This document shows, piece after piece, positions 1-64,000 of a stretch of 64,000 nt of DNA. Within the stretch, counting starts at the first letter, position 1. Each line of letters starts with the position of its first letter. The notes under the pieces are model-generated. The model was not told the origin of the DNA. It ran no database searches and saw only the letters and a list, made by a program, of their open reading frames with translations. The stretch covers positions 224,034 to 288,033 of the forward strand of contig NIVC01001449.1 of assembly GCA_002269645.1 (NCBI GenBank). The letters are read 5' to 3'. Made by a program: the position numbers and the translations under genes. The stretch is from Macrostomum lignano (lineage: Eukaryota).

Positions 1-863
1 ACAAGCCATAGCTTGTTTATTAAGCGAAAAATTTAATTGGTTCGTATATAAGAGACTTTATGATTGTCGCAACTGAGCCATCGGAGGAGGAGGAAATAAA
101 GAAGGGAAGAGGAAATGAATGGGCAGACAGGCTATGGCTGAGATTGCTCGCCCGTTGGATGAGTTTGGTTGAAAAAACGTGATAGTCTATGGTTCAAACC
201 ACCTCCTTCGTCGTATTGAAATCTATGGGATGGATGAGTTTGCTTGCTCCTTGGCTGAGATAGCTCGCAAAAACCAATACCAGTAGGTCGGTAAATACCG
301 ACCGTTAAACCACTTTAAAGCTCACTTTCAGGGAGGTTATTGACATAGATTTTATTTTGCGGGATTCAATCGATCACTTTCCCGGACATATTGCAAGGAT
401 TATTGTGTGTATCTAAATAAGCAAGCTTCTCTCTTCTTTTCCTTCGTGACTCGAGAAATTTCTTAATGAAATTTTGTCTATGGTAAGAATTTGAAGGCTT
501 CACCCCCACACCCCAGCAGGGGCTTCGCCCCCACACCCCCATCCCCAACTTCAACTATAGACATACAAGTATGGCTCCGGGATTTATCAGAATACATCCC
601 GCAAAATTAAAGTAGTTTAAATAAGATATTCTATTGTGTTTTTATTATAATATATGCTTCAATTTGAGGAAAAATACGTAGCCAGTGCATTGCGAGCGCA
701 ACTCGTAATCTAATGAATCTGTATAGAGATCTGTCTGAGTGAAATCCATAGCTGCAAATTTTCATCGATTTCATCCGATATTGGCATTGCCAATAAATCT
801 GCTAAATATCCATTCTGTACGAAGCAATTATATGCCTTTGTCGTACCCAGTGATTAGAAAAAT

Positions 864-915
864 CGGGGCGTACCCTCTAGGTCGGCGCCCTTGCGGCCGT
901 CGAGGGCACGCCCCG
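864..915. repeat. GC-rich inverted repeat/hairpin
   Basis: CGGGGCGTACCCTC (864-877) pairs with GAGGGCACGCCCCG (902-915) with one mismatch; function unknown. Confidence 0.7.
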
Positions 916-990
916 TACCACAATTCGAGTATAAAGGTTTTAGTTTTACCTTTTTACGTTTTTTTACGAGAAAGAAAATATAAAAGGAAG

Positions 991-1229
991 TGAAGTGACG
1001 GTTGTTTGGTTTGTGAGCTGGGTAACTGTGGGGGGCTTGTTAATTTAACTTGGCTTTGTCACCTTGTTTTCAGCTTGCGATCTGCGTGTACTCAAAAAAT
1101 CATTGTGTACTCTATGCGTACTCTACTCTGTTCCACGTGCATCATTGCGCTAGCCATTGCCTCGCCCCTTAAGTCTCTACCATTTTGTACTCTCTCCACT
1201 CAGAGTGTCAGTGCATTAGTGAAATCCAA
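991..1229 (+). repeat. Gypsy-1 5' LTR, left part
   Basis: Near-identical to the first ~240 bp of the 3' LTR that starts at 10428. Confidence 0.95.
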
Positions 1230-2093
1230 TCCTATATACTAAAAATGAGTTGTCTGTGGGTATGTGGGTATGTGGGTATGCGATAGATTTCAGAAAAATT
1301 GGCTTAACCGATTTTCTTCAAACTTCCGCGTTTCAAGGTTAACAGGGGATTTTTTAGATTTCAAGGTTTATGGGGGGCATCGCTGACATGTCAAGGCTTA
1401 CGAGGGGAATCTATCTATCTATCTATCTATAGCTGAGATGTCAATGCTCACGGGGGAACAAATGAGATGTCAAGGCTAATGTCAGAAGCTACATGTAGTT
1501 TATTGGAAAAAAGTTATTACATTATTTGTTGGCTCCTCACGGGAGGGATCGCTGATAGAAAAAGCGTAATGTAAAAAAAAAAGAAGCTTCATGTCAAAGT
1601 TAAGAGATTCATTTGGGAATCCCTACGATGTCGAGGCTTGCAGGGAATCGCTATAATGCTGTAGTAGTGCTATAGACTCTTAGAGAGAATTACTGAAATT
1701 TCAATGCTTTAGGGTTAGGGTTAGGGTTAGGGTTAGGGTTAGAAAGTAGACAGATTTTTTAAGATTTCAAGGCTTATGGGAGCATTGCTGAGATGTCAAG
1801 GGGGGAGTTGATATGTTAAGGCTTGTGGGGGGGGATTGCTGACATGTCAAGGCTTACAAGGGTACTGGTAGCGTACTGAAGCATACTGGTAGAAGTAGCT
1901 CTGAAAGAAGGCAAGTATGGTTGAATTTCAATGTCTGTTATAAAATTCTGCACAAACATGTTTTATTGGTACATAAGCCTGGAATTAAAATGAGAATTCG
2001 ATTCCTAGCCCCCCTCCCTAAGAATTTTTTTTCATTTTAAAGGATTCGTCCCTTGCTTATTGGCCACCCCGAAGGGGGGCGCTAGATTGCTAG
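1230..2093 (+). mobile_element. Non-autonomous Helitron A
   Basis: Starts TC(CTATATACTAAAAATGAG) after host A; ends GATTGCTAG with a GC-rich hairpin (CCACCCC-GAA-GGGGGG) just upstream; no TSD. Confidence 0.85.
1709..1742 (+). repeat. Interstitial (TTAGGG)5+ telomere-type repeat
   Basis: Five perfect TTAGGG units plus TTAG, seen directly. Confidence 0.95.
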
Positions 2094-2670
2094 TCCAATA
2101 TACTAAAAATGAGTTGTCTGTCGGTATGCGATAGATTTCAGAAAAATTGGCTCAACCGATTTTCTTCAAACTTGCACCATTCGATCAGAAATTTTCCTGG
2201 GACGGTACATGCATCTTGGCTAAGAAATTGCTCAATATTAAAGGGATTAAATATTCGAAAAACATGCTTTTTTGCAAAGGTCAAGCAGCTCTTTCGACCT
2301 GAAATGCATTGTAAGAATGCTAGAGAAAAAACTGACTGACTGAATTCCACTTGTGATAAAGATTACATCACAACCAGTTGAAAACAGTGCCGAACAAATG
2401 CACACAAAACTTGATTTAAATTGCGTAACAATATTGCTAACTTGAATTGACACTGATACTGGCTGACTGAGAAATTGATTATGTCATAACTTTTTACTCT
2501 AACCGACTTGCTATAAGAATTTAATTATAAGGGCCACAATTCATGATCTCCAATTGAAAAGAGATAGCATAGATGCGAACAGACTGGACTGCTAATGCAG
2601 CGATCTGGGTTCGAATCTTAGTAGTGCAAAAAGATTTTTTTATTCAAAAACCTTAAAAACACAAAATGCT

Positions 2671-5500
2671 AAACATAAAAAAGCACAATGTCAAACATTA
2701 AAGAGCCACCATGTCGACCAGTAAAGAGCCACCATGTCGAACATTAAAGAGCCACCATGTCAAACATTAAAGAGCCACCATGTCAAACATTAAAGAGCCA
2801 CCATGTCGAACATTAAAGAGCCACCATGTCTAACATTAAAGAGCCACCATGTCGAAAATTAAAGAGCCACCATGTCTAACATTACAAAGCCACCATGTCT
2901 AACATTACAAAGCCACCATTTCAAACATTAAAGAGCCATCATGTCTAACATTTAAGAGCCACCATGTCTAACATTAAAAAGCCACCATTTCAAACATTAA
3001 AGAGCCATCATGTCGAACATTAAAGAGCAACCATGTCTAACATTAAAGAGCCACCATGTCTAACATTAAAGAGCCACCATGTCTAACATTAAAGAGCCAC
3101 CATGTCGAAAATTAAAGAGCCACCATGTCCAACATATATGTGACTTCATGTCAAACATTAAAGAGCCACCATGTCTAACATTAAAGAGCCACCATGTCTA
3201 ACATTAAAGAGCCACCATGTCTAACATTAAAGAGCCACCATGTCAAACATTAAAGAGCCACAATTTCAAACATTAAAGAGCCATCATGTCGAACATTAAA
3301 GAGCAACCATGTCTAACATTAAAGAGCCACCATGTCTAACATTAAAGAGCCACCATGTCGAACATTAAAGAGCCACAATTTCAAACATTAAAGAGCCATC
3401 ATGTCGAACATTAAAGGGCAACCATGTCTAACATTAAAGAGCCACCATGTCTAACATTAAAGAGCCACCATGTCGAACATTAAAGAGCCATCATGTCCAA
3501 CATAAATGTGACTTAACGTCAAACATTAAAGAGCCACCATGTCTAACATTAAAGAGCCACCATGTCTAACATTAAAGAGCCACCATGTCTAACATTAAAG
3601 AGCCACCATGTCTAACATTAAAGAGCCACCATGTCTAACATTAAAGAGCCACCATGTCTAACATTAAAGAGCCACCATGTCTAACATTAAAGAGCCACCA
3701 TGTCTAACATTAAAGAGCCACCATGTCTAACATTAAAGAGCCACCATGTCTAACATTAAAGAGCCACCATGTCGAACATTAAAGAGCCACCATGTCTAAC
3801 ATTAAAGAGCCACCATGTCTAACATTAAAGAGCCACCTTGTCGAACATTAAAGAGCCACCATGTCGAACATTAAAGAGCCACCATGTCCAAAATTTATGT
3901 GACTTCATGTCAAACATTAAAGAGCCATCATATCGAACATTAAAGAGCCACCATGTCTAACATTAAAGAGCCACCATGTCTAAGATTAAAGAGCCACCAT
4001 GTCGAAAATTAAAGAGCCACCATGTCCAACATTAAAGAGCCATCATGTCGAACATAAAAGAGCCACCATGTCAAACATAAAAGGACCACCATGTCAAACA
4101 TTAAAGAGCCACCATTTCAAACATTAAAGAGCCATCATTTCGAACATTAAAGAGCCACCATGTCTAACATTAAAGAGCCACCATGTCGAACATCAAAGAG
4201 CCACCATGTCAAACATAAAAGGACCACCATGTCAAACATTAAAGAGGCACCATGTCAAAAATTAACAGCCACCATGTCTAACATTAAAGAGCCACCATGT
4301 TGAACATTAAAGAGCCACCATGTCGAACATTAAAGAGCCACGATGTCAAACATTTAAGAGGCACCATGTCAAAAATTAACAGCCACCATGTCTAACATAA
4401 AGTGACTTTATGTAAAACATATAAGTGACTTTATGTAAAACATATAAGTGACTTTTTGTCAAGCATTAAAGAGCCACCATGTCAAACATACAAGAGCCAC
4501 CATTTCGAACATTAAAGAGCCACCATTTCGAACATTAAAGAGCCACCATGTCAAACATAAAAGAGCCATCATGTCAAACATTTAAGAGCCACTTTGTCTA
4601 ACATTAAAGAGCCACCATGTCAAACATTAAAGAGCCCCCATGTCAGACATTGAAAAGCCACCGTATCAAACATAAAAGAGTTACCATGTAGAACATAAAA
4701 GAGCCATCATATCAACAAAAAGGAGCCACCATGTCAAACATAAAAGAGCCACCATGTCGAACATAAAAGAGCCACCATGTCAACATAAAAGAGCCACCAT
4801 GTCAAACATAAAAGAGCCACCATGCCAAACAAAAAAGAGCCACCATGTCAAACATATACTATACGTGTCTCTATGTCAAACATTAACGCGCCATCATGTC
4901 AAACATATATATGACTGCATGTCAAACATAAAAGTGCCACCATGGTGAAAATTAAAGAGCCACCCTCTCAAACATAAAAGAGCCACTATGTGACTCCATG
5001 TCAAACATTGAACATAAAAGAGAGACCATGTCAAAACATTATTGAGCCACCATGTCAAAACATTATTGAGCCACCATGTCAAACATTAAAAAGCTTGTTT
5101 GTTTACTCATAAAAGAGATAAAACACATAAAAGAGCCACCATGTCAAACATATATGACTCCATGTCAAACCTAAAACATAAAAAAGACACCATGTCACAC
5201 ATAAGGGAGCCGCCATGTCAAACATAGAAGAGCCACCATGTCGAACATTAAAGAGCCACCATTTCAAACATTAAAAAGCTATGATGTCAAACACAAAAGA
5301 GCCACCATGTCAAACATAGAAGAGACACCATGGCAAACATAGAGGAGCCACCATGTCAAACATTAAAGAGCTATCATGTCAAACACAAAAGAGCTACCAT
5401 GTCAAACATAGAAGAGCCACCATGTCAAACATTAAAGAGCCACCATGTCAAACATTAAAGAGCCACCTTTTTAAAAAAAGAGACACCATTTCAAACATAA
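2671..5500 (+). repeat. 23-bp minisatellite (AACATTAAAGAGCCACCATGTCT)n, roughly 120 units
   Basis: Visible 23-bp periodicity; most homogeneous at ~3540-3850, degenerate toward the edges. Confidence 0.97.
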
Positions 5501-5659
5501 AAAGAAGTGTCATGCCAAACAAAATGGAACCATTATAAAGCTAAGGAAATTGCTGCACTAGCTACTTGTTCTCTGGTGGATGCTTGCTCTTGGGGGTGGA
5601 GAGTACTTGCTATCTGAGAGGGGGTTGCTAGATATCTATAAGGTCTCTTTGTATCCAGG

Positions 5660-6280
5660 TTATGCTTGCTATCAGGGTTTGCTTGCTGTCTGGGGGATTC
5701 TTGCGATCTGGGGGATGCTTGCTATCTGGGGGATGCTTGCTATCTGGGGGATGCTTGCTATCTGGGGATGCTTGCTATCTGGGGATGCTTGCTATCTGGG
5801 GGATGCTTGCTATCTGGGGGATACTTACTATCTGGGGTCTGGGGAATGCTTGGTATCTGGGGGATGCTTGCTATCTGGGGGATGCTTGCTATCTGGGGGA
5901 TGCTTACTATCTGGGGTCTGGGGAATGCTTGGTATCTGGGGGATGCTTGCTATCTGGGGGATGCTTGCTATCTGGGGATGCTTGCTATCTGGGGGATGCT
6001 TGCTATCTGGGGTTGCTTTCTATCGGGGGATGCTTGCTATCTGGGGTTGCTTTCTATCGGGGGATGCTTGCTATCTGGGGTTGCTTTCTATCGGGGGATG
6101 CTTGCTATCTGGGGTTGCTTTCTATCGGGGGATGCTTGCTATCTGGGGGATGCTTGCAGTCTGGGGGATGCTTGCAGTCTGGGGGATGCTTGCAGTCTGG
6201 GGGATGCTTGCAGTCTGGGGGATGCTTGCTATTTGGGGATCGATGCTTGAATGCTGTCTGAGGATGCTTGCTGTCTTGGG
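5660..6280 (+). repeat. ~18-bp minisatellite (GGGGGATGCTTGCTATCT)n
   Basis: Direct tandem periodicity; accounts for the repetitive ORFs in three frames. Confidence 0.95.
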
Positions 6281-6406
6281 ATGTTTTGTTTTTAAGAGGG
6301 AATGTCTGTTGTTTTTTTATGAAGGCTTTTTTTGCTGTCTATTTGTTATTTGTAAAGAACAAGGATTCTATCCAGATGTCCCCCATCGGGGGGCAAAGAT
6401 TGCTAG

Positions 6407-6536
6407 TATTTACTATATTTAAGCTATTTCTCTCGGTCTTCAACTCGTCAAGTACTTAGGCTATTCTACAAATATATCGCAAGCATTCACATTCGTTATT
6501 AAACAACAATCAGCTCCTGACTTTCGTGTCACGTCA
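6407..6536 (+). repeat. Gypsy-1 5' LTR, right part
   Basis: Matches the last ~130 bp of the 3' LTR; 239+130 bp rejoined versus 368 bp for the 3' LTR. Confidence 0.95.
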
Positions 6537-9500
6537 ATGGCGTCGCAAGCAGGCGAAATTCGGAGTCAGGAACTCAACCTCAACGATCCTGAACTCGCTA
6601 AGGCATGGATGCAGCAGCTTTCCGCCACGGCCCGCATTAAGAAACTTACGGACACGGACGAAGCGCGGGATAAGACTGACTTGTTCCTGTCCAAGGCTGG
6701 ACTACAGGCGATCCGGACACTCTCTCTGATGGCCGCAGCAAAAAAGCTGGAGGCACTCAAATTTAGCGAAATCGAGACACTAGTAACAGCAACAATCCGG
6801 CCTAAGAAGAGGCTGGTCATCGCTGAACGCACCAGATTTCTAAGCCTCAAACAAGAGCCAGGTGAATCGATCAGCACTTACTACCGTCGGCTTCGAGCAG
6901 CGGCGGCGCTCTGCGAATTCGAGGAACTTGGGGCCAAGCAGTCCAAGGAAAACGACCTCATCGCAATGAGGCTAATCGGCGGCCTTGCCTCTGCCGAACA
7001 CAAGAAGAGGATTTTGGAGCAGCTTCAAGGCGAAGAAAAACTTCTTGACGATATCCTGCAAAACCTGCAGCAGCTCGAGCAAATCCAACAGTACAATAAA
7101 GACACGACCAACACCGCTTCATCAGGCGCGCCCGTTCCCCTGGAGATCGCTTTTGCAGGTCAACCAAGAACGGCCGGTGCGGCAGCCAAGTCCTCAGGAG
7201 CGGCCGGTAAAGGCAGGTGCTATTACTGCGGTACAACTCACCCCAAAGGCAGTTGCCCAGCTTTCGGTCAGAGGTGCACCAAGTGTAAACGAAAGAATCA
7301 TTTTGCGGCGGTCTGCAGATCCAGAGAAGTTCACTTGACCCAAGAAGAATCAACAAGCGATCGTGAGAATCAAGACCAAGAGCCAGCCGACATTTTCGTG
7401 GTCGCTCCAGGGCGTAGCAACGGACTCTTTCACGAAGCGAAGATCAATGGTCGGACCCTGCCCATGCAGATTGGTACAGGGGCCGAGGTGAGTCTACTTC
7501 CGCAAAATCTGTGAGTCAAGCTCGGCCGCCCTTCTCTCAAAAGGTGCAGGCGAACACTCAGGCAGTACGACGGATCCAGCATTTCCTGTCTAGGAGAATT
7601 CACTGCCTCCCTAGAAACTGACACCAACTTTGTTACACTGGACCTAATCGTCACGGAGGCCAGCAAGCCACATGGACTGCTGGGAATGGACGTCATCAAG
7701 CTGCAAGGGGACGCCATTACAATCAACGCTGTCGGCCAGCTAGGATGTCTCAAAAACTTCAAAGCCAAGATTCGACTTGTTGACGGAGCAAAACCGTTTT
7801 ACTGCGCAGCCAGGCCCGTTCCCATTCACCTGCGAGACCGGGTTAACGAGGAACTCAAGCTAATGGAGGCTGAGCAGATAATTGAACCTGTTCCAGCCGG
7901 AGGGAGTCAGTGGGCCTCACCAATTGTCAGTGTGCTAAAACCTAACGGAAAGGTGCGCGTCTGTGCTGACTTCAAAGCAGGAGTTAATCATCAGGTGTGC
8001 AATGATACGTACCCAATGCCTGAGATGGAGACAATCTTTGCGGCGACCTCTGGAATGTCGCACTTCTCCAAAATCGACCTCTCGGATGCATATTTGCAGA
8101 TAGAGCTTGACGAAGACAGCAGAAAAATCACCACCATCGCCACACCTTTGGGCCTCTATCGCTATAAGCGTCTCGTTCCAGGCCTCAAATCTGCATCATC
8201 TATCTTTCAAAAGGCAATGGAATCTGTCCTTACTGACATCACCGGCAAGATAGTTTATCAGGACGACATTCTTCTAGGCGGAAAATCTGACTCAGAGATC
8301 GACTCAAAAGTCAAAAACGTCATAGCTACCCTAAAGAAGGCAGGAATGTCAATCAACTTGGAAAAATCAACCCTCAAGGCTAGGGAGGTCTCATTTCTCG
8401 GATACAGAGTCAGCGAGAGAGGAATTTCTCCTGATCCAAATCTAGTCGATCGGATCCGCGCCGTCAAGACTCCGGAAGACAAGAAGCAACTAGAATCTTT
8501 TCTTAATTGGTTTTGCCAACTTCTTTGGCAGATTCGTTCGCAACTACTCACAGATCATCGAGCCACTCAACCGGTTACGAACCAAGAACGCAAAGTTCAG
8601 TTGGGGAACCGATCAGACTCAGGCCTTCGAGCGAATCAAAGCCATTCTTAGCAGTGCGCCAGTCCTACAGCCCTACGACAAGACCAAAGAGACGACTCTT
8701 ACCACAGATGCCAGTGAGAGGGCCATCGCCGCTGTACTCACCCAAAACGGCCACCCGGTTATATACCTTAGCAGACGGTTGAGCAGCACGGAGTCGCGCT
8801 ATTCGAATATCGAAAGAGAGGCCCTCGCCATCGTTTGGGCGATGGAACGCGCCAAGCAATTCCTTCTCGGTGCCCGATTCACTCTACGGACAGATCATCG
8901 GCCTCTAGAGTTTCTCTTCGGAGCGCGGCGGCAACTTCCAAAGGTGGCGAACGCTCGGCTACTTCGCTGGGCGATCAAGCTAATGGCCTTCGATTTTGAC
9001 ACGATCTACACAAAAGGCGAGCACATTCCGCACGCTGATGCCCTCTCTCGCCTTGACTGCAACGGTGAACTATCCCAATCAGAACCTGCTGCCTTGGAAG
9101 GTCTGGTTCATTGGGCAGGCGCCCGGTGATTCCATGGGAGGAGCTGCAAGCGGAGACCCAGCGCGATCGTCTACTCCAAGATATTGCTGAGCGAGTCGCA
9201 TCAAGCAGATGGTCAGGATGCTCCCCAGCTGAGAGGCCGTACAAGTCAGTTCGCCATGCCTTAGTGATAGACGACGGCATTCTCTGCTACGGCGATCGAC
9301 CGGTGATTCCTGCGACACTCAGGCAGCGCGTCCTGGATCAGGTACACAATGACTCGCATCAGGGAACCATGGCAACTCGCGCACTCATCCGCAACTCGGC
9401 CTGGTGGCCAGGATATTGCACGGACGTGGAGCGGCACGTACGCAACTGCCACACCTGCACGCGAATTCGGCCCTCTGGCACACCTACGGTACATCAGTGG

Positions 9501-10430
9501 CCGAAAGAAGACGAGCCGTGGTATCGCGTGCACATGGACCACGCCACAATCCCGAAGGTTGGACTGGTGCTCATTCTAGTCGCTGCTATGTCAGGATGGC
9601 CTGAGGTCCTGAGAGTACCAAACCACGATGCTGCGACTGTTAAAGCCGCTCTTCAGTCAGTGTTCGCTAGAAACGGTGTCCCGCACGTCCTGGTTAGTGA
9701 TAATGCCACTGAGTATCACGACGCCGGACTGCTGTCCTGGCTTGAGCGAATCGGCTGTCGAGTCCTCAAAACTCCTCCAAGGCATCCGCAATCGAACGGA
9801 CTTGCGGAACGGATGGTCGGCTCGATCAAGAGGGCGTCGGCGGCCTGGGACCAAGCGTCGGAGCCGTACAACTCATTCCTGTTCAGACTCTTACTCAATT
9901 ACAGGTGCATTCCACACGCCGGTCGGGCCCAGAGTCCAGCACAGCTCATGGGACGGCAGCTTCGCAATCCTATCACGATGAAGACGCCAATAAGAGCCAA
10001 AATCTGGTACGCACCGGGAGCAGGGCTGGAGCGCGAGCCGGCCGAGTTTCTATGTCAGAAAGGGACGAACACGGCCATCATCGCCCGCCAAGGCGGTCGC
10101 ACCGTCCTGGCGCATGCAGACCAGCTGAGTGAACGCATCGAGGCCGGAGCCGATGATCCGGTAACCTCCCGCGCCACGGACGAGGATGCGATGCTGTCAA
10201 GGCCGCAGACCAGCTGCCAAGATGCCAAGAGCAGCGGTGGCAGCGACGCCGCTACTGCATCCGCTGAAGATGGCGAAGCTATCGGACTGCAGGGCGGGGA
10301 GCCAACCGAGTTGCATCGGCCGGAGCCGATGGCTGAAAGCACCGCCGGCCCCTCGCAGGTGAAGCTGCCTCGCTATCCGATTCGTTCGACAAGGGGCCTG
10401 CCACCAGCTCGATTCGAAGCGGGGAGATGA
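6537..10430 (+). pseudogene. Gypsy-1 gag-pol polyprotein, disrupted
   Basis: Gag with Zn knuckles (CYYCGTTH, CTKCKRKNHFAAVC); protease MQIGTGA (catalytic D reads G); in-frame TGA at 7512; RT YQDD; RNase H TDAS; integrase H..H/C..C, HMD, SDN, GLAER; frameshifts near 8510 and 9120. Confidence 0.93.
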
Positions 10431-10795
10431 AGTGACGGTTGTTTGGTTTGTGAGCTGGGTAACTGTGGGGGGCTTGTTTATTTAACTTCGCTTTGTCACC
10501 TTGTTTGCAGCTTGCGATCTGCGTGTACTCAGTAAATCATTGTGTACTCTATGCGTACTCTACTCTGTTCCACGTGCATCATTGCGCTAGCCATTGCCTC
10601 GCCCCTAAGTCTCTACCATTTTGTACTCTCTCCACTCACAGTGTCAGTGCATTAGTAAAATCCAATATTTACTATATTTAAGCTATTTCTCTCGGTCTTC
10701 AACTCGTCAAGTACTTAGGCTATTCTACAAATATATCGCAAGCATTCACATTCGTTATCAAACAACAATCAGCTCCTGACTTTCGCGTCACGTCA
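10428..10795 (+). repeat. Gypsy-1 3' LTR (368 bp)
   Basis: TG...CA, follows the purine tract GCGGGGAGA; about 10 differences from the rejoined 5' LTR by eye. Confidence 0.96.
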
Positions 10796-11520
10796 GGAAG
10801 GACTTTCAAGGTTGATTTGTTTGAGTTTCGGGTGCTTTTCTACGAGTACTTGTACCTAACACTACACCATTTTACCGCCTATTTTGACCAAACTCCCTTT
10901 CAGTTCAAACAGTCGGAACAGCAATTCAGAAACTGTCTACGAAACACAGTGCTTGCAGAAATTCGATTAAGACTCTCTCTTTCATATTCAACAGAGCCCT
11001 TTCAATTCAGTCAGCCAAAATTGTCTATGGACTTTCTCTCTTTATTGTTCCACTTGCAGAACCACATAGGAAATTCTAAACAAACACAAGACAATCAAAA
11101 GAAACACTTTCAGCTTTAAACATAAACATTACGTAAACTGAATAAACAAGCGTCCAAGGTCTGGCGGTGCATTTAACTCTTTGAAAATTAGGGGGTGGGG
11201 TTGGGTGCAAGATAGGACAAGGGGTGGAGTGCAAGACTGAGGAAAGAGGCGAGAATGAAGAGCCAATCAGAAGGCAGCGAGGGAGAGAGAAAGAATAACA
11301 AGATTTGAGCTAGACAGAGAGGGAGAGAAATCAGAACAAACAAAGACAAGTGAAGGTGAACTGAAGAATTGACTAAAAAAAGTCGCGACATCCATGTCTT
11401 CACTTCCAGCCTCAGTCATCGCATCTCTTTGCAAAGCAAGCCGCGGATACCACTAAGTGTCATGTCGAACTGAGGCATGGCAAGTTGCGTCGAAAAAACA
11501 GCGCAGATAATTATTAAATA

Positions 11521-12330
11521 ATGATACTTTTGACGCGGCTGGGCTTCACTGTGAACTGGGCGAAAAGTCAGGCACCAACTCAGCGCATGACTTTCCTGGG
11601 TGTCGAGTTCGATACGGTGGCTGGCATCAAGAGGTTGCCCGAGGAGAAGGCGTGGAACCTGGCTGAGCTGTTAGCAACTGAAAGGAGCAAAACAAAGATC
11701 AGCAAGCGGGCCTTGCAACGCTTGATCGGCAACCTTGGCTGGGCGGCGCAGGTGATTTGCAAAGGGAAAACTAATTGCGTGATCTGATCGAAGTGTGCAA
11801 CGCTTTGCGACCTGACGAGATGATTAAAGTCAGCCTACAGTTATCCGACAATAATCCATCAATTCAGCTGATGGATTGTGGCGCTGGAGTCTGCCCGGTG
11901 GGTGGAGCTCTGGCCCGTCTTCAAGAATCATGTTGCAATCGAGTCTGATGCGTGTGGAAGAGGCGGGGCAGCGGTGCTTCGAAGGTCGGATCGCAGTTGG
12001 ACTGGTGCTACGTCAGTTGGAGCCAAGACGCGGCCGGAGTGTTCGCTGATCTGCAAAGAGGCGGTGGCTCCTCTGCTGTCAATCCAGCGCTGGAGGGAAG
12101 AGCTGGAAGGCTGTAATGTTAGCGTTTATTGTGACAACATGGCGGCGTGCCATATTATCAACAATGGCACTTCGAGGTGTCCCCTCGTGCAGAGATTACT
12201 GCAGACGATTGCGCTGATGTCATTACGGTATAGTCTGAGAGTTCGAGCCTTTCATGTGCCGGGAGAGTTTCAAATTCTCGCCGATGCAGCGTCTCGGTTG
12301 CACGAGCGCAGTCAGTTGATTATTTTTTTT
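11521..12330 (+). pseudogene. DIRS-type RT (C-terminal part) and RNase H remnant
   Basis: ORFs 11521-11787 and 11878-12573 carry FLG, ESDAC and YCDNMAAC..IN motifs; broken by stops and frameshifts. Confidence 0.8.
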
Positions 12331-12469
12331 CGTTGCTATGGCAACTTGTGCCCGTTTGCTTTGCAATCAATGCACCGACATGCTTTCTGCTCTGCCCATT
12401 TTCTTCATTTTCAGCCCGTCCAGCTTCGCCATGCAGACTCTCTCAGCCGCCAGGCCGCGTCGCTGCTAG

Positions 12470-13103
12470 GCGTCTCCATGCACCACGGTCGAGACAGGCG
12501 GTGGCAAGGCACATCCGTGAGTGGCAAGCTTACTGCAAGCAGACCAGCTGCAGTCCTGTATCCTGTCCGCTGAACAGACTGCGCGAATACCTGCCCAGCC
12601 TAGTCGGGACGCGTTTGCGTGCGTACGGCAGCGTTGCTTCTGTCGCCAGCTCGCTGTCCGTATGGTTTCGCTTCAACTCTGCACCAGATCTGACAAAGCA
12701 TGCCGCCACCACTCTCCTCCTGCGAGGTGCCAAGCGAGAGCTGAGATGTCGGGTGTCGAGAAAACGACAATTATCGCCGCTCATGTTGCGGGAGATTCAA
12801 CAGCGAGTCAGTCGTTCTGACGGTTTTCTGCTTGCATGCTGGGCAGTCACTATCTGCTGTTGGTGGGGCATGCTTAGAAAATCTAGTGTGCTGCCAACTT
12901 CAGGAAAAGGTCCGACACGTGTGCGCTGCGCTGACGTCTTTCGACATCCGCTGGGTCTTATCTTGGCGCCTGGACCAAGGGAAGACTATCCAGTTTAAAA
13001 AGCGAGTGCACCAGGTGCTTTTTCCAAGGCTAGTGACGCGGAGCCTGACTAGAGTTGGCGATCGAGCAGCACGCACGATTCAATAATCTGCATTTGGCGG
13101 ATG
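12470..13103 (+). pseudogene. DIRS-type tyrosine recombinase, N-terminal half
   Basis: SAM-like N-domain (REWQAYC..LREYL..SVASVASSL..LLRGAKRE) followed by WWGMLRKS (catalytic Arg region). Confidence 0.8.
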
Positions 13104-13353
13104 TGCTGTGAATGTGCATGCTCAATGCTATTATGCAATGTACGCGCACTGATGTACATCTATGAGTATCAGTCAGATTAATTTCATTCATTTGGCCAGC
13201 GGCCACAACACTGGCATCGCAAACAGGGACTTAGCGAAAACCCACCCCGGGCAAACTTCAAATTCAAAATTCAACTCACGGCAGCCAAGGCCCACAAGCC
13301 CAACTCTCGCTATCGCATTGCAATTCTGCAAACTCAGCACAACGAAGTTAGAA

Positions 13354-16300
13354 ATGAGCAGCTCTGACAACGCCACAGCGCCAGCGCTACGACTAAACCT
13401 CAGAGAACAGCCTCCATTTCTCGACAACCCAGGAACACCTGTGGGCCGCTGAGTTCGATAACTACCTGCTAGCGTCAGGAGTCGACGGCTTGCAAGAAGC
13501 CAGGAAGATCGCACTACTCGTGCACTGCCTCGGGCGGGAAGGAGTGCGAGTCTACCGGACTCTCATCAAGTCTCCAGATGAAGCTCCAGCGACACTCGAA
13601 GCGGCATGCAAACTGCTCAAGGAGCACTTTCAGCCCACCGTCAGCGTGTATGCCAAGCGCCATGACTTCCAGAAGTGCGTCCAGCGGAGCGGCGAAGGCG
13701 TGCACGCATTCGTGGCAAACTGGCGCCATGCCGCCAGAGAATGCGAGTTCCAGAGCCTTCACGACCGACCTCATCCTGGACCAGCTGATCTTCGGCACTT
13801 CATCAGCGAAGGTGCGCGAACGCCTCCTGCTAGAGCAAGAGCTCACCCTGGACGGAGCAATCCAGATTGCCGCCCAGGTGGAAAAGGCTGTCCAGAGTGA
13901 GAAGTCCTTGACCGGCAAGAATGCAGCTGACGACGGCATCAGGAAGATCAACGCCAAGAGAGCTCCGATCGGCACCAGAGGCCAGGCAGTGCGACCATCG
14001 CAGGAGCCCTGCTGCTCACACTGCGGTAAGCCGGACCACCGCGCAGGCAGCGACCCGCGCTGCGCTGCCCGTGGCAAAGCGTGTAAGAAGTGCGGGAAGC
14101 TCAACCACTTTGCCAGCGTGTGCAAGAGCAGCACCACGGCACCGCACTCGGCTCAGAATAATGTTCAAGGCGTCGACTTCGACAGCTCCACTCAGCAAAG
14201 CATCATCGCCGTCAGCACGGACAAGAAGGGTGAGTACAAGAAAGAGAGCCAGCGTCAGGATTAACGGGTTTAGAACTCCGCTGTTGGTGGACACAGCTGC
14301 CAAAGTCTCCATGATCAACATGCAGACCTGCCATAAGCTTTTCGGCTCGAAGGTCCCCCTGCGACCGTCTGGGAGACAGCTCGTGTCGTACAACGGCTCC
14401 AGCATCAGCGTCGCCGGTGAGGTCGACGCCACGGTCGAGTTCGACCGCGTCCAGCTCCAGTCGTTCACCTTCACCGTCGTCATGGACGGCGATGACCTGA
14501 TGGGAATCGACCTGATGGACAAGCTGAACTGCAGAGTTCTCAGGCCTTCCGGACATCTCCTCCTGCGAGGTGCGAAGCGAGAGCTGAGATGTCGGTTGTC
14601 GAGAAAATGACCATTATCGCCGCTCATGTTGCGGGAGATTCAACAGCGAGTCAGTCGTTCTGACGGTTTTCTGCTTGCATGCGGGGCAGTCACCATCTGC
14701 TGTTGGTGGGGCATGCTTCGAAAATCTAGTGTGGTACTTGCTGCGGTCGAGTCAGAGGAGCCTCCGACCACGTCGATGCCCGAATGGATTCCAGTCAAAT
14801 ACCACGCCCTGGGCACCGGACTCGGTGAGATCAAAAGGTTCTGCCACCGTCCGAGAGTTGACCCAAATGTGCCGCCCATGGCTCAGCGTCTGCGCCGACT
14901 GCCTCTAGCGCTGCGCCAGGAGTGCGACAGCGAGATTCAACGCTTGGAGGAAGAAGGCATCATCAAGCGAGTCGACGGCGACATCCCTGACTGGCAGTGC
15001 AACGTCACCTGTGCCCGCGGAAGCTGCGCCTCTGCGTTGATCTGGGAAGCGTCAACAAGGCGATCATCCTGGACTCGATGTCACTGCCTACCTTCGCCGA
15101 CCTGGTGACAGAATTCAACAATCGAAGTTTTTCTCAAGGATCGACCTCAACCAGTCGTATCTACAGCTGCCTCTGCATGATGACGCCAAGAACCTGACCT
15201 GCTTCCACACCGAATCCGGCCTCTACCGATTCAGACGGATGCCGTTCGGCATAAGCTTGGCTCCGGCGGCCTTCCAGAAGGTCGTCGGCAAGATCCTTCA
15301 AGGCATCAGAGGCGTCGTTCACTATCAATACGTTCGCTGTTCACGCCGCTACGGAATCCGAGCACGAAAGTCGCGTACTTCAGGTACTGGACAAGCTGCT
15401 GCAGCATCGGGTAACCGTCAACCTCAAGAAGAGCACCTTCAAGGCGTCGGAAATCGAGTTCGTCGGACACCGCGTCAGCGCAGCGGGAATTCAACCCCTC
15501 CAGTCGCACACCGAGTCCGTATCGGAACTCAAGGCACCCACAAATACGGCAGAGTTGGCTTCATTCCTCGGCTTTGCAAAGTTCTTCCAGTTCTACATCA
15601 AGAACCTGTCTCACGTCGCCGGGCCGCTGACAGTGCTCCTGCGCAAGGACACGCCATGGAACTGGAACGCGAAATGCGAGGCAGCCTTCAGCGAGGTGAA
15701 GCGGCTCATCTCATCAGCACCGTGCCTGAAGTTCTTCGACCAAGATCACGAGACCGTCGTCTCCTGCGACAGCAGCGGCGTCGCCCTGGGCGCGACACTG
15801 AGCCAAGTCGACGAGCACGGACAGCTGCGGCCATTTGCCTTCGCCTCTACTTCGCCTCTACTCTGCGTCAGAGAAGGAGGCCTTGGCCTGCGTCTAGAGC
15901 TGCGAGTATTGGCACCTGCTGCTATACGGTTGCAAGTTCAAGCTTCTCACCGACCATCAAGCGCTGACAACCCTCTTCGACGACCTCTTCGACTTCAGCG
16001 CTGGTGCGAGCGACTCTTCGTCCACGACTTCGACATCGAGTACGTCCCCGGCAAGCTCAACGTCTAGCCCGACTTTCTATCTTGCTACGGCTACGACGGC
16101 AAGAGCCCAGCCAACGAGTCCAAAAAACAGCACCAGAGCGAGTCCGACATCAACCTGGTGCTGGCCAGAAGCGCCGAGCCGATCTCAGTCACTCAACTGG
16201 CCGATGCAACCAAGTGCGACAACCAACTGCAGCGAGTCATCGCGTTTTTCATCAACGGATGGCCAGCCGAGGTTCCAGCCGACCTGAAGGGCTTCCACCA

Positions 16301-17500
16301 AGTGCAACACGAGCTCTACCTGTGGAACGATGGTTGCTGTCTGGCGAGAGGCAGCCGAGCCGTCATCCCGACTGACCTCCGCGACCTTGTGCTGGCAGAG
16401 GCGCATCAAGGACATCTCGGCGTCGCCAAGGTCAAGGCGCGGTGCCGCGATACGGTCTGGTGGCCGCGCATCGACAGCGACGACGTGGAGGCCTTCGTGC
16501 GGAACTGCAGCGCCTGCTTCCTGTCCGAGAAGGCGTTCAAGCCGATCAAGGTCCCATGGTCAACGACGGAGCTACCAGCGGGTCCATGGCGGCAGCTGCA
16601 AGTCGAGATATCGTTGGAGAGCTGCCGGAAGCCAATGTGCCGCAGTCACATCGATTTTTCATTGTCGTTCACGATCTCTACTCCAAGTGGCCTGAGATCA
16701 TCGCATCTTCATCCGTGACTTCCGCTGCTTGTATCGAAGCCCTTCGCAGCCTGTTTGTCCGCTGGGGGCTTCCAGACGAAATTACCACGGACAACGGACC
16801 TCAGTCTTTGTCGATCGAGTTCACGGACTTCCTCAGCTCGCTCGGCATCAAACACCGTCGCACTCCACAGTGGATGGCGGAGTCGAGAGGTTCAACGGCT
16901 TCATCAAGACCTCACTGCGCGCACTTCTCGCTAATGGTGTGCCGGTGAAGCAGGCGGTTCAGGAGCTGCTGCTCGTGTATCGGTCATCCGAGCACGCGCT
17001 GACCAAGAAGTCGCCGGCCGAACTGATGCTGGGACGGAAGCTCCGCCTGCCTCTCGATCGTCTTCAACCAGCAATTAAGCACCGAGTCAACGACGGACCA
17101 GGAGCTGCGGCGCAGCGTCACGGAGCGACAGTAGCGGGCCAAGAGCCGCCGCCGGATACGCAAGCGGAACCAGCCGCTGAAGGGCGCAGCACTGACTGTC
17201 CGGAGCCACGTCCGCGTCCGCCGGCCGAGGCGCGGAAAGCTCAGCAGCGGCGTCTCCGAGCCACAGACAGTCGTCAGTCGCGAGGGCAACACGATCACCC
17301 TGACCGATGGCAGCCGCTGGCACATCAGCCGATGCATCCTGGATGACTACCACGGCTGGGGTGACGGAGCCGACGACACAGAGGCTCTGCAACAGCCGGA
17401 CGGCGGGCAACCAGAGGCGGCGCCACCGCCAACGCCACCGCTGCGTCGCTCTGAGAGACTTCGCGCACCGCCTCAATGGTTCGGCAACATTGTGACTCAC
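13354..17500 (+). pseudogene. Gypsy-2 gag-pol, heavily frameshifted
   Basis: Gag (LLVHCLG, CSHCGKPDH, CKKCGKLNHFASVC), protease LVDTAA, RT (MPFGI..APAAFQ), RNase H (SCDSS), integrase (HQGH, C..C, TDNGPQ) fragments in several frames. Confidence 0.9.
14556..14733 (+). repeat. 178-bp copy of DIRS YR sequence (matches 12713-12890) inside gypsy-2 pol
   Basis: Ungapped alignment by eye, 7 mismatches in 178 bp. Confidence 0.95.
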
Positions 17501-17800
17501 GATTGACTGACTTGACTAACTGACTGCTCATGCACTGAAACTGTTCCATTGAAATTGCTTGCTTTAATGCGTCTGCTAATCCCACCCGTAATCTGTCACC
17601 TCTTTGCACGGGGGGATGATGTTGTGAATGTGCATGCTCAATGCTATTATGAAATGTACGCGCACTGATGTACATCTATGAGTATCAGTCAGATAATATA
17701 TATTGGCTAGATCACTATAGCTGAGAGCTACCTCTCCTCTCCTCGCCTTCGTCTCAAGTGAATTGATTTAATTCATTTGGCCAGCGGCCACAACAGGATG

Positions 17801-18090
17801 CACCCCTGTTCACTTATCGCGACGCTGGAGGCAATAAGCGGCTGTTGACGGGCAGGCAACTCGATCGCTTCCTAGCTGACAAGTTGGGTGCAACGGGCTT
17901 CAAGCGTAAGCCCAGCCCACAGCCTCAGCCGTGGCGGCGCGACCTGGGCTTCAGTGTTGGGTGTGCCGGTGCCCGACATTATGCAGATTGGGGACTGGAA
18001 GAGCAAGGCAGTGCAGCGGTATCTTCCGCAGTCGCAGCAGGGCTTGGCAGCTTCTGTCGTGTTTGCTAGAGGTGTAGGCACTCTCTTTTG
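17801..18090 (+). pseudogene. DIRS-type tyrosine recombinase, C-terminal half
   Basis: Resumes after the TSD as ..DAPLFTY..LTGRQLDRFL.. then (frameshift) HSLSRGGATW..IMQIGDWKSKAVQRYL, the HxxR/W/Y catalytic region (usual Arg reads Ser). Confidence 0.85.
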
Positions 18091-19256
18091 ACGTTGACAT
18101 TCAACTTTTCAAAGTTCCGGTTTTTCCTTTGTTCGCTTTCCCTCCGCTTCGTTGCTTTGGCTTTGGACGTCTCACTGCTGCTTTCGCTTTGGCCAAAATC
18201 GCTTCTTCGTGTTTTGCTTTGGGGCACTAGCTATGAAAATTAACTCCATAGACTAACATTTATCCAGCCGAGGAGCCGGGACTAGCTAGCTATACAGAGA
18301 ACCCTCTTTCTGCTCTCAGGTCTATGGTATTGGTATATTATTGATATCCTGATATAATGTCTTGTATAGTGGACTGATTATTTTTTTACATTGTCGAAAC
18401 CTTTTAAACCTTTTTAGCAGTACACTCTCCCTTTCCATACAATAAGGCTTGTGCAGGCAGAAGCCAAGATTATTTGCCAGGAACAAATAGTAGAAAGTGT
18501 AGAGAGTTTGATAAAAAGCGACCAGATGAATGTCATTGATTGCATGCCAGGGGAAGTCCGAATTCAATCATCGTTGCCCATGTCGAAAGAAGGATTCATA
18601 ATTCATAATTCATAAGAGGAATTCACAGTGAAAGGCAAAATGAAAGATTTAATTGGGTTCAGCAGTTCCAATGATGAAATTCCTAATAATCATTCCCGCC
18701 AATCACGCACTGGGGTTAGTTGAAATATCCTGTCACCAATCAACTCCCATATAACCATCTACTACCACGACTTCTAAAAACTTTCTTGCCGTGCTGTGCT
18801 TTCTGAGAAATTTAACTGGACTCGTACGAGACCTTCCATTAATTCAATTTAACATTAGGGTCTGACATAGCTTACTAAACCAAGCCAAGCATCGAAATGA
18901 ACGATTCAATGACAAACGCGTAAGTTACAGCAATCGTACGTCTATTGTCTCATCAGGCACTTTGAATGAAACAGATGCTTCTCCATTCTACGAGCGTATA
19001 TCAAGGACTACTAGGAATACTTCGTTATAGAAGGACGTTACACTCTCGATTCGTGTAAAAATATTTGAAGGCCCATTTTCGTTGTCTTATACAAAAATCT
19101 AAACAAGCTGGCGACTAAAGTAACTTTCTACACGCAACCGAAAAGACATTTTAATAACCGGTCTTTAACTATTGTCTACGTTTTGTAACAGCGTCCTTCT
19201 AGCCTGTTAGTCCTTGGCGTATATACTAAAAATGAGTTATCTGGCCTTTTATTCAT

Positions 19257-20336
19257 ATGAGATCTGTCTTAAGTCCTAAAACTGCTCAAACCAGGACCGA
19301 GCCAGGCTCCACCGAAGCCTCACCGCTGAGCGCCCTCAACGTTGTCCGACTCGCCTTGGAGGCGGTCATCTCGGCCACCGCCATCGCGGGCAACTCTCTC
19401 ACGGTGGCAGTCGTAATGTTGAACCCGACCATGCGCAAGCCAACCAACTACCTGGTAGCCAATCTGGCTGCTACGGATTTCCTCGTTGGCAGCGTGGCCA
19501 TCCCCATCTCCCTGGTCTCAGAGAATGGCTTTCCAAGAAATGATTTCAATGGCTGCCTAATTTTAAACTCTTTAATAGTAAGTCTCACCCAGGTGAGCAT
19601 ATTCGGCATGCTGGCAATATCGCTGGAACGATTCACAGCCGTATTCATGCCACTGAGGTACCGGCGTCTCAGCTCGAGTCGGTGGATCTCCATCATTTGC
19701 CTGGCGACCTGGCTGGCAGGCCTACTGGCTGGGAACCTGCCACTGATGGGCTGGAATCTGGGCCCTCCTGCCAACGGTCAGTGCAGCTTTGTGGCTGTCA
19801 TCGACATGAATTTCATGGTTTATTTCAACTTCTTCGTGTGCGTCCTGCCTCCGCTGCTTGTTGTCGGCGTTGTGTACGGCTGCATCTTCAAGGCTCTCAT
19901 AGACAGAGCCAGTGCTCAAGTAGAAAGCGTAAAAGCTCAACGAGGTGATTCTGAGTTCTGTTCCGCCAATAGAACTGCAGTTGACGCTGCTGGAAGTAAC
20001 GATAGCAACCAAGGAGGCAAGCTTTCACTCAGCGAGCGCAGAGCAGCAAGGAGCCTCGCTGTAGTTGTGCTTCTCTTCTTCCTGTGTTGGCTGCCGCTGC
20101 ACTGCCTCAACGCTGTCAGCCTGATGTGCTCGGAGGCCTGCGCCTACCCGTACGAGCTGCTTGTTGGCGCAATTCTGCTGAGCCACGCCAACAGCGCCGT
20201 CAACCCGTTTGTGTATGCCCTGTCCAGCACGCAGTTCCGCTCCGCCTACAGGCGGCTGCTGCAGCTCCCAAAGTGCTGGCGACGATGCAGCACCGCCGTT
20301 GGGCCGACTGTGATAATGCGTCTTGAAAGCACCTGA
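19257..20336 (+). CDS. AdoR: Class A GPCR, adenosine receptor-like, intronless 7TM core
   Basis: GN, TNYLVANLAATD, LERF, CWLPLH, NPFVY motifs; adenosine-receptor signatures LTQxSIF, MNFMVYFNFF..VLPPL, LSHANSAVNP; true N-terminus could lie upstream. Confidence 0.88.
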   Translation: MRSVLSPKTAQTRTEPGSTEASPLSALNVVRLALEAVISATAIAGNSLTVAVVMLNPTMRKPTNYLVANLAATDFLVGSVAIPISLVSENGFPRNDFNGCLILNSLIVSLTQVSIFGMLAISLERFTAVFMPLRYRRLSSSRWISIICLATWLAGLLAGNLPLMGWNLGPPANGQCSFVAVIDMNFMVYFNFFVCVLPPLLVVGVVYGCIFKALIDRASAQVESVKAQRGDSEFCSANRTAVDAAGSNDSNQGGKLSLSERRAARSLAVVVLLFFLCWLPLHCLNAVSLMCSEACAYPYELLVGAILLSHANSAVNPFVYALSSTQFRSAYRRLLQLPKCWRRCSTAVGPTVIMRLEST

Positions 20337-21379
20337 TGCTGGAGGTTATCGCGTGACCACAGCTTTTGGTTTTATTGTTAATAAAAAATGCGCTTGGATG
20401 TGGGAACAGGGGCAGCTCAGCGGTAAACACGGACTGAATGTGCTCAGGAATGGGAATAATTCTGGGACGTGGTTGTTGCTGTGGGACCATGTCGCCGCTG
20501 AAGCTGTTGGGCCAGTGCGCCAACAAGCCTCCTGCGAGTACAACTATAGATGACGCTGCACCTTTGCAAGCGACGGAAGTAAGGATACGAGGAAGTCGTC
20601 AGCTTTTAAGCACAAGATTACGAGTATTAGATGTTCCTATATTTCTATTGTATTGTTTTTACAGTTACAGTCTATGAGAATAAATATTTGGTTACAAACA
20701 TTGTGTGTGCTTTTGTCTGCGATATTATTTTTCTGTCATTTTTTTCTTGAATTTTTTTGCTGTGTGGCAGGGTGTTATCTGTTGCTGGGCATATGCATGT
20801 ACATTATCGAATAAAAAGCCGTCTCGGAGTGCCCCGGCAACGGCACGCAAACTAGCTGAGTAGCATGTTTATTTGCCAGTAACTAGATGAATTATAAGAA
20901 TCAAAGCTAAGAAGTAAACTACAGCTTGTATCACAGACAGAATTGCAACAAAAAGGTAGACAAAGACATTAAAGTGGCATTAGTAAAGTTTTACTACATC
21001 CTTGATTTGAATTCGCAACGGACCAAGAGACGAAAGAATTATTATTATGATCATCACAGGTGTCGTTAATGTACTAATTTTGCTCACCTTTATATAATTC
21101 TTATTGCTTTCAGATGATCAACGGGGATCAAACAGAGTTGCTTGGCAGTGGCAAAACGGAGCTTGTCAAGAGTTGCTCAAATCTTCATGCATTTTTTTCT
21201 CCACCATGTTGCTTTTTTTATTAGAGGCAGGGGGGTTGTGTGCACCCTGGCGCACTTTAAGCGACACAGGCACACAACCGGCGAAAGGCATTGCTGCCCA
21301 TTCCACCGACTCCCCTGAGCAGGCACACAAGCGCGCGGATACGTACGCAGGCACACACTCACACAGGAGTGTACAGCGG

Positions 21380-21573
21380 CCCTAACTTTATATTATCGTT
21401 AGGCATGTACACTTCACTGCGCCTTGGGGGTTGGCTCTCAAGGCCGTTAATTGCACGAGCAGAGCCAAGCCGAGATTCCACTTCAGCCCCAAATTAATGT
21501 GACTGCACTTGGAATCGAGCCTGGGTCGCTGGCACACCAGAGCAGCTGCGCTACCGCTGGGCTACGGCCCCCC
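21380..21573 (-). mobile_element. tRNA-derived SINE
   Basis: Minus strand begins GGGGGCCGTAGCCCAGCGGTAG (A box) ... GGCTCGATTCC (B box), then a non-tRNA body; 3' end approximate. Confidence 0.65.
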
Positions 21574-21698
21574 TTACCATGTTGTTTCATTCATTTAGCT
21601 TACATTGAAGTCGAGTTTTGTTCATGGTTAAGCCAGATATGCAGTCATTAGGAAACCAACTAAGGTAATATTTTGCTATCTCGAAAACTTTCTCTCTT

Positions 21699-21702
21699 TC
21701 AC

Positions 21703-21742
<40 letters not shown>
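21699..21742 (+). repeat. (CT)n microsatellite
   Basis: Seen directly. Confidence 0.95.
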
Positions 21743-21743
<1 letters not shown>

Positions 21744-22564
21744 AACTATTTCCCCAGTGCTCCTGTCTATGGTCGATTAACGACCCTGCATCAAAATCCG
21801 TGCGTTATCCATCCATTATCGTATCAATGGTGGCCATCTTAAAAATCTATAAGCTATAAGGATAAAACTTCATGATTTTGATCTTACCATGTTTCCTACG
21901 CGCATAAGCATGTGCTGCATATGCTATAGACCGGATTGCCACGGGTCTCTAAAGTAATACTCCATGTAGTTCCCAAATTCTGTTTCAAAAATATAGAATC
22001 TAATTACAAAAGCGTCGAATAATTATAGAGCACTAATGCCTTGACAGCTTTCTGCATAACAGGAAAACAGCATAATGCAGTCCAAAAATGAGATCGAAAT
22101 TGGATGTTTATTATGAGGCTATAGCTTTCAGCAATGCAGCCGCAGCTAGCTCGTAAAAGTGCATGCAAATGTGTGAAAAACATTTCATATTTGGCCTCGT
22201 CCTCATCATCCACATAATTACAGCAGCTGTAGTTTAATTAAACAACAGGTAACTTCCGGGCCACTTAATGTTGACTAAATGCCCTTTGTTTCCTCTCTGT
22301 GCTAAGAATGTACATTTGCACGGTAAAGTTGTGTGCACTTGCTAATTTTCAGTCAAGTTGATTGCACAGGCAATTCCCATTTTCACAGGTAATGCCTGGG
22401 AACCACTGCAGATGCGCACCTACGTACGTCTACAGACTGCATGTAATTCAAATATGCTCATTAGATCCCGATTCCCTTTGATAAAACCGGATCTGGTATA
22501 CATGTAAGTTGTAAATCCGGCCTTATCTCTGAATTCTTCTCAACTGTTTTATTGTTCTTAACTG

Positions 22565-22762
22565 GCCGCAGGTACTCCTCTTAGCGCCGCAGGAACTCAT
22601 TTTAGCGCCACTGGCACTCATTTTAGCGCCACTGGCACTCATTTTAGCGCCACTGGCACTCATTTTAGCGCCACTGGCACTCATTTTAGCGCCACTGGCA
22701 CTCATTTTAGCGCCACTTGCACTCATTTTAGCGCCGCGGGTACTCATTTTGGCGCCGAAGGG
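22565..22762 (-). repeat. 21-bp minisatellite (TAAAATGAGTGCCAGTGGCGC on minus strand)
   Basis: About 9 units; related to the array at 49428-49790 in opposite orientation. Confidence 0.93.
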
Positions 22763-24333
22763 CACCTGGAAGAAAAATTATTGATTGCCACAACAGGTCA
22801 CAAGGTGGGGTGGGGGGGGGCAAAGCATTGGCAATGTCCCCCATTACCCCATAGCCTTTAAGGGGGGCATGTCCCCCCTGTCCCCCCCCCGCGCCTGCAA
22901 ACAGCCCTCTAGCCCGAACTAATGCTTCTGTCTATGGATTTTCGGGCAGTGATGAGCTCTGATTCTGATCCTGTCCTCAAATCCATTGACAGAGCTGTGT
23001 TGTCACATCATTACAAGGGCGCCACTAAGCATTAACCATAGACGAAACTAGCAGGCACGGAATGAATTCGCGGGCACACATTGACGATTCCGTGTGCGTG
23101 CGGTCCGCAAAATCTTAGGACAACAATATTCCGACGTCCACCTAAGTAACTGCGGCGTCGATGGGAATCCATGGCAAATTTAGTACTTTTATTTACCAGT
23201 AGCATATTTACACTGCCGATGTCTCGATCCTACGTCTGATTGTTGTACAGGTAGTATATTTTACCTCTGCATACATATATACATGTACTTTAGCGTCAGT
23301 CCTTATCCAGCGTCTGTACAAGCACTCGGGAGGTTAGTTACATGCACGATTATCAGCTGTTATTACTTATTTGCATATGATATCCGACTTTCGAATTCAA
23401 ATCCTGCATATAGTATCGATCTGGTAATATAGATATATTCTCAGCAACATTGATGATAACGGTCATCCAAGACCTAGTGCGTTTCAGCGAAAATTACAGA
23501 AGACAGAAATTACGTACAGAGTGTAATGAGCCGAAGTCAATCGCTATGCCAATGCTCTGGGGTGACGGCTTTCAATGTTCTACATGAATTTATATGGGGT
23601 GCATGGGTAACTGGGTACCCAACGTACATGTAAGCCTAAATATTTTGAAACAGTTTGACTAAAAATTAGATTCCTGACTGTAGCCAATTGTTGGATGACG
23701 ATATTGGTGAGCCGGCCGGGTTGCCGAAATGGACAGAGGACTCTATCAAAATCGGGATCTAAAGAGATTTTCCCGCGAGCGAGTTAATTTGCCGCTAAAG
23801 CTTTGTCTGAGAAGCATTTCCTGAATAAAGTTCAATTTCAAGATTTTCCCACTGAGATTTTTTGCCGAGTCTTTTGACAACTGATAGTAAATGTTTATAC
23901 AAACGCAATTATTTTATTTCTCTTCCCCTTCTCCCCCTGTGACTTCGGCACCCCCGTGATGACTCATTGGGATTATTCATCACGATGATTCATGCTTATC
24001 GCCCACCCCACCAACACCACCTCCTTTCTGACCCCCATCTTCCAAAGCTTTTTATGCCTGTTATCTTTTACGTAATCCCCCATCATGAACCTTTTTTCTC
24101 CGCTTCGTACCACCCCAATTTCTCGTCCAATCACAGCGCGACTGACGGGTGACATCATCAAGGTTGTTTGGAAACGGAGGTCAAGGACAAGTCACGGCCT
24201 TCAATATCACGCATCACGCTCACGTGATCGCGTGACGCGTGATCTCAGGTCTATAAATAAGAGCCCGTTTTGAGCCCTGAGCGGCGCTGGTTTTTGAACT
24301 TTCACCCTGGCCCTGAGCACGGCAACGTTTCCT

Positions 24334-24755
24334 GTGCCACCACTTCCTGAACCTGCTATAACTTCCTGCTGTAGCGTCCACTCCGAGACGTGGACGCTGA
24401 CGGCTACGCTAGAGCGGCAGCTGGACTCGGCGCACTCAGGGCTGCTCCGTGCGGCCTTTCGAGCTGACGAGAGCGTCGGGACCGAGGCCCTGTACGATCG
24501 GGCCAAAAGCTGCAGTGCCCGTCCACCATCCTGCGCCGGCGGCGACTTCAACTGGCCAGCCACGTGATCCGGGCCGAGGGCTACCGCCCCCAACCTGTTC
24601 AGGACGTCCTGCTGCTCACCTTGCAGGGTCTGTTCAGGCGGGGTCAGGCCCGAACCCGTCGATACGTGGACTGCCTGCTGTGCGACGCTGGGGTGCCCGA
24701 CACTGCCAATGGAGCGGACTTTGTTCGCTCCCAGGCTCTGCGGCGCACCATCTGA
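24334..24755 (+). pseudogene. Possible degenerate apurinic-type endonuclease fragment of a non-LTR retroelement
   Basis: Only the GGDFNWP motif and a weak TR..VD.LL motif; GC-rich island. Confidence 0.3.
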
Positions 24756-24804
24756 CGCGCCCTGCTCTAACTGTGAGCTTTGCTTGCGGGGCCGCGTATT
24801 TTGT

Positions 24805-24809
24805 TGTTC

Positions 24810-24840
<31 letters not shown>
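24805..24840 (+). repeat. (GTT)n microsatellite
   Basis: Seen directly. Confidence 0.9.
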
Positions 24841-25819
24841 AACTTCCCTTGGTTTTAACCTCCTAGCTGTTGCGTCTCGTCTGGACTGATCGTCCGTGAC
24901 TGCATCCGCCGGAGTGACTATCCAACGACCACCGTGCCAATCAGCCCTGCTCATCGGCCGCATCTGCAAGGTAATTCTTTCTCAGTTGCGCTGCCCTTGG
25001 GTATAGTCAGCCCGGTCTCCCCCTATTGCTCATCATCCCTAATTTCTTCAATAATAACTTATTAATTCCGTTTTAATAATTAACCGAGCGGTTAAGGCCA
25101 AGTTCAGGACCAGTAATCCAGGACATTAGCTATCCAACTCGTTTGCTTCTGTCTGTTTACTTATTTACTGAGACGTTGGTATGAAATGTGAGTAGTGAGT
25201 GCGCCGGCCGCAGGGCATGAAGAGAAAGCTGAGGATTAGAGTGAAAGATCAGTGAGTATGAGCCGAATTTAACCAAATAATCATAGCAGTAACAGTACTT
25301 TTAAATAAGTTCCCGTAGGATGTGCACCACGAGAGAGCCCTGGGACCTGCATGCACTTCTCCATCCCCTGCTGCATCGAACCCACACCTAGGAGGAAAGG
25401 CATTAGGATGACGTTATTTATTATCCACCCTAGGAATCCTGGGGCATAGAAGGGCATTGTAGTCTAAGAGTCCCGTCTCGTTAGTGGGAGTTTTTACCGG
25501 ATGTACTCCTGCACAGGTGACTGCTGCATGGCGGCCGCGCCTCTGGATGGCGTGTCCTTCAAACAACTTCAGCTACCGCACCATCCAGAGGCGGACAAAG
25601 TCTAAGGGATAAGGCCTGGTGGCTGTACCTTTCAGCGCTATAGCCCAGGGGTTTGCACAGGTCAGCATGCAGCATAGGTTACATATACGTCAGATGCAAA
25701 TAATAGATCTTGAGTGAAATTTATCATGTATATCGAATTCTCATTTTGTACAATTCTCGGGCAGGAGACAGGAAATAGATTGTATGTATTCCAGTGCTAG
25801 GGCAATAAATGCTTGAGTG

Positions 25820-26545
25820 ACTTGTTTATTGACCGAGGCGAATGGTATAAAATGGGGAATATTATATGTATCCCTCAGTTGAATAGCATAAAGTACAAAG
25901 CTAAAAGCAAAAGTGGCCATTGACACTAGAATTAAGGTACTGTACCGCTAAATGAAAGACGCGCTCGTAAAAAGAAGAGAGACAGCGCGAGTGCTTGGCT
26001 TAGCTAGCTAGTTAAAATGGCTACCGAAAGATTTGTCAATCTGACTGACGAAGAAGTCAGTTCACTAATCGAAGGAACGGTTCCAACAAACAATCTCGCC
26101 ATCTATCACGAAGCAGAAAGCCGTAAGCGCAATTCTATGCGGTCAAGTCGACATTCAAACTCGTGAGATCAGTACAAGGACCAATGAAACTGTGACTACA
26201 CTCGATGGCAGTACCGCTACAACCGGGACGGACTTTTGTGAAACTACTGTGGTTCAAGGAACACCGCACAAACTAATGCGGATTGAGGCTTGTGGTGACA
26301 CTAATAAGGTGACCATCACATTCGTAAACAAGGACTAATCACTGTTATCTGCGTCATGTCTGCGTCTGCGTATATAACTGGAACTTAGACTATTGCACAA
26401 GTGCAATTGTTAAATGGTCACAATTTCATGTTGAATCGATTTCATTTCAGAATATAAAGTTCTCGTTTATTTGCACTCTGTGCCGGTGCAAATAAATCAT
26501 TTATCTGCACCGGTGCAGATAAACGAAATAAACAATTAGAACATA
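25820..26545 (+). mobile_element. Probable internally deleted Crypton-like (DUF3504/YR) element
   Basis: ATG 26017 MATERFVNLTDEEVSSLIEGTVPTN joined out of frame to PSITKQKAVSAIL...KVTITF (stop 26338); TTGACCGAGGCGAA motif upstream; palindromes at 26466-26523. Family call from recall only; boundaries approximate. Confidence 0.45.
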
Positions 26546-27115
26546 TGATGAGGACGCAACTTTTTTCAATCTTAGAGCCGCACATTTTGCTTCGATGCGC
26601 TTTTCCCCTACTGTCAGTAGGCTAGCTTAGGAATTTCTCTCCATTCTCTCATCTAGTTCTATACTAATTTATGCCATTACTATTAGTTATGTTAGAAACT
26701 CAATGTACTTCCCTTAGGAACCTAATTTTGGATTGTTTACGCGTATTTGAAGGTCAGACTGTCTGGGTTCGAGACGGATTGATCTCCAACAGTCTAGACA
26801 GGCGACACTAAGTCTGGGAGAAGTGTTCTGACCCCCAGATTTGTGGATTTTTCGCTGTTTCCCGTGATTTATGGCCGTCTAGCTGTCACTTTTGGCGCCA
26901 GCCTGTCTGGGTCAAAGAGGTCCTTCCAGCTTTCTCCCCACTCACTCTGTTGCTTTCTCCTTTGATTTATGGGCGTTTTGCTGTCACTTTTGGCGCCAGA
27001 ATGTCTAGACAAGTAACTTTTATTATGTTTTGCTTATGATTTATGACCGCACCTGTCAACTTCCCTGGGGTCTGAAGGCCACCTGGTGGGGTGGGTTTTG
27101 GGGTCTTGAGCTCAG

Positions 27116-27248
27116 CCAATCAGAGTCGACCTGACTGCCCCCGGCTCGACCAATCAGAAAATTCGGCGCCTATTTTAACAAAAGCTCTCAGCCAATCGGA
27201 AAATTCGGCGTGCGTTATAACAAATCGGCCGCGCGAGAGCTATAAAAG
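27116..27248 (+). promoter_or_regulatory. Pol II promoter-like module: three CCAAT boxes and TATAAAA
   Basis: CCAAT at 27116, 27150 and 27192 (all CCAATC), TATAAAAG at 27241. Confidence 0.5.
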
Positions 27249-27616
27249 GCGGCAACTCGACCCGTGCTCGAGAAAAAGGCTCCTCCTCCGGGACCGGCTG
27301 CCTTCCCTTCCTCTTCTGGTCCTGCCGACCTGATCCCCCTTTCCCCGGCAGTTTCGGCTTCAACAGCTAAGTTCCCCCTGAGAAGCATCATCAATATCTC
27401 CCGGCAGTGATCTAAGAGCAGCAACGACTATCGGCAAGCGAAGGGCAGTGGCGGCCATCGTCAGTCAAGATCAGCAACAGCATCCCGTCTGAGCGCTTCG
27501 GTCTCTGTGGATTCCTTGGCTACCGGCAGATAGGTCCTCTGATTGGTTTGGTGAGAGGCTCTCTTGACCTGCTTAACTGGGTGCGCCCTTTGTCTGACCC
27601 CTTCCTAGGTAGTCTG

Positions 27617-30600
27617 TGTCGCGGAATTCATTCATTTACTCATTCATTCAGTGCATATGTACCTGTGTGTACGGTGGTGGTTGTTTAGCCTAATATCGAT
27701 TTATTTGCCGCTTTCAAACCACCCCCCTCTGTTTGTGCGCTGTGCCGCCTCCCCCCGCTTTCCTACCCTTCTTATCTCTCTCCTAGCCTATCTAGCCCCC
27801 CCCCACCCCCCAAATTTTCACTCACCATTTTTAATACAAAATATATTGACCGTGCAAGGCCTTTCGTGCCTATCGTTTGTTTTTTCCGTTGCTCATCCTA
27901 AAGTTAAACAAATCGACTCCAAAATAACAACATGGCGCCCAATGGAAATTACTGAAGAATTCAACCTGGCTCAAAATCTAGCATTAGAAGCTCATTTCGA
28001 CTAACCAAACTCGACCTCAACTCCGGCCCAGCTCAACATTCTCTGCAGTTCGCTGTTCTAGCCGTCTGCACTCGACAGTGGCTCGCTCCTGGTTCAACCG
28101 GCTTCTGCCGTGGCGGTCACGGTCTCCGCTCGACCGCACATGATTTCACATCATAGCACGGGCCAACTTCGTGGCGTTCTGGAACCAGGGGCTCTCATCT
28201 CATCGTTGGATTCGAGCCGGTGCTGCTGGCTTCTGACTCTGCACGGCTTGCGGTAGATTGACTCTATGTGCTTGTTTTTTCGATGTTCTTTTTCCTATTC
28301 GCATACTACTCGTAGTTTGTCTCTTGCCCTCTTGTCCTCTCTTTTCCACCTTTGTCTCCGTTTGGTCGCTTAGACGTTCTTTAGTCGGGATTCTCGCTGC
28401 CGGTTTTCTCTGTGTTCTCGTTGTCGTTCGCATCTCAATCATGGTTCTCTCAGAAGATGAATTGGCAGCTGCTGTCCGGAAACGGGCGGGCATTCGGTCT
28501 AGCGTTACTAAAGCGGTCGGCAAAGTGCAAGTGCTGTTGGACAGGGGTTTGCAGAGAGAAGTCGAAGTCGCTGAGGCGGCTGCGTATCTCGAGGTGTTCA
28601 ATTCGAAGCTCAGTATATTGAGGCAACTGGACGATGCGATAGACGAGTCTCTTGCAGATGAGCAGTTAGAGTCGGAGCGCGATGATTGTGAGCGCTATGG
28701 GCTGCAGTGTCTCACTTGCATCAAAAGGTTAGAAGCTGCTCTTTCTCGTAATTTTAAATCTCAGGCGAGTTCGCCTCCCACTCAGTCGCAGCAACCTCAA
28801 GTCAAGCTCCCTAAGCTGCAGGTTCCCACGTTCGATGGGCAGGTTTCGACATGGCAATCATTTTGGGATCAATTCGATTCCTCGATCAATTCAAACACCT
28901 CACTTTCTGAAATTGACAAGTTTAATTATCTCGTGGCCTCTCTGTCTGAGGCGGCAAAGTCATGCATTAGAGGCCTGGCTGTCACTGCTGACAACTATTC
29001 CACTGCGGTGGATATTCTAAAAGAGCGCTTTGGCAAACCCGAGGTGGTTGTCAAGGAGTTAATGCATAAAATCTCGGAGCTTCGCCTGTCTGATACATCC
29101 CTGCGCTCTCTGCAGCAATTTCACGATGACATTTCTGCTGCCATGCGTAGCCTGAATGCTCAGGGTGTCTCTGCCAATTCTTACGAGTCACTTTTGGTTC
29201 CATCGCTGATGAGCAAGTGCCCATCAGCCTTCCGGTTAGAGCTCCTGAGAGCCGCGCGAATGCAGGGATCGGACATTAATTCACTGGAGAGCCTCTTGCA
29301 ATCGCTAAAGCAGGAAATTACGGTTCGCGAAAGTGCTGGGCAAGGGCAGTTCCTGAGTTCGAAAGAGTCGACGAAGTCCTCATCACCTGCTGGCTCTAGC
29401 AGTAGCAAAGCTTCTCCACGGCATTCGTCTGTCTCGACTCTGGTGACACTTCAGCCGAAGGCGTCCAAACAGGCCTCTTCGAAGATCTTCTGCACCTACT
29501 GCAAAGGCTCACACTCGTCTGAGTCCTGTACCAACCTCGTTTCCGCTGATCAGAGACGGGCCTTTCTTGCGTCTGAGAAGCGCTGCTTTAGGTGCTTGCG
29601 CCTGGGACATTTGGCACCTCAATGCAAAGATCCGAGACCATGTCGGGGCTGCTCAGGTAGACACCATGTCAGCATCTGCATTAAAAATTCACAGGCAGGC
29701 AGGGAGTCAGATAAGCCATCCACGTCCGCCAAGAAACCAGCTTCGCCGCCGAATCAGTGCTTAGCATCTGTGACAGAGTCTTTTGCCTTCACAATGTTGA
29801 TTTCTGACAATCCGGCAGTGGCTCTGCCCGTTGCCAAAGCCATTTTGCTCAGCACAGATGGTCGCCGGGAAATGATGGTGCGTGTTCTGTTTGACACGGC
29901 CAGTAATCGCAGCTACATTCGTCAGGACATTTGTGACCTGCTGGGCATTCAGGCGAATTCACTGGAACGGCTTAACGTCTCGACGTTTGCTGGAAACAGC
30001 ACTGCTCTGCAGTCTGGTAGTGCTAACATCGCATTACGCAAAATGGATTCTTTCGAAGTGATCTAGATTCGTACAAATATCGTCGAGACAATATGTCAAC
30101 CACAACATTCAGTCAAAGTGACAGGGTTCGAACACCTGCACTCTCTAGATTTAGCGGATCCATACGATCCTCGGGATCAGCACACGCCTATATCTATTCT
30201 AATAGGATCAGACTTCTATTACCAAATCGTGGGTGACACGGTGGTGCGTGGAGACTCTGGCCCAGTGGCCATCTCATCAAAGCTGGGGTTTCTATTATGC
30301 GGCCCCCTCGCTACTGGCATCAACAATACATGTAGTGCTAGTATAGGCAACTCGATCGAGTCTAGTGTTCCCAATGAGGACACCTGCGCTTTAGCTCTAT
30401 GCTGCTCAGTTTGCGAGAATCTCTCACTGGAAGCTTCACACACACGAGACATTTCGACTCTCTGGAAATTAGAGTCTATTGGGGTCCTAGATGATCCGGG
30501 CCCCAACTCGGAGTCCTCGTTTTATTGCAATCCTCAGCTTCGGGATGGACGCTATTCCGTCCAGCTACCATGGTCTCTGCCAAAAGAGTCCATTATACTC

Positions 30601-33600
30601 ACTGACCACTTTGATTTGTCTTTTCGGCGACTGATATCGACCAGACGTCAACTGGAACGCGATCAGACTAAGCTGGCCCAGTGCGAAGCCATCATCGCAG
30701 AGCAAGAGGCTCTTGGCATCATTGAGAGAGTCCCTGTTAGTAACTCTAGTAGTAGCCTGATTCACTATCTTCCTCACAGCTGTATTTCCAAAGCAGAAAG
30801 TGAGCACACAAAACTTCGCATTGTGTTTGATGGGTCAGCTCGAACTCATTCAGCTGACTTTGCAATTAATGACCTACTTCAAGTTGGTCCGACGACTTTT
30901 CCGCAAATTCCACAAATTCTCATTAGGTTCCGAATGAAGCCGATAGCAGTCTTAGCTGACATCGAAAAGGCCTTTCTGCAGATTGGCATTGAGAAGAGTG
31001 ATCGGGATTCGCTCCGTTTTCTCTGGACTCAGGGTCAGTCGGGTGCTCAGGAGGTTATTCATTATCGGTTCTGCCGTCTGCCCTTTGGGCTTACGTGCTC
31101 GCCTGGGGTGCTTCGGGCAACCATTTTGCACCATCTCGAACTGCACCAGAACGATTTTCCGGGTGTTGTAGACACTCTGAAACAGGATCTGTATGTAGAC
31201 AATCTAGTTACTAGTTGCGACTCTGTAAAGGACGCAACTTCGCTCTACGAACAAGCGAAGCAAGTTTTTAGCTTAGCAGGGATGAACTTGAGACAGTGGC
31301 AGTCAAACTCTGATGGCTTTACAGCCCACTTGCCGGTGGCAGACGTCAGCAAGGCTTGTAAGGTTTTAGGCCTACCTTGGGATGCCCAGACAGACACGCT
31401 TCACTTTAACTTTCGCTCACTGCTAGATTCCATCCCGGATCGGCCTCACTCGAAGCGGTCAATGCTCGCCGTTCTTGGCAGAATTTTTTATTCTGCCTAC
31501 TGTCACCGGCTGTGACTATTGTCAAGATTTGGTTTCAGCTGTGCAGCCGGAAATTGACGTGGGACGAACAGCTTCCTACTGACATTGCTTCGCAGTGGTC
31601 TCGCTGGCTGGCCTCGCTTCAGGAGACGCACCTGACCGTTCGCCGTTACGTTATGCCAGACACTGCTGAAGCCGAACACCTTGAGGTTCAACTGCATGGT
31701 TTTTCCGACGCCAGTGAGCGAGCATACGCCGCTGCCGTCTACCTTCGGGTGATTGACCATGTCCGTCGCAGTGCCTCAACTGTTCTTATCATGGCGAAGT
31801 CTCGCATCGCTCCTCTCACAGTCATCAGCATTCCTCGTTTGGAGCTTCTTGGAGCGCTGATTCTTGCTCGGTTGATGGACTTTGTTTCCTCACAATTTCC
31901 GGGTGTACGGAAACAGCTGTGGACCGACAGCATGACCACACTGCAGTGGATCACCCAGGAAACTCGAATTCGTCCAATCTTCGTTCACAATCGTGTCACG
32001 GAAATTCGCAGACTCTCCTCGGTTGTGGATTGGCGATATGTCCCGGGGGAGAGCAACCCAGCAGATATTCCTCCAGAGGTTGCTTTCCCGATAAGCTTGT
32101 GAGCAATCCTATGTGGCTGGACGGCCCCTCTTTCCTGCACTCTTACGAGCTTCCATATGACCCAGGCATCTTCTTCAGATCTTGAACATTCACGACTACT
32201 CGTCATGGCCGAAGCTAACTCGCGTGGTTGCCTGGGTGCGCCGCTTTATCAGCAACGCGCGAGCGGCAGCAAAAAAATTCACCCAACAACAGCAGCGGTC
32301 TCTGACTACTGCAGAAGTTGTCGACGCAGAAACGTCGATTCTTCGCGCTGCTCAACAGATTTTTCTTGGGCCAGAACTCAAGCACTTACAAGGTGCTGGT
32401 CCTCGTACGCCACTGGTTCAACAACTGCAACTATTTCTTGGCGACGATGGACTCATCCGTTCCAAAGGGCGGCTCGCTGATGCCGTGCCTTTTGATACGA
32501 ATCACCCCGTGCTGATTCCTGGGAAGACACATATTGAACTGCTCATCATCCGGCACTGTCACCAGGCTGTTTTCCACGGGGGAGTGCCTGCAACTCTGTG
32601 CAAAATTCGAGAACGCTTTTGGGTTTTGAAGGCTCGACAGCGGGTGAAACAGGTTCTCTCTACGTGTGTGACGTGCCGGAAGCTTCAGGGTCAGCCCTTC
32701 ACGGTCACTCAGGTTCCGCAACTTCCTCCGTTCCGTTTGTCTGATATCAGAGCCTTTCAGACTGTGGGATTGGACTATGCTGGTCCGATCTATTATCGGA
32801 CGGGGGAGGGTGACAACTCTGCTAACTCGTACATTCTTCTTTTCACATGTGCAGCGACTCGTGCTGTGCACCTTGAGTTGGTGACCAGCATGGGAAGCGA
32901 TCAGTTTCTGCATGCTCTGCGCCGCTTCGTGGCACGTAGAGGCATTCCGTCAATCGTTAGCGACAACGCCAAGACCTTCCGTGCAACTGCCAGTGTGATC
33001 GGTGCTGAAGTGTCTAAGGAGCTTCAGGAGTTTTGCACGTCGAAGCGAATCACCTGGCACTTCATTCCTGAGCAGGCCCCGTGGTGGGCAGGTTTCTGGG
33101 AGAGGTTGATTGGTGTCATCAAGATAGCCATTAAAAAAGCCGCCGGTCGTCAGTTATTCACGTACGATCAGTTATTAACTCTGGTGATGGAAGTGGAGGC
33201 GGTTGTCAATAGCCGTCCGCTGCTGTATGTAGCGTCAGGAGAGACGATAGAAGTCATTACGCCGTCTCATTTTATTGTGACAGCTCGTCTCACTCAGGAG
33301 CCTGAAGTCAGTTTGGGTCCTGAACTGATGTTGCCTTTGCCTCAACGGTTCAAAATGCTCCGTGCAGCCTTGAACTGGTTTTGGGACCAGTGGAAGGGAT
33401 CATATCTCGAAGCTCTCCGCGAGAAGTCGTCTAAGCGTCATTCGCAAGGTCGCTCACCGACGGTTGGTGAAGTGGTACTGATTTCGGGCGAGCCCCGGCA
33501 ACCCAGGTTCCATTGGAAGTTAGGGGTTGTCGAGGAGGTCAAGGCAGGTCGCGATGGAGTTGTTCGCTCTGCGGTCGTGAGGATTTCGGGAGCGGGTGAT

Positions 33601-34376
33601 CCCCGGCGACGGGAACGTCTGAGGCGACCCGTTCAAGCTCTCATTCCGCTCGAATTCAAAGTTCCCAACTAAAATTTGCATCAATCCTCGGCAGTTTGTG
33701 CTCAGACAGCGCTATTTGCTTGTGAAGTTTAAGCGCAAGTCATTATTTTTTTCTTTTTTCTTCATAATCTGTCGTTTTGTTTACTCAATAACCTGTTGTG
33801 CTCAAAAAATCTTTTTCATTGATATTTCCTATTTGTTCAACTCAGCCTCCTGCTCATATTTATAACGTTTAAAATTTAAACTACGAGCGTAAAAGTATAA
33901 CTTAACGAATGAAAACATTTATTCATTCGTAGTTTCGGTTTTGCGGGGTGGTGGTTAATGCTCCATTAGTCTTTGCTATTTTCAAACATGCCCAAATGTT
34001 TCCGAGTTCATTCATTCATTATAGTTCATCCATTATCGCAAATGACAAGTCATTTGGGGGAGTGTCGCGGAATTCATTCATTTACTCATTCATTCAGTGC
34101 ATATGTACCTGTGTGTACGGTGGTGGTTGTTTAGCCTAATATCGATTTATTTGCAGCTTTCAAACCACCCCCCTCTGTTTGTGCGCTGTGCCGCCTCCCC
34201 CCGCTTTCCTACCCTTCTTATCTCTCTCCTAGCCTACCTAGCCCCCCCGACCCCCAAATTTTCACTCACCATTTTTAATACAAAATATATTGACCGTGCA
34301 AGGCCTTTCGTGCCTATCGTTTGTTTTTTCCGTTGCTCATCCTAAAGTTAAACAAATCGACTCCAAAATCACAACA
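27617..34376 (+). mobile_element. BEL/Pao LTR retrotransposon, full length
   Basis: LTRs 27617-27932 and 34063-34376 (TG..CA, few differences); TSD GTCTG at 27612-27616 and 34377-34381; PBS TGGCGCCCAA at 27933; GGGGGAG purine tract. Confidence 0.97.
28441..33672 (+). pseudogene. BEL/Pao gag-pol polyprotein with one in-frame stop and two frameshifts
   Basis: DUF1759-type gag (LPKLQVPTFDG..WQSFWDQF), three Zn knuckles, protease LFDTAS, RT (LADIEKAFLQI, LYVDN), RNase H (FSDAS, WTDS), integrase (LDYAG, SDNA, GFWERL); TAG at 30064; shifts near 31495 and 32085. Confidence 0.94.
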
Positions 34377-37300
34377 GTCTGATAGGATTTGCACTTTTGC
34401 ATTCTTGCTTTTTGTGTGCCAAACTCAAGGCAGAAGTTTCATTTAATACTAAAAGTAACCATTCGCTCTAACTCAATCTAAGGCGTTTGGGATTGCGGAT
34501 TAAGTGAGAAAGTTAAATCTGGAAGTTAAAGACTTAGCGTTTTCTTTCTTTTTCGCAATGCCAGCTGAGATGAGCGGCTAAATCTAGAGGCAGAGGTCAC
34601 GGTGGACCGGAAGCGGCACAGTTCCCAGTCAATCAGACAATCTAAGAAATCATTATGTTAGCATGCAAATTAAGAGCCAGACTGGCGCTTTGGCGCAGTC
34701 ACAGGCAGTTAAGCGGCTAAAGTAAGTTAAATACTAGTCTAACGATCTCCGAAAGTGACAATGCATCTACATCATCGCTATCTGTCGACGTGTTAACACA
34801 TTTAGTGCCAAAAGCGTGCAGTTACATGTACTTTTACATGTACTTCTGGGAATTTGGTAATGAAATAGTGCATTTAGTAGTGTATGAAGGCTCGCCAGCG
34901 CAAGAACCCCCTGCAGAAGTCCTCTCTGTCCCTGCATGGCCAATGCGATCTTAGTCCCAGCAGCGTCCCTTCTATTCGGCTATGACTTCGAGTTTTAGAC
35001 AGCTAAAAGACACTACTAGATGGCAGGTAAGTGCAGTGCCCCTCTAGTCGGAAGTCCGATTTCGATAGCTCCGGTTTGGTGAGCCGGGGCGCACGGACTG
35101 GTGGCAGCGAGTTAGTTAATCCGTGGGTTAGTTAATTTCTACCTTTCAAATTCTCCCTGCTTGTCTCTCGCTGTCTTCTCCTAGCTATAGGACCTTGCTG
35201 CTCGCCCACAATCTAGCTACCATGGGGCTGACCATCTGACAGGAGTGAGAGGCCAGAGCTCTCAGTGATTCATTTCTGAGTTCTGAGGCCCAAAGCTACA
35301 GGCTTAAAAAGGCCGAACCCATCACATAGACTACTGCACCAGTGCCACTGGGGGATACATGAAGGGCGACTAGTGAATGCACACAAGCGCCAGAGAAGCA
35401 CCAAAACTTCGCGGGTAAAACTTTGCTGTGAAAGACACCTCTATGGTAAAATTTCCTGCAGATAAAACCCCGAGCAGGTAAAAATTCTTTATTCGGACCA
35501 CAGATAATAAAACAGATATTTCATAGATATTTCATAGATATTTCACTCTGCATTGAGTTAAGCCATTTTGTGTTACTCGTATCGTCTATGGTGGTTATAG
35601 TATCTGTGATTCGGACAAACCAAAAGGATCTGCACAATTGTTTTTCATATTGTTTTGCTTGAAAAAATGAAACAACGTGAAAAGAAAACTTTCACGCCTA
35701 CAGCTATATTAAAATAAATCAGAGTAGCATGTGCGCGTGCAAAAGAAAAAGAATATGGTGATCTTCACACTGCCCTAGATTAAACCAGTGAGACGAAGTC
35801 AAGGAAGTTGGCACGAGAGGCGCAGGTTCAAGCCTGGCCGCATTCTACGCGTATTTATTTACTATGTTTATTTTATCGGACTTAAAAACAAATAAAAATA
35901 ATTTGGAGACTTTTTGGGAAAAATTGGGAAATTCGGGCCAGCGACAGTCCGCTTCGCATTAAATAAACGCCACTCAAACCGAGGGCACGTGACCTAGGCC
36001 CGGCCCATCACCCCCGCACCAACGCACAAGAGCCCCACCCCTGGTTTAGCACCCAATACCACCAACAATTAGCTACGCCCGCGGTCGGACCATTTAATGC
36101 AATCATAAATTTTGTGATAAAAAAAGTGATGTTTCCAATCCCCGCAGTGTATTTTTTCCAGGAAACAGGCCTCTTAAAAATTACACATCTTTGAGTTTTT
36201 GCGTCCTGTTTTACAGTGATCCTTCGTTAAAACTTCGGCAGAAAACCCAAAATGCCGGAAAAATTAGGAATCGTTCTCACTCAAAATCACTCAGGGCCAA
36301 ATCATTATAACAGCCACAAGCTTGCTAATTCAAGAAAGCTGTATCAATTTGAGTAATCCGCTACTAATTTTATTTCGCCTTTCTATAAGATTTTATTCCG
36401 TAAGATTTGTTGTAATAATTTACACATGCCGTAAAGTAGGTTCACAGAAACTGAGCGCCTAATTAAATTACCTAATCTGTATTCAACCTGAATTACAGTT
36501 TGAACCACCCCAGCCCCACCGAAACCAGTGGTCAACTTTTCTCAAATCTTAGTCCTAATTGACAGTTTTTACACCACGCCGGCGGTTCCTGTCTGTCTCA
36601 ACCGTGTCTATGTGTGATTTCATTTGCGGCACAAGACCCAGCCCCAGGCTGGCTGCTGAGGAGAGACTGAGTCCTGAGTGGAGTGAGTGGAGCCGTGGAG
36701 GGAGGCTGCTGGCAACTGGGCTGGGAGAGCTTTATGGACTGGTATGACTAGAATTGGATTAAATCTGTCAAGGATTAAAGCTGTCAGGATTCAAGTTAGT
36801 CATATCATAGGGGGGGGGACAGAGACATCAATCCATCTCTGATAGGCCCCTATTAGCAATGGAAGCAAAATACAAAGTCAGTAAAAAAATCCCGCCTAAG
36901 TGTCATAGGTATTTATTTCCTTCCTTTTAGAAATTCCACTAATGCCGCCGAATCTATTCTATTAAGTTTTATTTCTTAGAATAGGTCTAAGAATATTTCT
37001 TAGAATAAGTCTGAGTAGGCCCTATGGCAGTATGGCTAAATCTGAGTATTTGCCTAAGTACTTTATTTCAGCATAGGTCTGAGTAGTGGTCTAAGTATTA
37101 TTCTTAGTATTGTTCTTATTCTTAGTATAGGTCTCTATTGGTAGCATTTTGTTGTGATTCTAGCCTGAGCAATATATTGATCTACTGGTGTATATACTTT
37201 GTATTTCTAATCCTGGGAATTACTGAGATCAGAGGGTCATATCCTCCAATACTTTTATATGTACAATCTAGATAGGATTTACTTTGTATTCTTCTACTTA

Positions 37301-38995
37301 TAACTTCTGTTCCTTAGTAGTACATACAATATATGTTTCAGCCTACTTCACTTAATTCACTTTAGAAAATAAATCAACTTAGAAAACAATCTTCAATAAT
37401 ATTTACTTGTAACTCTTACTATTTGATACTAGCTTTCTTTCCTAAGGAACCACAATGCGCAAGGTTGTTCTTGTTCTCTCCTCCGCTGAAAAATGCTTCT
37501 ATTTGTACTAAATTTATATGTAGGCCTAGAGTTAACAGTTAAACAAAAATTGTATTTGCAAAAAATATTATAGAAAATGCATGCAGTATAATAAATCATT
37601 TTTCTTAGTTTTGGCACGTATTCAAACATATTAAAATTGTAGAAATATGAAATTGAAGATTGCAGGTGCCCATTACATAAGTTCAACATATAAAATAAAT
37701 GGTGTAGGACCAAGACCGCCACACACCAAGACCGCCACACTTGGGGGAGCTAGGGGGAGGAATTTGGCTCGCCATGTTATTGGATGGTGCTGGGGGAGGG
37801 GTGAGATGGGGACGACAAGGCCGCGAGAGAGGAACCGGTGAGCGGGCCGGGCGGACCTGAGTGAGCCTTCCTCGTTTTTTCAATCAATTTGAATTGTAAA
37901 GGAACTATCAATCCTAAATAAACAGCTACTATTAGTAGAAAGCTGTGAAAAAAGGCTCTTGACTTAACTGCATTCTTAATTCGCAGTTTCGAATGTGGTC
38001 CTTGAGTTGGTTATCATTGTTATAATTTGTTATAATGTGAGTTTTCATGTGTGATTCGAGCATGTCCGATTGCCAATGCAAATTTGCCAATTCGATCGCA
38101 GGCAGGCAGGCTAACATGCACTTGTATTTAGAGGTTACGGGATGGTGAGTCGTGCAGCCATACCGTTTTTATTGCGTGTACATGTACAGGCTTCCTATAA
38201 AAACGACACTAAAGTAGTCCGTGATTTGTACGAGCTGGGCCTCGATCGAGTTGTACGAGGCCTGTTATAAGCAGCTTTCATGCTCACTTTAAATCACTCA
38301 ATCACTAACTCACTCACTCTCTCACCCTCTACATGTATCTTACTCGCTCACTCACTCACTTGCACACTGATCACTCACTCAAAAGTTACTCTAATCGCTC
38401 TTAATACAATCAAAATGTATGGCACGAAAATGCATGCACATCACATGTACAGTAATCGTTTACTTTGATTTCGGATGTTCTCCCTGTTTATTAAAAAATA
38501 CGTTCTAAAACTATTTGAACAAATATTAGCTACAATTGTACATTTGTACTGTACATCACATTGGCTACCAGTGTATACTCGTGCATGTAACATGCAGTTC
38601 TGATCCCTACCATACAACAGACGGACAGTCATATCGCTACACTTGATTTTAATTTACCATGCAATCAATTGGCAATGATCGACCTGGTACACAGTATGCG
38701 CATTGTGTGATAGATACATGTATATCCATGCTCTTTACAGCTAAATTGGATCAGGAAATCATCTCTCGAGGTCAGGGGTGGTCGGAACCAGGGGTCACGG
38801 GGGGCTGGAGCCCCCCCCCCACTTTTTAGCATGATCCATCAAGTGCCCTTTTTGAATTTTAAGCAAGTGTCGGCCGGTTTTCGGCTTTGGCTTTTCTGAG
38901 TCTTGGAAGCTAAGGGCTGATATAAAAGTTAATGTTGTTCTGAATCCCATTCACTACAGTTTTATCTAATGTGCCTAAGCCTAGTGCTTTTAGTG

Positions 38996-39035
38996 CAGGG
39001 GTCAGCAAACTTTTTACCTCAAGGGCCAGATTAAG
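38996..39035 (+). mobile_element. hAT-like terminal sequence (CAGGGGTCAGCAAACTTTTT..AAGGGCCAGAT)
   Basis: Resembles common hAT/Charlie-type MITE ends; partner end not found. Confidence 0.35.
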
Positions 39036-39348
39036 AACCTAGCGTGGCGCAATGACTGCCCTTCTGGGTCTGCTTCCGTGGGCCCCCTAAGCGAAACGTG
39101 CCCAGGAGTCCCTGATGATTGCAGGCAAGAGAAGGGAGAGGATAGGGAATAGAGAAGAGAACTATACGAGTACGATCGTAGGAGAAAGGAGAGGCTAAGG
39201 AATAAAGGAGAAGAGAGTAGACGAGAAAAGAGATAAAATAGGAGAGGGGAGATGAATGAGGAGAGTCGAGATATAAGAGAGAGGAGAGAACGAGGGAAGG
39301 GAGAAGAGAATGGAGAGGAAAAGGAAGATGAGAGCTGATACGAGCTAA

Positions 39349-39806
39349 GAGAGGAGAGGAGATGATAAGAGAGGAGAGATGAGAGGAGAGAACAGAGAAG
39401 AGTGGAGAGGAGAGGAGAGGAGAGGAGAGGAGAGGAGAGGAGAGGAGATAGGTGAGGAGAGGAGAGGAGAGGAGAGGAGAGGAGAGGAGAGGAGAGGAGA
39501 GGAGATAGGTGAGGAGAGGAGAGGAGAGGAGAGGAGAGGAGAGGAGAGGAGAGGAGAGGAGATAGGTGAGGAGAGGAGTGGAGAGGAGAGGAGAGGAGAG
39601 GAGAGGAGAGGAGAGGTGAGGAGAGGAGAGGAGAGGAGAGGAGAGGAGAGGAGAGGAGAGGAGAGGAGATAGGTGAGGAGAGGAGAGGAGAGGAGAGGAG
39701 AGGAGAGGAGAGGAGAGGTGAGGAGAGGAGAGGAGAGGAGAGGAGAGGAGAGGAGAGGAGAGGAGATAGGTGAGGAGAGGAGAGGAGAGGAGAGGAGAGG
39801 AGAGGA
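39349..39806 (+). repeat. (GGAGA)n satellite with periodic GGAGATAGGTGA variants
   Basis: Seen directly; produces the spurious LLSSP and EERRG ORFs. Confidence 0.97.
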
Positions 39807-39949
39807 CAATTTCACAAACTGATATAGCTAACATCAGGAGTTTGGGTGCCCTTAGATTAAAAGAAATTATGTGCAATGTGCCCTCCCAACAATAGCCCCC
39901 CCCACTTTGAAATATTTTCCGACACTGCTGCTCGAGGTCTCTCTTTAAT

Positions 39950-40445
39950 TCTCTCACACTCTCTCCACTCTCACCCTCTCTCCACTCTCACCCTCTCTCC
40001 ACTCTCACCCTCTCTCCACTCTCACCCTCTCTCCACTCTCACCCTCTCTCCACTCTCACCCTCTGTCCACTCTCACCCTCCCTCTACTCTCACCCTCTCT
40101 CCACTTTCAGCCTCTCTTTACTCTCAGCCTCTACTCTCAGTCTCTTTCAACTCTCACCCTCTCTCCACTTTCAGCCTCTCTTTCAACTCACCCTCTCTCC
40201 ACTCTCACTCTCTCTCCACTCTCACCCTCTCTCCACTCTCACCCTCTCTCCACTCTCACCCTCTCTCCACTCTCACCCTCCCTCCACTCTCACCCTCTCT
40301 CCACTCTCACCCTCTCTCCACTCTCACCCTCTCTCCACTCTCACCCTCCCTCTACTCTCACCCTCTTTCAACTCTCACCCTCTCTCCACTTTCAGCCTCT
40401 CTTTCAACTCTCACCCTCTCTCCACTTTCACTCTCTATCCACTCT
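39950..40445 (+). repeat. CT-rich minisatellite (CTCTCCACTCTCACCCT-like)
   Basis: Seen directly. Confidence 0.92.
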
Positions 40446-40446
40446 C

Positions 40447-40516
40447 CGAGAAACAATGGGTGAGAAACAGTGGGTGAAACAGTGGGTGAAACAGTGGGTG
40501 AAACAGTGGGTAAGAA
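40447..40516 (+). repeat. 12-bp tandem (GAAACAGTGGGT) x~5 upstream of the transposase
   Basis: Seen directly, about 200 bp upstream of ATG 40716. Confidence 0.85.
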
Positions 40517-40715
40517 ACGCTCTTCCAAAAATGCCAGAACTCTCATTGGCTGGGCGCTCATCAAATAGCAGTTATCCTCCACTGATACGGCCCCGAATTT
40601 GAATTTTCTGTTTATCTAGCTCGTATAATTGTATTAGAATAGCATATCTATACAATAAAAACTGATTATCTGAAATCGGAGCTTAAATAGTTTTTGATCA
40701 AGAAATATCATTAAA

Positions 40716-42575
40716 ATGGCAGGTGCATACCCATGTGTAGTGTGTGTACAGCCTGTTGTCAATGGAGAAGAAGCTATTGAGTGCTCGCAGTGTAGCGAAT
40801 GGCAGCATCGTGCGTGTAACAGTCGCGTTACACCGGAGCAGTACGCTGCGATGAAACGTGTACGCGAGTTTTTCTGGCTGTGCAACCGATGCCTTAGGCC
40901 AACTACAGGTGTGCCTTCATCTGCACCCTCAGCTGCCCCAGCAGCTACTGTGCCGCCAACCTTTCCAGGATCAGGACCAGGTGGTGAGCCTATTGACCAA
41001 GAGGAGCCATTGCTTCCAGTCCCTCATGTAGAAGTGGAAGAGAGGTTTTTATTTCAGTATCCCGATTTCGCTGACGCTGAACCTGTGCTCGAAGAATCAA
41101 TTCACGAGCCTCCAGCAGAGTTGGCGCCGCCTCGTAGCCCACCTCCGCAGGCTTTTGAGCATTTTCCAGGTGCTGGATTCAGCCACGGCAAAGACTTGCT
41201 GGTGCAGTACGTCAGGCGTGATCTTGGCCGCTTGATGCATGTCAAGAGCCGGCGAAACGGCAACACTTACTACCGTTGCAACAAAACTGCACCGAAATGC
41301 CTGGGCTCAGCCGTCAAGCGACAAGACGGAACCATTGAAGCCTTGAAAGAGCACACCTGCGATCCAGTCGATCAGCCAGTTAAAAAACGACGTATTGCAG
41401 CTCAGGTAAAAGCGGAAGCAAAGCGAGCGCCATTCAAATCTGCTCGCATCATCGCTGAGGAGAAAGTAAGAGAGCTCCCCCAAGAAGTGCAGGCAGTGAT
41501 TAATATAGATTCCTTAAGTCGCAATGCTAATTATTCTCGTAAAAAAAGCCGCCCCGCGGAGCCAGCTAACATCCATTTTCAGGTTGATCCCGAGCACGTG
41601 CCCCCAGAGTTCCATTTGCAGGACGTTACTGTGCCAGAGACAAATGGACGGCACTTTGTCTTCATGTCTGCGACACAACGGGAGATCCTGTCCACACGAC
41701 GCATTCTGCACTGCGATGGCACATTCGGCATTGTCAAGGCGCCTTTCATGCAGCTGTACAGCCTTCATGGAGCCATTCGCTGCGACAATCAAGAGCGTCT
41801 GGTACCACTGGCATTCTTTCTGATGTCAGGTAAGGCTCAGGCTGACTACCAAGCCTGCTTCCGGCAGGTATGGGAGTTGACTGGTAATGCACCTGTCCAA
41901 TTTATCTGCGACTTTGAGTCGGCCGCCTGGCAAGCCATTCGGCTAGTTTATCCAGCAGCCCAAGTTCGTGGCTGCTTTTTTCATTACTGCCAGGCTGTTT
42001 TCAGGCGAGTCCAGTCTCTTGGATTGCAGGTGCAGTATGCGACTTCCCCTGCGGTAAAGTTATTAGTACGCATGCTGCTTTCGATTCCTTGTCTGCCGGC
42101 TCCTTGCATGCTAGATGGCCTTGCAGCCTGCACTGCAATGGCAGGAGAGAATCAGCGCCTTCTAGAGCTAACGGAATACGTGCGTGCAACCTGGCTACAG
42201 CACCCTGTGTGGGACCGGGATGCCATCTGCGTCTTTGAGCGGTTCACAAGGACGAACAATGCCGTGGAGGCTTGGCACGCGCAGCTCAACAAGCGTGGAG
42301 AGAAAGCGCTTAATTTCTATCTTCTGCTGACCCTGCTTCAGCGTGATGCAGAGCGGGTGCAACGTCTGCTGCAGCAAGTTCATCAAGGCCAAGCTGTCAC
42401 GCACCACCAGCAAGTACATGCTAGGTACGCGCGAGTGAATGTCTGCTTTGAGACATTCTGCCGACACCTGAGAGAGGGCACTATGTCGATTGCTGCATTT
42501 CTCCGGGCCTGCAGCCATATTCATGCGCAACCTGGATGGCAGCAAGAGGGCGAGGATGATGCGCAGCAGAATTGA
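40716..42575 (+). CDS. PHD finger-FLYWCH-like-MULE DDE transposase (619 aa, intact)
   Basis: C4HC3 PHD (CVVC..IECSQCSEWQHRAC..WLCNRC); YYRC..C..EHTC Zn module; DDE triad CDGTF / CDFE / TNNAVE; CFFH motif. Confidence 0.92.
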   Translation: MAGAYPCVVCVQPVVNGEEAIECSQCSEWQHRACNSRVTPEQYAAMKRVREFFWLCNRCLRPTTGVPSSAPSAAPAATVPPTFPGSGPGGEPIDQEEPLLPVPHVEVEERFLFQYPDFADAEPVLEESIHEPPAELAPPRSPPPQAFEHFPGAGFSHGKDLLVQYVRRDLGRLMHVKSRRNGNTYYRCNKTAPKCLGSAVKRQDGTIEALKEHTCDPVDQPVKKRRIAAQVKAEAKRAPFKSARIIAEEKVRELPQEVQAVINIDSLSRNANYSRKKSRPAEPANIHFQVDPEHVPPEFHLQDVTVPETNGRHFVFMSATQREILSTRRILHCDGTFGIVKAPFMQLYSLHGAIRCDNQERLVPLAFFLMSGKAQADYQACFRQVWELTGNAPVQFICDFESAAWQAIRLVYPAAQVRGCFFHYCQAVFRRVQSLGLQVQYATSPAVKLLVRMLLSIPCLPAPCMLDGLAACTAMAGENQRLLELTEYVRATWLQHPVWDRDAICVFERFTRTNNAVEAWHAQLNKRGEKALNFYLLLTLLQRDAERVQRLLQQVHQGQAVTHHQQVHARYARVNVCFETFCRHLREGTMSIAAFLRACSHIHAQPGWQQEGEDDAQQN

Positions 42576-42687
42576 TCGCGATCTCTCCGTTTTGCCTGAT
42601 TCAAGTGGAAACTTTTAATAATTAACCATTTTACTTAAATCGAGTTATAAATCTCAATTCATTGCTTGCTTAGCAAATAGCTCCCTC

Positions 42688-42930
42688 ATTATCATTTTTC
42701 GCACACCATTATATTCTGCACTTTTATTTCAGTCCATATGCGGCGCACAGGTAAAGCTATTAATTATTACCTTCTAAATGCCATCATTTTTCGCATGCCA
42801 TTACATTCTGCACTTTTATTTCAGTCCATATGCGGCGCACAGGTAAAGCTATTAATTATTACCTTCTAAATGCCATCATTTTTCGCATGCCATTACATTC
42901 TGCACTTTTATTTCAGTCCATATGCGGCCC
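42688..42930 (+). repeat. 92-bp tandem repeat, ~2.6 copies
   Basis: CTTTTATTTCAGTCC recurs at 42721, 42813 and 42905. Confidence 0.9.
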
Positions 42931-43172
42931 ACGGGTAAAAAAGAAAAAATCTGCGTATTCGCTAAATTTGCTTGCATCTTATCCACTGCCCCTCCAGTTT
43001 TATTTCACTGCACCCCCTGCTGGATTGTGGAGGCGGGGGCACATTTGGCTTGTGAGCGCGAATAACAAGATCTTAAACTTTTACACCGTGCTTAAAGCGA
43101 AATGTGCTGCCAGCTCCATAGGTCATCTCGAGCCCGAACTCCAAGTGGCACTTATTTATACTTAATCTCTAA

Positions 43173-43405
43173 TCCAAATATGCTAAATCTCTAAGGTTTG
43201 TTTGCTTGCTTGCTTGCTTGCTTGCTTGTCCATAAAGCTCTACAGCTCACTGTCCTTGACCGATTTTCTTAAAATCCAAATATACTAAATCTCTAATATT
43301 TGTATGTTTGTCCATAATCTAAATATACTAAATCTCTAAGATTTGTATGTTTGCTTGTCCATAGCGCTCTAGTCTAAATATACTAAATCTCTAATAATAT
43401 GCTAA
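43173..43405 (+). mobile_element. Four tandem Helitron-like 5' ends
   Basis: TC(C/T)AAATAT(A/G)CTAAATCTCTAA at 43173, 43275, 43318 and 43373; (GCTT)n microsatellite; ACCGATTTTCTT motif shared with Helitrons A/B; one CTAG|TC junction at 43369-43374. Confidence 0.6.
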
Positions 43406-45642
43406 AATTACTATATCTGCTTGTACTAATGAGGTAGAACTACTAGATTGCATAATCACTGTTTAAACTGCGCACAGAATAGCTTGCGCAAAAAAGTTCA
43501 AATTTAATTTCAATACACGACCCCATCTCTGTTTGTGATCCCTCTCTACTACATCTTTGTCTCTCCTTCTGATAGTTTAAATCAAAGCGACTTCTTTTCC
43601 AGCTTTGCATAACACTATCATAAATTAGCTACTCCAGCAATAGCATATTGCCAGGCAAGGTAACAAAAATTTATCACTTTTTTAGAATGAATGCATTGAC
43701 AGCTTGCTTGGTTAGCCAACTGTCTCAGGGTTCTTATTAAATCAAGACAGGAAGCAAATACTCTCCACCCAGTTACCACGAATAGATCGTATAGTAACAA
43801 AAACAGCTGTACTTAACTTGTTATCTCTTATAGGTTCTGAAATTCATCGCTTATAGGCTACATGCAACGGCCGTGCATTTTTAAAATACCAAGCCATAAA
43901 TCTTAAACGGAACGAGGGGCGCACTCAAAAAAATTTAGGGGGGGGGGGGTGTTACGGAGAGAGGTGGCACTGGCAAGAGGGGGCAGACCCCGGAATTTTC
44001 CTCCCTTGACCCCTCCCCCTCTGGGTGCAACCCCTGAACTGCATGGACTCGAGTCGAGCTTAAAAAAACTGTTTGTATATATAACTGTGAGTTCCAATTA
44101 CTGTACTGAGTTCAAAAGGAGGGCACAAAAAAGATTTGGATAGTAACGGATTTTTTACGAGGGGCCGGCGTTTGAGATATAGCTATCAAATATTTCAAAA
44201 TAGCTGCGGGTATTCAATATAGTGTGATCAGATTGAATTCAATTAAATTCTGAGCAACGTACGAGCGTATGTGGGCGTGGCATCTACATTGCAGTTGGTG
44301 TTCCCATGTGTAATAGTGCAACCAAGCGAGGTCCCTGGAGCGAAAACCTGGATCTGCCAAGTACAGCATGAGCATGAGGTCATGACCTCAGAAGTACATG
44401 CAAACTTTGATGGGACTAAAAGAAGTCTATCTAAAATAAAAAATGATTGTGCCATTGGTCCGATCTTATGGTATTTTGCATATTTCGCATGTCCGATACT
44501 AGCTACAACTGTACTAACAGATGAATGCAAGCATTTTGCAAAAGTATGCAACCATTGTTTTCTAACAATTTGTTCGCAAATCTCCCTTCGATCTGCCCTA
44601 TCCACTGATATCTTCAAGTTTGCATATTTTTCACCTAATTCAAGCATCTCCACCGCATGGACTCCCGAAATATAAACGGAGCGCATCACACCGCAATACT
44701 TATTTGCGAGCGGCAAGGCTCAGACCACAGTTTGCAGTGCTTTAAAAACGGCTTTTTGATTTCGCAAATATTTCCTTTTTGCATAACGCTGAATGTGATT
44801 TCAGCTGCAAAAATTTGACTGCTATTGATAATTCCTGATCGGCTAGAAAAAACGTCACAGATAGATTGGAAAACGTGTACATGTACATGTACCTTGCACT
44901 CATATGCACATACGTGCATCTCTGTATTACATTTATTACATTAAATGTATCAAGAAGTTTGGTATATTTTGAAGAGATGTCAGAATTGTCAAAATCAGTA
45001 TTTATCGATCAGTACCCTTTGAAAAAATGCATGTACATGTAGCTCACACTGTACCTGTGCAAAGTTGCCGCAGTGCGCGAGAGTAAAGGATATTTGCATT
45101 TAAAAATCGGAGGCAAAAGATCAAATGTGTGAAAAATTCTGTAATTTATTATAGTGCCTGAAATTCAGAAATGAATTAAAAGCGAGAGAGTGAGTGACTG
45201 AGTGAGTAAGAGAGTGAGAGTGAGAGAGTGTGTCAGTGTGGGAGTGGGTGTGAAATGAGTGAGACAGAGAGAGTGAGAGTGAGAGAGATCGAGATCTCTT
45301 AACCCCTCTCCATATATTCTCTCATTACATGTGCATGTAAATTTACTCTCATCCCCTCCCTTTGCTTTCTCCGAAATTCCCGGCTTTGAGTACACAATAA
45401 AATACACACAGTGCTCGTGCTCGTACATTTCCAGACATGTAACATATCATGCATAGGCATTGGGCCTAAGATGCGCTTTTTCTGTTATGTGAGTGAACGA
45501 TAGTTGTTAACTTGCTTTCGTCAAAATACATGTAAACCTTCGTCAAAATGAATGACACCTCTAAATCCACATACCATAGCACATATCAAGACGCTTAGAT
45601 TTGTTTGTCCGTAATGCACTACGCACCCAGACGCCGAATATA

Positions 45643-46021
45643 GGGTCTCCCTAAAACACGCACCGCCCCGCCCCGAACCGCTACACATTATAACATTTTT
45701 TGTCAACGCAGTATTTGATTGCAAAGAAAAATATTTGTTGTACGAGTAATGGAATAAATATCTTTAATTATTATTATAAATACTGTTATTATTTTTTATA
45801 TTCTCGTTTTCATTATTAAATTTTATTAATATTTTTTATTAATATTATTAATATTATCACTTATTATTCACCGAATTTTATATTTCATAGTAAAAAAACT
45901 TAATTTAATAAAAACTTTAAAGCTTAACAGAAAACGCATTTTCAAGTGTCTTCAGTTATAGTCCAATTTGTTTTAATGTGTAGCGCTGCAGGGCGGTGCG
46001 GGGCGTGTTTTAGGGAGACCC
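45643..46021. mobile_element. MULE-type MITE (379 bp)
   Basis: ~50-bp TIRs GGGTCTCCCTAAAACACGC..; perfect 9-bp TSD CCGAATATA at 45634-45642 and 46022-46030; AT-rich interior. Confidence 0.9.
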
Positions 46022-47320
46022 CCGAATATACGAATGTGCGAGCTCGTAAAAAACTTTTCAAATTACAGCAACCTGCAATTGCATTTTGAGAGGCGCTTTT
46101 TTGAAAGTGAAGTTAAATCTAATTACTCAAGCTTTTGCTCTCAAAAGCATTATTCATGCTCATCTACTGCTAAAAGTAACAAATTGTGGTTTTGTTAAAG
46201 ATATTGTTAAAATTGCCTGGTTGACTTGCAATCGTTTTGGGCCACTTATTCGTGACCAATCTTGGGACGCTTCCTCCTCATCTAACTCCACAACCCATCA
46301 CAACCAATAGCAATGCTGGAAGATTAGTAGCTCCCCCTCAATTCCAGTAGCCAGTAAGAGCTGTGGCGGTCTTGGTGTGTGGCGGTCTTGGTCATGCGCC
46401 AAATAAATTTCAACTTTAATAATTTAAGTAAATCCTATCTCTAAAAATGTTTGTAATTTTTTATGTAAATGAAATAAAAAACATTAATTATATTGCTATT
46501 TTTTAAATATTATCTACTATAATAAACTTCAGTAGGTCTAGTCAAGATATTATCATTAGCATTTTAAATTACTTATATTTTAGAGTATAGGCCTAATTTA
46601 AGTTAAGCTTATTTAGTCTTTTTTGCACTTTTGACATAATAGTTCTATTTTTTATTTTTTAGGGGGCCTATGAAATTATTATTTGTAATATGTAATATAT
46701 TAAATTATCTATTGTAAAACCTAAAGTGATGCTTTTTATATATTATTTCTATGATTTGAATGAACTAATATATTTATTTAATAGGTCTATTTTTATCTTA
46801 TTTTATCTTAAAGATAATCAAATTTTAGCCGAGAATTTTTGCCTAATTTTTGTTGTCCTTTTTATAAAATATATTATTTAGTAACTCTAAAGTTTTTCAC
46901 TTAAAATTTTTTACTACTGTAATTCTTATTTCTTACATTTTGTGTCTTGTTTATGACATTAAATGACATTAAAAATTAAGTTCAATTATATTAAATTTTA
47001 AACATTTATAGAATGTCTTGCTTCACTCAAGTCTCATACTAGGCATTCAAATTGTCTATTCCTACTACTCAGTGCTCACTCCCTATGCTCAGTGCTAACT
47101 CTGCTCAATGCTTGCTCTATCTGCTCAGTGCTAAACCTCCTGCAACTTGCTTCACCCCCTCTGCAACCTATATACAAATTATTTGCCAAGTGTTTCGCAT
47201 ACATGATGCACTGTACTTAAAGTACCTCTTGCTAGTTGTAGAGCTCAAAAAATTATAAATATCTATTGACTATCTAAAATATTACAACCCGTGTATCCAG
47301 CTAATCAAGACCAATTGAAA

Positions 47321-48091
47321 ATGTCGGCCCCAGCAACCAGCATTGCCCAGCAGACTCAAGCCGAAGATTCAGACAGAAGCCAAGCAACACTGAGGCCCGG
47401 TGGCCGCGGTGGCAATGGTGGAGGCTTCAGTCGCAGTCGTCTCAGCAGCAGCAACAGCGGCACTGCCGCGGCGCCCTCCCTAGTTGAAGCCTTCGGCGCT
47501 GCGGCAACTTTCACCCGCGGCGCCGCGGCAGCCGTCGCCGCAGCTGTGGAGTCGGCGACTGCGGCATCGACAACAGCCAAGCAGCCTCGGCGAGTCCGGC
47601 TGGCGCCTGGCAGGCAGCAGCAGCGCCCTGTTGCTCGTCTGCGTCGGTCTCTCGCGCCCTTGAAGGCGCCACCGTCGGGCGTGGCGCGTGACGACAGGCA
47701 CCGGGACTGGCTATTCCACGGCGGTCGCTACTATCAGCTGGGCGACGTGGTGGCTGTGACCGAGGATTCTTGCGAGTATTTCGGTCAGATCAAGTCTTTG
47801 TTCTTCGACAGCGAATTGTCTGCCAGCTGCCAGCTGGTCTGGTTGGTGCCGTTGGAGCGGCCTGCTGCTGGTGACAGCGGATCCATAGATCAGAAATTGG
47901 GATTCGAACCCGCGACTTACACTCTGGGGCCGGCTGACGAAGTTCTACACCGGCCGCTGAGCAGTATGAGGTTTGTGTGTCACTGTCCGACTGATTATTT
48001 TAGCGACTCGGCTGCTGGTGCAGCTGTGGGCTCTGCTGACAAAGGATTCGTGTGGACTACTCTGGAGAATGAGCTTGCCGCTCAACACTGA
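47321..48091 (+). CDS. GATAD1: GATAD1-like BAH-domain chromatin protein (no zinc finger in this ORF)
   Basis: LFHGGRYYQLGDVVAV..YFGQIK..LVWLVP..FEPATYTLGP..FVCHCPTDYF matches the GATAD1 C-terminal domain as recalled; first ATG at 47321; an upstream exon is possible. Confidence 0.8.
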   Translation: MSAPATSIAQQTQAEDSDRSQATLRPGGRGGNGGGFSRSRLSSSNSGTAAAPSLVEAFGAAATFTRGAAAAVAAAVESATAASTTAKQPRRVRLAPGRQQQRPVARLRRSLAPLKAPPSGVARDDRHRDWLFHGGRYYQLGDVVAVTEDSCEYFGQIKSLFFDSELSASCQLVWLVPLERPAAGDSGSIDQKLGFEPATYTLGPADEVLHRPLSSMRFVCHCPTDYFSDSAAGAAVGSADKGFVWTTLENELAAQH

Positions 48092-48239
48092 ATCCCGTTT
48101 CTGTCTGTCCCAGTAATACTGCTCTGTGCAAAGTTATGTGCATTATTTGTGTTCAAGCACACTATTAATGGGTATTTGTTTTAATTTGTAATGACCACGC
48201 GCTATAAACAGCAATACACCTGAGCTAAGAATGGTTGAC

Positions 48240-48805
48240 CCCCTGAGATGGCCAACCTGAGAATCGCCCCCCCCCCCGAGATGGCCAACTTGAGAAACGC
48301 CCCCCCCCCCCCTGAGATGGACAACCTGAGAATCGCCCCCCGCTCCGAGGTGGCCAACCTGAGAATCGCCCCCCCCCGAGATGGACAACTTGAGAATCCC
48401 CCCGATATGGACAACTTGAGAATCCCCCCCCGATATGGACAACTTGAGAATCCCCCCGATATGGACAACTTGCTTGAGAATCCCCCCCCGATATGGACAA
48501 CTTGAGAATCCCCCCGATATGGACAACTTGAGAATCCCCCCGATATGGACAACTTGAGAATCCCCCCGATATGGACAACTTGAGAATCCCCCCCCGATAT
48601 GGACAACTTGAGAATCCCCCCGAGATGGACAACTTGAGAATCGCCCCCCCCCCGATATGGACAACTTGAGAATCCCCCCGAGATGGACAACTCGAGAATC
48701 GCTCCCCCCTGAGATGGACAACCTGAGAATCGCCCCCCGCTCCGAGGTGGCCAACCTGAGAATCCCCCCCCCGAGATGACCAACTAGAGAATCGCCCCCC
48801 CCCCT
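48240..48805 (+). repeat. ~25-27-bp minisatellite (CnGATATGGACAACTTGAGAAT)n
   Basis: Seen directly; variable C-run. Confidence 0.93.
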
Positions 48806-49427
48806 AAGTTGCTCTTTTAAATTTCAAGTAGGTCAAGTGTATGCTTAGCAAAATTCTGGTGCTGATAAATAAATGTAAATACATGAACTGCTATGCTTAC
48901 TGTTGTTCTCTGTGGACTCAATGTATCCCTTTTCTATTTAACTGAGTGAATAAATAAGAAGCACCTCAATTTTGACACAGCTGAGTAACGCGGTTATGAA
49001 ATGAATGAATCCGCTGTCTCTATGCCACGCATTTCAGTCTCTGATGCTGAGCAATTTTAAACGATTTATCAATTGCTACGTACTACTTACTTTGTTTCTG
49101 TTGGTATTGCCAATTTGTAAATAAAAGCGAAAATCGTGTCTTTGTTTGAGTTCAAAACTTTGTTTAACCATTTGGAAAGAAAACCAAGAGCCTTAATACC
49201 GTAAAATTGTTTATTAAAGTTTTTTTTTACTTTCGACTTTAATAAAAGTACGCTACAGTGGTTAGAAATATTGCACTACTGCTAGTAGCTAATCGCTTGT
49301 CAAGCGCTTGTGTAGTTGGCCCTCATGAGTGGGTGTAAATAGTTCGGCAACTCCCTGGCCATGTGCAGTACAATCACATCAAATGAATGTGGCTGTGGCC
49401 TTCAGCCCCAAAATAAGTGCCTGCGCC

Positions 49428-49790
49428 TGCGGCGCTAATATGAGTGCCTGCGGCGCTAATATGAGTGCCTGCGGCGCTAATATGAGTGCCTGCGGCGCTA
49501 ATATGAGTGCCTGCGGCGCCAAAATGAGTGCCTGCGGCGCCAATATGAGTGCCTGCGGCGCTAATATGAGTGCCTGCGGCGCTAATATGAGTGCCTGCGG
49601 CGCTAATATGAGTGCCTGCGGCGCCAATATGAGTGCCTGCGGCGCTAATATGAGTGCCTGCGGCGCTAATATGAGTGCCTGCGGCGCTAATATGAGTGCC
49701 TGCGGCGCTCATATGAGTGCCTGCGGCGCCAATATGGTTGCCTGCGGCGCTAATATGAGTGCCTGCGGCGCCAATATGAGTGCCTGCGGC
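49428..49790 (+). repeat. 21-bp minisatellite (TAATATGAGTGCCTGCGGCGC)n
   Basis: About 17 units, seen directly. Confidence 0.95.
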
Positions 49791-51007
49791 AGTAGTATAG
49801 GAAAAGTAGGTTTGAGCGCAACCCATTTTGAAAAATCACAAAAAACAGATAAAAATCGACTAAAAACAGGTGAAAATTGTCTGAAAACAGTGATTTTAGT
49901 GATTTTTCAAAAGTTTCGAAAAATTGCTTTTTGCGCGATTTCGTGAGTAAAACCACAAGAAATTTTTGATTCGTGGGTTAAAATAACCTATTTTCAGGTT
50001 TCATCATTTCAAAACTAGCATCAAATTTAATAATAGTCTTTTCTCCCATTGCATAACGCCCTTCAATAAGCCAATCTTACTAGCTTTGCTTTTAACGATC
50101 AGTCAGCTACCATCTATGCATAAAAATTGTCCACTCGAGGCATACAATGCTTTTACAAAAGTCAATAATTTGCTCCTGCACATTCGCTTTGTCCCGAGGC
50201 TTTGAAATGGCTTTAATGCTGTTCTAGATTTGTACTTAAAGATAATAGAAGACATTCAAGAACATGGAGCGCTAATTTAAATTTTTCGTGGCATGCATAC
50301 TCGACTACTAGAGCACTAACCGCAGCACTCAACATTTCTATTGGCTGCCAAAATTTCTGCCAAAACCAAAATTTTTGCCAAAATTTCTGCCAAAAAGTGT
50401 TTGGTTTTGGCATCCAATAGGAGTGGCTCGTGCAAATCTTTTGTGTTCACCCTCTATCTAGCTGTAAAAAAAGACATGAAGTGGGCCACGCAAGTTACAA
50501 ACGAACAATGCTCTCGCGACCCTACCTACGGACGATTTCACTAACCCTTTTCTAAATTATGTATCTTAAAAATGGAACAAATAGCAGGAGAAATTCTCCT
50601 CAAAGCAATTTTTATATTGTGACTCAGCTTTAACGTCGTGCGAAACCCACACTGAGTGAAGCGTATGGTCAAATAGGCTCTCGCAGGAACTCTAAAAATT
50701 GGTCAAGGACAGCTTCCATTACACAAAGTTAAATCTAATTCACGTAAATCAAAATTGCTATAATGAAAATTAATTATAAAAAATTAAAAAAGATAACAGC
50801 TCCTTAAAATCCGTTTTTAGGATACACTTCGCATAACTTATGCAAATAATAATAATGGTTTTGTATTTTAAATATTAAAGTAGTGATTATTAAAACAGTA
50901 ACAAAAAGTCCTCAAACGCCTATGAAGAACAAAATTAAAACATTAGAGCAATTTATTAATATTGACAAATTAGTCCATGATCGCCACAAGTCATCAATCA
51001 TCTAGTT

Positions 51008-51499
51008 TTAGTTAGCTGATGAAGCAGCAGTGCCTCGGTTGTCAGCAGTGCCTCGGTTGTCAGCAGTGCCTCGGATGTCAGCAGTGCCTTGGATGTCAGC
51101 AGTGCCTTGGATGTCAGCAGTGCCTTGGATGTCAGCAGTGCCTTGGATGTCAGCAGTGCCTCGGTTGTCAGCAGCGATCTCATAGGGTGGTGGAAGGCTA
51201 TCATCTTCAGTATCCAAATCACCAATCGCTTGCATGGCTTGAGCTTGGTTTTGATAGGATAGTGCAATAGCTTGCATGCTTTTTCTTTTTGCCACATTTT
51301 CCTTCAGAAGCTTCAGGAGCTTATCCTCCTCCGTAAAGGACTTGAATGTATCTAAACCTTGTAGCTTATTGATTAGTCTCTCAGAACCTAGATCTGCAAA
51401 TATAGTTAATGGCATGAGCCTTCGAATCTTTTGCTTTGTGAGTTCGAATTCCTTTCGATGATCCCTATATCTCTTGCGAAGTTCCTTTTCGGATGGCAT
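51008..51499 (-). CDS. Hypothetical protein with C-terminal GTAD(I/N)(Q/R) hexapeptide repeats (probably Polinton-associated)
   Basis: 163-aa ORF with a non-repetitive helical N-terminus and an in-frame 18-bp repeat tail. Confidence 0.5.
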   Translation of the reverse strand: MPSEKELRKRYRDHRKEFELTKQKIRRLMPLTIFADLGSERLINKLQGLDTFKSFTEEDKLLKLLKENVAKRKSMQAIALSYQNQAQAMQAIGDLDTEDDSLPPPYEIAADNRGTADIQGTADIQGTADIQGTADIQGTADIRGTADNRGTADNRGTAASSAN

Positions 51500-52215
51500 G
51501 TCTATTAAAGCTTTTTATTGTTGCAATGAATTTGGAGAGAATTATCAGCCATCTTTCCAAATTCATTCCTGTATTAATATTATGTGAAAATACAAAAGCA
51601 GCGCATAACCTCAATTCTCATTGGTATCTCATTGATGACAACCAATGAGAAAGCGACACCGGGTGAATGGAATGCAACTTTGCAGGCTCATGCCAGATGC
51701 AGAAAAAATTCTATCCACATGAGTCAGAATTGTAGTTACTTGAGATGCATGGCATCGCACTGCACAATGTACACTGAAAGAAACTATGTTCCTTTTTTCT
51801 TTAAAGCAGAATGACTCAACATTCTTTCTAGCTTTTCGCATCAAGAATGAAGCAAAGCAACTAACCTAACCCTAACAGTTTAGCAGTTGAGTCAATAAGA
51901 ATTTATTGTTCCTTTATCAATAGGTTTTGAATATCAGCATGCTGCAGCAGGAATTGAGCACCTCTTAAACCCCAACTCTAAAGCACGGCCATGGCAGTTT
52001 TTTCTCTATTTTCATGACTCAGTGCGCATGTAAGAAGTCGCTTAGGTGGCTTGATAAAAACCCGCTTTAGTTTTGGAAGCAATACAACACACGTTTATCA
52101 GACAGACTAAAGCAAACAGAGTGAACATATAAATCACACAACTCAGCAACAACGAAAAGGTAAGAAATAAGAGTTTTGTTCTTGTGTTGATTTTGATACT
52201 AGCTAAATAGTTATA

Positions 52216-52851
52216 ATGCCCTACATTTTAGAATCCCGTATGGAGGCAGCAATGGCATCATTCGAATCCGACCTCGATAGTCTTATCAAGGAGATTTTTT
52301 GTAGTGGGGATTTAAAGCATTGTAAGAAATGGATAGGAGAATATAACAAGGTTGCTAGAAAATTTAATAGGAAGAAGTTTGCTATTCCAACTTTTCGAGG
52401 TAGATTGGAGAGAGTGGACAAGACAAAGGAACGAATAGCAGAAGCTGCTAAAATACTGCGGGATTCGATGGAGCATCAAGAGCCGGGAGAGATTAATGAA
52501 TTTATGGACGGAGAGTATCAATTTCAGGATGCAATTACAGAACTTAATTCCATTGATAAAATGATAAACGAGCTACAGTGCCGGGGCTTGCAGTATGGAA
52601 TTAAGTCTGGTCAGATATTAATAAGAATGAAGCTTTCATTGAGTGACGAGGAGTATAAAGTATTTTTGTCTAGACTACGCTTTAAGTCCGCGTGGGGGAA
52701 CTATTTAGTCCGAGTGGCTCGTCTAAGCACAGCACATCCAATTCTGTGGCGTTGTGGCATCTCACTGTTTCGCCTACGTTCTATAATCAAGTACGCTGAG
52801 AAAGCCCTGGAGATGCTGGAGGAAGAGGAGGAAGATGCACTTCTGATCTGA
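52216..52851 (+). CDS. Hypothetical helical protein (weak DUF3102-like motif)
   Basis: Open 211-aa ATG ORF, virus-like composition; GQILIRMK..Y..FL..L.F..AWGNYLVRVA motif. Confidence 0.6.
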   Translation: MPYILESRMEAAMASFESDLDSLIKEIFCSGDLKHCKKWIGEYNKVARKFNRKKFAIPTFRGRLERVDKTKERIAEAAKILRDSMEHQEPGEINEFMDGEYQFQDAITELNSIDKMINELQCRGLQYGIKSGQILIRMKLSLSDEEYKVFLSRLRFKSAWGNYLVRVARLSTAHPILWRCGISLFRLRSIIKYAEKALEMLEEEEEDALLI

Positions 52852-52911
52852 TGAAAATCTTATTGCGCGCGTTGTGAATCATAACATCTGACTCTCATTA
52901 TGCTGACTATT

Positions 52912-53140
52912 CTTTTTCACATCGAATACTGCAGTATCTGGTTCTTTTTTGCTCGTTGCTTTTTCACATCGAATACTGCAGTATCTGGTTCTTTTTTGCT
53001 CGTTGCTTTTTCACATCGAATACTGCAGTATCTGGTTCTTTTTTGCTCGTTGCTTTTTCACATCGAATACTGCAGTATCTGGTTCTTTTTTGGTCGCTGC
53101 TTTTTCACATCGAATACTGCAGTATCTGGTTCTTTTTCTG
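52912..53140. repeat. 5 x 47-bp tandem repeat, each with the 12-bp palindrome ATACTGCAGTAT
   Basis: ATCGAATACT recurs at 52921, 52968, 53015, 53062 and 53109. Confidence 0.95.
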
Positions 53141-53247
53141 CCTATTGTAATATCGCTTATACATTTCTAATTGCTTAATCCTGTGGATGCCACAATAAAT
53201 TTATAACGTCATTACATAATTTTCCTGCTAAATTTATTTTATAAAAA

Positions 53248-56200
53248 ATGGAACAACTCAGAAAGATGAGTGATGAAGAATTTGAACAATACATTCAAGC
53301 TGAGCGGTTTCGGCGTCAGCAGCAAAAGCACACAGATAATGAGCCTATAGCGGAGTCCAAAGAAGATGAAGTGGCAGCTCCGCAGATTGGTGATGAAATA
53401 ATACTACATAAATCCTTTAGAGAGAAGTATAATAAGAAGTCAGAAATTTCAGAGTATGTCATTAGGAATGTTAATGAAGGTTATATAACAAAGGTTTTTA
53501 TTCAGTATGAAGATGCAATTAAAGCAGTGTTGGAGAAAGTTAGAGATGGTGGACGGAGTAAGTTCAACTTGCATTTTGAACTAGAATTCAAAAAGAATTT
53601 TAACGAAGACATTCCTCCCTTCACAGTCTATGACAATGAAAGTGGATTCTACAATATTCAGTCAGATTCACAGTATGACACTGCCCTTAGCGAAAGACAG
53701 GAGACATTGGAAAAGTTCATTGATGAGTTCTGTGAGAAGGGATCAGATAATGTCTTTGTGCAGATAAAATCTATCTACATCAGAGTTGCCAAGGTTTCTA
53801 GCATTCAGGGAGGATCCTTCTTTACTAACAATGAAATTAAAAAATGTCGATCAATTCTTAACATTCAGAATGATGATGAGAAATGCTTCCTCTGGTGTGT
53901 ATTAGCTGTTAAACATCCACAAAATAAAGATGGTTATCGAGTGTCAAAATATAAACCATATGAAAAAGAACTTAATCTCACCGATATCCAATTCCCCATG
54001 AGAATAAAAGATATAAAAAAGTTTGAAAGACTAAATGAAGAGTTTGCTGTTAATGTGCTGTATTATGAAGGTAAATTCCCAGATACACTACAACATCTCT
54101 ATGTCTCACCTCATAATCAACGAACTTATGTAGTAGATTTACTATACCTGGAGGAAGATGGTAACACTCATTATTGTCTGATAAAAAATCTTACAACATT
54201 AGTTTCAAAACAAACTGGAAAGCGTGTAAATCACAAGTCATTTTTATGCAGAACATGCATGACTGTTTACACAAGTGAAAACGTGTTGGCCGAGCACTCA
54301 AGGTTGTGCGGTAAAAATGCACCCGGTCTTTATAAATTACCTAAGGAAGAATCGAAGCTGAAATTTAAGAATCATATATTCAAACTAAAGCTACCCATCG
54401 CTATCTATGCTGACTTTGAAGCAACAACTGAACCCATTGAAGCACAAAGTAAAAGCTTCACTAAGATTTTAGACAAAGAGTCATATACTCTAAAAGTAGC
54501 AAATCAGAACGCAATAGCTTACGGTTTTTATATCCATTCTGAGTTACCCGAGGTAATTAAATCGAAGTATGAAGGATATTGTGGCACAGATGCCAAGGAA
54601 AAATATGTTGATAGAATGGTTGAAATTTATCAACAAATTAAGAATGGTCTGAAGGAGCCTAAGCATATTAATCATAATTTGACATCGCAAGAGGAGGCTT
54701 CTTTCTGTAAGGCTAAACAATGCTACATATGCGAGAAGGAGTTTGATATGGTTCCAGATATGAAGGTGCATGTGAAGGAAATTGACAGTAAAGTTACTAT
54801 AGAATCTTGGTGCAAAAAATGTCTGAACAAGAGCAATAATATAAGTAAATATAAGATCACAAAGCAACAATGGAAAGAGTTTTACAGGGCTGAAAAATGT
54901 GCGAATTGTAAAAATGACTTTACACTTAAGCTAGGTAAGGTAAGAGAACATTGTCACTATAGTGGCAAATATAGAGGGGCTGCCTGTAAATCCTGCAATG
55001 CTCTCGAGAGTAAGAAGCGAGTAATCCCAATCTACTTCCAGAATGGATCCCACTATGACTTTCACTTCTTAGTGACACATTTAAAGAGCAAAGAGACCAT
55101 GGAGGATAAGTTATTTCCTCCACTATCTAAAACTTCTGAAGAGTACATTTCTCTCGAGTTTGGATGTAACAAAGTAGTACTGAGGTTCCTAGATTCATAC
55201 AGGTTCTTGGCTTCCTCGCTGGATATCTGCGCAAAGTCCCTGAAGGATGAAGACTTCATCATAACAAAGAAATACTTTAAAAACGACAGCGATTTTCAAT
55301 ATGTTAAGCGCAAGGGTGTATTCCCATATGAGTATATCAGAAGCTTTGGAAGATTAGCAGAAACTGAGTTACCACCATTGAAAGAGTTTTACTCGAGGTT
55401 GAAAGGTGAAGACATTTCTTCAGATGAATATGATTTTGCAAAACAAATGTGGAAAACTTTTAGTTGTAAGAATTTGGAGGATTATATGATGCTGTATCTT
55501 AAGGTTGACGTTCTATTATTAGCAGATGTATTCGAACGCTATAGAACATTCTTCCTGAAACACTTTGAGATTGATCCAGCCAGATGCTTCTCAGCACCAG
55601 GATTGAGTTGGAATGCTGGGTTGAAGAAAAGTAAAGTTGAGTTAGACTTGCTGGCGGATATCGATATGATTCATATGATTGATAGTGGAATAAGAGGTGG
55701 ATTTAGCGGAGTTCTAGGGTCACGATATGTAAAGGCAAATAATCCTTATCTTCCAGGCTATGATTTAGAAAAACCAACTTCCTACTTACTTTACGTTGAT
55801 TGTACAAATCTCTATGGTTATAGTATGTTGGAACCCCTTCCTTTTTCTGACTTTAAATGGGAAGCTGATTCCAACTATTATAAAAATCCTCCTGAAGGAC
55901 GGGGCTGTCTTGTTGAATGTGATCTTGAATATACAAAAGAATCAAAAAAGAAAACGTATGCCTTCCCATTAGCACCTGAAAGTACAACTGTGTCAGAAAG
56001 TGAATTGAGTGAATATCAGAAAGGATGTCTAGAAGTCGAAATGAAAAAGATTGGAAAAGTTCCTAAATTGATCCTTAATTTAAAAAATAAAACAAAATAT
56101 ATCGTACATCATAAGCTATTGCGATTCTATGAAGAGATGGGCTTGAAAGTGACAAAAGTACATAGGACGATTTCATTCAATGAAAAGCCATGGTTAAAGG

Positions 56201-57075
56201 AGTATATCGAGTTTAATACGATAGAAAGAAAGAAGGCAAAAGAAGCAAAAATTGAGTTCGAAGACAATCAGTTCAAAATGCTTAATGTAAGCATCTTTGG
56301 CAAGACAATGGAGGATGTTAAAAAGAGAAAGCGATTTGAGTTGCTGACAAGTGAGGATGAGATATCTAAGATAATATCCAAGCCAGATTTCATAGACTTC
56401 AAAATCTTCAATGAAAATCTAATTTGCATTCACCAGCGACCTAAGAATATCCCTCTTGGAACAAAGCCAACATACGCTGGACAAGCAATTCTGGATCTCT
56501 CGAAATTGCATATGTATGAAACATTTTACAAAGTTTTCAAGTCCAAATGGGGGGATAATGTTGAGATTGTTACCTCTGACACCGACTCATTCATTCTTCA
56601 TATAAAGACAGAAAATATTTATAAAGACATTGCTCAGATGAAGGAGCATTTCGATTTGTCGCTGTATACTAAAAATTTTCCGATTGATTTACATGATATG
56701 AATAATTGTGGAAAGCTGGGAACATTCAAGGATGAATTGGCAAAATATGATTGCATAATGACAGAAGTAACCGCTCTAAGATCGAAAGCATATTCATTTA
56801 AAACAGTTTATGTCAGCACTCAAAAGGAAGGGAAGGAAGAGAAAAAATTAAAGGGAATCTCAAAGTCAACAGTGAAGCATCATGTACAATATGATGACTA
56901 TAGAAATATACTACTTGATTATAACGAACCAGTCTATAGGAAAGTGTATAGCCTTAGATCAGACAAGCATAACATGACTTTAATAGAACAAAATAAGAAG
57001 GCTATTAGTCCTTTCGATGACAAAAGATACATTGAATCCAATGGAATTATAACACATCCTCATGGATTCAAATAA
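53248..57075 (+). CDS. Protein-primed family B DNA polymerase (pPolB), Polinton/adintovirus type, 1275 aa intact
   Basis: KCFLWCVLA N-domain; exonuclease YADFE and DSYRFL; endonuclease-VII-like EHCHYSGKYRGAAC; polymerase YVDCTNLYG, KMLNVSIFGK, SDTDS, GTFKDE, RSKAYS. Confidence 0.96.
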   Translation: MEQLRKMSDEEFEQYIQAERFRRQQQKHTDNEPIAESKEDEVAAPQIGDEIILHKSFREKYNKKSEISEYVIRNVNEGYITKVFIQYEDAIKAVLEKVRDGGRSKFNLHFELEFKKNFNEDIPPFTVYDNESGFYNIQSDSQYDTALSERQETLEKFIDEFCEKGSDNVFVQIKSIYIRVAKVSSIQGGSFFTNNEIKKCRSILNIQNDDEKCFLWCVLAVKHPQNKDGYRVSKYKPYEKELNLTDIQFPMRIKDIKKFERLNEEFAVNVLYYEGKFPDTLQHLYVSPHNQRTYVVDLLYLEEDGNTHYCLIKNLTTLVSKQTGKRVNHKSFLCRTCMTVYTSENVLAEHSRLCGKNAPGLYKLPKEESKLKFKNHIFKLKLPIAIYADFEATTEPIEAQSKSFTKILDKESYTLKVANQNAIAYGFYIHSELPEVIKSKYEGYCGTDAKEKYVDRMVEIYQQIKNGLKEPKHINHNLTSQEEASFCKAKQCYICEKEFDMVPDMKVHVKEIDSKVTIESWCKKCLNKSNNISKYKITKQQWKEFYRAEKCANCKNDFTLKLGKVREHCHYSGKYRGAACKSCNALESKKRVIPIYFQNGSHYDFHFLVTHLKSKETMEDKLFPPLSKTSEEYISLEFGCNKVVLRFLDSYRFLASSLDICAKSLKDEDFIITKKYFKNDSDFQYVKRKGVFPYEYIRSFGRLAETELPPLKEFYSRLKGEDISSDEYDFAKQMWKTFSCKNLEDYMMLYLKVDVLLLADVFERYRTFFLKHFEIDPARCFSAPGLSWNAGLKKSKVELDLLADIDMIHMIDSGIRGGFSGVLGSRYVKANNPYLPGYDLEKPTSYLLYVDCTNLYGYSMLEPLPFSDFKWEADSNYYKNPPEGRGCLVECDLEYTKESKKKTYAFPLAPESTTVSESELSEYQKGCLEVEMKKIGKVPKLILNLKNKTKYIVHHKLLRFYEEMGLKVTKVHRTISFNEKPWLKEYIEFNTIERKKAKEAKIEFEDNQFKMLNVSIFGKTMEDVKKRKRFELLTSEDEISKIISKPDFIDFKIFNENLICIHQRPKNIPLGTKPTYAGQAILDLSKLHMYETFYKVFKSKWGDNVEIVTSDTDSFILHIKTENIYKDIAQMKEHFDLSLYTKNFPIDLHDMNNCGKLGTFKDELAKYDCIMTEVTALRSKAYSFKTVYVSTQKEGKEEKKLKGISKSTVKHHVQYDDYRNILLDYNEPVYRKVYSLRSDKHNMTLIEQNKKAISPFDDKRYIESNGIITHPHGFK

Positions 57076-57077
57076 GT

Positions 57078-57383
57078 TTAAAAAACCAAACAATTCAATT
57101 GCTTAAGAAGTTTCTTGCGCTGATCATTAAACTCAACATACTTCCTGATCTCTTTTATTTTTTTAACTAACTTGTCGATTTCATCTTCAATAAATGCTTC
57201 TGCAAAAACAATAGCAGTTTCAAGAAAACATTTGCGATCACTTAATTTATCAATATATCCATAATCCGGTTCTATTATTCCACAATGTGTACGCACCTCC
57301 CTAAAGTTATTTATTTGTATTTCTCTATCAATGCGCTTTATTTCATCTTGGTATGCATTTAGGAGAACTTTTATTGCAGCCAT
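57078..57383 (-). CDS. Hypothetical Polinton protein
   Basis: 101-aa ORF packed between pPolB and the next gene. Confidence 0.55.
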   Translation of the reverse strand: MAAIKVLLNAYQDEIKRIDREIQINNFREVRTHCGIIEPDYGYIDKLSDRKCFLETAIVFAEAFIEDEIDKLVKKIKEIRKYVEFNDQRKKLLKQLNCLVF

Positions 57384-57408
57384 TTTCTAGAAAAAAAATT
57401 ATACAATA

Positions 57409-58149
57409 TTAATTGTAGGGAGGTGCACTTGGAGCATTTGATTGAAGATTGAGTGTTGCCGAGTACTCTTTTGGCTTATCAGCTAGACCCAATTTTTCTC
57501 TCAGATCTTTTTCTAGTAATTCCTTTTTAATTTTTTCCTTCGCTGAATGACCAAGTCTACTCTCTTTGAGGATTTTATCAACGACTTCCGAATGGTTAAC
57601 TTCTTCAGGCGCAACACAGGCGTCTAACAATTGATCTCTTTTTTCTCTGTATTCTGAATAAATTGCAGCAGCTGCTTGAACCTCTTCAAGAGTTAATCTA
57701 TAATCATCAACTGCTTTTTGGGAGTAAATATACAATCTCTCTCTATATTGATTTGCCAGATCTCTGAGAACAATGTATTTTGCCTTCTGCTTTTGGCAAT
57801 GAATTTTCACAGTTGCAAACAACGACGTGGATTTTACAGCTTCAAAACCACTCATTGCCCCGATTACTACTCCAATAACTAAGGGATTCAATGTCAGTAT
57901 CGATGTTGCTATGCCAATTCCTGTAGCAGCCAAGAGACTTACATTTCCTGTCACAATGTTGATCCAATTTATCCTGCTACTTTGCCGTTTGTACTTTTTT
58001 ACCTTTTTGCTATAAATTGTAAGATCTTTAGTAATGCATTCAATACTGCCTTTGATTTCACCCTTTCTCTGATTGAAATAGTCCCGCTCCCTCAAATCTG
58101 CTTCATGCAGCTCAACCACAGGATAGATGTGTTCATTTTTTTCATTCAT
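57409..58149 (-). CDS. Polinton membrane-associated protein (hydrophobic hairpin plus coiled coil)
   Basis: Hydrophobic stretch WINIVTGNVSLLAATGIGIATSILTLNPLVIGVVIGAM; KAVDDYRLTLEE motif; C-terminal PSAPP. Confidence 0.7.
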   Translation of the reverse strand: MNEKNEHIYPVVELHEADLRERDYFNQRKGEIKGSIECITKDLTIYSKKVKKYKRQSSRINWINIVTGNVSLLAATGIGIATSILTLNPLVIGVVIGAMSGFEAVKSTSLFATVKIHCQKQKAKYIVLRDLANQYRERLYIYSQKAVDDYRLTLEEVQAAAAIYSEYREKRDQLLDACVAPEEVNHSEVVDKILKESRLGHSAKEKIKKELLEKDLREKLGLADKPKEYSATLNLQSNAPSAPPYN

Positions 58150-58151
58150 TT

Positions 58152-59561
58152 TTATGTGGCGATTATGTCTAAAATCGGATAAAGTTGAAAGCCTGAAACA
58201 ATAAGAACGGTTGATCCTTCAGTGGCTGAATTAATATGCACTCTATAAACAGAGAATTTTTCGGTGGAAGCTACTTCAAAATATTTCATGACTCCAGGAA
58301 CTAAACCAGCGTTTTCGGTAGAAAAAATATTCCTAAAGTCTCTCTTGTTATTGCTCCCTTTCAGAATAAAACTTTTTGGTTGATTTTTTATAATTTCACT
58401 ACCTACTGCTTTGGTTCCTTTCAATCCGAATTTCCAAATTTGAATAGACTCGGGAAGTTGTACTTCAATGTAAGAATTGGGTTCATTCCTCGATGCCCAT
58501 TCTGAATTAGATACTATATAACCCCAATTATCTGACGTTTCAAATGCTCCTGATGACGCTACATTGAAACCCCTTTCTCTATAGTTTTGACGTGTTGCTA
58601 GTGAGGGAATATATCCTGTATAAGATTTGAAACCTAGTCCCCGCCTTAGTCGCAGCTCCACTGATTCAAGTGCATTGTCTACGTATAGCTTTGGTACAGC
58701 TTGAAGTCTATCTATAGGCCACACTAAATCATTAACCACTGTTTGTCTCTCAAGTAATTCAACTTTTGTAAGCTTTACGGAACCAGAAAAATTAAGAGAA
58801 TAATGGAAATAATATGAGGGATTGGGTATTTTTTTCCTAAGATGTGCATTGCCCCTTCGTAGTTCAATGGGTGCACTTTGTTCAACAGGTGTCCAGTTTG
58901 TTCCATTTAGGCTCACACTAACAGACCAACCAGGCCACACCTCTCCTTCCAACTTTATCTCTACAACTTTCCTAGCTCTTTTCAAAAATTGAAATCGTAT
59001 CCACTTGTCTGAGTCATCTGCACTGCTCCAATCTGAAGCTGGGTTTGAATCTGCAACATGATATGCTGCTGAAGAGTTATGAGAAGCGGTCACTTTCATG
59101 TCAGAATGGGAAGCGTTTGAAGTCAGTAATGAAAGAATATTGACTAATTTCGAACTCTCTGTACCTCCCGCAGTACCTTGCCATTCTGCTAACAAAGTGT
59201 CAATCTCAGTTTTAGAATACATCTTAGTGTCAATCTCAGTTTTAGAATACATCTTAGTGTCAATCTCAGTTTTAGAATACATCTTAGTGTCAATCTCAGT
59301 TGTTGTGTAGAAATTGTTTACGCGCCCATGAGCATCGTCAATTAATTGTAGCATGGTGATATTCATTGCGTCACTATCTTCCTTTGAATAAGAGTCTGAA
59401 ACATTTCTCTTTGCTAACAATAAATTATCTATTTCCTCTCTCTTATATCCTTCATTTTCATTGATGTATCGATCATCAGCTAACGCTATTGTTATTCCAG
59501 GTGCTATATCATTTGAATTTGACGAGTAACCAAATTGATTGGCAGTATTCTTGTAACTCAT
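58152..59561 (-). CDS. Putative fibre/spike protein: YSKTEID repeats plus two discoidin/F5-8 type C-like modules
   Basis: 10-aa repeat YSKTEIDTKM (30-bp units, ~59196-59300); AVPKLYVDN linker; VTAS..W..WIRFQF..SLNGTNWT and EWAS..SYIEVQLP..FILKGSN..YRVHI. Confidence 0.7.
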   Translation of the reverse strand: MSYKNTANQFGYSSNSNDIAPGITIALADDRYINENEGYKREEIDNLLLAKRNVSDSYSKEDSDAMNITMLQLIDDAHGRVNNFYTTTEIDTKMYSKTEIDTKMYSKTEIDTKMYSKTEIDTLLAEWQGTAGGTESSKLVNILSLLTSNASHSDMKVTASHNSSAAYHVADSNPASDWSSADDSDKWIRFQFLKRARKVVEIKLEGEVWPGWSVSVSLNGTNWTPVEQSAPIELRRGNAHLRKKIPNPSYYFHYSLNFSGSVKLTKVELLERQTVVNDLVWPIDRLQAVPKLYVDNALESVELRLRRGLGFKSYTGYIPSLATRQNYRERGFNVASSGAFETSDNWGYIVSNSEWASRNEPNSYIEVQLPESIQIWKFGLKGTKAVGSEIIKNQPKSFILKGSNNKRDFRNIFSTENAGLVPGVMKYFEVASTEKFSVYRVHINSATEGSTVLIVSGFQLYPILDIIAT

Positions 59562-59989
59562 TTTAATTGCTGCAAAATTTCGTTATAGCTATCTCCTTTA
59601 TCGATTCGGTGTAAAAAGTACAGCGACATTTGACCACAATATTTCTTATCAAAAGTTTGAATTTGTTCTTCCATGTCTCCACATATTCTATTCTTTGTGT
59701 GATTAAACTTTTCCATAATTTCCAGTGTGGGCGGTAGTGCATAGGAATCAAAAAAATAAACCTTATCAGGAGCTGAAAATATAGCTGAATGATGTATACC
59801 CCGTTCTTTCGAAGTGTGAATATTTGTCATAAAGTAACCATACTGTGGTAAATCAACAATTTCATCTCTCATGGCATAGCGAAATGGTTTTAACTTGAGA
59901 TATTTTGCCCAATTTATCAGATCAATATTAGTCGTAGTGTCAGTCCCAAACTTTTGTTTAAATGCATTCCATGTCTCAGCTTCGCTCAT
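59558..59989 (-). CDS. Adenain-like cysteine protease
   Basis: GIHHSAI (His), YFFDSY (Asp), QIQTFDKKYCGQMSLYF (Gln/Cys); ATG at 59989. Confidence 0.88.
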   Translation of the reverse strand: MSEAETWNAFKQKFGTDTTTNIDLINWAKYLKLKPFRYAMRDEIVDLPQYGYFMTNIHTSKERGIHHSAIFSAPDKVYFFDSYALPPTLEIMEKFNHTKNRICGDMEEQIQTFDKKYCGQMSLYFLHRIDKGDSYNEILQQLK

Positions 59990-59998
59990 TTTTAACAC

Positions 59999-60787
59999 TC
60001 ATATTTGTCGTACGTGTAGATTTATAAATATTTCCTCGCCATCAAAGTCGTATAGAACACCAGACTCATCTTCGATGACAAAGTCGAATGTGCTCAACAT
60101 GTTTGTAGTTAGTGGTAGGTACACAGGATTTGCGGCTCTTGAATAATTTTACTTCCCATTGGGACAGAGAACGATGGAATTGAAAGAAGTATTTGCTTAT
60201 CAATTAAATGATTTCCATTAGCTGGATCAGTGATAAAACCCCCTTTGATATTAGACAACGAACCATGATCGCACTTCTAGCTCCGTCTATCCGAGCTGGA
60301 TTTGGAGCTCTCTCAAATGGTTTCAAATACACTTCCGAATTGAATCCCAACAGTCTTCTAAAGTTATTGGAATGTGCATCCCTGAAATCAACTTGATAAT
60401 CTGTGGCTAACCGTAACTCAACTCTACGCGTGTCTAGGCTTGCACTGAAAACAATAGCCCCTCTTTCCAATCATTTGCAGCTGTTAGCAATCTTTGAATC
60501 TCGCTTGACAGACTTTTAACTTCCCAAGATCCCGCTTGAATCTTTATTTTTTTCCATGTTCTACCACTATCCCTCGAGTATCGCAACTCATTATTGCCTC
60601 CTTCAATATTGTTAATAGCATCAAAGACTGCAAACTTTTTTATACCAGCTTCGTATTCTCGATCTTCATACAAATTTATAGGAGTGCCTAGAGTTTGTCG
60701 AAATGGGTTTTTAATTGAAAAGAAGTCAAATGTGCGTTGAAACTTTTTACTCAAGAGGATGTTGACTTTTTCTATTTCTTTTTCCAT
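59999..60787 (-). pseudogene. Minor capsid (penton) protein, frameshifted
   Basis: PINL..EYEAGIK..INNI..NNELRY, LLGFN, IMVRC and C-terminal NPVYLPL..FVIEDESG.LYDFDGE..INLHVR; shifts near 60460 and 60200. Confidence 0.78.
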
Positions 60788-60789
60788 TT

Positions 60790-61095
60790 TTAAGCAAGTA
60801 ATTCTGCTAGCTCTTTATCAACATTATTATGTCCTTCTGCCTTGGCGGCTAATAAAGTTAACACTCTTTCACTGAGTCCAGATCCCGGTTTTACTCGATA
60901 TCCTGGTGGATTATCTTTCAATATCCTTACTGCTTGCTTATAATTCCCACTTGATTTGGCCGCTGGATTTTTACAATGTTCAATGATGTTAACATAATCC
61001 TGCAATGTTTGCATCTTGAATTGCTTCAGCTCTTCACCATTTTCAGTTACTTTAGGCATTTTGAACAACTCTTCAAGATCTTCAGAAAATGGCAT
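60790..61095 (-). CDS. Hypothetical Polinton protein (start uncertain)
   Basis: 101-aa ORF ending at a TAAAAATG junction; contains GSGL..LTLLAAKAEGHNN. Confidence 0.5.
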   Translation of the reverse strand: MPFSEDLEELFKMPKVTENGEELKQFKMQTLQDYVNIIEHCKNPAAKSSGNYKQAVRILKDNPPGYRVKPGSGLSERVLTLLAAKAEGHNNVDKELAELLA

Positions 61096-61251
61096 TCGAA
61101 ATTCGTTGACAATGATGTCTCGACCTTGTTCATGGAATTCAACATCTATTACAGATGATCCAAATATATATCCAGCATCAGTTTTTTGAATCGTATACTA
61201 GGCGCTGGTCTTTGAGTTATTGGAATCTTTCCAATTTCTTCAATTATTTTG

Positions 61252-61518
61252 TCAAATACTTCTAGGGTTCAAATCGCCTTTTGGTGTACTTGATTGCGGA
61301 ACTGGAACTTTTTGATTCTGAAGTTTATCAACAAGGTTGGCATTGACATCAATAAATTCATCGAGCTTTTCTGTGACAGGTTTTTGAGCTAATGGAGCCA
61401 CTCTTGCATATAAACTCTCTTCTCCAATTTTCAAATAGCGTTGAGCATCATTTCTGGATTTGTACATTTCTCGCTGCTTTGCTAAATTAATGAGTTCTCT
61501 TATATATTCATTAGTCAT
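61252..61518 (-). CDS. Hypothetical Polinton protein (may be joined to 60790-61095 through frameshifts)
   Basis: 88-aa ORF starting at a TAAAAATG junction. Confidence 0.45.
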   Translation of the reverse strand: MTNEYIRELINLAKQREMYKSRNDAQRYLKIGEESLYARVAPLAQKPVTEKLDEFIDVNANLVDKLQNQKVPVPQSSTPKGDLNPRSI

Positions 61519-61520
61519 TT

Positions 61521-62293
61521 TTACAATGGGATTTTAGTTAGAACATCCTTATACAAATCTTGCTCATCCTCATCAGCTCTTGTATTTATATAGATATAGC
61601 CATACTTCTTTTTCCAAGCCTCTCTACATTTAGCCTTGAATATAGCGGGTTCATAATTCGTTTCTATATTTCTAGCAATGTGATTTAAGTTTGTATCTTT
61701 TTGTTTAAAGATTATGTAACATGTCGTATTCTCCCTGACAGTATTGCGATCTAGTTTGGTAAAATTTTGAGCTAGATAAAAACCACAACAGTTTCCATGC
61801 CTGCCTCTCTGAAACAGACTTTCCTGAAATGTTTGATTAGCCTCTCCAAAACATCATCCAATATCACACATGTCTTTAGTCCATTATGAAAAATTTCTTC
61901 ATTTGGAGTATGGGAAAGAGTGACAGGAATTTTCTCTATTACTTCTGAATTTTCTGATGTGCTTTGCACTCGACCAGGGTTGGCTGCCTCTCGACAAATA
62001 TGTCTAATATCTTCAGGAGATGCATCCTCACTCACCTGGTAGACATGATAGAGTGAGTTGATAAGAGAAGGTGGGAGACCATTTTCAAAGCCATATTTTA
62101 GAAACTGATACTCTGGATCCATTTGAGATGCTCTGGGAACATATAAAACTAACTCATTAAAGTCAACTAGTTTTTCAGGACTTGTAAGAATATGGAATAG
62201 TAAATATGTTTTACCCGTATTTGTAGCGCCGATAATACAACATAAAAGAGGATTAGGGAAAATAGGATCATGCTGAAATTTTACTTTGGGCAT
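61521..62293 (-). pseudogene. A32/FtsK-like genome packaging ATPase, one frameshift
   Basis: Walker A IIGATNTGKT, Walker B VILDD; after a shift near 61820, RGRHGNCCGFYLAQN..DRNTVREN (Arg finger/Gln sensor) to stop 61521. Confidence 0.88.
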
Positions 62294-62315
62294 TTAAAAA
62301 AGAAAAAATGACCTT

Positions 62316-63667
62316 ATTCGACGCGGGTCATTTGATATTCACTGGTAACTTTTATTACATTCTTTGTTTGTTCAAGAATTAGTGCAAAAGCAGTCAGCTC
62401 AACATTTGTTGACTTCTTGATAAATAATTGAATATTCACTCCACTCTTGACCAGAAACTCATCTGAGCTGTTAGATCAAAGCAAAGATTGGATAGATGGT
62501 TAGAAAGTCTTGTTTATTGAATGGAGGAGTTACACCGAAACGGCTGCAGATGTCTTCGTACATTTCATACGCTCTGTGAATGTCTTGAGCTACTGGATCA
62601 ATTTCAACATAATCATTCGGATACATCACCTGATTTAATCTGACTTGAAGCTGGGTTATTTTCACTGCATTTGCTCCAGTTTTGTAAGACACATACTTGT
62701 GATCATTAACTATATATGATGGGTTGTTTACGTCATATTTGAAAGCTACAAAGATTGCAAGTGGCATATTGGAGATTTGGCTATGTTCCATGTATATGGA
62801 CTTCCTTGAATGAGTTGTGGCGGAACCGTTACCCTCTCTGGAAATGATACTGTAATGTCCTTGTTGAGTGATTTTAGAAAAGCTGCTTCAGCACTGGGTG
62901 AAAGTAATAGCAGGGATCCAAATCTCAAAGCTATTAATAGTTAACTTAGCTTCCGTCCCGGCAGCTCCAAAGAAAATTTCAGCATCGTTAGTCTTTCTTG
63001 TCCATGTGAATTTATATTTAATTCCTTTGCTAATCTTCTGCCAATCAAGGAACCAATGAGGGGTGTTAATGATAGTTTGATTGTTCCACCTCTGTTTGGA
63101 GCATTAGTGACATTGTTATAATTTTCAAGCCTCCTAATGTATCCAGTATTCGAATCCTTCTTATTGAGTCTATTTTTCATAGCGATTGCTGCAGTTCTCA
63201 CAGCTTCAGCATCTGCGTTGTTTGCTAGAGTATATCAGAAACAGTCCCAGCATCTCCAGTGTCTGGAATCCATCCGTATGCTTCTCCAACTTCATTCATA
63301 ATTTTGAGTACATTACGGACTTTAAGATTGTGTCATACTCTCCAGGATCATTATAGACTTTCTTTGTTCCTCCAATGTCAACTATGAGTTGAGAGAAAAG
63401 TCTCATAGGCCAATTATGTTCTAGAGTAATGTTCGTATTCAAGTCGGTGTTATCTCGTTGTGTTATTGAGTATTTTATACAACCGAATGCCTCTGACATG
63501 AGAATGTATGACTCTGTTGAATTGACTTCATGAACTATTTGACCTCCTGCAACATTGAGATTATTAGTGCTACCTGGTGTTGGAGAAATCTTAATATAGT
63601 CTTCTTTTTTTTGAAAAAGCTAAAAGTTTTGTCTCATATAGTTCAGTATATCCTTTTTGTTCTCCAT
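62316..63667 (-). pseudogene. Major capsid protein (double jelly-roll type), multiple frameshifts
   Basis: About 1.35-kb gene next to ATPase/penton; beta-rich fragments (LFSQLIVDIGG, LQVRLNQVMYP, AYEMYEDIC, YPIFAFDLTAQ); position and size fit an MCP. Confidence 0.72.
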
Positions 63668-63789
63668 TTTTATACGAGAAATTTCAACTAAGCTTCGTGA
63701 GGTCTAAGAATTATCCCATTACCCTGTTTCTCCTTTTCAACTTTAAAAGTCTTTAGCAGCCACTTGACTGCTTCGCTGGTACTTGTTCG

Positions 63790-64000
63790 ACTCTTTTAGC
63801 CGATCAACTAACACTCCACTCCTTGAGCCTTTTTCAACTCTTCTAGTTTTGTCGTTCAATGCTTTCTATTGTCTTATTATGCTTAGCATTGTTGGCTGTA
63901 TTAACACTTTTGCAATCATTGTACCAACTCGGAGGCTGCTCCGATAGCCACCCAATTGCTGGTAGTAAGCCTAATAGAGGAATTATTCCACCTTCATGTT
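63790..64000 (-). pseudogene. Small Polinton core/membrane protein fragment (GG|IIPLLG motif)
   Basis: HEGGIIPLLGLLPAIG..AKSVNTANNAKHNKTIE across frameshifts; GG-x resembles an adenain cleavage site; truncated by the window end. Confidence 0.5.

What the first reader, a model, noticed from the sequence alone, without database searches (positions are those of the whole stretch)
40716..42575. Intact Mutator transposase with an N-terminal PHD finger
Seen: a complete C4HC3 PHD (with the N-terminal Tyr and the Trp of CxxWxH that form the aromatic cage in H3K4me3 readers), a Pro-rich linker, a FLYWCH-like Zn module and a full DDE core, in an unbroken ORF. Known: some MULEs (e.g. Rehavkus) carry PHD domains, and RAG2 uses a PHD to target H3K4me3. 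Inference: a possibly active, chromatin-targeted transposase, or a domesticated gene.
Basis: partly seen in the sequence, partly recalled or inferred. Interest (0 to 1): 0.7.

Follow-up and report, generated by a model that had tools for sequence, protein, structure and literature searches.

The report
Mutator transposon with Pygopus-type PHD finger
The ORF is the intact transposase of a complete 8.7-kb Mutator-type "jumping gene" in an animal genome, and it carries a histone-tail-reader domain like that of the Wnt co-factor Pygopus; this design is widespread in marine invertebrates but I found no paper describing it.

Summary
Window 40716-42575 (+) is an unbroken 619-aa ORF with four parts: an N-terminal C4HC3 PHD, a 23%-Pro disordered linker, a FLYWCH-type CCHC zinc module, and a full MULE catalytic core (D334, D399, C420xxH423, W493, E518).

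It is a transposon gene, not a domesticated host gene. It sits inside an 8,700-bp element (37701-46400) bounded by 39-nt terminal inverted repeats and a perfect 8-bp target-site duplication (AAATAAAT).

Four related loci from other genomes carry the same PHD, FLYWCH and MULE parts inside TIR- and TSD-bounded elements. In three of them the TIRs are tandem 16-nt units, and in two the unit sequence resembles the window's.

It is not Rehavkus: Rehavkus DDE profiles do not detect it, and Pfam MULE does not detect Rehavkus. The architecture is Phantom-type (FLYWCH+MULE) with an added Pygopus-family PHD (TM 0.80-0.85 to Pygo crystal structures). Most Pygo histone-pocket residues are kept, and the PHD is under purifying selection.

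Histone binding and chromatin-guided integration are plausible but untested. The family is old and widespread (molluscs, crustaceans, cnidarians, echinoderms, nemerteans, lancelets), is labelled only "uncharacterized", and was not described in the literature I could search.

Verdict: a new variant of a known kind, of moderate interest.

The parts
37693..37700 (.). Left target-site duplication AAATAAAT (8 bp)
   Evidence: Identical 8-mer directly outside both ends. The chance of an 8-mer match between these flanks is about 7e-5 per offset.
37701..37739 (+). Left terminal inverted repeat: a 7-nt imperfect tip (GGTGTAG) followed by two tandem 16-nt units (G/C)ACCAAGACCGCCACA
   Evidence: the motif occurs only at the two ends in the 64-kb window. 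The 32-nt core is 32/32 identical to the right arm.
38294..38381 (.). (TCAC)n-like microsatellite, in inverted orientation to the (GAGT)n array at 45184-45288
39229..40518 (.). Block of GA-rich micro- and minisatellites upstream of the ORF: (GAGAG)n at 39349-39806, a 17-mer array at 39951-40446, and a 12-mer array at 40450-40518
   Evidence: GA/GAGT microsatellites also lie next to the homologous gene in L001 and L005.
40716..42575 (+). Transposase ORF, 619 aa, single exon, end coordinate includes the stop codon
40725..40898 (+). PHD finger (aa 4-61), C4HC3, Pygopus type, with Y5, V14, A20, I21, W29 and Y43 at Pygo histone-pocket positions
40899..41141 (+). Pro/Glu/Ala-rich disordered linker (aa 62-142)
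   Evidence: pLDDT below 50 over aa 62-142. 23% Pro and 35% identity to P0001.
41154..41360 (+). FLYWCH/WRKY-GCM1-type zinc module (aa 147-215) with ligands C188, C195, H213 and C215; the presumed TIR-binding domain
   Evidence: Function inferred from Phantom and Muta1 and from Babu 2006.
41613..42005 (+). RNase-H-like catalytic core (aa 300-430) with D334 (41715-41717), D399 (41910-41912) and C420xxH423; W493 and E518 (42267-42269) follow in the alpha-helical region
   Evidence: Pfam MULE E=2.8e-13. Residues invariant in the family alignment. The fold matches the IS256-family ISCth4 transposase. Signature definition.
42691..42966 (.). 92-bp minisatellite, about 3 copies, starting 116 bp after the stop codon
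   Evidence: Minisatellites after the transposase ORF are listed for Phantom and Rehavkus in Dupeyron 2019.
45184..45288 (.). (GAGT)/(GAGAGT)n microsatellite, the inverted partner of 38294-38381
45643..46021 (.). Nested 379-bp MITE-like insertion with 53-nt TIRs (GGGTCTCCC...) and a perfect 9-bp TSD CCGAATATA (45634-45642 and 46022-46030). It is a passenger, not part of the transposase machinery.
46362..46400 (-). Right terminal inverted repeat: two 16-nt units plus an imperfect tip (reverse complement GGCGCAT)
46401..46408 (.). Right target-site duplication AAATAAAT (8 bp)

Best explanation
The ORF is the transposase of a structurally complete, potentially autonomous cut-and-paste DNA transposon of the Mutator (MULE) superfamily. 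The element spans window 37701-46400 (8.7 kb) in an unidentified animal genome.

Shown by sequence analysis, not by any activity assay:
- The element has 39-nt TIRs and a perfect 8-bp TSD.
- The protein consists of a Pygopus-type PHD, a disordered linker, a FLYWCH-type zinc finger and a DDE/RNase-H core with every MULE signature residue.
- It belongs to an old, widespread family of TIR- and TSD-bounded elements in marine invertebrates and lancelets. Family members share the PHD and, in most cases examined, TIRs built from tandem 16-nt units.

Inferred mechanism:
- The FLYWCH finger recognises the 16-nt subterminal repeats in both TIRs.
- The DDE core excises the element through double-strand breaks with hairpins on the flanking DNA, then joins the 3'-OH ends into a staggered target, giving the 8-10 bp TSD. 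This is as demonstrated for the related Muta1.
- The N-terminal PHD, on a flexible tether of about 80 residues, binds the N-terminal tail of histone H3. Binding is probably favoured by K4 methylation, as in Pygo. It would hold the transposase or transpososome at active, open chromatin and so bias integration towards gene 5' regions.

The PHD was most likely acquired once, early in this FLYWCH-MULE lineage, independently of the PHDs of Rehavkus and of the Ciona/C. elegans MULEs.
For: Element boundaries:
- The TIR core is 32/32 identical, and the motif is unique to the two ends in the window.
- The 8-bp TSD is exact, with a chance of about 7e-5 per offset.

Protein:
- Pfam MULE E=2.8e-13 and PHD above the gathering score.
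- All eight PHD ligands, three of the four FLYWCH ligands (the fourth is Cys or His) and D334, D399, CxxH, W493 and E518 are conserved.
- The AF2 model has pLDDT 80.4.
- The core's best PDB matches are the IS256-family ISCth4 transposase (E=3.6e-5). The PHD superimposes on Pygo1, Pygo2 and fly Pygo crystal structures at TM 0.80-0.85, rmsd 1.2-1.5 A and 30-33% identity.
- Six of ten Pygo histone-contact positions are identical (Y5, V14, A20, I21, W29, Y43) and two are conservative (M46, F53).
- W29, V/I14, A20, L/I21 and Y43 are conserved in 35 PHD-bearing relatives.
- PHD pN is 0.34 against a saturated pS of 0.95 versus P0001.

Family:
- 14,165 representative hits, 452 of them at E<=1e-30.
- Named members come from six phyla.
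- Many 90%-identity clusters hold 10-21 member sequences.

Transposon structure in four relatives:
- L003: 9-10 bp TSD and 16-nt units that match the window's at 13/16 (p about 0.007).
- L007: 9-bp TSD and 16-nt units that match at 11/16.
- L002: 8-bp TSD and 16-nt units of a different sequence.
- L004: 8-bp TSD and 213-nt TIRs.

The mechanism rests on analogy: Muta1 biochemistry and the role of subterminal repeats, and the definition of Phantom.
Against: - No activity, copy-number or insertion-polymorphism data exist for this genome. Only one copy lies in the window, and the exact protein is on record nowhere else.
- At 8.7 kb the element is much larger than its relatives (2.4-5.7 kb). It is full of satellites and carries a nested MITE, so this copy may be old or poorly mobile.
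- The outermost 7 nt of the two TIRs differ at 3 positions.
- The FLYWCH match is below Pfam's threshold in this protein, and W is replaced by Y before the first Cys.
- For histone reading, the D352 equivalent is Asn, the E360 equivalent is Ser, and the CxxxC spacing of Pygo is CxxC here. Y/F5 is absent from most family members. Methyl-state specificity, and even H3 binding, are therefore unproven.
- The similarity of the 16-mer to L003 and L007 is only moderately significant (p about 0.007 and 0.04), and there is none to L002.
Confidence: 0.72

Rival explanations
1. The PHD is not a histone reader. It serves another role instead: a protein-protein interaction (a host cofactor bound on the surface where Pygo binds BCL9 HD1, or transposase multimerisation), binding of unmethylated H3 or another basic tail, or regulation of transposase stability. 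The transposon identity is unchanged.
For: The equivalents of two Pygo contact residues are changed: D352 to N16, and E360 to S24 with a one-residue deletion. The Y5 cage wall is missing in most relatives. Pygo PHDs are themselves bifunctional, binding both H3 and HD1. W54, equivalent to Pygo W390 on the rear surface, is conserved. Some PHD signatures lack H3 binding altogether; a paper on plant VEL proteins appeared (title and abstract only).
Against: The residues shown to be essential for H3K4me binding in Pygo are conserved family-wide: W366, V350, A356 and I357, plus Y379 of the T3 pocket. The predicted fold superimposes on histone-bound Pygo structures.
Confidence: 0.3
2. This particular copy is an immobile relic: an intact ORF inside an element that no longer transposes. 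It may still supply transposase in trans to other copies.
For: The element is 8.7 kb, against 2.4-5.7 kb in relatives. It has satellite expansions and a nested MITE with its own TSD. The TIR tips differ at 3 of 7 positions. Each end has only two 16-nt units, against 3-8 in L002, L003 and L007.
Against: The ORF is unbroken and every catalytic and zinc ligand is intact. The TSD is perfect and the 32-nt TIR core is identical at both ends. MULEs up to 10 kb are reported as complete elements (abstract of PMC13359780). The Rehavkus reference elements are 4.9-18.5 kb.
Confidence: 0.35
3. The ORF is a domesticated, host-co-opted PHD-MULE gene, analogous to FHY3/FAR1, MUSTANG or the ZSWIM genes, and acts as a chromatin-associated regulator.
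For: The ORF is intact and under purifying selection, including the PHD. NCBI pipelines annotate relatives as ordinary genes, some with introns.
Against: TIRs and a TSD bound the locus. The full catalytic signature is retained. Relatives are multicopy, TIR- and TSD-bounded, and include decayed copies with premature stops. The oyster 'gene' LOC133186965 itself lies between 16-mer TIRs with an 8-bp TSD. No non-coding conservation exists with the closest relative's contig.
Confidence: 0.05
4. The element is a member of the Rehavkus group, the catalogued PHD-bearing Mutator-like family.
For: Both have a PHD finger, large elements and minisatellites.
Against: A profile of six Rehavkus DDE domains gives no significant match to the window protein. 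hhalign gives 3% probability and aligns only the generic D, D and CxxH motifs. Pfam MULE does not hit Rehavkus domains at E<=1, yet it hits the window protein at 2.8e-13. The TSD is 8 bp, not 9. A FLYWCH finger is present, and none is listed for Rehavkus.
Confidence: 0.02

Closest known systems
Phantom subclass of Mutator/MULE transposons (Marquez & Pritham 2010; includes Muta1 of Aedes aegypti and Tm1 of Meloidogyne)
   Same: [quoted passage not shown] Animal hosts. 8-10 bp TSDs. TIRs with subterminal repeats that matter for transposition. A minisatellite after the ORF in some members.
   Different: An extra Pygopus-type PHD plus an 80-residue linker in front of the FLYWCH finger; the accounts of Phantom that I could read do not mention this. 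TIRs are built of strictly 16-nt tandem units. The fourth FLYWCH ligand is Cys.
Rehavkus (Repbase group of MULE-like elements with a PHD finger; insects and a leech)
   Same: A Mutator-superfamily DDE transposase that carries a PHD finger. Large elements (4.9-18.5 kb) with minisatellites.
   Different: No detectable DDE-domain similarity beyond the superfamily motifs. 9-bp versus 8-bp TSD. No FLYWCH finger is listed for Rehavkus. Different host range. The PHDs are therefore independent acquisitions.
Pygopus (Pygo1/2, fly Pygo) PHD finger, the H3K4me2/3 reader of the Wnt enhanceosome
   Same: The best sequence and structure match for aa 4-61 (E=1e-6; TM 0.80-0.85; 30-33% identity). A shared alpha-helix between ligands 6 and 7. 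Y, V, A, I, W and Y pocket residues are retained. Relatives are placed in Pfam PHD_Pygo PF27108.
   Different: It sits at the N-terminus of a transposase, not at the C-terminus of a transcription co-activator. The D352 equivalent is Asn, the E360 equivalent is Ser, and the third and fourth Cys are spaced CxxC where Pygo has CxxxC. There is no evidence for a BCL9-like partner.
RAG1/RAG2 (Transib-derived recombinase whose partner RAG2 reads H3K4me3 through a PHD)
   Same: A DDE/RNase-H nuclease that, like MULEs, cleaves via hairpins on flanking DNA, coupled to a PHD histone reader. The RAG2 part rests on established knowledge and was not tested here.
   Different: In RAG the PHD is on a separate subunit and belongs to a different PHD subtype. 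RAG is a domesticated recombinase, whereas this is a transposon with the PHD fused in cis.
MULE transposases of Ciona and C. elegans with two C2H2 fingers, an insert-type WRKY-GCM1 domain and a C-terminal PHD (Babu et al. 2006)
   Same: A MULE transposase combined with a PHD finger in animals.
   Different: The PHD is C-terminal, the DNA-binding domain is of another WRKY-GCM1 subfamily, and extra C2H2 fingers are present.

Membership tests
Mutator/MULE superfamily | DDE catalytic triad on an RNase-H-like fold | tested here: met
   D334 on beta1, D399 just after beta4 and E518 on a helix. All are invariant in alignment A4. Pfam MULE E=2.8e-13.
Mutator/MULE superfamily | (C/D)xxH motif 15-45 aa after the second D, and a conserved W upstream of the E (Yuan & Wessler signature, quoted) | tested here: met
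   C420-x2-H423 lies 21 aa after D399, and W493 lies 25 aa before E518. All are invariant.
Mutator/MULE superfamily | TIRs and 8-10 bp TSD | tested here: met
   39-nt TIRs and an 8-bp TSD in the window. TSDs of 8, 8, 9 and 9-10 bp in four relatives.
Mutator/MULE superfamily | Structural kinship with IS256-family transposases | tested here: met
   The top Foldseek hits are ISCth4 complexes (E=3.6e-5, prob 1.00, about 400 aligned columns).
Mutator/MULE superfamily | Demonstrated transposition (excision and reintegration) | not testable with these tools
   Requires a yeast or in-vitro assay, or population data.
Phantom subclass | N-terminal FLYWCH zinc finger followed by a MULE domain (definition quoted) | tested here: met
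   The window protein is below threshold (E=0.57). Relatives pass the gathering score at the homologous position, three ligands are invariant and the fourth is Cys or His, and the model shows a beta-sheet module.
Phantom subclass | Phylogenetic grouping with reference Phantom transposases | not tested
   The reference sequences could not be retrieved.
Rehavkus | DDE domain related to Rehavkus reference transposases | tested here: not met
   The Rehavkus profile does not significantly hit the window ORF, and hhalign gives 3% probability. Pfam MULE does not see Rehavkus.
Rehavkus | 9-bp TSD | tested here: not met
   The TSD is 8 bp, and no 9-bp reading fits.
Rehavkus | Minisatellite just before the 3' TIR | tested here: inconclusive
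   The 92-bp minisatellite lies directly after the ORF but 3.4 kb from the 3' TIR.
PHD finger, Pygopus type (Pfam PHD_Pygo) | C4HC3 zinc ligands and the PHD fold with an alpha-helix between ligands 6 and 7 | tested here: met
   TM 0.80-0.85 to the Pygo structures 2vpb, 2vpe and 2dx8. PF27108 is recorded for P0001 and other relatives.
PHD finger, Pygopus type (Pfam PHD_Pygo) | K4me cage (W366, Y341, D352; base V350, A356) and A1/T3 contacts (I357, E360, Y379, L382, V389) | tested here: inconclusive
   Y5, V14, A20, I21, W29 and Y43 are identical. M46 and F53 are conservative substitutions. N16 replaces D352, and S24 or a gap replaces E360.
PHD finger, Pygopus type (Pfam PHD_Pygo) | Binding to methylated H3 tail; binding to BCL9/Legless HD1 | not testable with these tools
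   Needs ITC, a peptide array or a pull-down.
Domesticated MULE-derived host genes (FHY3/FAR1, MUSTANG, ZSWIM type) | Loss of TIRs and TSD; single-copy syntenic orthologues | tested here: not met
   TIRs and a TSD are present. Relatives are multicopy and TIR-bounded. Synteny itself could not be examined.

The most novel reading that the evidence does not exclude
An ancient, widespread lineage of animal Mutator transposons encodes, in cis, a Pygopus-family reader of the histone H3 tail that steers a cut-and-paste DDE transposase to H3K4-methylated chromatin. That would be a one-polypeptide counterpart of RAG1+RAG2, and a direct molecular explanation for the preference of Mutator elements for gene 5' ends. 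It would also imply that the Pygo PHD of Wnt signalling and this transposon PHD share an origin through domain exchange between a host gene and a gene-capturing MULE, in one direction or the other.
Probability: 0.3. Interest if true: 0.7.

Novelty: new variant of a known kind. Interest (0 to 1): 0.45.

Why it matters
If the PHD reads H3K4 methylation, this family would be a natural example of a DNA transposase that carries its own histone-mark targeting module. This bears on three questions:

- **How Mutator elements find gene 5' regions.** The bias is known from maize, but no reader domain has been identified there. This point is my own knowledge and was not tested here.
- **How RAG-like systems came to couple DDE cleavage to H3K4me3.**
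- **Whether such modules could bias engineered transposon integration.**

The practical outcome is more modest. The finding defines a coherent, widespread transposon family with a PHD_Pygo, FLYWCH and MULE transposase, 8-10 bp TSDs, and TIRs that are mostly tandem 16-nt units. This family is currently annotated as ordinary 'uncharacterized' genes in oyster, shrimp, limpet, lancelet and other genomes, and several gene models omit the PHD. The finding also supplies a candidate transposase-binding motif, ACCAARAC..C.ACA.

Tried and rejected
- **First AF2 run.** A two-sequence alignment gave pLDDT 39, which was unusable. It was replaced by a 17-sequence run.
- **Homologue searches with the full-length protein or alignment.** These returned only P0001, probably because the low-complexity linkers swamped the word index. 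A core-only alignment worked.
- **Exact-sequence look-ups.** The window transposase and the neighbouring GPCR were not found, so the source organism stays unidentified. The SRA run of the closest relative is not mentioned in any held paper.
- **The Phantom paper** was not held, and Phantom reference sequences were not retrievable from supplements.
- **Rehavkus membership** was tested and rejected.
- **Viral contigs:** no relatives.
- **Rfam:** nothing in the window.
- **Other ORFs inside the element:** no credible domains, so there is no evidence of a second gene or a captured host fragment.
- **TIRs were not found** around the Palaemon (L005) and Branchiostoma (L006) copies.
- **dN/dS** could not be estimated because synonymous sites are saturated.
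- **The bacterial promoter/terminator scan** is irrelevant to an animal gene.
- **The NJ tree** of the family is star-like, so it cannot time the PHD gain precisely.
Full report
**1. The observation**

The ORF listing finds a 619-aa ATG-to-stop ORF at exactly 40716..42575 on the + strand. Pfam gives MULE (PF10551, aa 331-426, E=2.8e-13) and PHD (PF00628, aa 7-59, 24.4 bits against a cut-off of 24). It gives only a sub-threshold FLYWCH match (aa 171-206, E=0.57).

The single close homologue in a 5.8-billion-protein database is P0001: 633 aa, 48% identical, aligned end to end. It has the same start (MAGAFPC) and the same C-terminal EDDAQ motif. The ORF is therefore complete and intronless.

Alignments show the following (two-sequence; 17-sequence; core-only):
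- The eight PHD ligands C7, C10, C23, C26, H31, C34, C56 and C59 are invariant or nearly so.
- A CX6CX17HXC zinc module is present (C188, C195, H213, C215). Its fourth ligand is His in most relatives.
- D334, D399, C420xxH423, W493 and E518 are invariant.

These last residues are precisely the MULE/hAT signature quoted by Liu & Wessler 2017: a DDE triad, a (C/D)xxH motif 15-45 aa after the second D, and a W before the E.

The linker (aa 62-142) is 23% Pro, is predicted disordered, and is the least conserved segment.

**2. It sits in a complete transposon**

A tandem-repeat scan showed that a 16-nt unit at 37709-37740 is the reverse complement of one at 46362-46392. The repeat finder and direct reading define 39-nt terminal inverted repeats at 37701-37739 and 46362-46400. 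Each has a 7-nt imperfect tip followed by two 16-nt units and a 32/32 identical core. They are flanked by a perfect 8-bp direct repeat AAATAAAT at 37693-37700 and 46401-46408.

The TIR motif occurs nowhere else in the 64-kb window. An 8-mer match between these AT-rich flanks has a probability of about 7e-5 per offset.

The 8,700-bp element contains only this one credible ORF. The rest is satellites and a nested insertion:
- GA-rich arrays at 39229-40518.
- A 92-bp minisatellite directly after the stop codon.
- Inverted (TCAC)n and (GAGT)n arrays.
- A nested 379-bp MITE with its own 9-bp TSD.

The rest of the window is animal DNA: an intronless rhodopsin-type GPCR, BEL/Pao-like and Gypsy-like ORFs, and a large Endonuclease-VII ORF.

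**3. Family and relatives**

An exhaustive profile search of 1.84 billion representatives gave 14,165 hits at E<=1e-3 and 452 at E<=1e-30. Relatives pass Pfam's FLYWCH gathering score at the position homologous to the window's zinc module.

A core-only search returned named proteins from:
- crustaceans (Oratosquilla, Palaemon, Portunus);
- lancelets (Branchiostoma);
- cnidarians (Actinostola, Acropora, Dendronephthya);
- many molluscs (Saccostrea, Magallana, Patella, Nucella, Solemya, Mytilus and others);
- a nemertean (Lineus);
- echinoderms (Asterias, Patiria).

All are labelled 'uncharacterized' or 'MULE transposase domain-containing'. Several are annotated PHD_Pygo+FLYWCH+MULE, and many 90%-identity clusters have 10-21 member sequences.

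A PHD profile finds the domain in 35 of 256 collected members, always within 25 residues of the N-terminus. It is present in 23 of the 55 sequences that have a long enough N-terminus to judge. PHD-bearing members are scattered over the whole (star-like) tree.

Annotation under-counts the PHD:
- In L007 it is a separate 67-aa gene call just upstream of the main ORF, interrupted by a stop at the W54-equivalent codon.
- In the Branchiostoma belcheri locus L006, a PHD is encoded about 550 bp upstream of the gene model.

**4. The relatives are transposons of the same design**

| Locus | Source | TSD | TIR |
|---|---|---|---|
| L003 | ENA contig | 9-10 bp, (T)CCAGCAAAC | four and three tandem units of ACCAAAACGGCCACAA; about 2.4 kb element |
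| L007 | ENA contig | 9 bp, GCTTAATGG | eight and six units of ACCAAAACGTCTACAA |
| L002 | Saccostrea echinata LOC133186965 | 8 bp, ATAAAAAC | three units per end of GTCGGACCATAACAAT |
| L004 | ENA contig | 8 bp, CCCAATAC | 213 nt at 98% complementarity |

The window's unit ACCAAGACCGCCACAC matches the L003 unit at 13/16 positions (composition-preserving shuffle p about 0.007). It matches the L007 unit at 11/16 (p about 0.04). The L002 unit shares only the 16-nt period.

Three conclusions follow. The window's TIRs belong to this transposase. The family is a bona fide transposon family. The 16-mer is the likely transposase-binding site, in line with the role of subterminal repeats in Muta1.

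**5. Structure**

With the 17-sequence alignment, AlphaFold2 gives mean pLDDT 80.4 and pTM 0.65. The model shows:
- a PHD at aa 4-61;
- a disordered linker at aa 62-142;
- a beta-sheet zinc module at aa 147-215;
- helices at aa 221-278;
- an RNase-H-like alpha/beta core at aa 300-420;
- an all-alpha C-terminal region.

Foldseek against the PDB returns the IS256-family ISCth4 transposase complexes as best matches for the core (E=3.6e-5). IS256 is the bacterial sister of Mutator. For the N-terminal domain it returns the human and fly Pygopus PHD fingers at TM 0.80-0.85, rmsd 1.2-1.5 A and 30-33% identity. A sequence search of the PDB had already ranked Pygo1/2 PHDs first (E=1e-6).

**6. Is the PHD a plausible histone reader?**

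Fiedler et al. 2008 define the hPygo1 contacts: K4me2 cage walls W366, Y341 and D352; base V350 and A356; T3 pocket A356, I357, W366 and Y379; R2/A1 contacts L358, E360, L382 and V389.

Via the alignment these map as follows:

| hPygo1 | Window protein |
|---|---|
| Y341 | Y5 |
| V350 | V14 |
| D352 | N16 (Asp in P0001) |
| A356 | A20 |
| I357 | I21 |
| W366 | W29 |
| Y379 | Y43 |
| L382 | M46 |
| V389 | F53 |
| E360 | no acidic counterpart (S24; most relatives have Asp right after the third Cys) |

Mutation of W366, V350, A356 or I357 abolishes or strongly diminishes H3K4me binding in Pygo. Their equivalents, together with that of the T3-pocket residue Y379, are conserved in nearly all 35 PHD-bearing relatives. 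The Y/F5 wall is confined to a few lineages, including the window's.

Against P0001, the PHD has pN 0.34 with pS saturated at 0.95, similar to the catalytic core. It has therefore been maintained by selection.

H3-tail binding is thus plausible. The methylation-state preference is uncertain, and nothing has been measured.

**7. Comparison with known families**

By the published definition, an N-terminal FLYWCH finger plus a MULE domain, the transposase has the Phantom architecture. I could not place it against Phantom reference sequences.

It is not Rehavkus, for four reasons:
- A profile of the six Rehavkus DDE domains from Dupeyron et al.'s supplement does not detect it, and hhalign gives 3% probability.
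- Pfam MULE fails to detect Rehavkus domains.
- Rehavkus has 9-bp TSDs.
- No FLYWCH finger is listed for Rehavkus.

Babu et al. 2006 recorded a C-terminal PHD on a different MULE lineage. PHD-MULE fusions are therefore recurrent. However, none of my literature searches found a description of an N-terminal Pygo-type PHD on a FLYWCH-MULE transposase.

**8. Verdict**

The interpretation 'transposase of a possibly active element' is supported and strengthened by the TIR and TSD evidence. 'Domesticated gene' is disfavoured. 'Chromatin-targeted' remains a well-motivated hypothesis.

The element is a new variant of a known kind: a Phantom-type Mutator transposon with a Pygo-family PHD. It belongs to an old, widespread family that databases hold only as uncharacterized proteins. 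Interest is moderate: not surprising in principle, given Rehavkus, chromodomain integrases and RAG2, but a clean and directly testable case of a histone-reader module fused to a DDE transposase.

Noticed in passing
window 45634-46030: A nested 379-bp MITE-like element (45643-46021) with 53-nt TIRs starting GGGTCTCCC and a perfect 9-bp TSD CCGAATATA. It is inserted inside the right part of the big MULE. The 9-bp TSD suggests that another Mutator-type family has been mobile in this genome.
   Followed up: partly
window 53248-57075 (+): A 1275-aa uninterrupted ORF whose only Pfam match is a Recombination endonuclease VII domain (aa 533-590, E=1e-7). It is unusually long for an intronless animal ORF and may belong to another mobile element.
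   Followed up: no
window 28258-33672 (+) and 6537-10430 (+): Two retroelement-like ORF sets. One is BEL/Pao-type (DUF1759, RVT_1, Integrase_H2C2/rve, DUF5641). The other is Gypsy-like (RVT_1, Integrase_H2C2/rve) and lies in a GC-rich block (about 6-18 kb, GC 0.50-0.59). The reading frames are split into several ORFs.
   Followed up: no
window 19257-20336 (+) and 58152-59561 (-): An intronless rhodopsin-family GPCR (7tm_1, E=6e-46) and an ORF with an F5/8 type C (discoidin) domain. Both are probably host genes. The exact GPCR protein is not on record in the contig collection.
   Followed up: partly
L002 9662-15357 (Saccostrea echinata JAVQLB010000014.1): The NCBI gene model LOC133186965 ('uncharacterized protein', called with introns) lies wholly inside a transposon bounded by 16-mer-repeat TIRs and an 8-bp TSD ATAAAAAC. 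It is therefore a transposon gene annotated as a host gene.
   Followed up: yes
L006 5349-5468 (Branchiostoma belcheri KV411699.1) and L007 5776-5994: The PHD-coding sequence lies upstream of gene models annotated as FLYWCH+MULE only. It is missed in the lancelet model and split off by an in-frame stop in L007. Dupeyron et al. 2019 reported little evidence of MULE transposases in chordates apart from Ciona, yet several Branchiostoma proteins are strong family members.
   Followed up: partly
window 39229-40518; L001 1-40 and 2786-2820; L005 6757-6828 and 8641-8673: GA/CT or GAGT-type microsatellites lie next to the transposase gene in three divergent members of the family. This could be chance, a property of the element, or an insertion or expansion preference.
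   Followed up: no
L003 1-7100, L007 9809-11103: The ENA contigs from sample ERZ25766962 that carry family members are dense with other transposon genes (Helitron_like_N/PIF1, hAT dimerisation domain, RVT_1). Two distinct sub-families of the PHD-MULE, whose 16-mer units match at 14/16 positions, coexist in that sample.
   Followed up: no

Follow-up and report, generated by a model that had tools for sequence, protein, structure and literature searches.

A stretch of 64,000 nucleotides of Macrostomum lignano DNA, hereafter the window, ends in a set of genes that a preliminary description, made from the letters alone, took for an endogenous Polinton-like virus of a possibly undescribed lineage. 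This raises the question of what kind of element the locus holds and how much of it is new. The answer that we consider probable has two parts: a type A Maverick with protein-primed linear DNA, double jelly-roll (DJR) packaging and a 6-bp target-site duplication (TSD), and a sister replicon, type B, that has the same gene block together with a putatively self-splicing and homing intron.

Boundaries, copies and early region of type A

We confirmed that the window ends inside a Maverick/Polinton of 17.4 kb, a young element with many copies, and contains its left part. A Polinton/Maverick with a virion module was correctly recognized, and the complete element is present in other copies. Its left boundary had been put at 50990; we found that it starts at 49791, 1.2 kb further left, with a 902-bp TIR. 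The right edge of the window is the contig end, and only other copies show the right TIR, the integrase gene and an ORF of 164 aa. The features in the window are as follows (+ and -, strand).

49785 to 49790: TSD TGCGGC, within a 21-bp minisatellite; contig C2071 has this 6-mer after the right element end
49791 to 50692: left TIR, 902 bp, starting AGTAGT; seven other copies carry it inverted on the right, 99.6 to 100% identical
51008 to 51499, -: ORF1, 163 aa, with an 18-bp tandem-repeat tail; 145 to 193 aa across copies
52160 to 52231, +: GT..AG spliceosomal intron, 72 nt, 5' of where ORF2 likely starts; contigs from X9 and X16 show the joint
52240 to 52851, +: ORF2, 203 aa, helical, early gene; 9 of 10 copies have it open from 52216
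52912 to 53141: 47-bp tandem repeat, variable in copy number, probably non-coding
53248 to 57075, +: pPolB type A; OTU Cys/His, Exo I to III, endonuclease VII insert and Pol A to C all kept
57078 to 57383, -: ORF4, 101 aa, type A specific; open in 11 copies
57409 to 58149, -: ORF5, 246 aa, membrane protein with two helices, weakly SLATT-like; marks where the block in common with type B begins on the left
58152 to 59561, -: fibre-like protein, 469 aa; helical repeats and two F5/8 type C (discoidin) domains
59558 to 59989, -: adenain-like cysteine protease, 143 aa; recognized by eye from His/Asp/Gln-Cys motifs, with tblastn matches to Polinton-like contigs
59999 to 60787, -: minor capsid (penton), frameshifted here; 263 aa in another copy
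60790 to 61518, -: PZ-like conserved core gene, frameshifted here; 243 aa in four copies
61521 to 62293, -: A32-type packaging ATPase (Pox_A32 match), frameshifted here; 257 aa in eight copies
62314 to 63667, -: DJR major capsid protein (MCP), frameshifted here; 454 aa elsewhere
63688 to 64000, -: 3' part of a 150-aa virion-core-like ORF with a hydrophobic GGIIPLL stretch, cut by the contig end

Polintons are marked by 6-bp TSDs and AG..CT ends. The long type A TIRs have AG..CT termini, and eight distinct 6-bp TSDs pair up among 28 type A ends. Among type B ends there are four such pairs, two being in cis. At three empty sites the overlap is exactly 6 bp, which confirms the TSD length of the family at another insertion. 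The two ends of full-length type A copies never share a TSD in cis, and 12 of 13 matches are in trans. Thus, near-identical copies are mixed in the assembly, and this could blur comparisons between types A and B as well.

The TIRs, the TSD and the integrase, which the preliminary description proposed to look for, were all found, the integrase and the right TIR in other copies. The proposed search for further copies uncovered a multi-copy family, with 16 pPolB-A matches (93 to 100% identical) and 56 MCP candidates (90 to 100% identity for the 40 scored); these counts exceed the true number of insertions because some copies are one insertion assembled twice.

The open pPolB (1,275 aa) does converge on a packed minus-strand block, as the preliminary description had it. 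It is a protein-primed PolB with intact motifs, and its pN/pS for shared variants is 0.29. ORF1, the repeat protein, shows no purifying selection (pN/pS 1.8 on 7 shared variants), and the shared variants of ORF4 are 5 non-synonymous and 0 synonymous. ORF2 matched no informative family in Pfam, PHROG or Atlas. Splicing of the ORF2 region was seen in two putative RNA runs, X9 and X16, neither recorded as RNA; the joint was absent from the DNA-like run X12 and from X20, whose coverage there is minimal. A 92-aa "ORF" at 52900 to 53178 is the 47-bp tandem repeat and probably does not code for protein.

The virion block: coding capacity, selection and relatives

The genes facing pPolB are, in order, ORF4, the membrane protein ORF5, fibre, protease, minor capsid, PZ-like protein, ATPase, MCP and the 150-aa ORF; they include the Maverick/Polinton virion set of DJR capsid, minor capsid, ATPase and protease. 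Beyond the 150-aa ORF, other copies continue with the 164-aa ORF, the integrase and the right TIR. The MCP matches a Pfam DJR-like family (E=2e-13), and its predicted model (pLDDT 77) matches mavirus and Sputnik capsids. The protease has tblastn matches to Polinton-like contigs (E to 2e-23), with no match in Pfam and no sequence relative in the PDB. The minor capsid has no family match and is named from its position and homologues, and we take the 243-aa core gene to be PZ-like. The fibre matches PF00754 (E=7e-10) and a PHROG tail protein (E=2e-7); tblastn found no phage match, and the predicted structure has a pLDDT of only 34. This protein is likely to bind a receptor. ORF5 matches Pfam SLATT_1 below the cut-off (E=0.027) and Atlas clusters from molluscs and viruses, none of which is a named family. 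The integrase, read in a sister copy outside the window, matches the rve family (PF00665, 39.5 bits) and has an N-terminal phospholipase A2 (PLA2) domain.

Minor capsid, PZ-like, ATPase and MCP genes are frameshifted in the window, and each is one open frame in other copies; 23 of 41 MCP copies are free of frameshifting indels over the aligned part. At 12 listed indels of 47, in the MCP and 150-aa ORF genes, all four runs compared contradict the assembly at 11 and two of them at the twelfth. The breaks in the window are probably assembly errors.

Could the element be an intracellular transposon only, with capsid genes that are relics of a recent viral past and no particles now? Virions are predicted here from genes, the genome holds many derivatives that have lost internal parts or carry cargo but keep intact ends, and singleton variants are nearer neutrality than shared ones. 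However, judging from variants shared among copies less than about 6% apart, the virion genes are under purifying selection: replacements in MCP, minor capsid, protease, fibre and core are strongly depleted (pN/pS 0.08 to 0.33 overall; MCP 0.17 to 0.22, minor capsid 0.13, fibre 0.33, PZ-like 0.20), in tests that draw on few variants and non-independent copies. The value for ORF5 is 0.27. Contigs of putative RNA runs also span the capsid block, with DNA carry-over possible; this read comparison covered the window only, and the RNA labels are guesses, no matching run being on record as RNA. We regard the transposon-only explanation as rather unlikely. Contig depth does not allow genes to be ranked, and the greater depth of run X12 over the capsid block is no more than consistent with the copy counts.

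Under the viral reading, a type A copy would be excised or copied out from its germline site, and pPolB would synthesize DNA from the AGTAGT ends after the OTU domain releases the terminal protein. The ATPase would package this DNA, the protease would mature the predicted DJR particles, and the genome would re-integrate by the rve integrase after attachment through the discoidin fibre. Whether particles are formed by animal Mavericks has long been in question; here the family is young, its virion genes are under selection, there is some RNA signal and the host is a model flatworm kept in culture, so that direct observation could give the answer.

The suggestion that gene order and accessory set are distinctive did not hold, while the Polinton/Maverick identity and virion module did: metagenome contig L141 also has MCP, ORF150, ATPase, an ORF in the PZ position, minor capsid and protease, along with fibre-like and membrane ORFs, in convergence with pPolB. 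Most of the accessory genes flagged in the preliminary description have counterparts in environmental relatives, and SLATT-like membrane proteins are common in this virus group (bioRxiv 10.64898/2026.10.13.758929). The nearest MCP relatives are environmental proteins (33 to 63% identity), with no named adintovirus among 12 homologues; the best structure match to a named adintovirus is 11% identical, and neither the MCP nor an MCP alignment found relatives in IMG/VR. A FastTree phylogeny of 62 mostly unnamed pPolBs put A and B on long branches in one subclade without resolving them. Our literature search, which reached mostly papers outside subscription, found none on Macrostomum Mavericks or Polintons. 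For flatworms, a supplement (PMC10748475) counts 748 pPolB1 from 8 of 73 genomes and names these by accession alone, so Macrostomum copies may be catalogued there; "Macrostomum" is absent from the supplement of PMC8502044.

Like Polintons/Mavericks (Polintoviricetes), the element has an OTU-pPolB, rve integrase, A32 ATPase, protease, DJR major and minor capsid proteins and long TIRs. Unlike them, its integrase carries the N-terminal PLA2 domain, and a chromodomain was not detected: no chromo family matched at E<=0.1, and the C-terminal extension of P0094 and P0105 is absent. The PLA2-integrase fusion is common among environmental relatives, and we found no description of it in the literature; PLA2 is typical of Alpha adintovirus virion modules, where it is a separate gene (PMC8502044, PMC12451622). 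With Beta adintoviruses (Eupolintoviridae, formerly Adintoviridae; PMC8502044, PMC12451622) it shares an OTU-PolB without a PF03175 match, an animal host, an integrase and an adenain, but its MCP is far from annotated adintovirus hexons. Of the traits that define Eupolintoviridae (PMC11071296), it has the N-terminal OTU on PolB, with Cys and His motifs aligned, and lacks the C-terminal integrase chromodomain; we did not file it as a member. A further defining trait is a hexon that BLASTp recognizes reciprocally with reference adintoviruses, on which the 12 MCP homologues and the 11% fold match above bear. On its own, the window's copy adds one more ordinary representative to a class already known. 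The second replicon and the group I intron are more unusual, and both are in sister copies outside the window.

Type B and the shared capsid-integrase block

Type B outnumbers type A and has the capsid-integrase block in common with it, at about 97 to 99.5% DNA identity. The median difference between A and B2 is 0.5 to 2.9% per gene (MCP, 0.9% versus 0.7% within A), and just 52 diagnostic columns lie in the block, clustered at its two ends. In contrast, ends, polymerase, helicase and accessory genes differ together; the two pPolBs are 45% identical in the polymerase domain, and left and right ends of the same type remain linked in the copies typed. In the reading we prefer, co-resident and sometimes nested A and B genomes would recombine, which would keep the capsid block near-identical despite different ends and replicases. 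Replicases would thus be exchanged while the capsid block has hardly diverged at all, a situation described as rare in a recent preprint.

Independent runs have loose ends at the A/B junction (57416) and the B1/B2 junction (58152 to 58172). An actively flipping B1/B2 segment was rejected: the two forms differ in their flanks and duplicate a 21-bp junction, so that a fixed rearrangement is the better reading.

Type B differs in its replication equipment. Its ends fold into 25-bp hairpins, found in 22 of 23 B ends (z=-7.0, versus -1.2 for A). In its pPolB (14 examined), Exo I is altered in 12/12 readable copies and Exo III deleted in 11/11; the nearest database pPolBs in the alignment (n=36) have Exo III in 36 and an aligned Exo I in 35. 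It also carries a primase-helicase gene with Prim-Pol, PriCT-2 and D5 parts (46 candidates, 40 scored), which in IMG/VR matched two distant non-Polinton loci. Shared-variant pN/pS is 0.14 for type B pPolB, 0.24 for the primase-helicase and 0.11 for the integrase. Single-base indels are common; 5 of 14 pPolB and 4 of 14 primase-helicase genes are frameshift free.

Hairpin ends, loss of proofreading and the primase-helicase gene are found in B only, and one could argue that B replication is started by the primase-helicase from the hairpins instead of by pPolB, a replicase replacement caught midway and of a sort already proposed (bioRxiv 10.64898/2026.10.13.758929). We consider this unlikely. The terminal protein/OTU and polymerase parts of type B pPolB are still under purifying selection (pN/pS 0.18 and 0.12), and exonuclease loss with helicase gain is known in the protein-primed mavirus (PMC11161782), where the helicase is of superfamily 3.

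In nematodes, too, Polintons that closely resemble each other within a genome can carry either of two divergent pPolBs (PMC10748475), but their pPolB1 and pPolB2 keep all Exo motifs, unlike type B pPolB. Polisuviruses, too, can have identical morphogenic genes with different replicases, rarely according to the preprint (bioRxiv 10.64898/2026.10.13.758929). Unlike polisuviruses and mavirus, type B is present in many copies in the germline of an animal and has a complete Prim-Pol-D5 gene next to pPolB, an uncommon pairing (PMC3671162).

A group I intron in the type B integrase gene

At least 28 loci match the group I intron family RF00028 (72.7 to 91 bits; Rfam cut-off, 50). In all copies examined the intron sits at a single site of the integrase gene, the conserved YxG|PG loop of the PLA2 domain. 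Exon-final U, intron-final G and 5/5 P1 pairing are each present in 25 of 25 fully read introns. The upstream exon is open for 44 codons from the ATG in 22 of 25 and the downstream exon for 408 codons in 9 of 25; in one frame they give the 452 aa of the type A integrase. A full-length type B integrase requires removal of the intron, which is likely to splice itself and to spread by its own nuclease.

The intron occupies 17 of 34 junctions read, with 0 of 13 in type A, and four B-ended copies also lack it; none was found in the window, in two type A right-end loci or in 16 related environmental Polinton-like loci. That type A is free of it despite co-residence with the nuclease counts against homing. 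The intron ORF (211 to 250 aa) is at least 150 aa long in 16 of 25 and has a pN/pS of 0.35. The nuclease call comes from one Pfam match (RE_Eco47II, 28.2 bits; cut-off, 25.9); searches of PDB, PHROG and phage sequences gave no support and IMG/VR no relatives. Two copies compared have nucleases that differ by 9.4%, yet no difference in the 350 exon bases that follow. Presence or absence at one site and a history unlike that of the host gene, both seen here, are marks of a homing intron; the PD-(D/E)xK-like nuclease may cut intron-free alleles.

Alternatively, the intron could be a dead insertion that inactivates the type B integrase, with the type A integrase mobilizing type B in trans. A and B ends both start AGTAGTA, the non-autonomous derivatives indicate that mobilization in trans does occur, and splicing is a prediction from sequence. 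However, the splice-site U, terminal G and P1 have been preserved in every fully read intron, its length changes are confined to peripheral loops, and the integrase exons of 26 intron-bearing copies have a pN/pS of 0.12 to 0.17, codons 47 to 83 being covered by only 6 shared variants. A dead insertion is therefore improbable. That the whole picture is an artefact, with a contaminant or infecting virus co-assembled with the worm or with A/B sharing due to misassembly, is highly improbable: many copies do lie at contig ends and ends are mixed between copies, but the flanks are host genes and retroelements, empty homologous sites exist, the stretch is present in runs of 8 studies of one organism, and the loose ends in independent runs coincide with the A/B and B1/B2 junctions.

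The predicted self-splicing intron resembles those of protist PLVs (PMC12220804), giant viruses and nuclear rDNA (PMC3679873) in its RF00028 core, 5' splice-site U and terminal G. It differs in lying in a protein-coding integrase gene of an animal nuclear genome and in its Eco47II-like nuclease, that of nuclear rDNA introns being His-Cys and that of viral introns GIY-YIG-like (by eye, in 3 of 4 viral matches). Nuclear group I introns are held to occur exclusively in rRNA genes of eukaryotic microorganisms (PMC3679873), and those in PLVs in a few protist groups only (PMC12220804). A multi-copy intron in an animal protein gene would extend this picture and, if true and unreported, would break the confinement rule. 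Our search, again mostly of papers outside subscription, turned up no description of group I introns from the nuclear genome of an animal, Polintons included. Group I introns may already have been described in animal Polintons, which lowers the odds of novelty.

We put forward tentatively, as somewhat less than an even call, the fullest reading: that a bilaterian germline holds an active, giant-virus-related homing group I intron in the integrase gene of a still-replicating endogenous DNA virus whose two replicons, one protein-primed with proofreading and the other hairpin-ended with a primase-helicase, exchange one capsid module. If true, this would offer a laboratory-reared animal in which homing, the exchange of modules and the virions of Mavericks could be studied.

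In IMG/VR, the closest intron cores are in apparent giant-virus RNA-polymerase and capsid genes, with 71 to 78% similarity over 80 to 147 nt to introns of giant-virus-like contigs. A multi-copy intron of this kind in an animal genome would point to gene flow from giant viruses to animal germlines. The N-terminus of an environmental integrase, P0013, is the 3' end of the intron read as protein; its cluster mate P0403 is intron free.

Structure and insertion of the type-A element

Through alignment of its copies, we found that the type-A element is 17,395 bp long, has terminal inverted repeats (TIRs) of 902 bp, and starts with AGTAGT at window position 49791. A 1-kb probe from its protein-primed polymerase (pPolB) matched 16 genome places at 93 to 100% identity. 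The gene order is as follows.

First part: TIR, ORF1, ORF2, pPolB
Opposite strand, after pPolB: ORF4, ORF5, fibre, protease, minor capsid, PZ-like, ATPase, major capsid protein (MCP), ORF150, ORF164, integrase, TIR

For every gene, one copy or more has it as a single uninterrupted frame, and for most genes several copies do. Every ORF listed by the preliminary description was found in the window, which is the final 64 kb of its contig. Gene breaks in this copy mostly lacked support from four independent runs and probably arose through misassembly close to where the contig stops.

Among 28 type-A ends, 13 pairs each had a matching 6-bp flank (12 in trans, 1 in cis), and one end pair had an empty site on three other contigs with an overlap of 6 bp. 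Because of these paired flanks and empty sites, we conclude that the target-site duplication (TSD) is real and that assembly mixed ends between copies. The integrase combines phospholipase A2 (PLA2) and retrovirus-like integrase (rve) domains. The TIRs, 6-bp TSD, integrase and further copies that the preliminary description had proposed to look for are all present in the family, the integrase in copies other than that of the window. Many among the 120 of 409 integrase homologues listed carry the same fusion, which seems widespread and little described. Environmental Polintons (loci L044-L058 and the integrase homologues) vary in this respect: some have the fusion, whereas others encode PLA2 in a gene of its own.

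The sequence upstream is ordinary host DNA with retroelements (LTR and others), a gene for a GPCR and a MULE transposase. Close to the element on its left, at window 47321-48091, is a GC-rich host ORF of 256 aa, which may be GATAD1-like and had no Pfam match at E<=0.001. One type-A and one type-B copy sit in the same 21-bp minisatellite family (window 49420-49790; contig C2696 of genome G000), and a different minisatellite hosts another type-A copy. Damaged and derived copies were also observed.

G000 C3314:12807-26445, C1157:303462-317100 and C1638:176141-188744 (L098-L103): non-autonomous elements, 12.6-13.6 kb
G000 C1095:9713-17573 (L096): type-A internal deletion derivative, 7.9 kb, both TIRs, TSD in cis
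G000 C3459:33773-38739 (L008): 5-kb insertion splitting pPolB of one type-A copy, reading as a LINE-like retroelement

The non-autonomous elements have type-A ends, inverted repeats of up to ~2 kb, a paralogue of ORF2 and, as cargo, a tnp2-like transposase, but no capsid block. They carry the same outer 9-mer at both ends instead of a TSD.

Capsid lineage, selection and possible expression

The predicted MCP model matches the mavirus and Sputnik capsids. By sequence it is related to environmental proteins without names (12 in one search; 179 at E<=1e-30 in another), and MCP is 99% identical to an annotated Macrostomum lignano protein; thus, the host is that species. The preliminary description had suggested an undescribed lineage from gene order and accessory set. 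This interpretation has partial support: it is plausible for the capsid, but the accessory set is shared, and 15 metagenome loci carry the same genes, arranged similarly or shuffled; the pPolB tree contained no named references. The window copy is a new member of an already known class, and its family, taken together, represents a new variant. Two related environmental pPolBs (P0306, P0307) carry intein and LAGLIDADG-type domains (Pfam PF14890 and PF14528), which again points to homing parasites in this lineage.

Median differences between copies were 0.44% for pPolB and 0.33% for TIRs. Variants shared among copies pointed to purifying selection on pPolB and on every virion gene; no such selection was seen in ORF1 and ORF4. 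A 72-nt GT..AG intron before ORF2 was spliced out in contigs from two putative RNA runs, each of a different study, but was retained, with no splice joint, in a DNA-like run. Of three runs from one study (X20, X22, X23), one contained half of the element's words and the others nearly none, which could reflect tissue- or stage-specific expression or merely depth.

We infer the replication chemistry, particles, splicing and homing of this family. The most probable reading is a virus-like element that alternates between integrated and linear forms. A purely intracellular transposon, partly compatible with this reading, is rather unlikely.

Type B and proposed module exchange

The MCP probe gave 56 candidates, versus 16 for type-A pPolB. 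The extra copies (type B, forms B1 and B2) retain ORF5 through integrase at ~96-98% BLAST identity to type A but differ from it in TIRs and left module, which occurs in two fixed orientations.

pPolB: 1027 aa
Primase-helicase: 833 aa, Prim-Pol/PriCT-2/D5
ORF: 113 aa
RING protein: B2

A-B2 substitution distances per common gene were 0.5-2.9%, and diagnostic sites cluster at the block's ends. In type-B pPolB, OTU and polymerase motifs are intact, whereas the Exo I acidic residues and Exo III segment are gone in every readable copy; its nearest relatives do not share this loss. The protein is nevertheless under purifying selection. Replication of type B led by the primase, partly compatible with the main reading, we consider doubtful. 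Type-B ends have 6-bp TSDs, and 22 of 23 have a 25-bp hairpin fold.

At one locus a type A lies inside a type B, and at another a type B borders on a third family of Polintons. That family (L135 and L086, G000 C67:338000-348700) directly adjoins a type-B left end and has a pPolB ~30% identical to that of type A, a separate PLA2 gene, an integrase and a protease. Such nesting offers one way for modules to be exchanged, in line with a proposal in bioRxiv 10.64898/2026.10.13.758929. In the main reading, two replicons share one particle-and-integration module. Replicase exchange is already known in kind (PMC10748475, bioRxiv 10.64898/2026.10.13.758929), as is exonuclease loss combined with helicase gain (PMC11161782). 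The literature compared further included PMC8502044, PMC11131425, PMC11071296, PMC12451622, PMC11296320, PMC12220804, PMC3671162 and PMC3679873.

A group I intron in the type-B integrase

At 17 of the 34 integrase junctions read, an insert of ~880 bp separates codon 44 from codon 45, within the YxG|PG loop of PLA2; none of the 13 type-A junctions has it. Its Rfam match is a group I intron, and a genome search found at least 28 loci over the cut-off. We examined the cores of 26 of the 28: the 5' junction was identical in 25, and the remaining one had the same downstream exon. Splice-site U, terminal G and a perfect P1 were present in each of the 25 introns read over their full length, and the flanking exons sum to the type-A protein length. 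A nuclease-like ORF (211-250 aa) begins in the first loop and extends into the core.

The intron's history is unlike that of its host gene, and an environmental integrase cluster has the same intron presence/absence. In the main reading the intron is probably a homing ribozyme resident in one of two replicons. That it is dead, with type B mobilised in trans, is improbable, and that the elements are an artefact is very hard to credit.

The literature, incompletely covered, yielded no report of group I introns in animal Polintons, though one may exist. In PLVs they are known from protists, according to PMC12220804. An exact 25-base core motif occurred in four contigs of IMG/VR. All four carry group I introns, placed in genes that by eye look like those for RNA polymerase or capsid of giant viruses. 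The intron probe gave 189 candidates, 40 of which were scored. Many shortened type-B derivatives (L153-L168) have an intron-bearing integrase without capsid genes.
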